Below, piece after piece: positions 1 to 64,000 of a DNA stretch of 64,000 nucleotides (position 1 is the stretch's first letter; every line of letters starts with the position of its first letter). The stretch is taken from assembly GCA_905178155.1 (NCBI GenBank), contig CAJINV010000026.1, forward strand, positions 204,289 to 268,288, read 5' to 3'. The notes under the pieces are model-generated. The model was not told the origin of the DNA, searched no databases, and saw only the letters and a program-made list of their open reading frames with translations. The stretch is from Amoebophrya sp. A120. Lineage: Eukaryota > Protista > Dinoflagellata. Both the position numbers and the translations under genes were made by a program.

Positions 1-171
1 CGCCTCCCGGCGGTTGCCCTATATGGTAACGGCAACTGCCTTCGCGCTGCGTTTGCTAAGCAATATCGCAAGCGCGCAGAGCGCGCGCGCCGGCTTCGTG
101 GGCCGGCGCGCGCTCTGCGCGCGCGCGCGCACGCATTTGGTTACCAGATCATCATGGGAATTGGACCACAT

Positions 172-317
172 AAAACTTGTAATGCAGAAAACCTACGGGA
201 AATATATAAACACCTACGAAACGAGGCTCCTATGCATATCCGGCATGACAGAGCTTGTCTGTCTTGCTCGGCCTGCATAGACTATGTGTGTAACTGTAAC
301 ACTTTTTTCTTGCGATA
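172..317. mobile_element. Right-hand part of a family B introner (left part disrupted)
   Basis: Ends GTGTAACTGTAACACTTTTTTCTTGCGATA; interior similar to 13070-13287 and 49574-49794. Confidence 0.7.
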
Positions 318-1113
318 AGAACCGGTCGTTGGCGCCGGGCTTGGACTTGGACTGGGGCTTGGACTGACCACCGGCGTACTAGTACTCGATATACCGAATT
401 AAGCGCCCCAGTTCGAAATAACGGATTTAAGCAGCCAGGGTTATGCTCATGCGTGCTAAAAACTCGGCGAATTTTTGAACTTTTTTTTTTTTCGTTCAGG
501 CACCAGGATAGGCAGCGGGAGCCTTGTTGGTTTTATATAACACAGGCCAGGGGTCGGAGACGGGGTCTGCGCATTAGTTTAGGCGCTGAAAAGGCGACGC
601 GACGGGGGAAGCTCTAGCTTGGCAGGCTTCCCGCGCCATGTGCTCCCGTATACCGCAATCGCGCCCGAAGGGTGCCCACAACGTCGGTCCTTTCGAGAAC
701 AGAAAAAACACCACTTCCCCTGAAAACGAAAAAACGAAGGAGGGCCACGACCGGCCGCCCAGGATGCATAGGCCGGGCGAGGAGCCCGCCGCGGGGCGCA
801 AAGCACGGGGGCGGGATCTCGCGGGGCGAAGATCTGCGTCCCGCGCGCTCCGGCCGTTTTATTTTTGCAAACACGGCGGGGGGGCGAACATGCAAGATTT
901 GGCAGGAGGCCGCCCCAAATCCCCAAACCCTGCGGGGCTGCCGGGGGGTGGCGGATAAAAACGCGCCTCCCTCCTCTCAGTCCAAACCCCAAACCCGAAA
1001 CCCCAAACCCTGCGCCCCGAAAAAAAAAACCGCCAGGGGCCCCGCGCCGCGACCGCGGCCCCACCCCGCGCCCCGTGGAAGCTTTTGGGCCCGTGGGCTG
1101 CCACGGGGTAAAC

Positions 1114-1234
1114 TGCCGGTGGACGCGCGTCCATCGGAAGTTTTTCGGCCGCCGGAAAGTTTCGACGCCCAATTTCTTTCAGGGCGGCTTTCGGCTCGGC
1201 CGATAAACTTCCGATGGACGCGCGTCCACCGGCA
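1114..1234. repeat. Perfect 30-bp inverted repeat in a GC-rich block
   Basis: TGCCGGTGGACGCGCGTCCATCGGAAGTTT (1114-1143) and its reverse complement (1205-1234). Confidence 0.85.
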
Positions 1235-1568
1235 TTTTTTGCCGCGACCGGGTAACAGCAGAAAAACTTCTGCCGCCCGGGCACCCGGGAAACGCACCCG
1301 ACCGGTCGCCAGGGCCTAACGCGCATCCCTTCGTCCGGCGCTAAACTCCATCGCCGCCCGCGCACCGTGTGCTGGGCCGACTCGGCTCGGGGTCGCGGCG
1401 ACTCTGGTGCCCCCAACCGCCGGCAAAGCTGCAAAATCAGCCTACCGGGAGACCGGGGGCAGGCAGGCCTACCCCCCTCGGGGGCAGGCATGGCAGCGCC
1501 ACCGTGCACTTGCTCCCAAAAACTCCGGGGGTCCGACGTAGTCTGTGCCGAACACTACGAGGGCCCAC

Positions 1569-2826
1569 CTATACGCCCTGGTAGAGTGCGAGTTTTCCTA
1601 TACGACGAAAAAAAAAAACTAGACGCGTCTTTATCTTTATACACTTACTTCGTGTTCGTTCTTGCCGCAGCTGCATCCATACAAATACAAAACGGTAAAC
1701 AAAAAGCATGCTTTTGCATCGGGTGAGGAGTAGTCGCGCCCCGCCCCCTTCTTGAAAGCCGAAACCAGTTGGACTGGGGCTTGGACTGACCACCGGCGTA
1801 CTGGACGGAGTGGGTGCTGCATTCGGAATGACCGCCGCACACTGTTCCTCGCTGAGCAAGTCCGCCCATAGGTCTTCCGAGACGCAGTACACGTCCCGCT
1901 TCTTCTCCGAGTTTTTGTACACGCTACTCGGATATCAAGTACAAAAATGTCTGGGTCTGGAAGAATGCACGTTTGTCATGCTTGTCTGGCATGACTCGAG
2001 AATCTGTGTTGCATAGGCACGAAAAGGCCCTCTTACCTGTCATGCAAAAACGCAGTTTGTCATGCGGAATACGTAGGACATGGGAGCCAAAAAAATTGTC
2101 ATGCGTAGCTGCGTATTGCAGTCCGTCTACCATTTACTTTTAGCATCACAAGTTTCCAGACCCAGAGATTTTTGCATTTGATATCGGAATTTCGTAGGGG
2201 TTCCACACGTAGCCATCCCCGCACGCGCTGTCTAGACAAGGCGTCTCGCTCAGTAAGCAGTCCGCCGTAACCGACTTGCGGTTACCCTCCGCGAGAATGA
2301 CGATCGAGCACACAATATGGATTGTAAAAATGTCTGGGTCTGGAAGGTTGAAACCTGTAATGCTAACTTTCCACACCTAGAAAATCTGTATTGCGTAACC
2401 AACAAAAGTCGCAGCCTCTTTTGTCATGCAAAAACGCAGCTTCTCATGCGGATTGCCTATGAGAGAGCGTTTTGGGAAGTTGTCATGCCGGACTGCATTC
2501 GGAAGTGTTTTCATCATGCACGTTTTAGCATCACAAGTTTCCAGACCCAGACATTTTTACATTTGATACACAACGGTGGTGAGCAAAAAGACGTAAAACA
2601 ACGCCGCGCAAAAAATTTCGCCGGCCGTCATCGATTGCCGATAAGGTGCGAGCACCAGCTTGCAAGCAGTGTCGGTGGGGGAAGAAGCACTTGGCCGCCA
2701 GAATTTGTCATCCTTCGTTGATTCCGCACTTGGCCTCTTAGCCGGCTTGCTGGCGACCAAATCGCTAATGGGTTCTTGGCCACCAACGTAGGCCTGCATC
2801 TCGTAGCTGCTCTTCTTGTCCTGCAT
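1569..2826 (-). CDS. Hypothetical membrane protein (~247 aa), 3 exons, 2 introner introns
   Basis: Removing 1933-2183 and 2316-2568, each with one DR copy, gives MQDKKSSYEMQ...MTAGEIFCAALFYVFLLTTVVCSIVILAEG...GYVWNPYEIPSSVYKNSEKK...STPVVSPSPSP; 744 nt = 248 codons. Start and C-terminus uncertain. Confidence 0.55.
1933..2183. mobile_element. Introner family A
   Basis: TIR TATCAA.T.CAAAAATGTCTGGGTCTGGAA; DR TCGGA/TCGGA. Confidence 0.9.
2316..2568. mobile_element. Introner family A
   Basis: Family A TIR; DR CACAA/CACAA. Confidence 0.9.
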
Positions 2827-4780
2827 ACTGAGATTTTCTACTTGTAATTCTACTTTTGAAATTGATTTATGTACAGACTTCTTGTTCAAGACGCGATTGC
2901 AGTAATGTCGCCTGTAGTTTGTTCGATTGTATTATTTTGATTTTCGATGAGGAAAGTTGTGTCACAATAAATGCAGCAAATGTCGCGAATGGGAATCGCG
3001 CAGCTCTGCTGAAGATGGTCAACTATTTTTAAATGGGAGGAAATAAATAGAAGTAGTCCTGTGTCGACATGATCGTGTGAGAAGAGGTGTTGGCAAGAAA
3101 GAAAACGATGCGGGAGCTTGCTTCTTTCTTTAGAAAAGAAAGAAAGCTTGCTTCTGTATCGGCTATATCTATTATCCTGTGGTCTCCCGTGGGCACTTAC
3201 ACGTACAGCACTCCGTCGGGGGCTGCAAAAATATTCTTGTACGAGAAAGGCGAAGTATATCACCGAGAATTTGTTCTTTTCATCTTGCGGCGAAAACTAA
3301 CCGAGGGTATTAAAACACCATGCTCAGGTGGTGGGCAAAACCGATCTTCGTGCACGCGGCACTTACCAAGTGGTCGTCTTGCAGCTCCTTTCGCGACCGA
3401 CTTAATATCACAACCACCACAAAAGGCTATTGTACTATGGACGGCCACACAAGAACTTCTGAGTGGTCATTACCGACGACGTGAGAAACTCTTCAGAAAT
3501 TATTCGTTGTGATGTACCGATTGGATAAGCTTTCATAGTACTGCTCCACGATGATACGTTTTCCTTAATCATCCGCTTCACCTCGCGTTACACGACTAAA
3601 TACCAATGATTTTTGCAACTGTGCGTGAAGGCCGCAAAGGCTGACTTCAAGCTTTTCGAGTCTTCACGCACAAATATAGCAGCAAATGCATTATGCCATG
3701 CGAACTGGGTTTGAAAAATGATTCATCGAAGCGCAAAGTGTGTAATGCGTTGTGTACTTTCTTATCCGCTTCACTGTCATGCCGCTGCCAGTACCTGGCG
3801 CTACACATCCTTCCTGACTTATCTTTCGTAAAAGTAGCAACTCGAATGTTGTGCGTGCCGAACTTCTTCAAAACACAGATGAAACACCGAGAATAAAACT
3901 CAAAAACTCAACCGAAACTAAGGAGCCACCGCACAACGAGGACGTAAGTAGCTGTAGGAGCTGCTCAGAAACCGACCGAGTAGAAAACTACTACAGAAGT
4001 GGCGAAATAACTAATCCGGAATTTTCATTCTCAAATCGCCGACGACCACGATCGTAGCAACACCGTAAAAGAAAGACAAAGAGGCATGCCTAAATATCGA
4101 GCAAGAAGAAGAGAGAACAAGATCCACTACAGCTGCTATAGCGACATGAAGCAAAAGATGCGCTGCAGAGAGCGCAGTAGCTGCGATATGAATTTATTCA
4201 TCGGGATCCTGTTTTATTGTTCTCTTCCACCAGGGTTGAAAATCAAAATTTGTGCTGTTCGTCCAAAACAAGTTCTTTACTGCTGGGTAAAAACTTATTA
4301 TACGTGATTTTGAATTAAACTTGCTTTTGTGCGGGATGCGCACCACGAAAATTTTTGATCGCAGAATCTTATGAGCATGCATCGAGTGATGTCGTCTTGG
4401 GTAGTTGTCGAGATGAAGTCCTCGTAGCTAACAGTTCAGAGCGCAAATAGTGAAAGCAGTAGTCTCCATCTCCTAGAAAATATCGTACTTACTTGCATGA
4501 CTCAGATACGTAGCGGAGCGAAAAACTATGCACCATGTGCAAAACATGGATGTTGTGTGATTAAATCTTATTCGGACCGTGTATGTGAGGACAAAAAAAC
4601 ATGCGGTATATATAATCATCCCAGATATCCTTTTACAGCTGCAGGTGTTCCCGTTCTATAAAATTCCCATTGTAGTTAATTACCCGACACCCTTAATGAA
4701 ACTTGTAAGACAAAATCGAAAACTACTGACTTCTTGGTGTTCATCCAGCATGACAGATTCCAGTACAGCACTCCCTTCTA

Positions 4781-5763
4781 CTACAGCTGCTGCAGTTCGT
4801 GAAAGTGCTTGACCTTCATGCTGGTAATCCCGCTGTTCGCACTCTGGATGCCCATGTGCCCCCGGTAATCGTTCTGCTGGTTGGTCACAAACGGCCGCCG
4901 CGCCGGCTGGTCAAAAGCCAGGGAGTATGAAATGCAAAAGTGTCTGGGTCTGGAATGTTGCCGGGTTTGTCATGCTGATCTGGCATGGCCCTTAAATCTG
5001 TATTGCGTGGCCACAAACAGCCTCTCTAGCCTGTCATGCAAAAACGCAGTTTCTCATGCGGAATACGCAGCACAGAAGCACGAAGCAACTTGTCATGCTT
5101 GGCGGCGCATTGCAGTGCGTTTGTTATTGTTATTGACTGGCTTGCATCACAAGTTTCCAGACCCGGACATTTTTGCAATCCATAGGGAGGAATCGGAACG
5201 CTTTTGGATCTTCGGGTCTTCCTGCTTCAGCTTGGAACGCGGGGCGTTGGGGCGGTAGACAGAGAGTGGCTTCTTCGCCGTGGCCGCGCCCGCGGATGTC
5301 TTCGTCACATTCGCGACGGAGTAGACCTGCGAAGTTGTATATGGAGGCGTTATTTTTGTTGGGCGTTGTGCAATACAAACTTAAAAACAAAAAGTAGATT
5401 CACAATCACATGTACTACTGCTGTAAATTAATAAGATGGATCACGCTAACACGCATAAAAGTTCTGGCAGTCTAGTAAGAATTCACGCTGCTGAGACCGC
5501 GTTTAAAGGAGTGCAAGAAAAAATTTTGTCATGCGAAAGTTCAATCCAGTAGATACCTGATTGTGCGTGGTCCGGTCGTCAAATTTGGCTTTTGGCGGTT
5601 GCCACTTCGGACACGGGAACGGCACCGCAAGCAGCTGCGCCTGCCCCACCTGCACAATTTTGCGGCAGGTGTACACCTTTTCCTGGTCAAACACCACCGG
5701 CTCCATGATGTCGCGCTTCTTCGGCGCCGGAGTGGTTTTGGCTTTGGGAGCTGCCGCCGTCAT
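4781..5763 (-). CDS. Small hypothetical protein (~162 aa), one GT-AG intron plus one introner
   Basis: Splicing 5327-5556 (GT-AG) and 4926-5184+DR gives MTAAAPKAK...VPFPCPKWQPPKAKFDDRTTHNQ|VYSVANV...KPLSVYRPNAPRSKLKQEDPKIQKRSDSSLAFDQPARRPFVTNQQNDY...HELQQL*; 489 nt = 163 codons. Confidence 0.6.
4926..5184. mobile_element. Introner family A
   Basis: Family A TIR; DR GGGAG/GGGAG. Confidence 0.9.
5327..5556 (-). other. Canonical GT-AG intron
   Basis: CAG|GTATC...TCGCAG|GTCTA restores the frame; contains GCATGACA on the sense strand. Confidence 0.6.
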
Positions 5764-6495
5764 CGTGGTGTAGTTGCGCTCCTTGGGGGGCAGTTGTGAG
5801 TCTCAAAGCTTTTTAGCAACCAATGTTCTTATTCCAGTCTTTTTGGGAGGATAGAGCTCGTGCCGTGAAAAATGATGGTAGAATTGCGCGCGTGTATTTA
5901 ATGACGTTTTTGAGCAAGTACTTTGAAACTGAGCGGGTGCAAGGAAGAAGAACCGAACAAATTTTATTGACCTGTCTCGACGTGGATCAACAGCTGCATA
6001 CTGCGTACAACAAGAAACAAGCTTCTTTTTAGTTATAACAAAGCTGCAACGTTGTACGTAGCATGGAAAAACGAAGACGCAATAGCAAGCTTTCGGCGAA
6101 CGGCGAATGGGATAATAATAATTCTGAACGACTTTACAGTTCTGGACGAATTCGGATTCCAAGGCGGCAACTGAACGAAGATGTTGTGTGTAGTGTACAA
6201 CGATGGACGAAGGGGAAGGAGACATCAGACACGCAATTTATATATACGACGACCTATTTAACAGCAGCTGATACGGCGGGTAATCAGTTCCTCTCATCGG
6301 AGGTGCCATGAACCGGGCGATCATACTTTTGTTTGATCTCTTCCGGCTCAGTTGATCGAATTGGAACAGGAACGTCACAATAGAAGTATACACACATTAT
6401 TGAGTACTAGACAGAGCTGCAATCGTCTACCTTGCTGGCTGACGATGAAGATGAATTAGAGCGTATTTCTATATCAATAGAATCGTGCATTGCGG

Positions 6496-9400
6496 CTAAC
6501 CTTTCTCTTCCTCGTTCAACGGCAGCGGCTTCTGCGTCTCATCATCCGATCCGGTTATTTCTCGTTCCCCTTTCCCCCCGCCGTCTATGTGTATTCCTTT
6601 GCTTTTTCTCTGTTTCTCCTCAGTTACTCCAGGAGTGCCAACATCCGTTCTTATCGCAGTCTTTGAGGCTTTCACATCCACAACAACAGCTGACTTCGTC
6701 ACGGTCTTAGCATTTCCGCCAGCACTGCCCCCGTCGGAAGTAGTACCCTCAACCGGCTTTGCATTTTTGTTGCTCCCTAATAGAACGGTTACAAGCAGCA
6801 CAATCACCGCAATGGCAGAGATTCCGCCGAGAATGACCGCCGCGTACCAAAAAATGACCAACCCTTCATAGTTCTCTTCGTAAATACCGCCACCAATCAC
6901 GCAGTTTACCATTCCGACTATCAAAACAGACAAACCCACGTATCGGTGGAAGTTCAGCCAGACATTGTGTCCGGGCTCAGGCTTGGTTCGAAAAATCCAC
7001 ATAAGCAGCTGCGCCAAAGCGGTTGTTACGATCAAAACCCCGGTCCAGCCGTGGAGCTGTTTTATCGAAGACGATTCGCTAGAGATCTTCCACTCGTTTT
7101 TCGACAAGACGAGGAACATCCCGATCAGCGTGAAAACGATCAGCGCGCTTTGTCCAATCTTTATGGATGTGTCAGAGTTGAAATCGACAAAGTTGAAATA
7201 ATTTGTCATGCATAAAAGGGACGCCAGTTGGAACCCAGTTTCTAAGTGGTGCATGACAAATTTTGGTGGTCCCTAAATCCAGTTTGTCATGCTGTTTAGG
7301 CAAAGAAGAGTGATTTTCTCATGCTACTTTAGCAGCTCGAGCTGTAGCCCCCAACAGGCTTACAATTGGCCTCACTTGCCTGCTCTGCAACACACGTGCC
7401 TCGGGTCATGCATTTTATGCATTACAAATTATTTCAACTTTGACGATTTCAAACCTGACGCTTCCATAATTTTTTAAATACGATTGTGACGTTTTTAAAT
7501 ACGATACCGACCCTTCGTAGTTCTGTTCGTAAATACCGCCACCAATCTATCAAATGTAAAAATGTCTGGGTCTGGAAGATTGCAACTTGTCATGCTGTTT
7601 TTGGACTCTAAAAAAAATTGTATTGCATGACCAGCAAAATGGGTACGCTTTTTGCCACTTTTTGCTACACAGACAGGCCATTTCTCATGCGGAAGGTGCA
7701 TCAGGGAGCCCTCTAAAAATCTGCGATGCTAGTTCAAGCATTACAGGCATCAGAAATATGCATTACGGTCATGAGAAATATGCATGACAAGTCTTGCATT
7801 CTTCCAGACCCAGACATTTTTGCATTTCATACAATCACGCAGTTTACCATTCCGACTACCAAAACGGACAAACCCACGTACCGATGGAAGTTCAGCCACA
7901 CATTCTGTCCGGGTTGTTCAGGCTTGGTTCGAAAAATCCACATAAGCAGCTGCGCCAAAGCGGTTGTTACGATCAAAACCCCGGTCCAGCCGTGGAGCTG
8001 TTTTATCGAAGACGATTCGCTAGAGATCTTCCACTCGTTTTTCGACAAGACGAGGAACATCCCGATCAGCGTGAAAACGATCAGCGCGCTTTGTCCAATC
8101 TTTATGGATGTGTCAGAGTTGAAATCGACAAAGTTGAAATAATTTGTCATGCATAAAAGGGACGCCAGTTGGAACCCAGTTTCTAAGTGGTGCATGACAA
8201 ATTTTGGTGGTCCCTAAATCCAGTTTGTCATGCTGTTTAGGCAAAGAAGAGTGATTTTCTCATGCTACTTTAGCAGCTCGAGCTGTAGCCCCCAACAGGC
8301 TTACAATTGGCCTCACTTGCCTGCTCTGCAACACACGTGCCTCGGGTCATGCATTTTATGCATTACAAATTATTTCAACTTTGACGATTTCAAACCTGAC
8401 GCTTCCATAATCTTGTGCGCCAGCATGTAGGTGGTGTTCGGCGCTTCCAAAGTCGCCGATTGTTATCAAATGCAAAAATGTCTGGGTCTGGAAACTTGTG
8501 ATGCAAGTCCGTGAACAATAAGTGCTCTGTAATGCGCCGCCAAGCATGACAAGTTTTTTCGTGCTTCTGTGATGCGTATCTCGCATGAGAAACTGCGCTT
8601 TTGCATGACAGGCAAGAGGACCTCTTGGTGGCCGCGCAATACAGAGTGCAGAGCCATGCCAGACTAGCATGACAATCTTCCAGACCCACACATTTTTGCA
8701 TTTGATAATTGTCCGTTCTTGTTAATACCCATCCGCCGGAGTAAGGCGAGAATCACCATGGTTGGCGCGATCAACACCCAAGCAACCGACATCAACACCG
8801 CGTGCACTAAACGGACCCTTTCGTGCCCCTTATGACCTGCTCAAACGTTACGACCTCTAACGTTACAATACATAGAAGCTGGGATTTGTCTTGCATAATG
8901 AGCATGACAGACTCGCAACCCGCAGCACTTTCTGCAATACGAATTTTGGCAGATTGTCGTGCGGTTTGGGATTCCGGAACTTGTCATGCGCAGTCCTATG
9001 AAACTTGGCCGCTAGATCATGCACTTCTTGCATCACAGATTTCTAGATTCTATTGCAACGCTTGAGATTGTAACCTTTGAGCAGGTCTTCATACCCCTGA
9101 ACGAGCTCTTCTAACGCTTCTTCCTCCGCTAGAGAGTCCTCCAATTTTCGGCCAAAACCAGGCAGCCCTCCGAGGGCGTTGGTCATTATCGTTAAGTTGT
9201 TCGCGAGGGTCTCGTTTATTGTCAGATTTTTCAGACTCATCTGGAGTGCCAAAAATTTCTCCTTCGCTTCCGCAAACGTCTTGGGCCCGCCGTCCGTTAT
9301 CGGGAGAAGTTGCCCACACACGAAAGCTTTACTCGCGTCACCAGGATGGGACGGTGTCCCGTCGCCGCCTAGTTCCGTGCAGGGCGGGTCGGGATCCCCC

Positions 9401-9948
9401 TGTTTCCAGGAGCAGTCCCAATCCCCGAGTTCATCGCCGTTGGTGATGCCATCGTTATCGCTGTCTTTCCTGCACAACTCTTCGCTCCAGCTTCTGTCTC
9501 CGCCCCCTTGCATGTCGAAGTCGATTCCGAAAGCGTTCCGCTCCGGCGCACCGGTGGAAGATACGTGGCCGAGAAACGCAAACTGCTTGACGTTATCAAA
9601 TGCAAAAATGTCTGGGTCTGGAAGATTGTGAGACTTGTCATGCAGGTTTTCCATGAGCTATATCGTCTGGAATGCAGGACCTAGCATGACAGATTCTGTG
9701 AGATCCCTATCATGCCTATCCTGCATGAGAAACTTCCTCTCAACTTGGTCAAAGTGGACAACTTTTGGCATTCATGCAACACAGATTTTTGCACGATCCA
9801 GAATTAGCATTACTTACAAGTTCCATCCTTCCAGACCCAGACATTTTTGCAGTGCATAGACGTGCGGCACTTTTCCTTCGGCCTTGAAGCTAGGGAAGGC
9901 GCGGACCACAGGGTAGTTGCTGGGGAGGAACACCAGGAGAGGGATCAT
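6496..9948 (-). CDS. Membrane protein with N-terminal temptin-like Cys domain and cytochrome b561 (ferric reductase-type) domain (~470 aa)
   Basis: Spliced product has a hydrophobic N-terminus and a temptin-like pattern GHV..G..RNAFGIDF...W...LC..DSDNDGITNGDELGDWDC.W..G...SHPG. It then has TM helices with four heme-ligand-like His (HAVLMSVAW, HKIGQ, HGWTG, HRYVG). 1413 nt = 471 codons if 7162-8409 is removed as one intron. Confidence 0.8.
7162..7468. mobile_element. Introner family E (duplicate of 8103-8409)
   Basis: TIR TATGGA..GTCAG..TTGAAATCG.CAAAGTTGAAATAATTTG; flanks ATCTT/ATTTT. Confidence 0.85.
7548..7831. mobile_element. Introner family A
   Basis: Family A TIR; DR CAATC/CAATC; empty paralogous site at ~6894. 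Confidence 0.92.
8103..8409. mobile_element. Introner family E
   Basis: Family E TIR; DR ATCTT/ATCTT. Confidence 0.9.
8464..8707. mobile_element. Introner family A
   Basis: Family A TIR; DR ATTGT/ATTGT. Confidence 0.9.
8831..9093. mobile_element. Introner family F
   Basis: TIR TATGA..CTGCTCAAA.GTTAC; DR CCCCT/CCCCT. Confidence 0.85.
9594..9858. mobile_element. Introner family A
   Basis: Family A TIR; DR GACGT/GACGT. Confidence 0.9.
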
Positions 9949-11535
9949 TTTCGCAAGGAGGACTTGGACTTCTACTACCCAGGTCCTCGCGGAAATAAAG
10001 CCCCAGCTGAACTGAAAGGACGTTCTATTCAAACGACCACCCATGAGGCAGTTGTACTTGAGGAACCATGAACTCGATGACTATGATTTCGAATCTTCAC
10101 ACAAATGCATTAATATTGATTCTTCCACCTCTCACAGCGCAAGCGGTTCTACATCGTGTAAGATGGACATGGAACTGGGCAAGAAGGCTCATCGTAATAA
10201 AGCAGGGTCCGGTTTTTATACAACTTGTCAAGTAGACCAGTAGATAAGTTTTGACAGTTCTTGCACCAAGTACTACAGCTGCCGAGGGTTTTCACAACGT
10301 CAAGGTGAAAAAGAACCAGGTACAGCAATCCTGTGAAGTATTTTTGTACAGACAGGAGAGTTAAAATGTTTGTATAGTAAGCTACGCCAAGTTGTTTCAA
10401 CGCCGAGCAGGCTCACGACGACCACGATGGGAAAAAGAGTTTGAGGACCAGATAAAAATTCTGTGAAAAATCAATCTGCCAATCTGCTGACGCACGATAA
10501 CGACAGTCAATACATACGAATCCGGAGGACGAGTAAAGGACGGACAACAACGAAACTCACAAGAACGACAGTACGGAAAGTTGACCCCCCGGGTAGTTTT
10601 ACCCTGGGGGTACTAGAAGTACTCTAGCAAAGTACTCCTGTTATTTTACCAACGACCTTTGGACTTGTGTCTTCAGCGGTCTCAGAGAACAGAGTGCCCT
10701 TGCACATGCAAATCCAAACTCGGATGGATTCACGAGGAGCCCTCCAGGCCGCTGGGCAGCTTTTCGTCTTTATTGAAAATACATTTGCAGCAAAATTCTA
10801 CAGGCAAATTGCATTTAGAGCTTGCTCGCACAAGAGCAAGAGATCCGAATTCATACAAGTGAGAAAAGTTCAAAAGTTCTTGCACTAGAAGTTTTTCAAC
10901 AAACTAACGGACATTTTTCGGAGATAGAATATCGGCATGATTTTGCCTTGTTTCTTGCATTTTTGACAAAAAATTGTAAAGCGGAGTACTTCTAATCGGA
11001 GCCCCTGCGACGCTTCAAAGCGACACCAGAATAGGCTACTCGGCGATGAAACATTGTTGACATTTTCGGAAAAACTACACTGGATTTACGCATAATTCGG
11101 AGATTTTTTTCTCTGTGTAATGCAGCACGACTTCGCCCCGGGCCGTGCCGCAATACAGAATCAGATGAAATCCCTTATCTTATTGTTGACATTTTCGGAA
11201 ATTTGAGTGAGATGTTGACAGTGACCTTTTAGTTTTAGAATCGGAATCGGTTGACATTTTTAGACATTTACTACATTTTGTGGAAAAAGCTCTGAGTCGT
11301 ACTTAAGTCGGGGAGACCACCTTCCAGCGCGACGGACTGCTGCAAGGAACTGTACATGAAGAAGTTTATTTTCGCAGTCTGTCTGCCACAGCAAGAAGGG
11401 TAGTAGAGAAAAGTTAAAGTACAATGCGTACGTATAGTGCACTGAGCCTGCTTGTTCACGTCCACGTGGTGAAGTAGTATACAAAAGCGGTCAGTTGGGA
11501 ATGGCATGATCGCAAAGACGAATTCATATCCCTCC

Positions 11536-14500
11536 TCACTTCACCATCACGTGCCCGCGCGGTTCGTAGGAATACTCTAGCGCCCCCGACCGGATTTTGT
11601 CGCCGTAGTCGAAGAACCGCTTGTTTACGTGGGGGTAGACGAACTTGAAAAGCGAATACTTCTCGTCGAAGAACACCGGCCGTCCCGTGCGGTAGTGCAA
11701 CCCCTTTCCCTTGAACTTCATGATGTTCGGATCGTAGCCGTACTGCTGGTATGCTTTGCAAAAGTATCGTACTCGTAGTATTGCAATACAAATTAGCTCA
11801 ACATGACATATGGAACAATTTGTCATGCGGATTCAGTTTAACAACGTAGATTTGTAAGTATATGCATAACTGCAATCACTACGAGGACGAGCAGGATACT
11901 TTTTGCAATTCATAGCTGGTGTAACGGCACCTGGAGTTCGGTCCTCTCTTTCTGTAACTGCAACTCGATGGACTTCGTGCCCGCGCCAACCACCGTGTTG
12001 AAAGCGGATGATCCCGTCGTGTGCATCGACCTGTTGCCCTGCGTGTTGCTCGAGTTCGAGTTTTCGCCAATGGAGATGTCGCCTGTCTTGTGATATCCTG
12101 TGCAAAAGTATCGCAATCGTACTGATTGCAAATATGCATGACAAATCTTCTTCCTAAGGTAGAACAGCATGACAAATTGCATTTGTCATGCTGAACAAAT
12201 TTGTAATGCAATTTGTACTAGGAGTGCAATGCTTTTGCATTGCATATGTTGAAGTCGTTTTGCGTGGTGTGCTTGGAGCCAGAGGTCGAGGAGGAGCCGC
12301 CGGGCTGGTTCTTCATACCTAAGGATCGTCGTGTGGTAGGTGGTGATGTAAATTCTGCATGACAAGAACATCCTGGATGTAAATTCTGCATGACAAGAAC
12401 TTCCCGTATAGGAAATTCAGCATGACAAAGACCTGTATTTCAACAAAAGTCTAAATACCCTGTTTCCTCTGCGCCTCGGGTAAGTTCGGATCTTCATCGT
12501 TTGCACTCCCCGCCCCAGTGCCGGATTTGAAGCTCTGCATGGAGGTGCCATTATCCTGAGCAAAAACATCCCCACCCGAAAGCTGTCATGCAGATTTGCA
12601 ACGACAGGAACATTTGTGATGCGCATCCCCAACATGATAAGCATTTTTTCCAGTCGTGTTTCGCATATTTGTGATGCCGTAACCAGGATAAGCAGATGGA
12701 TTTGCATTTGTGATGCGGCTGTGCTCATTAACCTGCACTAGTAAGCTAAAGGCTTCATCAACTTGTCGTGCGTGATTACCAAAACCTATACGTTTGTGAT
12801 GCAAAGTCCCCATCTTGACTCTTGGGTGGGGACGGTTTTACACAGGATAGCCGTGCGTTTTATCGGTGGAACTGTGGGTGAAGGACGACTGCGTCAACGT
12901 CATGGAATCTGTCGTGTCCGTCTTCTTCTTGCTGGACCCCCCGTCCCCTCCGCCGATCGCGGCGAGAGTCGTACTCGTTTGCATGTTGCTCGGATGCCCG
13001 GGGAGTTGGTCGACAAGGGCTTGTCTTCGCGTCGGCAGGGAGGGATCCTTGTAGGCTCTGGGCAGGAGTTATCCCAAGAAAAAAGTGTTCTTTCAGTTAC
13101 ACATTTGTATTGTAAATAACTTCAGCAACACAAACTTGCAATGCAGAAATGATCCTAAGGGAAATTATAAACACGTATGAAGAAACGAGGCTCGCAAGCC
13201 TTTCCGGCATGACAGAGGTTGCAGCCTGTCTTGCTAGTTTTCCAGCATCACAGTGTGCTGTAACTGTAACACTTTTTTCTATTCGTAGGAGTTGGGGTAG
13301 GTGTGTGGATTTCAACTGAAGATCCAACCCGCAGGCCTCGTCGCCCTCGACGTGGTACCTTTTTCAGTTTGTTTTAGTTTTTCTTCGTGGATTCCATGCA
13401 TGACAAACGGATTTTTTTCCGGAAATCTTGCATGACAAACAGCAGAAAATCAAAAAACTTTTATGGGTAGAATACTTTAACTTCTGCAGCATGGTGCTCG
13501 ACATCGCACCGTCCCTGACCTGCTGTTGCTGCAATTGCAGTAAGTGTTGCTGCCTTTTCTCCAGCACCTTCTGATGCTCCTCCCCACAGGCAAGCTGCCA
13601 TCGTTGCCTTCGGTAGCGCTCCATTCGCTCGTCTTTTAGCAGTTCCACGTAATACACCCAGTTCGAAAAGTATGCAAAGAAAGAAGCGTTACAACAGCTA
13701 CCCTTTGCGCTTGCAGCTACCCATTTTTCATGCACGAAATTATGCTGTCGAGCCTCGCATCATACGTGTTTGTAATTTCACTTATGATGATCTGTGCATT
13801 ACAAGGAAGTTGTAAATTTGTGTTGCTGAAGTTTTTACATTATACACAATTTGCTGTAAACACTTATTTTTCCATGGGATATGAAGGACAGCCGGAGTTG
13901 CATACTCGCCACCCCCGACATTAGAGCGCGGAAAACACCTCTTTTTCTTCACTTTTACAGTTTGCCAGTCTTGCGCATGAGAAAGGAAAAGTCAGACGTC
14001 AGTTCTTACACTACTTTCAACATTCATCAGCGAGCTCGAGCTGGGTTTGGCTTTAGGGATGTTCTTGCATGACAAAACCGAAATCTCCAAGGCACTCATC
14101 TTCAAGGGAAAGAACAAAAAGATCAACATCAGTATTCATACCTAGCTTCCCGACTCTCTCCTTAAACTCCTTCTCCGCGGCTCGTGCTTTTCGCTATCCA
14201 AGAAAAAAACGTTGTTAGTGTAAGTTTGTGATGCGCAATATGCAAAGTGATTGCGTCTGTCATGCTTGGCATGCGTCGCAGGGTCCATTAAGGGCGTTTT
14301 CACGTACTATTTGCGCATGACAGGTTTTTGCTGTCATGCAGGACAAACTTGTAATGCTGTTCCTCCAAAAAAGTTACACCTACAATGTTTTTTTCTTGGA
14401 TATTCGCTGCTTCGCGCGCAGTGCTCGGACATCAAAGTGAAAAAAACCCCCCACCCCATATCAAAATGGAAGTTTGTGATGCGGGATTTGTGTGCACAAA

Positions 14501-15388
14501 TCATTTTGTCATGCTAGAAGGGAGAAGATGCGGGCTGTCGTGCTGGGTGGCGTGTTGAGGAAGCTATGCATCTTCAGCATGACAGGAGGCAGCTGGAAGC
14601 GGGAAACAGCATGGCAAATTGCGTGCCAACGAGGCCACAACGGCGTCTCTTGGCCTTCTAGCAATACAAGGCGATTTGTGTACGCAAACACAGCATCACA
14701 ACTTTCGTTTTCGATATGGGGAGGGGGGATTTTTCCTTTCAATATCGGAGCTTCCTCGCTTTCTCGGCTTCGTCCGCGAGGCGGCGCTGGAGGCGCTCCT
14801 GCTATGCGTTGCAAATATGTCTGGGTCTGAAATCTTGTGATGCAAATCTAGGAATTGTGGGCGCACTGCAATATGCAGCCCAGCATGACGAGTTTTTGCG
14901 CTGCTGTGTTTCGTTTTTCGCATGACAAGCTGCGTCTTTGCACGAGGCCCTTTTCCTGCTCATGCATCACAGATTTAAGACTCATGCCAGACAAGCATGA
15001 CAAACTTCCAGACCCAGACATTATTACATTTGATACCTGCTCCTTCTTTGCCATTTTCTCGGCCTGCTCCTCTTCGTTCATGACCTTCCGGTATGGATTG
15101 TAAAAATGTCTGGGTCTGGAAACTTGTGATGCAAGCAAGAGAATAGTGAGCTCACTGTAATGCGCTGCCAAGCATGACAAGTTTTTTTCATGGTTCTGAG
15201 TTGCGTATTCCGCATGAGAAACTGCGTTTTTGCAACACAGGGAGGAGGAGCTCTTTGCGGCCACGCCGTACAGAGTTCAGAGTCATGCCCGATTAGCATG
15301 ACAAGTCTCGCAATCTTCCAGACCCAGACATTTTTGCACTTCATATCCGGCCCTTCCACTTCCCCGCCCCGGCGCTGGTCTTCACCAT
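11536..15388 (-). CDS. Hypothetical protein (~442 aa) with N-terminal coiled coil; 13 exons, 9 introners and 3 GT-AG introns
   Basis: Continuous frame MVKTSAGAGKWKGRKVMNEEEQAEKMAKKEQERLQRRLADEAEKARKLRALRAKQRKARAAEKEFKERVGKLGVFRALM...YEPRGHVMVK* after splicing; 1329 nt = 443 codons. Confidence 0.72.
11750..11914. mobile_element. Introner family G (short)
   Basis: TIR TATG..TTGCAAAAGTATC; DR GCTGG/GCTGG. Confidence 0.85.
12094..12246. mobile_element. Introner family G (short)
   Basis: TIR TAT....TGCAAAAG; degenerate DR TGTGA/TGTTG; frame restored. Confidence 0.75.
12355..12458 (-). other. Canonical GT-AG intron
   Basis: CAGG|GTATTT...CATGCAG|AATTT restores the frame; 3 copies of TGTCATGC. 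Confidence 0.6.
12552..12849. mobile_element. Introner family H
   Basis: TIR TATCCTG.G.AAAA.C.TCCCCACCC; DR GCCAT/GCCGT. Confidence 0.8.
13070..13287. mobile_element. Introner family B
   Basis: TIR TATC.CAAGAAAAAAGTGTT...CAGTTACA; DR GGAGT/GGAGT. Confidence 0.85.
13359..13475 (-). other. Canonical GT-AG intron
   Basis: AA|GTATTC...AAAAAG|GTAC restores LK-YH; 2 copies of TGTCATGC. Confidence 0.65.
13671..13881. mobile_element. Introner family B (degenerate)
   Basis: Degenerate TIR; DR AAAAG/TGAAG; frame restored. Confidence 0.7.
13939..14141 (-). other. Canonical GT-AG intron
   Basis: CTAG|GTATG...AAGAG|GTGTT restores KLGVFR; contains TGTCATGC and TCTCATGC. Confidence 0.65.
14195..14402. 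mobile_element. Introner family B
   Basis: TIR TATCCAAGAAAAAAAC; DR TTCGC/TTCGC. Confidence 0.9.
14430..14744. mobile_element. Introner family C
   Basis: TIR ...GAAAAA.CCCCC.CCCCATATC; DR TCGGA/TCGGA. Confidence 0.88.
14803..15035. mobile_element. Introner family A
   Basis: Family A TIR; DR CCTGC/CCTGC. Confidence 0.9.
15092..15345. mobile_element. Introner family A
   Basis: Family A TIR; DR TCCGG/TCCGG. Confidence 0.9.
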
Positions 15389-18300
15389 TTTGGGCGAGGT
15401 TTCTTAAAAGGACTTTTAGCTTAAAATGTACCAACTGGTGTTGGTTCCTGGCGGTCGTGAGAGACTAATTGCAGTACTACGCAGCTTTCAAAACTCGCAA
15501 CTTACATGAAGATTATAAGTACACTTGTGGGGTCGAGCAAGATGACATAGCACCAGCACGGCAACAAGTTCTTACACATCAACAAGATTTGTTCTGTGAC
15601 TAAGGAATGCTCTTATGCGCTTCAATCTGTTTCTGCAGCTTAAAGAAGACCAGCACTTCCACGGATGAAGAAACGCAGCTTGAAATCCTTAATCACGAGC
15701 CAACTAGAGTACCCTAGCAGGACTACTAGAAGGATGCTCGATCATAAGTACGCATCACAAATCTTATATGTCGTAAACTGACCGTTTGAGTGTATCCTGT
15801 TGCTATATTCACCTGTTTCGTCACTGCAGAGGACTACGAACTGCTGACTAGTTGTATCACGAGCTAGTCTTCTGTTAGATTCATCGAAGCCTTTATAATA
15901 TACGTTTTTCTTTTCCAACGAGGGTAACTCAAACTTGCCACTTTGCAACTAACTGCTCGCTCAGGTATCATCTCTCACGCAATCGAAGCTGAAATCGACC
16001 AAGATAAAGACCTACATCTACCGTGATTGGACAAATGTAAAACTACACTTCGTTTTCCTTCCGCAGTACTCTCCATCCTCTCTGCCTCAGCCTCGCTCAT
16101 GCTGACGTAACTCGTATCTCTCATTTCGCAACCGCACTTCGAACAAATCTACGAAATTATACTTCAGCCCATCACGTGGGTGCGGGCCTTTGAGTGATAG
16201 TGTAGCTTCAGACCTCTCACACGGTTACAAGTGCTAGCGCCGTCGACGCGCACACCACGCTGCCACCCAGGCGCCGGGCCAACCGCGCCATGGGTGCGCG
16301 CACTGCTACCAAAATGGCCGCCCAGTACGCACTTAAGCCCGGGCGGCCCTGCAAAGGGCGCGGCAGCCCCCAAGTAAGCCAGACGACGGCGCGGGCGGGC
16401 GCGATCGCAGGCCAAGGCAAGCAGGGCGCAAGGCCCCGGCCTGCGTGCGAGGCGAGCGCATCGCCTTACTCAATGCGCTGGCCCTAATGCGGCCAGCACA
16501 AAAGCAGCGGAGCAACCCGCGAGCAACAGCTCCCGCGTCATCCTGGTGCTCGTCGTCCCCCTGCTGGTGTTCTGAATCGCCTGCGAACTAGAAACATCAC
16601 CCAACTTCTTATCCCGCGGGCGGCGCCGCTCTCGCGGCCTACAGAGTCCGCGCGGTTGATTTGGATGCGGGCGGAGCTGAAGGCGGAGGCGCCCGGTTCT
16701 GTAGCGGAGCACTAAGGCCGTCAACAAACTCCAGCAAGGGCATTCGCGGCCCCGTTACGCGCTTGAATTCGCGCGCGACCTTGGGTGGGTCTCCTGCGGC
16801 GAGCACGTGTGCTGCGTAGCCCAAGTTCATCCAGCCGGTGCGCAATATATGATCGCGCTCCACCGGAATCCGAACCGCCCACATGGGAACGTGAGGGCAG
16901 ATTTGCGTCAGCAAACTCGTCGCCATTTTGTACCTGCTCGCTCAGATATCATCTCTCACGCAGTCGAAGCTGAGATCGACCAAGATAAAGATCTACATCT
17001 ACCATGAGTGAATAAACGTATAGATACTTAAACGGCTTACATTTCATTCTCTTTCCGTAGTATTATCCATTTCCTCTGCCATACTCACGCTGACATGACT
17101 CGCCCTCGCGTCGCTCATACATATCGTGAGCACTTCTTCAGACAAAGCTGCGACGAAGCAAGCCCACAACGCGGACGCAGGGTCGTGGTGATAGTCTGCC
17201 TCCAGTTCTTGTTCTTTTACACACGGTTACAAGCGCTAGCGCCGCCGCGCGCACGAAACGCTGCCACCCGGCCCCTCATTACATCCCGCGGCGGCGCGCG
17301 CGGGGCCAGCCGCGTCATGGCCGCGCGCTGCCGAATCAATCGAGCAGCCGCGGGGCGGGGATAAAGAATAGAATGCCCGGCCGGGCGGCTCTTCGAGGTG
17401 CCCGGGCGCCCGGCCGCCCGGAATACGGCCAGGCGGCCGCGGGGGGGGGGGGCGGGCTGCATGGGCCAACACGGTCGCGCGCGCATCCATGCCATGGCAG
17501 AAAAGCGCCCGGGCCCCCGGGAAGCGCGCGCGGCGAAGTGGCGGGGCACGTTCTCAGCGGGGCGGCGCCCTTTGCGCCCCGCGCACTTGCCAGCTCCTTG
17601 GGTGCCTCATCGAAGCGCGTGGCGGGGCGGCCCCCCCCCAACTGTGCCAAGTGCGCAAATCGCTGCAAGCGCTCCCCGCGTCTGCCGCTGCAACCCGCTC
17701 AACTGTGCTTCGCCTGCAAGATCAATCTTCACCAACGCCAGTCATTTTATTTTACAGTTCTTACGGCGGTCGCGTATTTTGGACTTCCACCCATGAAAGC
17801 CAGCACTTCCACGGTTGAAACGCAGCTTGGAGCAATGACGAGCCACGTGGAGCACGGGTGCGATTCTCAAGTAGCAGCGCTACGAGGGAGATAGTGGACA
17901 AGCACGCACTGTTGGCGGCGACAGCCGCTGCAGCCAGTCACAACACGCCCATCTTGGTACGGCAGCGCTTCAATCTTTGAAGCTACCAGACTACTTGGAA
18001 AGGGAAACAGAAGGAAAAGAATTAATTTCCCCTCGGCACGTAGAAAATTTATCTCTGCGCAGTGAGGCCGCGCCAGTCACTCCTCATAAGTTCTTGTTCC
18101 CTCATGCAAACAACAAGGTCGAGCCTCCCATACAGGCCAGATTAGTAAATCCTGTCAGTTACGACTACTACAGTTTTACACTCATGCACTGAATAAAGCC
18201 TCCCTCTACAGCCCGCAGTCTCACAGCAACGCCTCAACACTCTCTCTGGAGTGCCTCTTCTTGCTGCAGTCGCGCTGGGAGGAATCAGCACTTCGCGACT

Positions 18301-18823
18301 CTCGTGCGTCAGAAAAACAGGTTGTCCACAGAGAATAGAGGGACCCCTTTTCTACGGTGAATGCCTGCTAATGAACAAGGTCTCAAATCGTAAGTACGCA
18401 GAACGAGATATTTCGTCGAGAGGGACGCACGTATCCACATTTTCCGGACAAAGACGTATTCACATTTTTGTTTTTCGAGAAAATCCTGGCGCTTGCTGTT
18501 GCTTGATAATTAATTCGGAGTTCTTTTTTTAGGTCGCTTGGTGCATTTGTGTCCACCATCGTTCTGCTTCTGACGTTAGAAATAGATCATTGAAAAGCTC
18601 GGAGAAAACATAAGATAAGTATAAGTTTGCAGCTTAAACATTAACATTCATCAACGCCGAAGATGTGCGTGTCAGTTTCGGTTTTTCGTTCTTGTCCTGA
18701 TTGACTATTAGTACGGGTGGAACTAGAACTACAGATGAAGCTTTAGTTGAGAATAAGAAATAGGAGTACCAATGGCAGCAAAGATGCTGAGATTGCAGGT
18801 CAAGTACCCGAGAGCGAAATCGG

Positions 18824-19456
18824 TCAAGGACGAGTCAAGCACGCTTCAAAAGTTTTCAAGTGCAGATCCTCCAGGAAGAATTCAAGGTGGGTCACTTTTA
18901 CATTGAACCACCACAGAGTGAAAATGTTGATCAAAACAGGGACGATCGTGCCACACGACGGGCACCACTGCCAGCAAGACGGTGCAGCACGCGCTCCCGG
19001 GCCCGGTGCACTCAGGATCCCAGCGTCCGCAGCCCCCCTTGTTCCGGATATCGTGCTCGTTCCAGTGTTGTTGCTGCCGGCTGTGCTCACCGCGTCGATC
19101 TCCGCCCCGGTTTCGGCGCGGCTTGATGAAGACGCTGTAGTACTCTCTGATGTGCTGTCCGCATTCGTGTGCCCCGCAGTCCTCGCGGCCCCCGGATTAG
19201 CAAAAAGCCAATCGGTATCGCTGAACAGCTCGGCGGCGCTAGAAGCTTCTTTGAGCGTATCTCGGAGCAGCGCTTGTATGTCGCATCCCGCGAAGCACGG
19301 ATGAAGCCGGTCCTGGAGCTTTTGCCAAACGCGCTGCAGCTCTTCGTTCGCCGCGTCAACACGCTTTTGCCCCTGCAGCAGCTCTTCAAACAGCTCCTGA
19401 GGTCCTTCCGCCATGATTTCGTTTCCTATTTCTTGTACGTCGTGGAGTTCCACCAT
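18824..19456 (-). CDS. Putative intronless coiled-coil protein with C-terminal hydrophobic segment
   Basis: 210-aa ATG ORF; E/Q/L-rich N-terminus, S/T/G-rich linker, IVPVLINIFTLWWF near the C-terminus. Confidence 0.4.
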   Translation of the reverse strand: MVELHDVQEIGNEIMAEGPQELFEELLQGQKRVDAANEELQRVWQKLQDRLHPCFAGCDIQALLRDTLKEASSAAELFSDTDWLFANPGAARTAGHTNADSTSESTTASSSSRAETGAEIDAVSTAGSNNTGTSTISGTRGAADAGILSAPGPGARAAPSCWQWCPSCGTIVPVLINIFTLWWFNVKVTHLEFFLEDLHLKTFEACLTRP

Positions 19457-20358
19457 GTAACAACTGAACTCTTCTACTCACGTCGTGGATGTAAGCAGCA
19501 GCACTACAACGAGGGAGATGGTGGACAAGCACGCATCAAATATAAATCTTCTGCGTCGTAAACAAACTGGTTGTGTGTGAGTGCACTCTTATTCGCCTGT
19601 CTCGTCACTGCAGAGGAATACTAAGAACTGCTGCCTAATATCACGTGCTAGCCTTATGTTAGATTGGGAGGCTACATTACGTTTTTCTTTTCGACGGAGG
19701 CTAACTTTATTTGCGTCATCAAGAACAAACTCGCCCTTTTGCAACTTCTTCAGATATCATCTCTGACGCAATCGAAGCTGACACCGGCTACATCCACCAC
19801 GATTGAAGAATAGACGGAAAACTACATTTCATTTTCCTTCCGTAGTAGTCGCCATTCCCTCTGCCTCACTCATGCTAACATGACTCTCCCTCGGGTCGCT
19901 CACATGTATCCTGAGTACTTCAAACAAATCTGTGAAGCAAGAGCACAACGTGGGTGCGGACCGGTGGTAGTGTAGTGCCTTTGTCTCATCTTTTACACAC
20001 CGTTACAAGTGGTTGCGCAGTCGCCGCGCACGAAACACTGCCACCCGGCCCCATAGTAGACCCCGCGGTGGCGCGCCCACCAGGGGCAGCCGCGCTATGG
20101 CCGAAGCGCTGCTGGGTCAAACAACAAGCAGCCGCAGGGCGGGGGCAGAGCACGGCACGCCCGTGCGAGGTGCCCGGGCGCGCGCCCGGAATATGGCCAC
20201 ACGGCCGCGGGGGGGCGGACTGCACGTGCCAGCACGGGCGTGCGCGCATGCCGAGGCAGGGAGGGCCCACGGCCCCGGAGGGGGAAGGCGCGCGCGCGGC
20301 CTGCTGCGCGGCGTTATGGCAAGGGCTGCGCGCGCCACTCGGCGCGCGCCCGTGCTTT

Positions 20359-20715
20359 CTAATTCCGGCCGGGGCTGACTGTTGCCAGAGTGGCGACCAA
20401 GAGAACTCCGAGGACCACAGTCGCGGTTTCAGACCATCTGCCCTTTTTCGACGCCTCCGCGCCACTTTGGTTCAGTGTCTGACCCGCCTCCGCCACTTGC
20501 TTGCCCTCCACTTTCTTCTGCACCTCCAGCAGCTCCGCCAAGTGCTTGCTTCTCACCTTCAGCAAACCGCTCTCCTCCTGCTTTTTGTCTAGGAGATGAG
20601 ATCCTCCTGGATCCGGCGATAGCTGTCGAGCCCACCTTTCAACCTTCCGCATTTCTCCACCAACCTCTGGGCGAGGTTCGTGAGCTCCGTACGAACGGCG
20701 GCCAGGCTGGAGCAC
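20359..20715 (-). CDS. Putative short coiled-coil, tail-anchored protein (possibly degenerate)
   Basis: KHLAELLEVQKKVEGKQVAE...TATVVLGVLLVATLATV just before the stop. Confidence 0.3.
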   Translation of the reverse strand: MLQPGRRSYGAHEPRPEVGGEMRKVERWARQLSPDPGGSHLLDKKQEESGLLKVRSKHLAELLEVQKKVEGKQVAEAGQTLNQSGAEASKKGRWSETATVVLGVLLVATLATVSPGRN

Positions 20716-22372
20716 TTCTCGCGCGCAGGTTTCGCGAACTCGCAGAGGTCATGCTATGTAGCACAGCGACGAGCTAGAGGGGCACTCTTGCGCCCTTTCT
20801 GCGAGGCCATGGGCGACGAGCTACCTGGTGGCGCTACGTCATCATGCAGCTCCTCACGCTGATTGACTATAACCTCCTCTTCGCAAGCTGCTAAATGTGA
20901 AAGCGTTACTGCATTGATCCCCGCACCATACTTCCGTGTTGGGAAGACTACTTCAACGGACGAGAAACTTTTGCTCTCCAATCTCTTTTTTCTCTATCGT
21001 TTGAACGAATGAAAACCTGTCTTCAAGACACTTGTCTTTACGACTGCGCTGACTTTTGCGCACCATCACTCCCATGTAATCAAATAGCTTTTTCGCAGCT
21101 CAATCTATCACGGAAGCGATCTTGCAACAAGCTCTAGATCTAGTTGCAAAGACGCATAAACCGCACTCGCCTGCCGCACACCCGGTCCCTCTTAACATTA
21201 CTCAGGCACACTGCACCAGAGCACTCGTCTCTCGCTGTTGTGTTCTCGCATCTCAAAAACATCCATCGGGCCACACGTCCGCAACATGAATGCGGGGCGC
21301 GACGGTTCATGATCAGTTTGGATTTTACACACGAAGCAAGATTGCCGGCACGCGCGAAGCTCCGCCGCCTATCCGATCATGGCGGGCTGCGCCTGCACGT
21401 GGCCGAATCGCCAACGCAAGGAGCAATGGAGTGGCCGCGGGCGCACGCCCGCATGGGCCAGCCGCGCAAGTAGTATGCGCACTACTAAAACAAGTGCCGG
21501 CGCGCAATACAAACACAAGCGTGGGCGGTGGCGCGAGCGGGCCTGCGCGGCCCTTCGATGGTCGGAAGCGGGGGCACCGAAGTCCCCCCTGACGGGCTTC
21601 CCTGCGCTGGGCCTCTTCGAGCCCTTTAGGAACGGCGCGCGCGCGCGGCACGCAGCCGCCCAGGACGGGCGCGCCGTGCTCTCTCCTCTGCAGGCTGCCA
21701 GCCGGCGGCCTCCAAAGGCCCAACGGGGCGGGCCTAGACTAACCGAAACAAAGCGGCGAAGCGAGAGGCGGCAAGACTCCCCGCGGGCAGAACCTGCATC
21801 ATCTCCGGACTCTCCGCTACCCGGAACCGGACTTGAAGAAGCCGCACGGGCATCGCCAAACCCACCACAAGCACACTCACCACCGCGATAGATGACGAGG
21901 ATGACCACAGCGCTGCGTCATCACGCTCATGCGGATTGCTGATGGCCTATTCTTCACGTACCGCTATAGCAACACACCTAAACGCACCACATTACCACGA
22001 GTTCAGGCCTAGACGCTGGTAAGGAGAAAACTTGACAGAGCAGACGACCCGTCATTTTCTTCTTCGCTCTCTCTCCTTTGTCGTCGTCTCTCAAGCTGCT
22101 CGGCCCTGATGGTATCTCGTCGTGCGTATGTTTTTTTTCCGTACTTAGTGTAAAGTAGTTCCCTGCTTTGCAGGTCATAATTTGGATCTCGACGCTCACA
22201 CACAAACACACACTTCTTGGAACTTCGCTCAACATCCCAATCACGAGCAAAAAGCGGACAAGGCACTTCAGCTTTTGGAGGTTCAGGCAATGCTAAAAGT
22301 TTGGCGATATTGAATTACAGTGCGGCCGCGGGCCGGGCTAACCGCGCCATGGGCGCGCGCGCTGCTTTGAAA

Positions 22373-22876
22373 CTAACAGCACCACGCGCGGGAAAGAACG
22401 AAGGCACGGGCAACCCACCCGGCAAGGGGAGCGGCGGCCCACATTTCAGACAGCCCGCCCGTGTCGAACGGCAGCGCGCGCGCGCGCAGTGAATGTATTG
22501 CAGGGCCGGGCCGGCGGGCGCACCAGGGCCCCGGCCTGCGTGCGGGGCGAACGCATCCCCCTGCCCAACGCGCCGGCCCCAGTGGGTACGGCCAGCACAA
22601 AGGAAAAGGGGCGGCCCCGGTCAGGGAGCGAGGGCCCCCATCCGAAACATCTAGGCGCGGCGCGGCGCGCACTTGGAAGCGGAGGAGCACCACCACGAGG
22701 CCCAGGAGGAGCATAGTGACGAACTGAACAAAACGAGTCCGCTTCTCCATTGCCTCCTCCACCTCCGCGATTCTCGCCTTGAATCGCATCGGTTCCTCCT
22801 CCATCCACTCCAGAAGCTGATCGTCCATGAACGTCAGCCTCACGTCGACCGGCGCCCGACATGAAGGCGCGGGCAC
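22373..22876 (-). CDS. Putative short coiled-coil + TM protein (possibly degenerate)
   Basis: FKARIAEVEEAMEKRTRFVQFVTMLLLGLVVVLLRFQVR, then runs into a GC-rich repeat. Confidence 0.3.
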   Translation of the reverse strand: MPAPSCRAPVDVRLTFMDDQLLEWMEEEPMRFKARIAEVEEAMEKRTRFVQFVTMLLLGLVVVLLRFQVRAAPRLDVSDGGPRSLTGAAPFPLCWPYPLGPARWAGGCVRPARRPGPWCARRPGPAIHSLRARALPFDTGGLSEMWAAAPLAGWVARAFVLSRAWCC

Positions 22877-25197
22877 TGGCTTCCGCGGGGGGCCTCGGAC
22901 AAACTGGGGCCGGCAGCCTCTTCGCGGCTTCGCCGCCTCCTCCTCGCGGTGTCTGCGTCAGTTGCTTGCGCAGGCAGTGGAGGCGCCGGCAAATCTAATG
23001 CCCCGATCGCGTTCCCGCGTCCGCTGTTTCGAAGAACAAGTCCAGACTCTTGGCCATCTGCACCGCCGGTTCGCAAGCCGCGGGGGCATCATCTTGGACT
23101 GCATCACGCTGCGCGTTTTGCATCTGCAGCAAGTACCAGACGACCAGCACTGCCGTTTCTACGGAAGCATTCGAAGTAGTGTGGAGACGTCGCAGCTACG
23201 GATGACGTTGACGAGACAAAGTGTTATAATACTCGCCGTGGCGCTACAGTCGCACTACCCGCTCGCTTGCTAACTGTACTCTCCTGGAGCTCCCGTAACT
23301 CGAGTTGCAACCTCTCTCTTGTGCAGATTCACACTATAAATAGGATGTATGTCCTCTTTTTCCTGTCAAGTCTGGTAGGTAGCGTTCACTCATTGATTGA
23401 AGTTTAGCATGATGGGCCCACTCCGTGTTGTTTTCAAAGAAGTATAGTACGAGCTGCACAGCACACACAGAACAACACACCACGTATTCTTCGAAAAATG
23501 CGGCCCTCATCAAGCGCCTTGGCGCGTCATGAAAGCGTCTGCACAATGAGGGCAATGAAAAGTTTTTTTACGATCGACATCGAAACTCAGCGGTCCACAG
23601 AAGTTGGTTGTGAAAATAAGCTGTTCGTTGCGAAGGCACTTCCAGGTGCCAAGATTTTCGTCGCACTTGCGAGAATGCTTTACTCGCTTAGCCAAAATCA
23701 TTCAGAAGTTACAAGTCATTTTTTTTCCAGGTGCATCAAAGATATCATCTTACAAGCGCAGACTTGGTGCTCAAATTGACAGAAAGAGAGAGGAAAGCAA
23801 AGATCTTTCTCAGATCCTTTGACGTTTTGATACAGAATAAAAAAGTAAAAGTTCGCGTATAAAAATTCAGATTCACAAGTTCTGGTTTTCAGCATTCATC
23901 ACCACCCGGGTCTCACCCGCAAAGCTGTTTCGTGTTCATCCAGCAACAACGCATCGCGCCGACGGTAGAAGCTGGTTTGATGAAGGTCGGTTTTTGTCCC
24001 CGGCATGTAACTACCTGGGCATGATGACATCTTCAACAACGCAGCTCCTTGTAGTACACTGACAATCACGATACCAAGTAGCCAATAGTAGATTTTTTTT
24101 TCAGAGGTGCTTTGCAGGTTTAGGTTCGGATTGGTCAATCTTATACATCATGAAAAAGATACATTCAAGCTGTACCTGTAGTTCGTCGCCTGTCTATTTC
24201 GGGTCCGTACTCTTGTTTTCTTGCTGCACATCGGGGTTGTTCCGCCAAAACCGGGCGGGAACGCGAACTCTTATCCGAACTAAAGGCTTTTTCACGTTCA
24301 CAGCTTCAGCCTTGGCAATTTGCGATATGCTGTACTCACTTACTGCCCTGGTCAGAGCTCCTCATTCAACGGAGACTTGTGGGTACTATAGTTGTCAAGA
24401 ATGCAGAGTGCTGCTAGCTATACATGAGCCACGCAGTGAGTAGTAAGTACTCTTACTACCGCAGAGGTACCGCTGCAGGTGCAGTGAGGATCTCTGCATT
24501 GCAGGACAGAATCAATAAGAGTGAAAACGACTTTCGTGCGGATAGAGTTCAGGTTCGGCATCTGCAGTCCACCACTGGACAATGACGTCAGAGGCAGACC
24601 CGCACCGGTGATGGTTATGCTCGTGCAGAAAATAAATATTGAGCTGGCATCCACCGATTTATTTCCGCAAAGATTCAAAATGAAGTTCATGTCGCATACA
24701 TGTCAGGTGTCTACCGAATCCCAAGATCACGTCATCAAGTCCTTCTGTTTTATGCATGACAACGACAAGCTGCTATTGCTCTAGTACAATTTTCCTGCAC
24801 GATACTACCGGAGAAGAGCGAGTTCGAAGAAGTGGTTGTAGCATAGGTTGTGGTAGAACTGGCGGACGAAGCGGGGATAACAATATGCTTTGCAAAAATA
24901 TGATATGATCACCACAGAGCACGCCAACTCATATTTATACGGGCTTTGACAAACTTTTTTTTCGATTTCGGTGCAAAGGAATCAGCTTTCTAAAAATGTC
25001 TTTAATCACAAAAATGCATCATGCCCCTGCGTGTCTTCGGGATCATGAAGTGTATTGCGCAAACGGATAAACACTCCCCTGCGTGGTCGTCGTGGGCAGA
25101 CCTGTTAGTAGCAGTGGTGTTCTTGGAGTTGGAGTTGTAAGCGTCTATGTCTGTACATGACAACAGCTTCGGTGTTTCATGCACTGTTAATGTTAAT

Positions 25198-27422
25198 CTA
25201 CTCCTGGTCAGCAAAATGCAACGATCTCATCGTCTTCAAATCAACAACGGCCAAATTTAGTATACCGGGGAAGGACGCGGAACTGTGGACGGAGTCCTTC
25301 GTGGAAGTAGTTGTGGCGGTATGCATGGCAAATATGTCTGGGTCTGGAAGATAGCGAGATTTGTCATGCTAGTCTGGGACATGCCTCGGAGCTCTGTATC
25401 GTGTATGGCCGTTGGAAGAGTTCCTCTGGTCTGTCATACAAAAACGCAGTTTCTCATGCGAACCACACGACACAGAGCCACGAAAAAAGAAAAACTTGTT
25501 ATGCATGGCGGTGCATTACGGTATGCTTATCTACTGTGCATCACAACTTTCCAGATTCAGACGTGAGTGTTTGCCCTTGATACTACGACGTTGCCCCCTT
25601 GCTGGAGGAAGCCGCGGGCGCCAGCACATCTTCGATGGACAGTTTGAGCGTCAACGCCGCCCTGTGGTCCGCCACGCGTCCTAGGATGGCGTGCTGGCCT
25701 CGGAACGTCGGTTTGTAACCCTCGCGGAGTCCCAAAGCCCTCAGCTTCACGCGGCCTTCAAAGACGTGGCCCGGTTCCTTGTGCACGTCTTTATTGCGAG
25801 GAAAAATCCCCCCTCCCCATATCGATAAGGCACGCCTCAGAAAATTTGTCATGCTGATTTGTGACCACAAATCGCATCTGTGATGCAAGAAAGCAACGCC
25901 ACAGGCTCCGCCCCATCATTCAGGCGGTTTGTAATGCTGGTGGGCCTACAGCATAGACGTTCGCCATGCTAAGTGCCTAGGCCAAAACCTCTCGACTCCG
26001 GCAGGATATGGGCCTGCAGTCCTCTAATTTGTGGTCACAAATCAGCATCACAAATTTCGCTTTCGATATGGGGAGGGGGGAATTCTCCTTACGATAGTCT
26101 TCCAGGCGGATTCTGGCCCCGTACAGCGGCTCGTCGCGGCCGAAACCATGGCGCGCGGGCAGCCGCGTATGAATTGCAAAAGTGTCTGGGTCTGGAAGAA
26201 TGCCAGACTTCTCATGCAGGTTTTCCATGACCCATGAGGTCTGGCATGCAGGACACAGCAGGCCAGATTCTGTGATGAAAGTTCTATCATGCTTATCTTG
26301 CATGAGAAACTCCCCCCAAACTTGGTCGAAAGTGGACTGCCTTTGGCCCTCATGCAACAGAGATTTCTGCATGATCCAGATTTAACATGACAAGTTGCAA
26401 TCTTCCAGACCCAGACATTTTTGCAATCCATATCCCGGGCAAATAAACTTGCACAAGTTCACCATGTCCCAGGAGACGAACACCCCCAACTCCGCATCCT
26501 GCAGGTCGAAGAAGGCAAAGCGCTGAAAGCCCATGATGGTGGTTCTGCCCGCGTCTTCCTTCATGATGAGCGCGATGCTCTTCTTCGGGTAGTAATGGTC
26601 CGACTCGTCAAAGTTCGCGGCCGGTAGTGGGATGAACTCCGTTATAGCGTTCTCAAACGTTACATTCTCAACTGTTACATGAAATTTGTCATGCAAGAAC
26701 GGCAAAAGTGAAAGGGAAAAGCAAAGGTTGGCGGGCCTTTTGCTTTACAGCCAGGTTTGGAGCAGATTAAAACGCTATCTAGTCCGTCGAGAAGTTGTGA
26801 TGCGGAGAAGGCTTGACCGTCGTGTACAGAGCGATAGTGTTTTTGCATGACAAATCATGTACTAACAATTGAGGACGTAACCTTTGAGAACGCCATATCC
26901 GTCCGCAGATGCTCCGGGTCCGGGCCCTCGTCGTACCCTTCAAAATCAAAGTCCTCCTCGTACCACTCGTCGCTCTGGTTGATGTACTCCTGGATCGGGA
27001 GCAGCTGGTCGAGGTTGTGCACGTCCAGCACCTGTGAAATGCAAATATGTCTGGGTCTGGAAACTCGTGATGCTGGGTGGTATATCATGAGGAGGCAGCA
27101 AGTGCTGGCTCAGCATGACAAGTTTCTGAGCTTCTAGGTGTAGCAAGTAGCCTATTGATTCTGCATGACACACTACTGCGTTTCTGCATGACAGAAAAAT
27201 GGGGCTCTTGGGTAACTACGTGCATGACAGATTTAAGAGTCATGCCAGACAAGCATGACAAACGTGCACTCTTCTAGATCCAGACATTTTTGCAGTTGAT
27301 AGCACCTCCGCTACCAACCGGTATCGGGGAGGTTCATCCGCCGTCTGCTGCTGCTTGCGGTCCGGCTCAGGATCGACCGGAGATTCTACTTGATGTTTCC
27401 CGAACCCCGGTGTGTCACTCAT
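25198..27422 (-). CDS. Hypothetical protein (~280 aa), 6 exons, 5 introners
   Basis: MSDTPGFGK...RLVAEVLDVHNLDQLLPIQEYI...HLRTEFIPLP...KFICPGLPARHG...RLEDVHKEPG...LHFADQE*; 843 nt = 281 codons. Confidence 0.65.
25320..25582. mobile_element. Introner family A (degenerate)
   Basis: Family A TIR with degenerate right end; flanks GGCGG/CTACG; frame restored by removing element+5 nt. Confidence 0.75.
25792..26096. mobile_element. Introner family C
   Basis: Family C TIR; DR GTCTT/GTCTT. Confidence 0.88.
26168..26432. mobile_element. Introner family A
   Basis: Family A TIR; degenerate DR CCGCG/TCCCG. Confidence 0.85.
26643..26897. mobile_element. Introner family F
   Basis: TIR TAT.GCGTTCTCAAA.GTTAC; DR TCCGT/TCCGT. 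Confidence 0.88.
27033..27301. mobile_element. Introner family A
   Basis: Family A TIR; DR GCACC/GCACC. Confidence 0.9.
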
Positions 27423-28124
27423 CTTACTCAGCAGTGACGTCCGTCCTACGGGTGGCTGACTCGAGAGCCGCACCTGGAAATATTAAACGATACTGTGGAA
27501 TAAGATACTGCATAATTTAAATTCGCCATCAAAAAAATTCATATGAAGGTGGTTCGACTTATTAGGTTAATGTCCATACCGTTCTTGACGACGGGATTCT
27601 ACTGGAAGCGGGTCCGGGACTCCCCGGCGCGGACTCGTCGAAGACCTCGTCGCCCATCAGACTCGGTGAGTCCTCATCATGTCCAGCTACCCCGCCTTCT
27701 AGGCGCGCAAACTATGACGTAGAAAACCATCGGCGCTCCAAGTTTGTCATGCATCAAACACAACACGGACACATGAAAACTTTGTGTGCGAACTATGCGC
27801 TCCTGTTATTGAAATAATTCCTCATGCTTTACTATTACTAATCACCGTGTGTTTTATTGCGGTACCAGCGCAATCTGGGTTTTGTGTAGGTCGAGCTCGA
27901 GCATGTTGGAATGCTGCATGACAAACTTGCCAAGGAGTCCGAACACATTGTCCATGTCATAGTATCACACTGGCAAAATACTGTTTTGCTTCCGCGGCCG
28001 CTCCCCGAAACACTTTGCAGGCGTCGAAAAACCTGTTTTGACGTTCGATTTTGCTTTTTTGAAAGATGTTCGTGCTTCGCAAAGGTAAGAGGACATGGAC
28101 GCTTGTTCATTCCGCATTCTTGGT

Positions 28125-28844
28125 TCACACGCTAGTTGTGTTTTTCATTTTCTCGATTAAAGCAAAATTTTGTAGTTGGTAAAAAAACAAACAAGCACTA
28201 TACTCTGCTTTCATCATGCTGTCGATCGCATCCCGCGCAGCCTGGATCATTTCCAGAATTCTGGAGTTGCCCACGTCTTGAAAGCGACTCAGTGCCTCGT
28301 CGCACAGACTCCGCTTGCCCTTTAAGTCGCGATAGGTTTCCATCTTGTCCACCAGCTCCGCCGCCTCGGGGTCCTCGAGTTTGCTGACCAGCTCGCGGAG
28401 CTGGTGCACCATTTCCTCGTATTTGCGCAATCCGCCGGCAAGGTCCGCTGTCTTGTGCGCAAATTCCGCCTTCTCGTCCACCTGTTTCAATTCCCCCCGC
28501 AACTCGTCCAGCTTCCGGTGGAGCTCCGTGACCTCGGCCGCCTGGTGTGCCTTCTGGGTAGTGAGCTGTTCTTCCAGACGACGCACCTGTTCTTTCAGCA
28601 CCTGCTTCTCCTGTTCGACAGCCTCGACCCGGTCCTCCGTTTTCGCGGCTTGCTGCCGCCGGTGGTCCGAATCCGTGTTGAAATCGGCGCGGACGTCCGC
28701 CATCACCTGCTTCAACTCATCGAGGTCCTCTCTCACGCCCTGGAGGCCGCGACTCACTTTGCTCGGCCCAAACATCTTCCTGTCGCCGTTCTTCACGAGG
28801 TGCGCGTCGCTGCGAGTTGTAGCTGCGAAGTGAGACAAGGGCAA
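28125..28844 (-). CDS. Intronless coiled-coil protein (~215-239 aa)
   Basis: Long ORF with heptad-like E/Q/K/L pattern (EDLDELKQVMADV...EQEKQVLKEQVRRLEEQL...ELHRKLDELRGELKQV). Confidence 0.5.
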   Translation of the reverse strand: MPLSHFAATTRSDAHLVKNGDRKMFGPSKVSRGLQGVREDLDELKQVMADVRADFNTDSDHRRQQAAKTEDRVEAVEQEKQVLKEQVRRLEEQLTTQKAHQAAEVTELHRKLDELRGELKQVDEKAEFAHKTADLAGGLRKYEEMVHQLRELVSKLEDPEAAELVDKMETYRDLKGKRSLCDEALSRFQDVGNSRILEMIQAARDAIDSMMKAEYSACLFFYQLQNFALIEKMKNTTSV

Positions 28845-31800
28845 CTCGAGACGAGGGACAGGTACTATTGCAGGACGGGTCGTTCAACGCCGCGATCTGT
28901 ACTAGACAGAGGTTGAAGGTCGATAACGAGGTGCGGATGAATGCTGGATAGTTTCAAATCTGAATTTCTTCTAATCGGCTGCTCCTCTCCCGTGACATAT
29001 ACACTAAAATCTATGCTGTCACAGGCTTCTGTCTTGCGGAGATGGATTATTGACCGTTGACTAGTACAGCGAGGTGCGGGGTCGAAGAAAGATGTTGGGT
29101 AGTTAACAGTTAGCAACGCCGGTTACTTACCTATCACTACACCTGGTCCTTTTTTTCAAAAACCGTCAAAGCTGTTGTAGATCTTCTTCTGCTGCGACCA
29201 TGGCCATTTTGTTGGCCATTTGAACCTCAAAAACGAAGTGAAAATCAAAAACCATCATGAGCAGATTTGAAAAACGAAAGCGAAGCAACGACCACACACT
29301 CGCAAGAAATACTAAGTAAGCACATCAATTTGCGATATTTTTATGGCGCGAAAAAAATAAACGACATCTACAGCTCTACTTATGGCACAAAAAACGAAAA
29401 CCGAAGGAGCGACAAGATGGTGCGATTTTATGCGATTTGTGTTGTTGTAGCAGCGAAAGTTTTGGCGAGATTTGCTTCTCGCAGGCGAGATGATGAACAA
29501 GAACACGCAATCGTGGTATCTCACTTCTTACTGCGCTAGACCTGACAACGCTAACAATAAAAAAACTTTTCTTTCATACCTCCGACAAGCCATATCTTGC
29601 AATTTTTCTTGTGTACAGTCCAGTCATTCTTGAATGTCTTGCAATTTTTCTTCAACGCAATCTTGTGTACAGAAATGAAGCACCAAAAACGATTCCAAAT
29701 AAAATTCGAAGTACAATTTAATTTTTCTTGTCTCCTTCGAGCTGGACGAGCTCCCACAAGTCGCCTAGTGCTCCTTGCAGATTTTGGACCTCGCTGAACA
29801 GGTACAAGCAGAGCACCGCAAGTACCAAGTTCACGACAATTAAAAAAATCTTTCCGCAGTCCAATGTCTCCCTCTCCACCTCGTCCGGCTTTCGCGCACC
29901 CCGTGCCGACTTCCTCGCTCCCTCCAGGTGGATAATTATCTTATGCACAATGGGCAAGATTATACCATCATCTTCTGCTAAAAGTAAAACGTGCTTAGTG
30001 CTGGCAGTGGCGTTTCAAATCCCATACTAATTGCCTACACAGCACAAACGAAACGAATGCAACACAAACATATTTATACTTGTCACGAGTGCTTTCTTCT
30101 CACTTCTTCAGCACGACCTGCACCTGCAATGCAAGCAAGCAACCAATACAACAGTGGATGAGATGAGGTAAAGTTACTTGGGATATCTTGTTTGGAGGTC
30201 CCCCAGGATGACGGCAACCTGGTTCTTCATCTCCTCCGTGTCCGCCGCCATCCCGAGGACCTCGTCTCTCGTTTCGCTGGGAGCAGTCATTTAAAAAGGT
30301 TTTGCTCACGAAAAAATCTTTGCAACAGCCACACGCTGCGACCGGCAATTTTCAGGTATGAAGTCGTATTCTTATTCAGCAACTGTGATATCCGTAAAGC
30401 CAAGTGCGACATGAATCAGAAGTCACCTGTAAATGTACACGACACACGACCTGCAGAACCAGAAAAAGGCCGACATTCAAAATTTCGACATGCCCAATAC
30501 GACGAGCCCAACGCGACGTATCTATAGGAATGCAGCAGGAGTCAATCACAGATATGTTCGATCGGAAAAGCTACTAAAGCGACAGGAAATCAGGCGTGCG
30601 ACCTTCCTCAACGTTCCAACGAAAAACTTCGGAGCTTCGCCCCCAAACGACCCGCTGCATAATTTCTTCCTGGACGACAAGTGGTAGGTCCAACATCAAT
30701 CGGATCTACCATCAACAACGAAGAGACGTTTGTCTTCATACCAAGAGCTGCCAACGATGACACGCGGACTGCGGAACAGCACATCGTCGTAAAACGAATG
30801 TGCCACTTTTCAAACATGAAGTACCGGCACGAGCATGTTGCACGACTCAGTCCTTGTCATCAAGCCTGGAACTTACGATCAAGGTCGGCAATCACACGAT
30901 GCAACCACGAACGGAATAAAGGACACCTGACCTTGTATGTTTGGTTGCTTTCCTCCAACGTCTGTGAACAAAGGAACGCGTTCTTCTATGTGTGAATAGG
31001 AATTGGCTATTGTACTTTCGGTGGCTGTAGTTGAGTTTCATCCTCGTGCTCGTCCAACGATTACGATTCAGTTTCAGGTACATTTCGATTGTGCAGCATG
31101 AAAAATTATGAAATCTTGGTCCGTGAAGCCCATAATTGATTTTAGGTTTATGCCGAGAAGCAGTTATCAAGAGCCCATTGATTTATGAATTTCAATTTTA
31201 CATGCTAGCAGTTGCTCGGTGTATTTGCTGTTGTTCCTGCTTCTTTTTATACTGGTGCTGTAATGCTTTACCAACTGTGTAGGCTTTGAGCGTGCGTGAA
31301 ACGGTGTCGGTAGATTTATTAATATCTACATTTACTGTTGCGTAATACTGACTTTCCCTTATCAGCACATCAAAAATTATCTTGTGTACTACTCTTATCG
31401 ATGCCGACGTGCTTAGTCCTCCCTTTGTCAGTGCGAGAATAAAGAAAGTAAAAAACTGATTGAAAAAAAAGAAAAAGCCCAAACATAACTACTTTTTTAT
31501 CTTTTCCGAGATAGAGCTGTATCTTGAAGCGCGAACAAGCCGAACTACAATTACTTTTTTCACCCCACAACTTTCTCGCAACCCGACATCTCCAATCTGG
31601 ACGGTTCACGACCATCCCATCCAGGCCGTCCACCCCTGCTGGTCCTTATCGTTCTCAGGTTTTCCAGCATCCACTATTTCGTCTTTGTTCAGCATGTGCT
31701 GGCCGGTGGTCAAAGCAGACTCACTGTTCCGCGCTGGATCCGACTGTTCCATTTTGGGTGCGGAGGGTTCGTTGGGGCTGGAGGCGGCGTCCGAGCCGTG

Positions 31801-33821
31801 CGTCTGTTGTTTTCCCAGCGCCTTTTTCTTTTCGATCAGAGCAGCCTGAGATTTGTTTGTTCTGAGTGTGTGATCATGATGACAGCCTTCTCAAGATTTT
31901 TTCATCTGGTTCAAAGATAAAAGTGGGTGCACGGAGCACCTTTCTATCTGACAGGAACCAACAAACGAATACCTTTATTTGCCCGTTAACTCGTGGTCTG
32001 TTCCAAGATGCCTGCTGGCGTTTCCAGGCCGCCGAAAAGTAGTCCGTCACGGCAGCGAAGTAAAACTATGCAGTGCAATGCGGCCCCAGAATCCGATAAA
32101 AATGCAGGTTTTCATATCGTGTGTAAGTAACCAGCTCATCACCGGTTTCGGTGACGGCGCCAGCACACGTGCAATACAAATTCGTCGCTCGGGCACAAAT
32201 TTCATGTAAGTAGATGACCGTAATTTCCCCCCCCTCTCCTATCAACTTCTACAACTCCTGCTCGACATATTTATTTAAAGCTGTACAGCTCGAGCCCAAG
32301 AAAAGCTGGGTATTTGTCAAAAAATCTAGTTGTAAGTGTCGGTCATGCACGTAAGAAGGAGCCCATCACCAGCAACAGACGAAAAGGAATGAAAACTGAA
32401 CTCGATATGACCAAGCTAATGAAGGACTATGGGACGTTGTGATTGCATAGGCCGCGAGAGACTGGAGCATGCGTGACAGAGAGGCCGTCCTGCAGTGCGG
32501 ACTTCTCATCATTTGCTTTTGCACCTGATTCGCTGCTGACTCCTCGACCCAGTTCCGGCTGCTCGCTGACGACCGCGCTCTCATTCAGTAGAGACGTGTT
32601 GAAAAGCGGCGCAGATTTGATGTCGAGCTCCACGTGTTGGAGTCCGGGGGTGCAGTATGATGTGGAGTTCCATGTGTTGTTGGGGTCCGGCGCACTACCG
32701 GTGCAATTGGCCGAGAGGCTCGATGTTTCGTTGTTCCATTCCAGGTACGATGTCCCGTTTGTGAGCGCTGGTTGTTTTTCGTTTTCATCAGTTTTTCCAA
32801 TGTCAATCTTTCTTTGCCTTTATTATATGCAAGTGCGCGTGGTCTGCATCACCAGAAAAAGCAAAGACCGCCCTTGCGCCATCACCATGAGTATGAGCAT
32901 GAAGCATTAGTTTTGCATGAGAAAAATAGTACCCTCAGTGGTACCACCCTGGTGGCCCGGCTTCTGGCCGGATTCCTTGTTCCCGAAAGTGAAAACCGCG
33001 AAAATATTAATCGAAAAAACTTCCCCAGGCAAGCTCGGACGAGTGCAGCTAGGGACGCATCAGATAAATTGGGAAAACTTGGGACTCCAAATGGCCACTG
33101 CCATTTCATGGATTCGAAGTTGCTTGCACTACCAGAAAGAAAGAGAGAAGAACGAAGTTGACGTGCATCGATTTTGAATGAAAATTCGACGACTTGTTCC
33201 TGCACTCCTCTTTGTAGTGCGCGGGGTGCGGGCTGAAGTTTTTGTTCTGGTAGAAGATAGTGACGGCCGCAGCGACGAGAAGTGTGGCCATGAAGGGAAA
33301 CTGTGCGTAGGTCCATTTTGGCGTCACCGGCAGGGCTTCTGCAGCGTCCGGCAGCGCTGCTGCAGCGTCCTCCTGCTGTTCCCCGTTCACTACTTTGCAA
33401 GCTCTCGCTATGCAGAAGTATCTCGCATGATCCGTCTTGTTTGTCACCATCCAGCGTCCATGTGGCGCCGTGTGGGCGAGGTATGAACTGCGAAATAACT
33501 TCCAGAACTCACCCCACGCACATTCAACTATGAATCTAAGATCATGCAAGAGCAAAAATCAAATCAATCTTTCATCAGCTAAAAAACCTTCATCTTTTGA
33601 GTGTGGAATTGGTTCTGGGAACACTCTGTACATCATACACAGTGCAGGCAATCCAAACCTCCCTTGCAATACGGCATATGCGAATTCAAGTTTGCAGTCC
33701 AACGAATATGCACAACAACAGTTTCGCGCGCTTGCATAAATTAAGTATTTCCTGCGCTGCTACAAAATCAACTTGATAGTGGAGGCACTATCAAGAAGAG
33801 GTAGTCGCACTTTTTTCCTTT

Positions 33822-34166
33822 TCATGAGGCACAGCCGACGAAGTGTAATACCACTGACGCTAGAAGCTTATGCACGAGTGCGGTTTGTTGTAGATGGTAC
33901 AGATCACAGAAAGTGCATCGGAACTTCTTCTTGGGCGCTGTTTTCTTCGACATTTTGTGCGATGTTTTGCTGGATGTTTTATTGGATCGTTTCATTTTGT
34001 TCTCCACCGACTTGGACCTGCCTCCTGCAGAAGAAACACCAGCCCGACGACCCGACTGCTTCTTCCCTACGGACACTGACGCATTCCTTGCCCTGGTCTT
34101 TTTGCTAGCCTTAGCACCCGTCGGCTTCTTCGATACTGGAACCGAGGCCCTTCTTGTCTTCTTCAT
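33822..34166 (-). CDS. Possible small basic K/S-rich protein with CxxC motif (may be a pseudogene)
   Basis: MKKTRRASVPVSKKPTGAKASKK...KKKFRCTFCDLYH; composition only. Confidence 0.25.
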   Translation of the reverse strand: MKKTRRASVPVSKKPTGAKASKKTRARNASVSVGKKQSGRRAGVSSAGGRSKSVENKMKRSNKTSSKTSHKMSKKTAPKKKFRCTFCDLYHLQQTALVHKLLASVVLHFVGCAS

Positions 34167-34869
34167 CGCGTCCTCCGCTATAAGAAGTTGAAGTAAGAAG
34201 TGGTGGCTGTCTTACTGAGATGTTGATGTTCCGCTCGGAAGGAGGTTTTATAAACTCAAAGCGGATTTCTCGCTTTTTATCGCCTCGGTTTCATCGGCTC
34301 CGGTGTCCGTGGCACGCAGCCGCAACTTTGCGGTGGCACGCTATCAGGACTGTGTTTGTTGGACTAGGTACTTACTCAAGTCCGCCGAAGTAGTGCGGGC
34401 ACTTTTTATTGCAAGCCACATACCGTGGGGCGCCACATCATTTCTTTCTACTTAGATTGCTTGCTCAGTTGTCCAGCTCCTCGAGATAGCCTGTTTCTCT
34501 TAGCGTCAGTATATCATCTGCACCCGGTGCTTCGGATCAATTTGATACAAAGTCACTCTACCTCTCCGCGCCAAGACCATTTGGAACTCCTTCGCACTCG
34601 TCTGTTGAAGGAATAGTGTAGGTATAGGCAGAGGGACTCTATCTGTCGTGTGCATTGCACCTTCTCTCTCAGTCGGTTCTCGTTGCAGTAAAATTGAAAA
34701 GCAAAAATGTTTGTAGCTGGGGGACCCAAGCCGGACCGTCGCGGGACCGCCACTAAGACAGCCAGGGTGGCATGATAGATTTTCCCTTCCGTCGCCATTC
34801 CATAGATATTGTGAGAATCGCAAGGAAGTGGGACCGTCGCGGAACTGTCACTAAGACTACTATCAGTCT

Positions 34870-36780
34870 TGCTTGAAAACGAACAAGCTTTTTTTGTCCG
34901 CGAAATGCTAAAACTTTCCAGAAAAAGTCAGGAAAGCAAGTGAAACCCTAGTGATTGCGGTGCTATTATGCACGGCAGCGTGGATTTCCGTTACAGAGTC
35001 ACTACAGAGTCGCTTCATTATGATTTCGCAAATTTTGGTAAAAACTTCCAATCCGGAAGCCATCAGAAAAGCACTTCGCGCCTTCTCAAAATAAAAACTA
35101 CAAATAATATTGCCGTGCTGTTTCCGAATGTGTTAGTCCTGCTTGAAGAGAAAACGCCTCCTTTTTTTGTGTCCGAAATAAAAATACTCACTTCTCTAGG
35201 AAAAGTAACGAAAGCAAGTGAAACCCTGGTGACGGCGTTGCTATTCTGCACGGCATCGTGGGTTTCTGTTACAGAGTCACTACTGACTCGCTTCACTTTC
35301 ATTTCTTAACTTCTAGTAAAAACTTCCAGTCCGCAAGCCACCAGGAAAGCAATTCACGCCTTCTCAAAATGAAAAGCACAAAGGTAGCGCCGTGCTGTTT
35401 CCGAATGTGTTAGTCCAGCTTGAAGAAAAAACGCCTCTTTTTTTTGTGTCCGAAATAAGAATACTAATTTTTTTAGGAAAAGTAACGAAAGCAAGTGAAA
35501 CCCTGGTGACGGCGTTGCTATTCTGCACGGCATCGTGGGTTTCTGTTACAGAGTCACTACAGAGTCGCTTCACTTTCATTTCTTAATTTTTAGTAAAAAC
35601 TTCCAGTCCGGAAGCCATCAGGAAAGCAATTCACGCCTTCTCAAAATGAAAACTACAAAGGTAGTGCCGTGCTGTTTCCGAATGTGTTAGTCCAGCTTGA
35701 AGAAAAAACGCCTCTTTTTTTTGTGTCCGAAATAAGAATACTAATTTTTTTAGGAAAAGTAACGAAAGCAAGTGAAACCCTGGTGACGGCGTTGCTATTC
35801 TGCACGGCATCGTGGGTTTCTGTTACAGAGTCACTACAGAGTCGCTTCACTTTCATTTCTTAATTTTTAGTAAAAACTTCCAGTCCGGAAGCCATCAGGA
35901 AAGCAATTCACGCCTTCTCAAAATGAAAACTACAAAGGTAGTGCCGTGCTGTTTCCGAATGTGTTAGTCCAGCTTGAAGAAAAAACGCCTCTTTTTTTTG
36001 TGTCCGAAATAAGAATACTAATTTTTTTAGGAAAAGTAACGAAAGCAAGTGAAACCCTGGTGACGGCGTTGCTATTCTGCACGGCATCGTGGGTTTCTGT
36101 TACAGAGTCACTACAGAGTCGCTTCACTTTCATTTCTTAATTTTTAGTAAAAACTTCCAGTCCGGAAGCCATCAGGAAAGCAATTCACGCCTTCTCAAAA
36201 TGAAAACTACAAAGGTAGTGCCGTGCTGTTTCCGAATGTGTTAGTCCAGCTTGAAGAAAAAACGCCTCTTTTTTTTGTGTCCGAAATAAGAATACTAATT
36301 TTTTTAGGAAAAGTAACGAAAGCAAGTGAAACCCTGGTGACGGCGTTGCTATTCTGCACGGCATCGTGGGTTTCTGTTACAGAGTCACTACAGAGTCGCT
36401 TCACTTTCATTTCTTAATTTTTAGTAAAAACTTCCAGTCCGGAAGCCATCAGGAAAGCAATTCACGCCTTCGCAAAATGAAAAATACAAAGGTAGTGCCG
36501 TGCTGTTTCCGAGTAAATTACTCCTGCTTGAAGAAAAAACACCTCCTTTTTTTGTGTCCGAATTAAAAATACTAACTTTTCTAGAAAAAGTAATGAAAAG
36601 AAGTGAAACCCTGGTGACGGCGTTGCTATTCTGCACGGTGTCGTGGATTTCTATTACAGAGTCACTACACAGTCGCTTCACTATCATTTCACCACTTTTA
36701 GTAAAAACTTCCACTCCGGAAGCCGTCAGAAAAGCAATTCGCGCCCACCTTTGACAATGACAAAGACAAAGGTAGCGACA
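34870..36780. repeat. Tandem array of ~277-bp units (~7 copies)
   Basis: AAGTGAAACCCT recurs every 277-278 bp; central copies are essentially identical and edge copies diverged. Confidence 0.92.
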
Positions 36781-37854
36781 GGCGGGATACAGCTAGACCA
36801 CTTCTAGTCCGCAGGATGCCATGAACGGATAATCCGCGAGGAAGGTCCGCCTGCTGAGAAGATGATCCTGCTGGTTTCCTGACTGAAGAGGAAGGTCCGC
36901 CTGCTCATTTCCTGACTTCCAGTCCTGTAGTCGCAGATGATTCTTTCAAGGAAGCAGTCTCTTCATCGCTTAATGTAGTGTCATCTTCATAGCTTCTTCG
37001 TAGCCACTTCTGCTAAAAAGTACTCAAACAGAAACTGCTCGCCTCACTTGCAAGAACAAAATCCACTCGAGAGAGAAGTCCGCTCACAAAAAATATCACA
37101 CATGTTCGTGATGCCGCTCCGCGGCATCCTCTCCAACACACTTCAACGAACGCGGACGCCAAGACGAGAGCCTTACAGTGCCCAGCACGACTTTTCCGAA
37201 GCTCAAATGGTCAACGCCGCGCAGCGCCGGCGCATAGCAAGTCCCACCGCAACAGCCCGCCGCAAGTGGAGGCCGCGCGAACAGGGGCGCGCAAGAAGGA
37301 GTTTCCGCGGTGCGCCCGGGCGGATGGAAACCCCAAGGCCGGGCCAGCGGGCAAGAGCAAGCTTGCCCGGCAAGCGCCTGCGCTGCGCGGCGGCGGCGGT
37401 GGAGGCTCAAATGCAAGGGCCTCGCGGAATCATCAGCGGCAAGTAGGCGGATCGCGCGGGCCGGGCCTGGTGGCCACGGGCGAATCGCGCGCCCCGAGCG
37501 AGCAAATAGGCCCAAGCCAGGGGGCCGGCTACTGCCCGCGGGCGGCCGGCGCAACTGAAGGAACAGCGCGCCGGGCCGGCGGCGCAACTCGCAAGGGTTG
37601 CCGCAGGCGGCGCGGAATAGCACCAGAATCCGGCGGGACGAGTGCGCTCCCGTACGCGGCTAACGTCTGTTGGACGCCCACGAGCTCACTCCCCACGGCG
37701 TTTAGACGCTCGATCGCCTTGGGCACGTGGTGGCCCAATTTGTTCGCGGTCTGCGACGTCGAGGACTGTACGTCCTGAGCTGCAAGCCGGTGCTGCGCCT
37801 GCTCTTGCGCTTTTGCCTGCGCTGTCATCGCCGTGCCATGATCAAGTCGAAGTC

Positions 37855-38562
37855 TTACAAAAAGTTCCTGCTGTGCCAGGACCGGGCCGTTGTTTATCAA
37901 ATGCCAAGAAATATGTCTGGGTCTGGAAGAGTCATCGGCAGCCTGTTTTGGTATGACACGGAAGACCTGCCACGGTAGCCGTAGCATCACAAATTTAGTC
38001 GAAAAGGTTTCGCAATGCCTATGCCGCATGACAAGTCGTTTATTTATTTCGGTGACAGGAAGTGGGCAACTACTTTTGCTGCCGATGCATGAGAGATTTG
38101 TGCTTGCTTTTCTGAAACGCGCATCAGAAGTTTGCATCCTTGCAGGCCCAGACCTATTTGCCATGCATATTGCTTCCCCTTTACCGATTTCCGTCATGAC
38201 GTCGGCAACAGGCTTTCCGCAAAAACTGCAGTAGTCCAGATATCAAAAAAAAAACATTGGAGGTGTAACGTTTTTTGTGGAACAGCCCTACAAATCTCTT
38301 TAGCATGACAGCAAATTCTGTCCTGCGCAGATAGCATGCGAAAGCGCACTTGATTGGCACCTTCAATGCAAGACCAGCATCACAGACGCAAGCACCTCGC
38401 GTGTTGCGCATCACAAAATTGCAACATCTACAATTTTCTTTTTTTGTTGGATACCAGAGCGCAGACGGAACGCCCCCAGTGGTAATGCAGGTTTCCGTGC
38501 CAGTTCCCCGGAGGTACGCAATAGTTGCAATTCCCGCGCCGAGACCCTCCGCCGCCAGCCAT
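37855..38562 (-). CDS. Small Cys-rich protein (~69 aa, two CxxC), 2 introners
   Basis: MAGGGGSRRGNCNYCVPPGNWHGNLHYHWGRSVCALDYCSFCGKPVADVMTEIGKGEATARSWHSRNFL* after removing 38241-38453 and 37895-38169 plus DRs; 210 nt. Confidence 0.45.
37895..38169. mobile_element. Introner family A (degenerate)
   Basis: Family A TIR; DR TTGTT/TTGCT. Confidence 0.8.
38241..38453. mobile_element. Introner family B
   Basis: Family B-like TIR; DR CCAGA/CCAGA. Confidence 0.82.
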
Positions 38563-39106
38563 GGTATTCCTGCAACTTAGCCTCTCAGAAGAAGTCGCAA
38601 GTAGTTCCTCCACGTCGTCCTGGGGCTTTGCGCCGTGAGCTAAGTACTCTTCTCCCACTCCTGTGCTGGTTAATAATATACGTTTACAGTTTTACGAAGT
38701 ATTTTAACTTTCACTTTCTCGCGTGTTGCACTCATCTCTCTAGTAGAACGGGGGTAATAGTTTTTACCGAACCTCCACAGGTGGACTAGAGCTAGACCAC
38801 TTCTAGTCCGGAGGGACGGATGATTTCCTGACTTCCCCTCTGTCTTGATGTAGTCGCAGAAGATGACTCTTTCAAGCAAGCAATCTGTCTCGGTGTCATC
38901 TTCGTCGCCTCTTGTTCTTATTGTATATGCTGCTAAAGAAGTAAACAGAAACTGCTCGCCTCACTTGCAAGAACAAAGTTCACTCGAGAGAGAAGTCCGC
39001 TCACAAAAAATATCACACGTGTTCCTGATGCCGATCCTGCGGCATCTTCCTCTCCAACACACTGCAATCAACGCGGACGCCAAGACGAGGGCTTTCTCGA
39101 TGTTGC

Positions 39107-39613
39107 TCAGCAGGACTTTTTCAAAGTTGAAAGGGCCAGCGCCGCGCAGCGCCGGCGCATAGCAAGTTGCACCGCAACAGCCCACCGAACGTGGCTGGGG
39201 GCCGCGCGAAACAGGCCTGAGGGGCACGCAGGAAAGAACTTCCGCGGAGAGCCCGCCCAGCTGGAGGCGAGGCCGGCCGCGGCAAGGCCACCGCGAAAGA
39301 GTCTGATTGCCCGGCCAGTGGCAGCGCTGCACGGCGAACGCGGCGGGCGGGGGCACAAATGCAAGGGCCCCAGGGAATCACTAGCGGCACGCGCGCCCGG
39401 GCCTGGTGGCCACGCGCGGCGCGCGCGCTCCGGGCAGACAGAGAAGGAGGCCGGGGCCAGGGGATTGCCGCCCGCGGACGGGCGGCGCAACTGGAGGAAC
39501 ACCGCGCCGCAGACGATGCCGCAAATCATAAAGATGGCGCACATCGCTGCATCGTGCGAGGACCCGGGCGCAGCCTTCGCCTCCACCCTGGCGATTTCCT
39601 CCGTAAACTTCAC
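39107..39613 (-). pseudogene. Short TM-bearing ORF in a duplicated block, paralogous to ~37096-37623
   Basis: AMCAIFMICGIVCGAVFLQLRRP versus GALFLQLRRP in the other copy. Confidence 0.3.
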
Positions 39614-41061
39614 GGGCGCACCTGTTACGGCTTGCCGCGCGAGTTTTATCTCCGCCCCTCCGCTCCGTGCCCCACCGTCGTCTTCTTGCTCCCCCGCGGC
39701 ATTTTCAGCTGTCAGCGGTCTGCGTCTCCGTTATCCTTCGAAGGACGTGCAGCACAATAGGAACAACCACGCGCGGGGGTTCATCGGGTAGTCGCATTTT
39801 TTACATGCTGAGCTACTAGTACTAGTAACTCCTTGCACTACTGGTTTTTATAACCCGCAACAAACATGTAACGCAAGACAATGAAACAAGCACACTCGCC
39901 TGTCTCTTCGTGGAAGCGGAATCAAATCCGGCAACTTCGCTCTGGTAAAATGCTGGCTGATAGACCTCATAGGAAACCAATCTAGTACTTATGAGAGATC
40001 CTTTCATCGTACAAACCGTGCACGCTCCACTAAAAACATAAGTCATAGCCATCTCTGCACCTCCGGATTACTTTAAAATCAAGAAAAATGAAAACTCGTG
40101 AGATTTCCGCTCCGCACACTGAAGCCCACCGCAGACCCTCTAGAACAGGACTCTCTTTCTCGTCCCGGGAACAGCACTGCAATGTCTTGACTACAGCATG
40201 CAGCACCCGCGTATTAACAGAGAACACGTCGCACTCGAACTTCGCCAGAACGAAGTGTCGCGCGCCCTGTTCCGGTATCCAGATTTTCTTCTTGCGTTTC
40301 GATTTTCCACAAACTGTATACAGATATTGAAGTCCTCTTCTAGTTTTTCTTTTTCGATCTTAATCTGCGCACCTCTTCGTCACGATTTTTATTTTGTACA
40401 ACGGATATTAAGCGCGAGGTGCTTATTTTAATTTTCTTCACCGCTTGTGCTTCGCTGTAATTCTTCTACCTGTTGGAAATAATAGAGTGGAGAAGTCTGA
40501 TAGCATTTTACAGAAGTTTTTTTTTAGTGTCAATCGCGAATAAGGAAAAGTCGTATTGTTTCTTGAAAGCTGGCAAATACAAGTTCGTATTAATTTCGGT
40601 GCGTTCTGAATATTTTCATTTTTCGCATTCGTTTCAACATTTCGGATATAATAATCGAGTTGGCAAGTAGCTCTACCACTTTTTATCCAGGAAACTAATT
40701 TTGGCGTGTACACAGATCATACAACAACGGCGAAGTTTGAATTTGGGGAGAAAGGTGTATTAACGTAGTGAAAAGGGTTCTTGTGCTCGACGTCTAACTC
40801 ATCTGAAAGTTCCTTTGTTACAATCTGAATAGTTACGTGATAATTTTCCGAGTGAAACAAGTTATACTTGCAAATAGTAGTCAAATTCTGTTAAATTAAA
40901 AGTATAAACTGAAAATAAAATGCTTTCTTGAAATGGTCTGCTAAAACTGAAACTTGAACGTAAAACAAAATTCCTGTCGTCTGAGTGTGATCGTTTATTT
41001 GCTTTCCCAAGACCTGGGTAATTGTATGAAAAGATACTTCGCCGCAGCAGGCGATCGTAGC

Positions 41062-44000
41062 CTACAGCCACGCCTCGCAAGAGTGGTTTCTCTCCCGCCC
41101 AGCCGCTGGACACTCCTCCACCCCATGTTCCGGTTCTGGCTCCGCTAGAACTGATGTGCTTTCTGCTTCCGCAGTCAGTTGTGGTAGTTCTTGTGCGATA
41201 GTTGTGCTGTTTGTAGTTCCCATCGCTGCGAAAGTGCCCTGGTCTACTCCTTCAGCAGCTTCTACTGGAACATTGCAGGAAAAACCACGAGCGCCATGAT
41301 CATCTCCCGAGCCCGCGTCGCAGGTGGCGCCGCAGGTAGTCAAAGACCTGGCTCTACTACAAGTCTTCTCGCGCCACACCACACTGGAATCGTTCGCGTG
41401 AAACATTTGGGCGGCGGTATCAGGCACGCTCGTCTCGGCGTCGGCTGAGCACGAGGATGCATCACTGCCGGGAAACACTTTGGCAAACAGATTCTTTGCT
41501 ACCGTGGCGAAACTGAAAGACGAACTACCCGGTGCGGGGGAAGATGAAGAAGTCGGAGAAGAAGTACTAGAAGTTGTTGTAGCAGTTGCCTTTGATGTAT
41601 ATTTCCCTTCCACCTCCTCGCTATCTTCTTGTTCTTCGTTCTCGATTTCGCTTATCCTGAGTAAAAACGTGCCCACACCAGAGTCAGGATGGGGATTTTG
41701 CAGCACAAACCTCCGAGTTTTGTGAGTCACGCATGACAAGCTGCACTCTGCAGCGTAGTGCAGGTTAGCAAGTGCAGCCGCGTCACAGATTCGTCTGCTC
41801 ATCCTGTTCACAGCATCACAAATTCCAAAACACGACTGGAAATGGCTCTCATGCGGATGCGCATTACAAGTCTTCCTGTCTTTGCAAATCTGCATTACAA
41901 CTCTGGTGTGGGTACGTTTTTACTCAGGATATCGCTTTCGGCTTCACTAACCCACTCCTCCTCTTCGACCTCCTCGAACAGGAATTTCTGATGCGCAATC
42001 AGCATCGCCTGCTCCACCGCTCGCGCGCGCTCGAGCTTTCCCCTTTTCTCCCGTGCGGCCGAAAATTGGAACCCGAGAAGGAGGAAGACGATGAGCAAGA
42101 GTCAGGTATGCATCGCAAACACTACGCCGCCTCGTGTCGTAGGTACAAACTGGTGATGAGTAGTGGAAGACACGTAATGATACATTATATTCTCTCGGTC
42201 TCGCACTTTCCATCTATATTGCATGACAAAAACACCTCTTCTCAAGTATCGATGATTCAGCGTCGCAGTGGTTTGCAAAAATGCGTAAGCGGCGACAATG
42301 AAAAACTCGGAGGTGCAACAGGACGACGCGATCGCTTCTGCGTCTGCCATGCTGGCGGGCCAGAATGAATTCCCCAGGCGGCTCGTCGAGAAGATGGTTG
42401 CCGTTGGCTTCGGAGCTGCGAGGCTACTTTGGCTGTAGTTCTCGTCGTTATTTTCTTCGTCTTCGAGCAGCGTGTCGTAAGTTGAAACGTCGTAGTCCTC
42501 CTCCTCCTCGTCCTCTTCTTCGTCATCCCCCAGCACTTTTAGCAGTTCCTCGTCTTGTCGTTGATGACGGTCAGCGATTGTATTTGCTGGATCTTCGACC
42601 ATGTTTCGGTGTCTGGTAGTACCAGTTGTACTACTCTCCGCAGAATTCGCAAGTACATCCGGAACGATTTGTAGTTGCACATTCCCGGTCGTTTCCTCCA
42701 CGACAATCTTCTGCCTCTTCGCTTGCAGTTTTCCACTGCCCCGGAGGTTGAAGTTTTTCGTTCTTGTTTGCGCGGACGTCACTGCGGGATTCGATAATTG
42801 GGACGTCGGAAAGATGTAGTTGCTGTGCAACAACTGCTGCGAGAGTTCTTCAGCCGTAGAAGAAGCCGCCGGCTCACTAGAAGTACTGGCACCTGTTGTC
42901 GTGGGTTCGCGCTGATTTTGCAGATGATTCCGATTGTTTGCTTCCACCGTAGTATCTTCCAGAGCGGAGAAGGCATTCGGTGTGGATTGTAGTTCTGAGA
43001 AATGCGGCTCCTGTGCATCTTCCAGCACATCATGCGCGTCGTGAGAGGTGGAGTCTCGTCCACCTGGCAAGCTGAGCGTCGTGTGGTCATCTACTACCCC
43101 AGTAGATGTAGATGGAGCTGCGGAGATTCCATTTTGTAGCGGCGGCGCAAGAACTTCTGCAACATCGTTGTTGAACCCGCCCTGGAGTTCCAAAAAAGTC
43201 TCTGCGTCAGGAACTTCCGCTACTGAAAACGCAGTTCCTGCTCCTTGTTCGTGCGAAGATTCTTCCGTTGCCACTGCTTCCTCTTGTGCGGGGTGGTGTT
43301 GTTGCAAAATGGAACTGTGTGACTCACGTGCTGCAGCTGGTGTGACGTCATTACTATGTTCGCCGTCCCGGGTAGAAGTTGCAGTATCTTGCGTGAGCAC
43401 CGTTTTATCGTTGTCCTGGCTAGCAGGTTTCGTTTCGTAGCTCGTCCTGTCGCCTGCAAGCTGTTGAGCAGAAAATGACGTTGAACCGGATGTTGAGCCA
43501 GCAAGAACGCCGTCGTGTGGCGGCAGTTTTTCTTCCCTGGTTCCTTCTTCCAAGAATGAACTGGCAGCGCTGGCCCCCTTTTGTTTCTTCTTTTTCTTGT
43601 CGCCCTTCTTCTTAACCTTCTCCTCGACTTCTTTCACGACCTCCTTTACTTTGTCTTTCTTGCTGCTCTTTTTCTTCTTTTTTCCTTCATCCGCACTTTT
43701 GTCTTTCTTGCTTTTTTTGTTTTTTTTCCCTCCATCTCCGTCTTCCACATCCGCTGCGCCAGCATCTTCTACTTCCTCCGCCGGCTGCTCGTCTTCACTC
43801 CTGCCCTTCTTGCCCTTGTTTTTCTTCTTGTCTTTTTCACCCCTGCTGCCTTTTTTCTTCGGCTCGTCCACCTCGCCCGCTGCGACTCCTCCGTCCCCGT
43901 CCGGCTCTTCTATGGGATTCTCAACTGTTACATTCCCAACGGTTACACGAATATGTATATGCAAGCATAGCAAACGTCAAAGGGGGAGGCTGCACCTCTA

Positions 44001-47000
44001 GCATTACAAATTCCGCACAGATTCAGCCGCTGTTTCATCCTTCCTCGCAAATTTGTCATGCGAGGCAGCTTGCTCGTTTGGATCTTGATGGTAGTTCTGC
44101 ATGACAAACCCCTGTAAAAAAGTTGAGAATGTAACGTTTGAGAACCCCATACCTTCACGAGCATTTTTGCTTTTTTTCTTCCGGCTGCTTTTCCGGGACA
44201 CGGGCTCGGCATCTTCCTCTCCGCCACTTCCTCCGCCGTCCTCTGGTGGTAGTTCCTCATCATCTGCTGCTTCGACGGCACCGCCGGGCTGCTGCTTGTC
44301 CGGTTGATCTTGGCCCGACGGCGTCACAGGGGCTGCCTCTCCTGCCGGCGGTTCCCGTTGCTCCACTGCACTTGGTTCGGCCGGTGCCGCGGCAGCTGCT
44401 GATGGCGGCGCGGCTTCTGCACGGGCGGCAGCCGGCGCAGAATTGTCCCCGTCACCTTGTTCTTCCGACTGTTCCTCGTCCTATCAGAAGGAAAAATCCC
44501 CCCGCCCCATATCGAAACGGAAACTTCTGTTGCTGGATTTGTGTACACAAATCAGCTTTGTATTGCAGTGAGGCACTACAAGCAAAGCCTCAGCCTGCGT
44601 AGGGGTGTTTTGTTGTAGGCACTTAGCATGACAGAGGCCTGCCATTTACGTGAAACAGCATCACAAATCGCCTCCATAAGGCGGCGGAATCTCTGGGCTT
44701 GCCTTCTTGCAAGACAGATGTGATTTGTGACCTCAAATCCGCAACACAAATTTTTGGAAACATTCTTTTTCGATATGGGGAGGGGGGATTTTTCCTCTTA
44801 ATACCTCCTTGGGCATACCAGCAGCCTTCGATCCCTTGCCCTTCCCGCCGCCTTTTGCGCCCGCTATGGTAGTGTCAGGACCGAAATCGACAAAGTTAAA
44901 ATAATTTGTGATGCATAAAGCGGATACCATTTGGCGTCTAGTTTTCAATTGGCGCATGACAAATTTGGGCAGAACCGAAATCCAGTTTGTAATTCTGTTT
45001 GGGTAAGGTAGACGCCTTTTTTCATGCTACTTTAGCAGGTCTATTTCTACCCCTCAACAGGCTTACAATCTGCCTCCCTTCCCTTCTCTGCAAGACAGGC
45101 ATTCTGTGGGTTGCATTTTATGCATCGCAAACTATTCCAACTTTGATGATTTCAATCCTGACGCCTTCATACCCGCCTTGGCGGTTGTATCCTTCTTCCC
45201 GGAGCCCCGCGCCGCTAGGCCGATCGCTCCTACGCCCAGCGCTGCCGTGCCCGCGACGGTGGCGACCTGGCCCACTTTGTCGTGCATATCCTCCTGCCCG
45301 TTCCAGGCGTCCAACACACCTTGAAAATTGTGATCGTCAGCGTTGTCCTCGTCCTGCCACCAATCGTATGCATTGCAAATATGTCTGGGTTTGGAAACTT
45401 GTGATGCTGGGTTGTGAATAGTGAATGCAGCTCTGTAATGCACAGCCAAGCATGTGAAATATTTGTGCGGCTTAGTGCTGCGTTTTTCCTATGACAATAA
45501 ACTGCGTTTCTGCATGACCAGCAAAGGGTATCTTTTTGGACACGCATCACAAGTTCTTCAGTCTGTCATGCCAGACAAGCATGACAAAGCTCGCATCCTC
45601 CCAGGCCCAGACAACATTATATTTGCGATTGATAACTCGTGCGCGTTATCGATAGTCCAGACGTCGTTATTCCACCAGTCCGTGATTCCCTCGTAGACCT
45701 CGCCCGGCATGTGCTCTTTTAGATTCGTAGCGTCCATCGCAGCATCCCAGGCTTTTTCTCCGGCTGCGTCCCAGGCCTGCTCGATGTGGTTGTATACGTC
45801 GTCGCCGAAACCTCCGATATCGAAACTCTGCCGCGCTCCTTGCTTGGCCATCTGCTTCGCGCGCGCGACCTCCGCTAGTTGTTCCTTTGCCCTGTTTCTT
45901 TGTTCGCGGTTCATGATCCGGCGCTCCTGCGCAGTCGTTTTTTGTTCTCCCGCCTGGTGTTTTCCTTTCTTCTGCAATTTCTGCAGCTTCTGCTGCTGCT
46001 CGGACTTCTTACGCGTCGATTTTTCTTCTTGCTGTGCGGTTTCTGCTTTGGTGGAAGCTGTAGCCATCTGCTTTTGTTCGTTGAGGGTCACTATCAAATG
46101 TAAAAATGTCTGGGTCTGGAAGATTCTGAGACTTGTCATGCACGTTTTGCATGAGCCCTGATGTCTGTGATGCATGCCCTAGCATCACAGATTTTTTGAG
46201 GGCTTCTTGATGCCTATTCCGCATGACAAATGCCCTCCCCGCGTAGCAAGCATTACGCTCCCTTTGCTGCTCAAGCAATACAAATTTTTTTCGAATCCAG
46301 GGACAGCATCACAAGTTCCAACCTTCCAGACCCAGACATTTTTCCAGTTGATAGTCACTCTGTGCGCAGCTTCGTGCTGGTTCAACTTCGCGCGGTCGAT
46401 TTTCGCTTCCGCTTCCCCGGTGCGTTGTTGTTCCGCTTGCTTGTGCTTGGCTGTGTCAACCAGAAGTTTTTCATTTTCCTCCTCCTTCTCCTGTAGTTCG
46501 ACTTCCAGCACGGACGAGGTGGACGGGGGAGGAGTCTTGTTCAACATCTCAGCAGGTTGTACTAGCAAAGACGAATCCAGGACTGGATATGAGGTGGATG
46601 TTGAAGCGGGACCACGACGAGGACTCTTGTTCAGCTCAACAGCATGCTGTCCCGAAGAAGGTGGCGCGGGTGGTCCTCGTAGCTCCTCTACTACCCCGTC
46701 GTTGGAAGAACGACTGGCTGCTTCTCCTTCGCGGATTTGTTCTGCGGATGCGCGACAATTAACGAAAAATGCGTTCGGCAAGAGCAGAAGTAGGAAAAGC
46801 AACAGTTTCACCGAGGGAGATGTGTAGGAAAGTGCAGCCTGTCCTCTTCCATTTCCGGAGAAAGTGCAGTTCTCGTGGGGGGACATCCTTCGCAGGTCGA
46901 ATTTTTTGTCAACGGGACTTGAGCACGGCGAATCGTCGGAAGGAGACGTTGCGGTGTTGCTACTGCAGTAGGCCTGCTCCTGCCCCGGCAAGAAATAACT

Positions 47001-47129
47001 CCCACGAAGAACGACGTTCATTTTTCTTTCCATCCCGCAGGCTTCCCCATCCGTCCTTTTTTTCTCACAAACTGATCGCCGCGGCTCGAAAAGGCGCTGT
47101 CGCACCGTCCCGCGAAGTGGGTCAAACAT
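41062..47129 (-). CDS. Large low-complexity membrane/surface protein (~1390 aa), 7 introners
   Basis: 4173 nt = 1391 codons after removing 7 elements plus DRs. Hydrophobic LLLFLLLLLPNAFF near the N-terminus, K/E-rich and S/T-rich tracts, and TM helix EFFIVAALLLIVFLLLGFQF that only forms after splicing 42107-42287. Confidence 0.7.
41653..41931. mobile_element. Introner family H
   Basis: TIR TATCCTGAGTAAAAACGT.CCCACACCAGAGT; DR TCGCT/TCGCT. Confidence 0.9.
42107..42287. mobile_element. Introner family G (degenerate)
   Basis: Degenerate TIR; flanks TCAGG/AGCGG; removal joins a TM helix in frame. Confidence 0.65.
43911..44151. mobile_element. Introner family F
   Basis: TIR TATGGG.TTCTCAA..GTTACATTC; DR TCTTC/CCTTC. 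Confidence 0.87.
44482..44803. mobile_element. Introner family C
   Basis: Family C TIR; DR CGTCC/CCTCC. Confidence 0.88.
44865..45171. mobile_element. Introner family E
   Basis: Family E TIR; DR CCCGC/CCCGC. Confidence 0.88.
45367..45634. mobile_element. Introner family A
   Basis: Family A TIR; DR AATCG/ACTCG. Confidence 0.85.
46092..46353. mobile_element. Introner family A
   Basis: Family A TIR; DR GTCAC/GTCAC. Confidence 0.9.
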
Positions 47130-48809
47130 GGTGTGGTGTTAGTTTTTTTCACTTATTTACGGTTGAGTCTTATTGTTTGTAGAGATAATCCTGCAAGAGA
47201 TGCAAGGATTTATTCCCGAAGTGGAAGAAACCTTTTGCCTCTATCAAGCTCGTTCTGCTTTCCGAGCATGCCACTAGCTGTTCTCTCTTGTGGTATTTTT
47301 TCTCCTCTTCCCATGGTGATCAGAATCGACGCATCATCATACATGCAGCAAGTTTCTTGTTTAACCAAATAGAGAAAATTATTCCCAACGAGAGATGAAG
47401 CTGAGGCACTTGTTCCCGCCCGAATCGTGAAGCTACAAATATCGACAATTGTTCGATCACGTCGCTCTGTGCTGGACGATGACCAGCTATTCGCTCTTTT
47501 TCTCTCTCCTCGACTTGTCGTTCTGTATGCGAAGCTTGCGATCGGCTATATTCCAATGACGAGAACCAACAGTTTAGAGCGATCGAACCACGACAACCAT
47601 GTCAGTGACGCTTGTTCTACTCTAGGCTGTTGGCAAAGAATTCAGGAGTATCCATTCAACGATGTATGTCAAACAGTACCAGAAACGTTCCAGGCAGCTT
47701 TATTGTCTCCCTTCAAATTCTTCAACTCTGTCAGCTTTTCGAAAGTCCATAGTACTCACCTGTGCAGATGCATTTGCTGTATCAAATTCAAATCTACGTA
47801 TCGCGTCTAATATCAATCCATCCCAGTCGCCCGGTGTGCTAGTCCACACGGAAATGTTGCCAAAAGCAGAAGGAGCAACAAAGAATGCAGAAGTATTCAG
47901 TATAATCAGAAGTGGTCATGATGACACTGCATGCCCTTTCTTTGAGGGGTTCTTGCGAGGGTAGAACAGTTAGAAGTTGAGCCTGATGAATCTCCTCGTC
48001 TATTGCGTTAGTTCAGTACGGAAATGAAGTAAGTACTTTACTTAAAACCATCACTTTATTTGATAGTGAAATTTTATTGCGCTCCTGTTTGAACTTGAAG
48101 TTGAATTTTGTTGCGTTATCAGCTGCAAGATGGGCAAAAGTTTCTACCAATCCCTAATCCCCACCAGCAGTGGCAAAATTTGTGAAAAGTAGTACAAGGT
48201 GATTCAAGGTGACAATAAATTTGTGAAAATTAGTACCAGCAGTGGCAAAAACAAATGATCCAAGGTGAAAAGTAGTACAAGGATGTTGATGCGCAAGAAG
48301 CCTTTTCAATCCACTACAGCTGCAGAAACTACTTTGCAGCTTGAGTTTCATACGCCGGATAAAGCAAAATATATCAAGTGCTGATCGCGATTCGATTGAG
48401 AGTTCTGTTTTGATATCAAGAAATGCGCAACGTTTGAATCTGACCTGATGTTTGTTGTAGCCTGAAAAAAAAAGAAAGCGCGAAACACGACGGCGCAGCC
48501 ACCATAATTAAGTACAACCCCAGGCCGGTTTCACGAGCTGAGACCTTTGACAGAAAAAGCCAGCAATTTTCGAATGTAGCAATAATCTGAGACTGAGCAC
48601 AGATTATTGCTGGCGAGCCAGCAAAAGTTCTGTCACCTCACGGTCTAAGCTCGCACCATACGACTGAGAAATAAGGTAGATGACGCTTGAATTTTATACA
48701 ATATCTGCATCAGGAAGGAACTGAAACGCAAAGAAAAAAACCGTTGAAAAAAAAACGTCAATGCAGAAAAAAAAATTCTATCCGTTTCTGCACTTCCAGA
48801 CGTCTTTCA

Positions 48810-51800
48810 CTACTTCCCTTCCGCACCCCCGCCCTCCTCCGCAGTTTGCTCTCCACCCTGCGCTGACAGCTGTTGGTCTTTCTGCAAGCACAAAGCCTTT
48901 TCCACTGGGAAGAACGACAGGTTATGAATTGCAAAAGCACCGCACTAGTAGTAAAAATTTTTTGCAGTCACGCATGTACAAATCTTTGTCTTAAGAGGTA
49001 TATCCGCATTACAAGTTTCAACTGTAATGCTGAGGTAATTATTTGTAATGCAATTTATACTAAGTACGATGCTTTTGCAATGCATATAAGTCATCAGTCG
49101 ACAGCATTTTGTACACTGTTTGCTCTGGGCCGGTGAACGTCGTGGGGTCTTTCGAAAGGACGTAGAACAGGAAAAACAAGTAGTCCCACAGATTGTGTTC
49201 GTGTTTGATGTGTTCCTCGAAGGTCTGTGTTTGTGTTGTACTAGAGGAACTCCTCTTGTTGTTTTGCTTGTTACTCGTGATACCACTGTCCACGCTGGAA
49301 GAAGTAGCCTTGGCCTCCTTCATCGCTCGAATTTCCCGGAGTCGATGCTCGATTTCGCCGTGCGAAATGTTGCAGATGAAGCAGTAGTTCTGTAGGTGGT
49401 CCTGTCGGCTGTTCGTTTCGTCGCGCAGAGCGCCAAAAGTGTCGATGATGATACCGAAGATAATGTTCATCAGAACCACTTCGATGATCACGTAGAACAA
49501 CACGTCAAATGCGAAGCGGTTGTGAAACTCGTCGGCATTGGAAATGGGCAGCGTCGGGCCGGGCACCATAATGTATCCAACGAAGAAAGTGTTAAGTACA
49601 GTTACACACTTGTTGTGAATTCCGCAACACAAATTTCCTCTGCATGAGAGAGAAAACTTGCAATGCAGAAAACATATAGGGAAAACACGTATGAAGCAAC
49701 GCTCTTATGCATATCCGGCATGACAAACGTGTCTGTCTTGCATGGCCTGCAACACAATGTGTGACTGTAACACTTACACTTTTTTTCTTGCATATAATGT
49801 CGTAGGTTGTCACGAAAAACCAGGACAGCATCTCCGGCGTATCAACTGCAAAAATCCCTGGATGTCTGGAAGAGTCAAGGCTTGTCATGCACATTTTGCC
49901 TGACCCGTGAGGTCTGTGATGCTGGCGCTAGCATCACTGATTTTTTGAGAGCTTCTTGATGCTAATTACGCATGAGAAATGCAAGCCCTCTCCGCGTGCC
50001 AAGAACTGACTCCTGATGCTGCTCATGCAACACAGATCGTTTTAGAATCCGCAGACAGCATTACAAGTTCCACTCTTCCAGACCCAGGCATATTTGCAAT
50101 CCATACGGCGCGTTGCTGGCCCAATTAGAAGATGACTCGGACCCGGAACTACTTGTCATGCTCGAGCTGCTACCGCCGCCTGTTGTTCCTGCAGTTCCCA
50201 TCAGCTGCCGCGCTGCTGCTGCACTACTATGCGTATATTCATTGTTAACCGTCGCGACAGCGTTGCTTGTCGCTGGCGGAGCAGCCAAAACCGCAGAAGA
50301 ACCCTTCCCACCCGCTACTTGCGGCAACGTCCCTTTGCCGCCGATACTACTCGCCGACGCGGTAGTGGCGGCTGCGCTTCCACTTGAGGTGGTAGCTGTT
50401 CCAAACCCCATCGCCCCGTCTGCGTCCGGAGACGAAATCGAGAACGCGAGATATTCCGTGCCGAACCCCAGCGGACTGTAGGCGGTCAGGGCGAAGGCGT
50501 AGAGCACGATGGCCATCATCAACCCCGTGAACATCAATTGCTTCATGGGGTTTAACACCGCCCGGAACAGGTTCCGCATCACCTCGTGCGTGAAAAACAC
50601 GTCGAAGAGCATGAAGGCGTAGTAGTGCAGCCCCCTTTGCGGATCGTTCTATCGCAAGAAAAAATTGTTTCACTGTGAACTTGTAATGCAGAAAATTAAA
50701 GACGGAACTATTTGTCTTGCTAGACCACCTGCAAGACATTGGATTTTCAAGCATCTCCCTTGGCAAGCGCGCATGACAAATTTTTAGCGTCATGTGCAAC
50801 AAACTTGTGATGCAGATCTTGCAAAATCATCACAATGAAACAGCTTTTTCATGGGACACGTTCGTGGTCAGCGCCAATATTGACAGAATGAACAACACCA
50901 GCGCCCGCAACAGCGGTTCCTGCTTCGTTATCGTGATCAGGGACTTGACAAAAATCTTCGGAGAGTTGGTCGCGAACGTGCCGGACTTTTTCTTCTCACT
51001 CAGCTCCTATGAAAGTGCACAACTCCCCCTCCCCCTCATTTGTATTGCATGAACAGCATTACAAGCGTCAACAAGGATACAGGTTTTGCATGACAAATTT
51101 GGACAGGAGTGTAGTGCCATTTGAATTGCCAGAACTTGTCATGCAGACAGTGCCAAGAGGCAAGGCGTTAATTAGCTATTTTGCATGATAAATGAGGGGG
51201 AGGGGAAGTTGTGTATTGTCATACCTCCCAGTAGTTCGCGAGAAGCGCCAAGAAAATCGCGAGAAAGGCGAACGTGATGGCGTGCGAGCCGACCAAGTTG
51301 TTTCCGACCAGAATTGCGAGGATGATGGCCGAAAGGATTTGAAAAATAGAGTGGAAAAACTTGCCATAAGAGATTCCGGCCGTCATTGAATTTTGCTTTC
51401 TTCTGGACGAGGCAGAAGCAACTCCTGAGTTTGTCTCTTCGCACCACTTCTCCGTCTCCTCGTCGAACGCAATCGGAAAGTACAGCATCGCCCGAATAGA
51501 CAGTCGCATGCCGGCGATCAAAAGACTCAGGAACCCGAGGTCCCGGACGATTTTATCCGGAAAAAGCGTCACCTCGAAGGGCTCGGACTCAAATGCGCTG
51601 TAGTGGTGGTAGTGGTTATCGCAAGAAAAAAGTGTTACAGTTACACATTGTCATGCAAGACTAGCAACAGAGACAACCTTTCTCATGCAGGAAATGCTTC
51701 GAAGCCTCGTTTCCTTCCTGTTTTCCCTTATGATCTTCGCATTACAAGTTTTCTCTGCCACACAGAGAAAATTTGTGATGCAGAAACTCCAACAAATGTG

Positions 51801-54800
51801 TAACTGTAACACTTTTTTCTCGTGATAGTGGTGCTCAGCCCCCGAACCAAAAAAAAGCGACCCGAAAAACCCGGTGTTTTCTGCGTACGCTTCTTCTTTC
51901 TCGCTCAACCTCGGTTCCGCGCGCACGAAGGACTTCGGGAAGAGAAGGGAAAAGAAGTTATCCACAATCACACCCGGTTATGCATTGCAAATGTATGATC
52001 TGGGTCTGGAGACGTGTGATGCTAATTTAGGATTTGTGGGGAAACTGCATTAGGAAGCCACGCGTGACAAGGTTCTGGGCTCCTTCGTGTTTCGCTTTCC
52101 GCATGACAAACTACATTTTTGTCTGACAGGCAAGAGGTTCTTTTCCTGCTCACGCATTACAGATTCAAGATTCATGTGAGACAAGCATGACAAACTTGCA
52201 CTCTTCCAGACCCAGACATATTTGCAATGCATATCGGTAAGTGAAACTGGTACGTCACTGGTGCGTTGCTGTATCCTCTTGTCCGGTTTAACGTGCAGAT
52301 CAAAACTAAGTTGATCACTAACGCGATCATCAAGCTCAGCCAGATCAGGAATTGCAGATTTTTCTGTTCGTTCCGGAAGAAGAAGTGTAACGGGTGGAAG
52401 TGTAAAAAATCCGCCGGCAATGACATCACCGGTAGGGGAATGTCCACCTTCAACGTCGAAAGCGACTGGGTAGCCTGGCATTCCCGCAGCACCCGTTTTC
52501 CGAAGTCGCACAGAAATTGCAGCTTCGTCTGCGGGTTCGTCACTGGGACGGAAGTGAGGAGCTCTCTCTTCGTAGATTGCAACGCGTACTTGCAAGCAAG
52601 GGGCTTGACGAAGAAGAGCCGGGAAATTTTGTTGTCCGCGTTTGAGAGACACACTTCGACTCCCGCGGTGAGGGAGAAGAAAAAATCATACGCCGTGTCG
52701 TAAAGCAAATCTATCGCGGTCGAAGAGGTGATTGCGGTTCCAGTTGCACCAGGAATAACCTCGTTGTCGCTACTAGTAGTTGAGGTCCCCGTTGGCGCCA
52801 CCGCGGCTAAGAAGTGTTCCGTCATCGGCTCTCGGTGGGATCCATCATGCAATGCAAATATCACTGCGTCTGGAGACTTGTGTTGCTGACACTGGCGTTG
52901 CAGATTGACTACTTGTAGAGCATAACAGCATGAGAAGTTTATATTTTTCGTAGATTGTTGTAATTGCGCAGTCATTGTCTTCATTCAGGAAACGCACGAG
53001 AAACTGACTTCTTGCAGCACGACAACAAATTGGCCCATCGTTTTCATGCATGACAGATCTTCCTGTCCTCTAGCTCTGGCATGACAAATCCAGATCCAGC
53101 AATATTTGCGATGCATATCCGATTCCAATGTACGTATTGGCGATCAGGTCCATGTATCAACTGTAAAAATGTCTGGGTCTGGAAGATCGCGAGATTTGTC
53201 ATGCTTGTCTGGCATGACCAAAAAGTTTGTGATGCGTGCCCAAGACGAGACCCTTTTGCCTGTCATGCAAAGGCGAGGTTTGTCATGCGAAAAACGCAAC
53301 CCAAAGAAGCGCAGATATTTCTCATGCTGCCTGTGCATTACAGAGCATTCACTATTCCCAACGCAGCATTACAAGTTTCCAGACCCAGACATTTTTGCAG
53401 TTGATACCATGTTCCGGAGCAAAATCACCAAGTCCAATATTGTGAGGAAAACTCCCCCCCCATATCAGAAAGGAAATCTGTGATGCTGTATTTGCATACA
53501 CAAGCCGCGTTGTAGTGCTAGAAGGCCAAGAGACGCAGTTGCGGCCTCGCTTGCAGGTAGTCTGTTATGCTGTTTTGCGCTTCCAGTTGCTCCCTGTCAT
53601 GCTGAAGATGCAAGGGCTTCCAACCCCAGCCAGTACCACAGTCCGCATCTCTTCGGTTCTAGCATGGCAACGTGATTTGTCATCACAAACTATGCTACAC
53701 AAATCCCCGTTTTGACATAGGGAGGGGAGATTTTTCATTTTGCTATCCAACGCCTCGCCAATGGACGTGCGCAGATCGTCATCGGAGGAGAAGGAGAGCT
53801 CCCCGTATATACATTGCAAATATGTCTGGGTCTGGATGAAACTTGTCATGCTAATGTTCGAATGAAACGGACACTGTATGGCGGAGCCGCGCATGACAGG
53901 TTTCTGGGTAGCAGCTACGTCTAGCGTTAATCGCATGACAAATGTCCTTTTTGCATGGCAAACACGTGGCGCTGTAGCGCAACAAACATGACAGACTTTT
54001 GTGCATTGCCGGCCGAGCATGACAAGTTTGCATTGTTCCAGACCCAGACATTTTCGCAGTTGATACAGTAGGCTTTCTTGCACTTCTCCACCTTCCACTT
54101 AACCAAGTCCAGGAGCTCTTCCTGGGTAGAAGTGGACGATGAAGAAGAGGATGCAACGCTGCTCGCGCTACTTGCCATGCTGACCTGCAACAGGTCTTCC
54201 AGCAAATTTCCGTCGTAGTCGCAGTTTTCTTGCAGAAATTTCACGTAGTGAAAGAAGATCCGCTTTTTCACCGTGATCGGATCCATATCAAATGCAAAAG
54301 TGTCTGGGTCTGGAACAAAGCAACTTGTCATGCCAAATCTAAATCATGTAAAAATCTGTGTTGCGTGATTACCCAAAGCTGTCTACTTTTGATCTAATCG
54401 AGAGGCAGTTTCTCATGCAGGATAAGCATGATAGAACTCTCACAGAGTCTGTCATGCTATGTCCTACATACCAGACCTCATCGGTCATGGAAAACCCGCA
54501 TGACAAACCTGGCAATCTTTCAGACCCAGACATTTTTGCAGTTGATAATCCAACCGGATCGCCAAGATCCGGACGGACACCGCGTCCGTCCGGATTTCTA
54601 TATCAAATGTAAAAATGTCTGGGTCTGGAAGATTCTAAACTTGTGATGCTGTCTCTGCATTCTAAAAAAATCTGTACTGCATGATCAGCAAGAGGGGTCC
54701 AGTTTGTGCTACATGGAGAGGGCATCTCTCATGCGGGATAGGCATCAGAAAGCCCACTAAAAATCTGTGATGCCAGGTCATCCATTACAGGCGTCCCGGG

Positions 54801-57800
54801 TCATGTAAAATCTGCATGACAAGTGTGGCATTCTTCCAGACCCAGACACTTTTGCGTTTGATAATCTAGCAGCGCGTTTAGAAGGGTCGCTGCGGACTGC
54901 TTGAGCATCAAAACGATCTCCGCTTCCGGTAATGGGCTGTCAACAGTGTATCAAAGTGAAAAAAGCCCCCACCCCATACTCAAAAGAGAACCTGCGTTGC
55001 CGGATTTGTGTACACAAACGCAAGCCGTATAGCAAGAAGAGGCAATCCACCGCGCCCCGACCTGTCCCGAGCCTGAAGAATGAAGAAGAGGCAATCCGGC
55101 GCGCCCCGAACCGCCCCGAACCTGAAGAAGAGACAAGCCGGCGCGCCCCGAACCGCCCGGAACCTGGAGAGGAGGCAATCCGACGCGCCCCGAACCGCCA
55201 CGAACCTGGAGCAGAGGCAATCCGGCGCGCCCCGAACCGCCCCGAACCTCAAGCAGTGGCAATCTGGCGCGCCCCGCACCGCCCCGAACCTCAAGAAGAG
55301 GCAAGCCGGCGCGCCCCGAACTCAGACAAGCGCGAAGCCGGGCCGCCCCGAACTGCCTCGAACCTGAAGAAGAGGCAAGCCGGCGCGCCGCGCCCGTGCG
55401 CGCGTGCCAACTAAAAAAGACACGCACACCATAGCCGCTGGCGTCCTCGATTTCGTGCGCGCGCGCATAAAAGACTGGCTGCACACTCCGCCGCATGGGT
55501 ACCGTTTGCCTTTTACGCAAGACAGAGCTGATTTGTGGTCACAACTCATTTGTGGTCACAAATCAGCATCACAAAATTCTTTTCGATATGGGGAGGGGAG
55601 ATTTTTCCTCACAATACAGTGTCTTGGATTTCAGGCAGGATTGAGCAGGTGAAAAGGTCGGATTTTGTTATCGCCGCGACCAGTTGCATTGTAGATGCCC
55701 CCTCCGCATCGTCCTCTTCGTTAATATTTGTCGTGTTTCTTTTCTTCTTCTTACTCGAAGTTGCAAACTTTCCAGCACTTCCGTCGTAGTAAAAATCCTG
55801 CCCTTCTTTCTCCTCCTTGCTCACGACGTCTAAAAACGTGAACCGCGAGTTCAAAATTCGGTCCAAAGTTTCTACCAACCCGCCGTGGAACAGGATCTGC
55901 TCCTGATTCGCCGAACACGGGCCCTGGGACAGCTCGACGAGGAAGTCCAAGGACTGCTGCAGGTTCTGCGCGGTTAGGACGTCCATCAAATAGATTTCCA
56001 CGTTTGCGGAGGTGGTTGCTTTCTTCTTCCCAGATGTTCCACTAGAAGTTGTTGTACCTGGATTATTGTTCCCTGCACCCCCCACGCCGTGCCCGACCAT
56101 TTTGCACACCAAATCGCAGCAGGTCTGGATGATTGGAATCGACTCACTGTTGTCCGCCTGCTCCCGGAGGTATTCCTGCATCCAGGAGTTGTGCCCTTCG
56201 CATAACAACTGCAAAAACCGCTGGCACTTGATCAACAACTCCATTGCTTGGTTGATGGTGTAGATGAAGGTTTTGTCGCCGATGCGCAACGTCTCCATCG
56301 TCTCTAATTCGTTGAACAACCGTTGTTTGATCAACTTAAACTCCTTATCCAATGCAAAAATGTCTGGGTCTGGAAGAATGCAACTTGTAATGCTAGCTCT
56401 CCATACCTAGGAAATCTGTATTGCATAGCCAACAAAAGTCGCAGCCTCTTTTGGATACGCAAAAACGCAGTTGCTCATGCGGCTTTCCTATGCGAAAGCG
56501 TTCTGAAAAGTTGTCATGCTGTGTTGCATTCGGAACCGTTTCCATCATCCACATTTTAGCATCACAAGCTTCCAGACCCAGACATGTTTGCAATCCATAC
56601 TCCTTCAACCGATGCAAAACCCGGTTGAAAATCCGGTGCATGTTATCGTACGAAAAGACTGTCTCAATCTCAAATCTTTGCAGACTCAGCAATACAAATT
56701 TGCTCAGCATGACAAGGAAAACCTGTGCTGCGCAATATGCAAAAGAAAACACGTAGAGAGTGCCCTTTTCTTGCATGTCGAGCATGACAAAAAAACTGTC
56801 TCAAGGAATTTCCGCATTACAAATTGAGACTAAGACACTTTTTCCTTGCGATACATGTTGCGGAAAAAGACCACATCGTCGGAGGATTCAAAGTACTCCT
56901 GAAACCCGTTCTGCACGGCTCTATTCCCTCCGTCTAGTAAAGCGATGGAAAGCTGCAGAGCGTTCAAATACACGTCATACGGTTATGACATTACACAACT
57001 CCCCCTCCCCCTCATTTGTCATGCAAAACGCCAAATCCACGCCTTGCTGTTTGGCACCAAATGCATGACCACACGTTCGCGATGCCCAAACCGCATTACA
57101 GTCCGTACGCTGATTTGTCATGCGACAGCCACATTTGTGCCATTGATTGTGATGCCGGTTATGGTACACACACGAGGGGGAGGGGGAGTTGTGCATTCTC
57201 ATAACGGTGCGTGGGAATCGAGAACCGAGGCGGCGAATTTCACGCCGTTTTGCTGGAGAATTTCGTTTTGCCTCGCCGCGTTCGGTTCTGCCGGGTTGGA
57301 GTCGGTGCTGGTGCTATCGCCACCTGCTTGCTCTACACCGTCTGTACCACTCCCGTCAGAGTCCGTCAGCCACTTATCAGAAGGAAAAATCCACCCTCCC
57401 CATATTGAAAACGCATCCGTCTGTGAATTTGTAATGCAGATTTGTGGCTACGAATCCTGTCCGTCTTGCAAGAAGGCAAGCCCAGAGAGTCCGCCGCATT
57501 ATGCGGGCGGTTTGTGATGCTGTTGGGCTTACAGCATCAACCTCTGTCATGCTAGTCGCCTACGTCGAAACCTCTCGACTCAGGCTCGGCATATGCCTGC
57601 AGTCCTCTCCAGCACGACAGACCTTATTTGCGTACGCAAATCCAGCATCAGAAACTTCGTTTCGATATGGGGAGGGGGGATTTTTCTCTTTGATACCACT
57701 GGGTTGTCAACTTCAACACCTCATCCACCAATTCCCACCGGCATAACTGTATCGCAAGAAAAAACTGTTTCACTGTGAACTTGTGATGCAGAAAGTAGAT

Positions 57801-60800
57801 CGCAGAACTGTGTGTCATGCTACACATGCAAGACGATGGATTTCTAGCTGTGTTTTCCCTTACGATCCCCGCATGACAGATTTTTAGTGTCATGCGTAAC
57901 AAACTTGTGATGCAGATTTCGCACAACCACCACAGTGAAACAGTTTTTTCGTGGGATAAACTGGACATTAGAAATGCTGTGGGTGATCAGAGTCCCCAAA
58001 TACTTCTCGTAGTCGTAGCTGCTGGACCCACTCGCCTGTATAGCCCGCTGGACCGCTTCGTGGGCTTTGATTTCCGCGATAAACGCTATAAACGTGCACA
58101 ACCCCCCCTCCCCCTCATTTGGATGGCATCCGTAGCAACACAAGTCCTGGCACAGATGCAGCTTTTGCATGACAAACTTGCGACTGCTTGTACGTAGTGC
58201 TGTTTCGGCTTCGGGAATCTGTCATGCAAGCAATGCCACAGGGCAAAGGGTGGATTTGGTATTTTGCATGACAAATGAGGGGAAGGGGGAGTTGTGCACT
58301 GTCATAAATGCGCGAAACTTTGTCGTCATCAGAGTGGACTGCTCAACCACCGACGGCTGTGCTCCTGCATCAGCCGATAAGCCGGAATTATCTGCGCCAC
58401 CTTGTCCGTCCTGTTGTTCCCCGATGCTCTGCAGCGTTGCGGTTTCCAACAACGCCTGCAGCTGCAACACCTTCGCACTGAAGTCCGTGACCGACGCGGC
58501 GGCCTGCGCGACAATCTTCTCTTCTGTCGTTGTTTTCGACAAAGCGAGGCTTTATCAAATGCGAAAGCGTCTGGGTCTGGAAGATTGCCACGTTTGTCAT
58601 GCATATTTTGAATGACCCATGATGTCTGTGATGCATGCTCTAGCATGGCAGATTTTCAGAGGGCTTTGTGATGCTTCAACCGCATGAGAAATGCCCTCCC
58701 CGTGTAGCGCAAACTGAACTCCCTTTGCTAGTCATGCAATACAAATTTTTTTGGAACCCAAAGACAGCATCACAAGTTGCAACCTTCCAGACCCACACAT
58801 TTTTACAGTTGATAGGTTTATATCGCGAAAGGATTGCACCGACGCCACCGCCCGCTGCTCCAGGATTTGCCGTATGAATTGCAAAAGTGTCTGGGTCTGG
58901 AAACTTGTGATGCTGAGTGGCGTATCATGAGGAGGCCACAAGTGCTCGCTCAGCATGACAAGTTTCTGAGCTTCTAGGTGTTGCCTATTCTGCATGACAA
59001 ACTGCGTTTCTGCATGACATAGAAATGGCGCTCTTGGGTAACGTGCATGACAGATTTGAGCCTCATGCCAGACAAGCATGACAAACATGCACTCTTCCAG
59101 ACCCAGACGTTTTTACATTTGATATGCCGGTAGAAAACCGATTGCTCCACTTGGCGCGACCGCTTGGCCGGTTTGGTGGTTGATGGACCTCCCAAGTTGT
59201 TTATCTGCGCAAGAGCCGCCGGTTGAGATAAATTGCCGGCACTTCCTGCTACCATCAGCCCCAGCTCTTGTTCCAAACCGTCCTCGTCTGCCGGGTGTAA
59301 AATGGTCAACACATTCTGGATCTCCAACACAGTGGAATACACCTCCGGAAACTCCTGTTTCAGAACCGACGCCACTTTGTTCTTCACAGACAGTTGATAT
59401 CCTCCAGCCCTACTATCAAAAGGAAAAATCCCCCCTCCCCATTTATCAAAACGGAAATCTGTGATGCGGGACTCGTATACACAAATCAAATCTGTCTTGC
59501 AGTAGATGACTGCACGCAGATCGCTAGGCTAGGAAGGGGCCGCTCGGTGTAGGCGCCTAGCATAGCAGACGTCTGCCCTGTAGGCCTTAGAGCATGACAA
59601 ATCTCGCGCATAACGCGGCGGCCTCTCTGCGTTTGCCTTCCTGCAAGACAGACAGGATTTGTGGTCACAAATCTGCATCACAAATTTTCAGACGGATACG
59701 TTTTTAATATGGGGACGGGGGATTTTTCCTTGCAATATCTACTTCCGCCACCTGTAGTCCCACCTTTCCGCCCAACCACGTCCATGAAGGGTTTGATTAG
59801 GTGAAAGCAGATTTTCTGCACCGGGAGTTCGAAAACCGATCCGCGAAGTAGTTTTCCACTATTCAAATCCACCGCGTACTTGTTTTTCCGGTAGATGTAC
59901 TCGAGAAATGTGTTCAAAAAGGAAAAACACTGCGCAAAGTACTCCTTCGCCTGAAATGACAACTCCAGCTTCGCGGCCGGCTGCAGCCTCTGCTCCAATT
60001 TCGTCATGGTGATCCGAACCTGCTCGGGGATCGCCGTGCACGGCATCCGCTCGTTGTTCGCTAGATTGATGGTTTTGCTATCAATGAAGTCGGAGACTGT
60101 GGTGTCTAAGTACACCAAAAACTCCTCCAAATCCCGAATAACGTAGTCGACTACCGCGAAAATCAAATTCGTGTTCTCCTTCTCGGAAGCAGTACTTCTA
60201 CCTTGAGGGTCTTGTGTCGTGGAGGAAGCGTCTTTATTCATCCCGGTCGCCGAAGATGTTGTTGATGAGCTACTTTTCGCGTTCAACAACGTCTCATCGT
60301 CCCGGACTTCGCAGTCGTAGTACGCTTGCTGGAGGCAATACAGCTGAGTCTGTTTCAGCTCCAAGCAAATCGGAATCACCGGCGACGCAGGATCCTCTTC
60401 GACTGTGGAAAACAGAAACTGGGACAAGCACACGAAGTCCAACAAAATCACGTTCGCAGGAAGCAACGCGTGGACCAGAGTTTCGTGCAGGGAGTCTCTG
60501 CCCAGGGAGAGCTTCCCGATCAGTTTCAAAAACTCGAGGTAGTACAGAATCCGTGTCGTCGCGGCTGCACTGTTGTTCGTCGAGTTACCACCTCCGGAAG
60601 ATGTAGGTGATTGTTGCAGCATCAGCGACCGTTGCACCATTCCCACCCCAGCGGCGGCAGCGTTCGTTCCTTGTGCCTGTTGTAACGTCTGACCGTTCAC
60701 AAAAGCCAAAACGTCGTCCTGGATTTGCAACACTCTGTCGGTGTTCGCCTGCTTCTTCCCGTAGACCTCTGGTAACAGCGCAGAAGTGTTTGTCATTGTT

Positions 60801-63800
60801 GTTTTTGAAGAAGTTGCACTACTCCCAGAAGTACTAGATGTTGGCGGTATCTCCGCCCGTAGTAGATCCAACAGAACCCTTTTCGCCAGCGGCAAGGGCG
60901 CGTCGTGCACCACCACCATGTTCTGTAACACCTTCAGCCCGATGAAATTCCGGCGTTTCTTGCACGACAGTTCCAATAACGGCGACATTAAAGATTCAAA
61001 CGTCTTCGCCCCGCTGGTCGCTAGTTGTGACGCAATCTGCTCGTTATTCGAAAACATCTGCTCTAAAACAAACTCGACAGAGCAAGAATCCGGCACTGCT
61101 ATCTGCGATGTTAATTCATCTAAAAACTCGAACAGCTCGAGTTGGTTCGCCGTGTGTTTCCTGACCGATTGCGCGAGTAACTGGCAAGCCAACGTCGTGA
61201 TGGAATTCGCGGCAAGCACGGCGGTGGTTGGAAAAGTCCCATATAAAATGCAAATATCATGTCTGGGTCTGGAAACCTGTGATGCTAAAATGTGGATGAC
61301 GGAACTACTTCCGAATGCAGCCCAGCATGAGAACATTCTAGAGCGCTTTCTCATACGCAATCCACATCAGAAACTGCCTTTTTGCATGACACAGTGGCTG
61401 CGACCTTATTTGTTGGCTCTGCAATACAGATTTTGCAGGAATGTAAAGCTAGCATTACAAGTTCCACTTTTCTAGACCCAGACGTGTTTGCATTTGATAT
61501 CCCCGACGTGTTGACCACCGCTTGCTGCTGTTCTAACAGCCAGTTGATGAGAATTCTCCGAAGGCCCAACGCGTATGACAGTGCACAGCTCCCCCTCCCC
61601 CTTATTTGTATAGCATGAACGGCAATACAAGCATCAGCAAGAGTGCTGCTTTTGCATGACAAATTTACACTGGGGCGTAGTGCTATTTGGGCCAATAGAA
61701 TTTGTCATGCAAGCAGTGCCATGATGCAGTGACTGGGTTCGGGGTTTTGCATGACAAATGAAGGGGAGGGGTAGTTGTGCACTTTCATAACGCGCGGAAA
61801 ATATCCTGGAACGGCGCGTCGGGCTCACTGCTGTCGCAGATCTTCTGTAAGTTCTGCTTGCTAGAAGCGCCACCAGCTCCCTGTAGAATATCAACCGTCG
61901 CTTCTGCGACGGTGGCTCCTCTACCACGCTTCACCACGCGACCGTATTCATCGATAAAAAGCGTCAAACTGCAAAGTTGCCTATCAACTGCAAATATGTC
62001 TGGGGCTGGAAACTTGTGATGCTGGGTGGCATATCATGAGGAGGCCGCAAGTGCTGTCTCCGCATGACAAGTTTCTGCGCTTCTAGGTGTTGCCTATTCT
62101 GCATGACAAACTGCGTTTTTGCACGACAGAGAGTGGGGCTCTTGGGTAACGTGCATGACAGATTTAAGACTCATGCAAGACAAGCATGACAAATATGCAT
62201 TCTTCCAGACCCAGACTACATTTTTGCATTTGATATTGCCGCAAGTCCGTTAATATCGTTGCCGTCCTTGCAAATGCCTTCTTGCTGTCGATCGCCAACG
62301 CCCACTTCTCAAACCCGGAGAGGTAGGCTTGGAGTTCCTGTGTTTGTTGCTTGATCTGTTCGAACAGGTGCCCGTCGGACTGGAGGTAGAGGAGTTGTAA
62401 ATCATTCTCCGCGGTGGTTAAACAGGTTTCTAATCTCGTCGTGTATTGGAAGAGCAGCGTCATACACGCGTTGGGCAACGTGTTTATTGTTTCTGCCGAT
62501 GAGCCAGCACCAGATCCGGCACTTCTACCTGTAGACGACAATGATGATGATGACGCCGCCACAGAAAACAACTCCAGAATTCTCGTCGCAAAGTCCGCAC
62601 CTTTGAACCGTGCGAAATCGACGTCGAAGCCCAGAAATTCCTCCTCAAACTGCGAAAAATCTCTTAACACCTCCACGGCGATTTTTGTCGTTAATATCGA
62701 TTTCTGCAGCTCCGTGTCCGTGCAGCAGGGAGAAATCATGTTCGATCTTTTCCCCCCTTCGCCGACGAAGAGAAATTGACTCGGTTGGGATTCATCCACC
62801 ACACAGTAGTACTTCAGGAAAATCTGGACCAAGCGGGTAACCACGGAATCCACAGCCAGATTGTGGATCACGTCCAGACAATGCAGCGCGGCGGACTTGA
62901 CATTATCGTGGTTGTTGGTGGTCGCTGCGGAAGTGGTCGCTTCATCTAAACTTTGACCGCCGCGGCCCAGGGCTTGCGACTGACGTTCTGGTTCGTTTCC
63001 AGTACCCCCATCGCGGTCGACAAGCTGCAGGAGCAGAGTTTTGTAGTCCATCACCTGCTTCTCATTTGTGTAAAATCCGTACTGGAGGAGGAGGCTAAGC
63101 TGCTTCAAGTATTCTACGGTTAGCAGGTTATTCTGGTACGCATCAGTTGTATTAGCGCCCGGTAGAAGTTCCGCAGCAGTCGCGGATGTTGTTGTCGCGC
63201 TGTTCCTGATCAAATGCCGGCGGATGCACTTTTCCAGCAACTTGAACTTGTTCGTTCCGACGGCAGTTGATGTTTGTTGCTGTCCAGATGTGGAGGAAAA
63301 CCCGTCCGGAAACAGCGCCTTCAAGTTTTCACTTTCACTCGTTACCGCTTTGGGCAAGAGAAAATTGCTACTCTCCGGTGTAGTTGAATTTTTCCCGGCT
63401 GATGTTGTTTCGTCGTTAAACAACGTTACCATCTCGACATCCTCTTGCTCCTCTAATAGCGGTTGATACGCTTTTATCCAAGAAAAAAACTGTGTTAGTG
63501 TAACTATCTTTGGCTGACAGCATTACAAATTTGCTATACATGACAGAGAAAACCTGTCATGCGTGGCTTGTAAGGGAAAACACACATGAAAAGAGAACTT
63601 CATGGCTGTCTCGCATGACAGGTGTAAGTCTGTTGCATGTTCTGCATTACAGATTTACACTTACACAGTTTTTTTCTTGCATAGCTTTACTCTTAAAAGA
63701 CGCTTTCAAAGAACTCCCGATGAATCCTCTAGGAGAGGAAAGTTGCGCCATTTCCCCCGCGGCATAGCAATTCGTCGTGTCACAAATCGCATTGCAAACT

Positions 63801-64000
63801 CCAGATTTGTTCGAATTCGGTAGTTGCGGGAACTTCTGCGAGTCTAACACCCGAACTTCCACCGGCGGTTCTAAATTCACGTGCAACAAATGGTCCACGA
63901 ACATGTTCGTCAAGAGCCGGCAAATCGCTGCTTGAAACGACTTCGGAAACGCGAGATAGTTACTGGTGGAAGAACTATTATTTCCAGCAAGACTCATTAA
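48810..64000 (-). CDS. ITPR: Inositol 1,4,5-trisphosphate/ryanodine receptor-family Ca2+-release channel, 5'-partial (2674 codons in window), 27 introners
   Basis: RIH-associated motif RFLQLLCEGHNSWMQEYLREQ and LDFLVELSQGPCSANQ; S6 FDVLFYVIIEVVLMNIIFGIIIDTFGALRDE; CFICNI; FEEHIKHEHNLWDYLFFLFYV..KDPTTFTGPEQ.V; DLSFFP..KALCL. 15191 nt minus 27 elements and DRs = 8022 nt, in frame to the window edge. Confidence 0.9.
48923..49086. mobile_element. Introner family G
   Basis: TIR TATG.ATTGCAAAAGCA.CG.ACT; DR CAGGT/TAAGT; restores DLSFFP. Confidence 0.85.
49574..49794. mobile_element. Introner family B
   Basis: Family B TIR; DR TAATG/TAATG. Confidence 0.87.
49840..50105. mobile_element. Introner family A
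   Basis: Family A TIR; DR CGGCG/CGGCG. Confidence 0.87.
50650..50858. mobile_element. Introner family B
   Basis: Family B TIR; DR CGTTC/CGTTC. Confidence 0.85.
51008..51223. mobile_element. Introner family D
   Basis: TIR TATGA.A.T.CACAACT.CCCCTCCCCCTCATTT; DR GCTCC/CCTCC. Confidence 0.88.
51617..51827. mobile_element. Introner family B
   Basis: Family B TIR; DR GTGGT/GTGGT. Confidence 0.9.
51979..52233. mobile_element. Introner family A
   Basis: Family A TIR; DR CCGGT/TCGGT. Confidence 0.88.
52846..53117. mobile_element. Introner family A variant (degenerate)
   Basis: TIR ATGCA..GCAAATAT..CTG..TCTGGA; DR TCCAT/TCCGA. Confidence 0.75.
53155..53406. mobile_element. Introner family A
   Basis: Family A TIR; DR CCATG/CCATG. 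Confidence 0.9.
53438..53745. mobile_element. Introner family C
   Basis: Family C TIR; DR TCCAA/TCCAA. Confidence 0.85.
53808..54065. mobile_element. Introner family A
   Basis: Family A TIR; DR CCGTA/CAGTA. Confidence 0.87.
54286..54547. mobile_element. Introner family A
   Basis: Family A TIR; DR ATCCA/ATCCA. Confidence 0.9.
54601..54863. mobile_element. Introner family A
   Basis: Family A TIR; DR TTCTA/ATCTA. Confidence 0.88.
54949..55616. mobile_element. Introner family C expanded by an internal minisatellite
   Basis: Family C TIR; DR CAGTG/CAGTG; 668 bp versus ~305-324 bp for other members. Confidence 0.87.
55035..55392. repeat. 42-bp GC-rich minisatellite (~8 copies) inside an introner
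   Basis: Unit ~GAACCTGAAGAAGAGGCAATCCGGCGCGCCCCGAACCGCCCC. Confidence 0.88.
56346..56599. mobile_element. Introner family A
   Basis: Family A TIR; DR CTCCT/CTCCT. Confidence 0.9.
56644..56853. mobile_element. Introner family B-like subfamily
   Basis: TIR TATCG.A.GAAAA....TGTCT...TCTCAA; DR CATGT/CATGT. Confidence 0.83.
56984..57203. mobile_element. Introner family D
   Basis: Family D TIR; DR ACGGT/ACGGT. Confidence 0.9.
57375..57695. mobile_element. Introner family C
   Basis: Family C TIR; DR CCACT/CCACT. Confidence 0.9.
57750..57958. mobile_element. Introner family B
   Basis: Family B TIR; DR AACTG/AACTG. Confidence 0.9.
58087..58306. mobile_element. Introner family D
   Basis: Family D TIR; DR AACGC/AATGC. 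Confidence 0.88.
58553..58814. mobile_element. Introner family A
   Basis: Family A TIR; DR GGCTT/GGTTT. Confidence 0.88.
58873..59124. mobile_element. Introner family A
   Basis: Family A TIR; DR TGCCG/TGCCG. Confidence 0.9.
59414..59737. mobile_element. Introner family C
   Basis: Family C TIR; DR CCTAC/TCTAC. Confidence 0.88.
61242..61499. mobile_element. Introner family A
   Basis: Family A TIR; DR TCCCA/TCCCC. Confidence 0.87.
61574..61789. mobile_element. Introner family D
   Basis: Family D TIR; DR ACGCG/ACGCG. Confidence 0.9.
61982..62235. mobile_element. Introner family A
   Basis: Family A TIR; DR TTGCC/TTGCC. Confidence 0.9.
63475..63683. mobile_element. Introner family B
   Basis: Family B TIR; DR GCTTT/GCTTT. 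Confidence 0.9.

Follow-up and report, generated by a model that had tools for sequence, protein, structure and literature searches.

Introners in both orientations within one transcript of Amoebophrya sp. A120: candidate signals for removal from RNA defined by the element ends

How some 60% of Amoebophrya introns are removed without GT-AG, and apparently without U1, is a question that has stood since 2021. In the 64-kb stretch of Amoebophrya sp. A120 DNA analysed here (the window), an IP3R-like gene gives this question a particular form, since members of the same intron families lie in both orientations within one transcript. What, then, could direct the removal of both?

The window holds 54 elements with TAT...ATA terminal inverted repeats (TIRs) and 5-nt target-site duplications (TSDs), the latter perfect in 38/54 and bearing one or two mismatches in 16/54. 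TAT is conserved at both element ends (52–54 of 54 per position) and A at element positions 11–12 (43–48 of 54), fitting an inverted repeat of TAT, seven looser bases and at least three A. Sorted into eight families, the elements share the features of MITEs, namely TIRs, a fixed-length TSD, no coding capacity and insertion in either orientation. Introners of A120 have been described as carrying an inverted repeat that runs from TAT through seven looser bases into a run of A, direct repeats of 3–5 nt at their borders, a length of ~240 nt and non-canonical ends, and a hairpin has been proposed for them (Farhat et al., 2021; PMC7789003). As far as that description goes, motif, direct repeats, size and ends all match the window elements, which likewise form repeated families, lack GT/AG and are removed from RNA (in runs classed as RNA by guess). 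Judging from sequence, the window elements are very likely these published introners; they are MITE-like introners, an intron type of transposon origin already described in Amoebophrya. Indifference to orientation is in itself no more than inverted-repeat elements would lead one to expect, and it is already known for introners. The text of Farhat et al., figures 3, 4 and S19–S25 aside, uses "orientation" of genes only and does not deal with how elements are oriented with respect to their host gene (PMC7789003).

Statistics on ends and orientation were drawn from 234 elements, comprising those of the window and a related-strain set; the element at 24272, which has no TSD, and that at 7162, a tandem-duplication copy, were left out of the counts. 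No orthologous element site was found between the window and the related-strain loci, and the viral contigs searched gave no match.

The elements lie in minus-strand genes, as the first-pass annotation had it: 50 of 56 candidates were called minus and none plus, with six giving no call. When 27 elements are removed with 5 nt each, a single 2,673-aa IP3R-like frame results, running from 64000 to 48813 (Table 1), and single exons of it match the Pfam domains RIH_assoc (E 3e-22), RYDR_ITPR (E 1.5e-5) and, weakly, Ion_trans. The frame alone also allows removal of the element plus 2 or plus 8 nt; plus 3, 4 or 6 breaks it.

Table 1. The IP3R-like host gene, its introner introns and three introners of other genes, with the evidence for each (register as defined in the text)
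Feature	Position	Strand	Family	Orientation	Particulars	Evidence
Introner	4926..5184	(-)	0	+	other gene	pair alignment
Introner	8464..8707	(-)	0	-	other gene	pair alignment
Introner	9594..9858	(-)	1	-	other gene	pair alignment
IP3R-like host gene	48813..64000	(-)			5' part beyond window; 27 introner introns	
Short introner	48923..49086	(-)			last intron of gene	reading frame
Introner	49574..49794	(-)	2	+		joint skips 226
Introner	49840..50105	(-)	1	-	73% to 54601 reversed	joint skips 271, X1-X4
Introner	50650..50858	(-)	2	-	5' end TGT	joint skips 214
Introner	51008..51223	(-)	4	+	GT..AG at inferred register; register at least 1	joint skips 221
Introner	51617..51827	(-)	2	-		joint skips 216
Introner	51979..52233	(-)	0	-	opposite to 53155; imperfect TSD; register at least 1	joint skips 260, X1-X4
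Diverged introner	52846..53117	(-)			3' end ATG; register at most 3	joint skips 277; whole inside X5 contig
Introner	53155..53406	(-)	0	+	TSD CATGG (sense)	joint skips 257, X1, X2, X4
Introner	53438..53745	(-)	3	-	5' end TAG	joint skips 313
Introner	53808..54065	(-)	0	-	imperfect TSD; register at most 1	joint skips 263, both=1, X1, X2, X3
Introner	54286..54547	(-)	1	+		joint skips 267, X1
Introner	54601..54863	(-)	1	+	imperfect TSD; register at least 1	joint skips 268, X1
Introner, 668 nt	54949..55616	(-)			internal 42-nt tandem array	joint skips 673, X1
Introner	56346..56599	(-)	0	+		reading frame
Introner	56644..56853	(-)	2	+		reading frame
Introner	56984..57203	(-)	4	-		joint skips 225
Introner	57375..57695	(-)	3	-		joint skips 326
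Introner	57750..57958	(-)	2	-		reading frame
Introner	58087..58306	(-)	4	+	register at most 2, from piece end	contig piece end
Introner	58553..58814	(-)	1	-	78% to 54601 reversed; register at most 2	contig end only (piece stops 58549, 3 letters left)
Introner	58873..59124	(-)	0	-	TSD CGGCA	removal inferred from frame
Introner	59414..59737	(-)	3	+	register at least 1	piece ends 59409
Introner	61242..61499	(-)	0	-		reading frame
Introner	61574..61789	(-)	4	+		reading frame
Introner	61982..62235	(-)	0	-		reading frame
Introner	63475..63683	(-)	2	+		reading frame

Three pairs had been singled out as one introner in opposite orientations, their interiors being reverse complements. Each was aligned globally on the opposite and on the same strand after 45 nt had been trimmed off each end, with 200 shuffles for comparison. 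The opposite strand scored +100 against -28 for 53155/58873 (66% identity; best shuffle -8), +189 against -7 for 4926/8464 (78%; best shuffle -7) and +205 against -35 for 9594/54286 (80%; best shuffle +5), whereas single interiors set against their own reverse complements scored -42 to +20 and are thus not self-palindromic. Kinship on opposite strands therefore holds at exactly the coordinates proposed; the partners are not identical copies but diverged family members with 66–80% interior identity. Closer opposite pairs exist within the IP3R-like gene (54601/58553, 54601/49840 and 57375/59414). Tabulated family by family, as the first-pass annotation had suggested, both orientations occur in all eight multi-member families with no significant bias (192 elements assigned of 234).

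Evidence of removal comes from contigs of four runs, X1–X4, which belong to one study and are classed as RNA by guess. All 15 joints listed (of 22) skip exactly the element plus 5 nt; 13 of these lie in one X1 contig, which spans members of both orientations from each of families 0, 1 and 2. The joint of 53155–53406 is among those listed. That of 58873–59124 is not; here removal is deduced from the frame, since 252+5 is not a multiple of 3. Removal of element plus 5 nt in both orientations, as originally claimed, is thus borne out by the listed joints together with the frame, with the same skip either way. In a raw-read RNA run, X9, nine reads only were found, matching an element with other flanks and not the IP3R-like gene.

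Skipped elements could in principle have been lost from DNA, as the first-pass annotation had allowed, by ciliate-IES-like excision in a transcribed genome copy. The resemblance of the elements to MITEs with TSDs would suit such excision, and X1–X4 are RNA by guess only. Nevertheless, contigs of X5, a flat-depth, DNA-like run, pass at depth 35–46 from exon into or through elements without differences (for instance 52209–53179). No empty-site joint was seen among the 15 listed of 713 joints of X5, although this is a small share and contigs drop rare variants. Because X5 retains the elements, DNA excision is very improbable; sense-linked register and end variants, described below, also fit RNA. 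Amoebophrya is not known to have a germline/soma split. In addition, Farhat et al. give 66,565 A120 introns with RNA-seq support against genomic assemblies (PMC7789003).

The position of the cut was read from imperfect TSDs, register 1 denoting a cut 1 nt before the element and 4 nt after it. Register 1 is the only value shared by the ranges of all 15 joints, and three contig piece ends agree with this; the upper bound of 1 comes from a single element, 53808, the sole bound that tight. From these imperfect duplications and intersecting ranges we infer one common register, with an intron N-TAT...ATA-NNNN set by the direction of transcription. The introns of the first pair would then be 53151–53407 (GT..TG) and 58869–59125 (AT..GC). 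Judged from DNA alone, the polarity of TSD mismatches changes from position 4 to position 5 (GC-up/AT-down 20:12 versus 1:8, p=0.009), a pattern that 50+81 elements of lesser certainty do not show (3:4, 0:0 and 3:4, 1:2). The nine commonest A120 end pairs in Table S4 of Farhat et al. all start with NT and are met with in 38/234 elements at register 1 against at most 18 elsewhere; this match is weak, since their placement is aligner-dependent and since AN, with which eight of the nine end, is not expected from register 1.

Alternatively, RNA removal of the right length might lack a constant register, the cut varying or switching with the direction of the element (1 versus 4) while the duplicated bases mask most outcomes. 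Consistent with this, families 0 and 1 in + orientation yield a lower bound only (at least 1, element 54601), and Farhat et al. describe the borders as variable or unknown (PMC7789003), as opposed to the exact +5 in both orientations and the one register proposed here. Against it, the upper bounds obtained, from four elements, are 1, 2, 2 and 3, and no lower bound exceeds 1. Among eight candidates for a stop-codon test of register, the one informative case, L056:532 of the related strain, gains an in-frame stop at register 4. Furthermore, within families 2, 3 and 6, tolerated end variants track transcription rather than the direction of the element. A variable register is therefore unlikely.

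As a rule, the elements lack a canonical U2-type GT/GC donor with an AG acceptor. Conventional splice sites of each orientation's own, a possibility raised in the first-pass annotation, are the exception: GT/GC..AG occurs in only 20/234 elements at any register, and full GT..AG in 11/234 at register 1. Relative to transcription, the least variable bases are U(+2) at the 5' end and A(-7) (234 elements; p=0.005, post hoc), variants numbering 0 at the first and 7 at the third base of the 5' end, and 6 at the last and 1 at the third-last base of the 3' end. This asymmetry was noticed in the window (p=0.33 there alone, post hoc) and gives p=0.048 in the related-strain set alone. A at -7 is kept in 233/234 elements, or 282/284 with an extra set, and has no strand-specific context; L001:2873 and L053:1398, both in coding frames, are counterexamples with G at -7, and L001:1359, of ambiguous context, begins with CAT. 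AG at -2/-1 occurs in 26/234 elements, compared with 7% in the background (p=0.03 as one among several tests). G is not enriched at +1 (79/234, p=0.32) nor favoured at 5'-end position +5, and the base context of the putative branch A shows no difference from one element end to the other. Neither the register nor the strand-biased U(+2)/A(-7) was found in print.

Two-way occurrence had been taken to exclude strand-specific spliceosomal signals. This does not follow, because an inverted repeat has the same sequence at its 5' end, and the same at its 3' end, whichever way it is turned, and two-way, near-canonical introners of the TIR DNA-transposon type, with TSDs, are in print for Polarella glacialis (ILE classes 1, 2, 3, 6, 7, 8 and 10) and Aureococcus (IEs), which take GT/GC/GA and AG from the element end or TSD and are orientation-biased (bioRxiv 2020.10.14.339549). 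Unlike these, the introners studied here need no such dinucleotides and show no significant orientation bias. The related proposal of recognition by symmetric features survives in part: the inverted ends can serve either way without a GT/AG rule, but the cut is lopsided (1/4) and the variants of the 5' and 3' ends differ.

The reading we favour, with a probability of about 0.5, is that the element ends define RNA splicing and that a relaxed U2-type spliceosome lacking U1 probably carries it out. Such a spliceosome would depend solely on signals that the inverted ends offer whichever way the element points. The U of the 5' UAU would substitute for the donor U(+2); in the 3' AUA, the first A (position -7) would be the branch adenosine, always equally far from the 3' cut; and U1 would be replaced by the terminal duplex, which would join both intron ends. 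Elements inserted either way round would then do no harm and could spread through coding sequence. In the account of Farhat et al., A120 has nearly all spliceosomal proteins and U2, U4, U5 and U6, U1 being the one not found (PMC7789003). A precedent is offered by Fritillaria, whose own spliceosome removes introns that have TIRs, TSDs and non-canonical ends (reviewed in PMC11282704). In F. borealis, where the introns are likewise MITE-derived and non-GT/AG, an adapted U2 spliceosome with conserved U1 removes specific end pairs (AG-AC, AG-AT), whereas the ends here are free except for U(+2) (PMC11282704; PMC13326754). The predicted pairing of the ends would hide them from snRNAs, which counts against reading by a spliceosome.

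In predicted folds the arms pair in both orientations in 12/12 folded elements, over 19–26 of 26 nt, with the terminal triplet 97% paired across all families, and recognition may be structure-guided. These folds, the missing GT/AG rule and the U1 not found in A120 would also suit a non-spliceosomal, or a second, machinery that recognizes a paired terminal triplet with fixed spacers and releases a full-length circle. Euglenid nonconventional introns, for which such a circular product is known, are likewise non-GT-AG with a paired terminal triplet and TSD-like repeats, and their code is equally lopsided, with 3 nt before and 5–6 nt after the triplet (PMC12501133; PMC11282704). The triplet differs, being CAG/CTG there and TAT/ATA here, with spacers here of probably 1 and 4 nt, and the euglenid combination of CDG/CHG with 3 and 5–6 nt is absent from the window elements. 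Also unlike Euglena, no clear purine preference marks the exon start (142/234 versus 55% background, p=0.10). Positions 4–7 are only 44–74% paired, sense-strand stems show no excess of G-U over A-C (190 versus 179, p=0.6), and variants at the third pair are more often C-A mismatches than wobble pairs, the reverse of the variants that G-U wobble would tolerate. Non-spliceosomal removal is the less likely reading, though a serious contender.

End-defined splicing may be stated more boldly as a code, N-UAU...AUA-NNNN, in which the mirror-image end alone would define tens of thousands of A120 introns by an invariant U(+2) and an A seven bases before the 3' cut, with the duplex replacing U1 and AG and a geometry converged on that of euglenid nonconventional introns. 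This formulation is tentative, with the odds slightly against it. If it is true, any such transposon would be a perfect intron from the moment of insertion, wherever and whichever way round it landed, which would explain the flood of transposons into coding sequence (27 in one gene) and supply a rule for annotating borders that the published work, as far as its account extends, left undefined. A fixed register and two strand-specific bases would make the splicing mechanism testable on existing RNA-seq.

Some patterns in the window were set aside. An excess of TSD mismatches beside the 5' end (7/19) was dropped, the related strain giving only 5/36, and a preference for G at TSD position 4 (27/54) faded to 58/180. 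Within-copy arm matching exceeds shuffles in some families only, and subfamily structure can produce the same signal. Seven candidates were dropped from the element list, four of them inner arms of real elements and two weak; the seventh, 12094–12246, may be real.

A de novo scan of the window detected elements of about 160–320 nt, and one of 668 nt, which start with TAT and finish with ATA, carry imperfect inverted ends of 25–45 nt and lie between two copies of a 5-nt direct repeat (TSD). Seven candidates were dropped: four were inner arms of elements, two were weak and one was doubtful. Two more were set aside, one without a TSD and one copied by a tandem duplication, which leaves 54 elements. 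The TSD is perfect in 38/54, and signed clustering yielded eight multi-member families with zero inconsistent edges. Judged by sequence, the elements appear to match the A120 introner elements as described in the accessible part of Farhat et al. (PMC7789003): a TAT-initial inverted repeat, seven looser bases, an A run and direct repeats of 3–5 nt. In 2021 the elements were already in print, together with their non-canonical ends and the proposal of a hairpin. A literature search turned up nothing on the orientation, a fixed register or the branch position of Amoebophrya introners, although figures S19–S25 of PMC7789003 and introner-survey supplements may bear on orientation. The feature is real, the elements are known and orientation independence is expected; the cut rule proposed for Amoebophrya introners is unreported and testable.

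Features of the window and of related-strain locus L053 (elements elsewhere are named by start position)
Feature	Position	Strand	Observation
Opposed pair	53155-53406 / 58873-59124		both in the IP3R-like gene
Opposed pair	4926-5184 / 8464-8707
Opposed pair	9594-9858 / 54286-54547
IP3R-like gene	48813-64000	-	27/27 introns in the window are introners; frame opens without any ordinary GT-AG intron
Low-complexity frame	42105-47138	-	1,203 aa, open once five introners are removed
Gene in fragments	L053:1-4800	+	interrupted by at least nine introners; presumably NDP-sugar dehydratase, from resemblance by eye
Long element	54949-55616		668 nt; family-3-like ends; 42-nt GC-rich tandem array inside, about 6 copies
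TAT...ATA element	24272-24544		flanks are inverted, not direct, repeats; no 5-nt TSD
Inverted-repeat element	27736-27932		no TAT/ATA ends, no clear TSD; possibly a decayed introner
Tandem duplication	6977-8417		941-nt spacing; 497/500 first bases identical; copies one introner (7162-7468, 8103-8409) together with part of a membrane-protein gene
Tandem repeat	34923-36745		277-nt unit, 6.6 copies, 94% matches

The first-pass annotation held that the same introner occurs in both orientations within one transcript. With inverted ends trimmed, its three pairs align on opposite strands only (scores 100, 189 and 205; identity 66%, 78% and 80%), same-strand scores being -28, -7 and -35 and 200 shuffles never exceeding 5, so the inversion is borne out. 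Sameness holds at the level of the family, whereas 53155 and 58873 are 66% relatives and not copies of a single element. Minus-strand removal of each element with 5 nt yields one 2,673-aa frame across 27 elements, and RIH_assoc, RYDR_ITPR and weak Ion_trans matches in the IP3R-like gene fall on single exons (six exon frames scanned, four with these families). In the window, the host-strand caller assigned 50 candidates to the minus strand and none to the plus strand, and made no call for 6. In metagenome contigs, a single pattern scan picked out 148 loci with 311 distinct elements, 180 of them with a confident host strand. These loci represent a related strain in a metagenome-collection assembly, where the families of the window recur about as densely; this strain is about 90% identical at locus L009 to 46822-48671 of the window, and elements reach 94%. 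In the combined set of window and related strain (n = 234), 192 elements could be assigned to the families, and the per-family tabulation that had been suggested found that each of the eight occurs both ways round, without a significant bias (lowest p = 0.096). Retention would shift the frame for 144/234 elements.

Contigs from four sequencing runs guessed to be RNA (X1–X4; two samples, one study) were compared over 49400-59800. All 15 joints listed, of 22 in these runs, omit exactly the element plus 5 nt, and 13 of them lie on one 4,704-nt X1 contig. This contig spans opposed members of family 0 (53155 vs 51979 and 53808), family 1 (54286 and 54601 vs 49840) and family 2 (49574 vs 50650 and 51617); family 4 is bridged both ways by two contigs. 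The 668-nt element is skipped exactly (673 nt) in X1 despite its tandem array. The claim that both orientations undergo the same element+5 removal is thus upheld for opposed members at all listed joints, but the junction over 58873-59124 is not among the 15 listed of 22. Excision at the DNA level had also been proposed. In the DNA-like run X5, depth is flat (43–48 in unique bins), contigs continue from exon sequence into elements, or right across them, with no difference (52209-53179 contains the whole of 52846-53117), and there is no empty site among the 15 joints listed of 713. DNA excision is thereby unlikely rather than excluded, because contigs lose rare variants, which limits empty-site detection. 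Removal is very probably RNA-level, end-defined and orientation-independent (probability about 0.9).

Where TSD copies differ, the contig base tells which copy stayed. With register 1 denoting removal of 1 nt before and 4 nt after the element along the transcript, 51008, 51979 and 54601, together with the end of a piece at 59414, set a lower bound of 1; upper bounds are set by 53808 (1) and 52846 (3) and, through piece ends, by 58087 (2) and 58553 (2, three letters only). The ranges of the 15 joints intersect only at 1; assuming one shared register, whose tight upper bound comes from one element (53808), the intron on the transcript is N-TAT...ATA-NNNN. Alternatively, the register might flip with orientation in families 0 and 1, but no element has a lower bound exceeding 1, and at register 4 a stop arises in one element of the related strain. 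On our assumption that the intronic TSD copy drifts to A/T, polarity is 20:12 over positions 1–4, against 1:8 for position 5 (p = 0.009, or p = 0.028 in the related strain alone), and is absent in 131 less certain elements; this DNA-only signal would favour the register seen in the contigs. In the portions of Farhat et al. available, the A120 introner border is marked variable or unknown (Fig. 3 legend, PMC7789003), and the nine commonest A120 end pairs of Table S4 all start NT, which lends register 1 weak support because these pairs are aligner-dependent.

As originally noted, the elements obey no GT-AG rule, GT/GC..AG being found in only 20/234 at any of six equivalent placements. It does not follow that a hairpin or DNA excision are the only options, since the 5' and 3' terminal sequences of an inverted repeat do not depend on which way it lies. 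According to the part of bioRxiv 2020.10.14.339549 at hand, Polarella introners of classes 1, 2, 3, 6, 7, 8 and 10, and likewise Aureococcus introners, function in either orientation, although these use GT/GC/GA and AG sites. Reliance on symmetric ends was correct insofar as inverted ends are available in either orientation, but the tolerated variants differ between 5' and 3' of the transcript. Among the 234 elements, the first T at the 5' end has 0 variants and the third base 7, while at the 3' end the last base has 6 and the third-last A 1 (p = 0.005; related strain alone 0.048; window alone, where the rule was first noticed, 0.33). The 5' third-base variant is present in both orientations within families 2 and 6. 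Fifty elements oriented by locus only gave two variants against the rule and one for it (pooled p = 0.015), 81 weakly oriented elements four for and none against, and the related-strain element L053:1398 is a real exception inside a coding frame. The ends are apparently read strand-specifically, exceptions notwithstanding, and U(+2) and A(-7) are the two bases kept at register 1. A model based on pairing alone would expect the opposite at the third pair, with A>G wobble tolerated and U>C not. G-U is not favoured over A-C at stem positions 4–28 (190 vs 179), and positions 4–7 are paired in just 44–74%, although in 12/12 elements folded the prediction has the arms paired with each other.

The favoured machinery, at about even odds, is a relaxed U2-type spliceosome, for which U(+2) and the fixed-distance adenosine would be remnants of donor and branch point. 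Short fixed branch-to-acceptor distances exist in some protists and yeasts. AG at -2/-1 is slightly enriched (26/234, p = 0.03, uncorrected), but G(+1), G(+5) and branch context show no enrichment, which counts against a spliceosome. The accessible text of PMC7789003 reports finding nearly the full set of spliceosomal proteins in A120, along with U2/U4/U5/U6 but not U1. Fritillaria offers a precedent for such a relaxed spliceosome (PMC11282704; PMC13326754, both in excerpt). The main rival, a euglenid-like route, is less likely but quite possible. The Euglena code 5'-N3-CDG...CHG-N5-6 then purine likewise has a paired triplet and a spacer that is longer on the 3' side (PMC12501133, in part), and euglenid nonconventional introns are described in the available part of PMC11282704 as yielding circular products.

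A few end variants at positions 4–8, among them TATC-AAAT, TATG-CATT, TATG-GATT and TATC-AACT, recur at either end in families 0 and 1; inside one copy they pair poorly (44–74% at positions 4–7), as if ends had been exchanged between copies.
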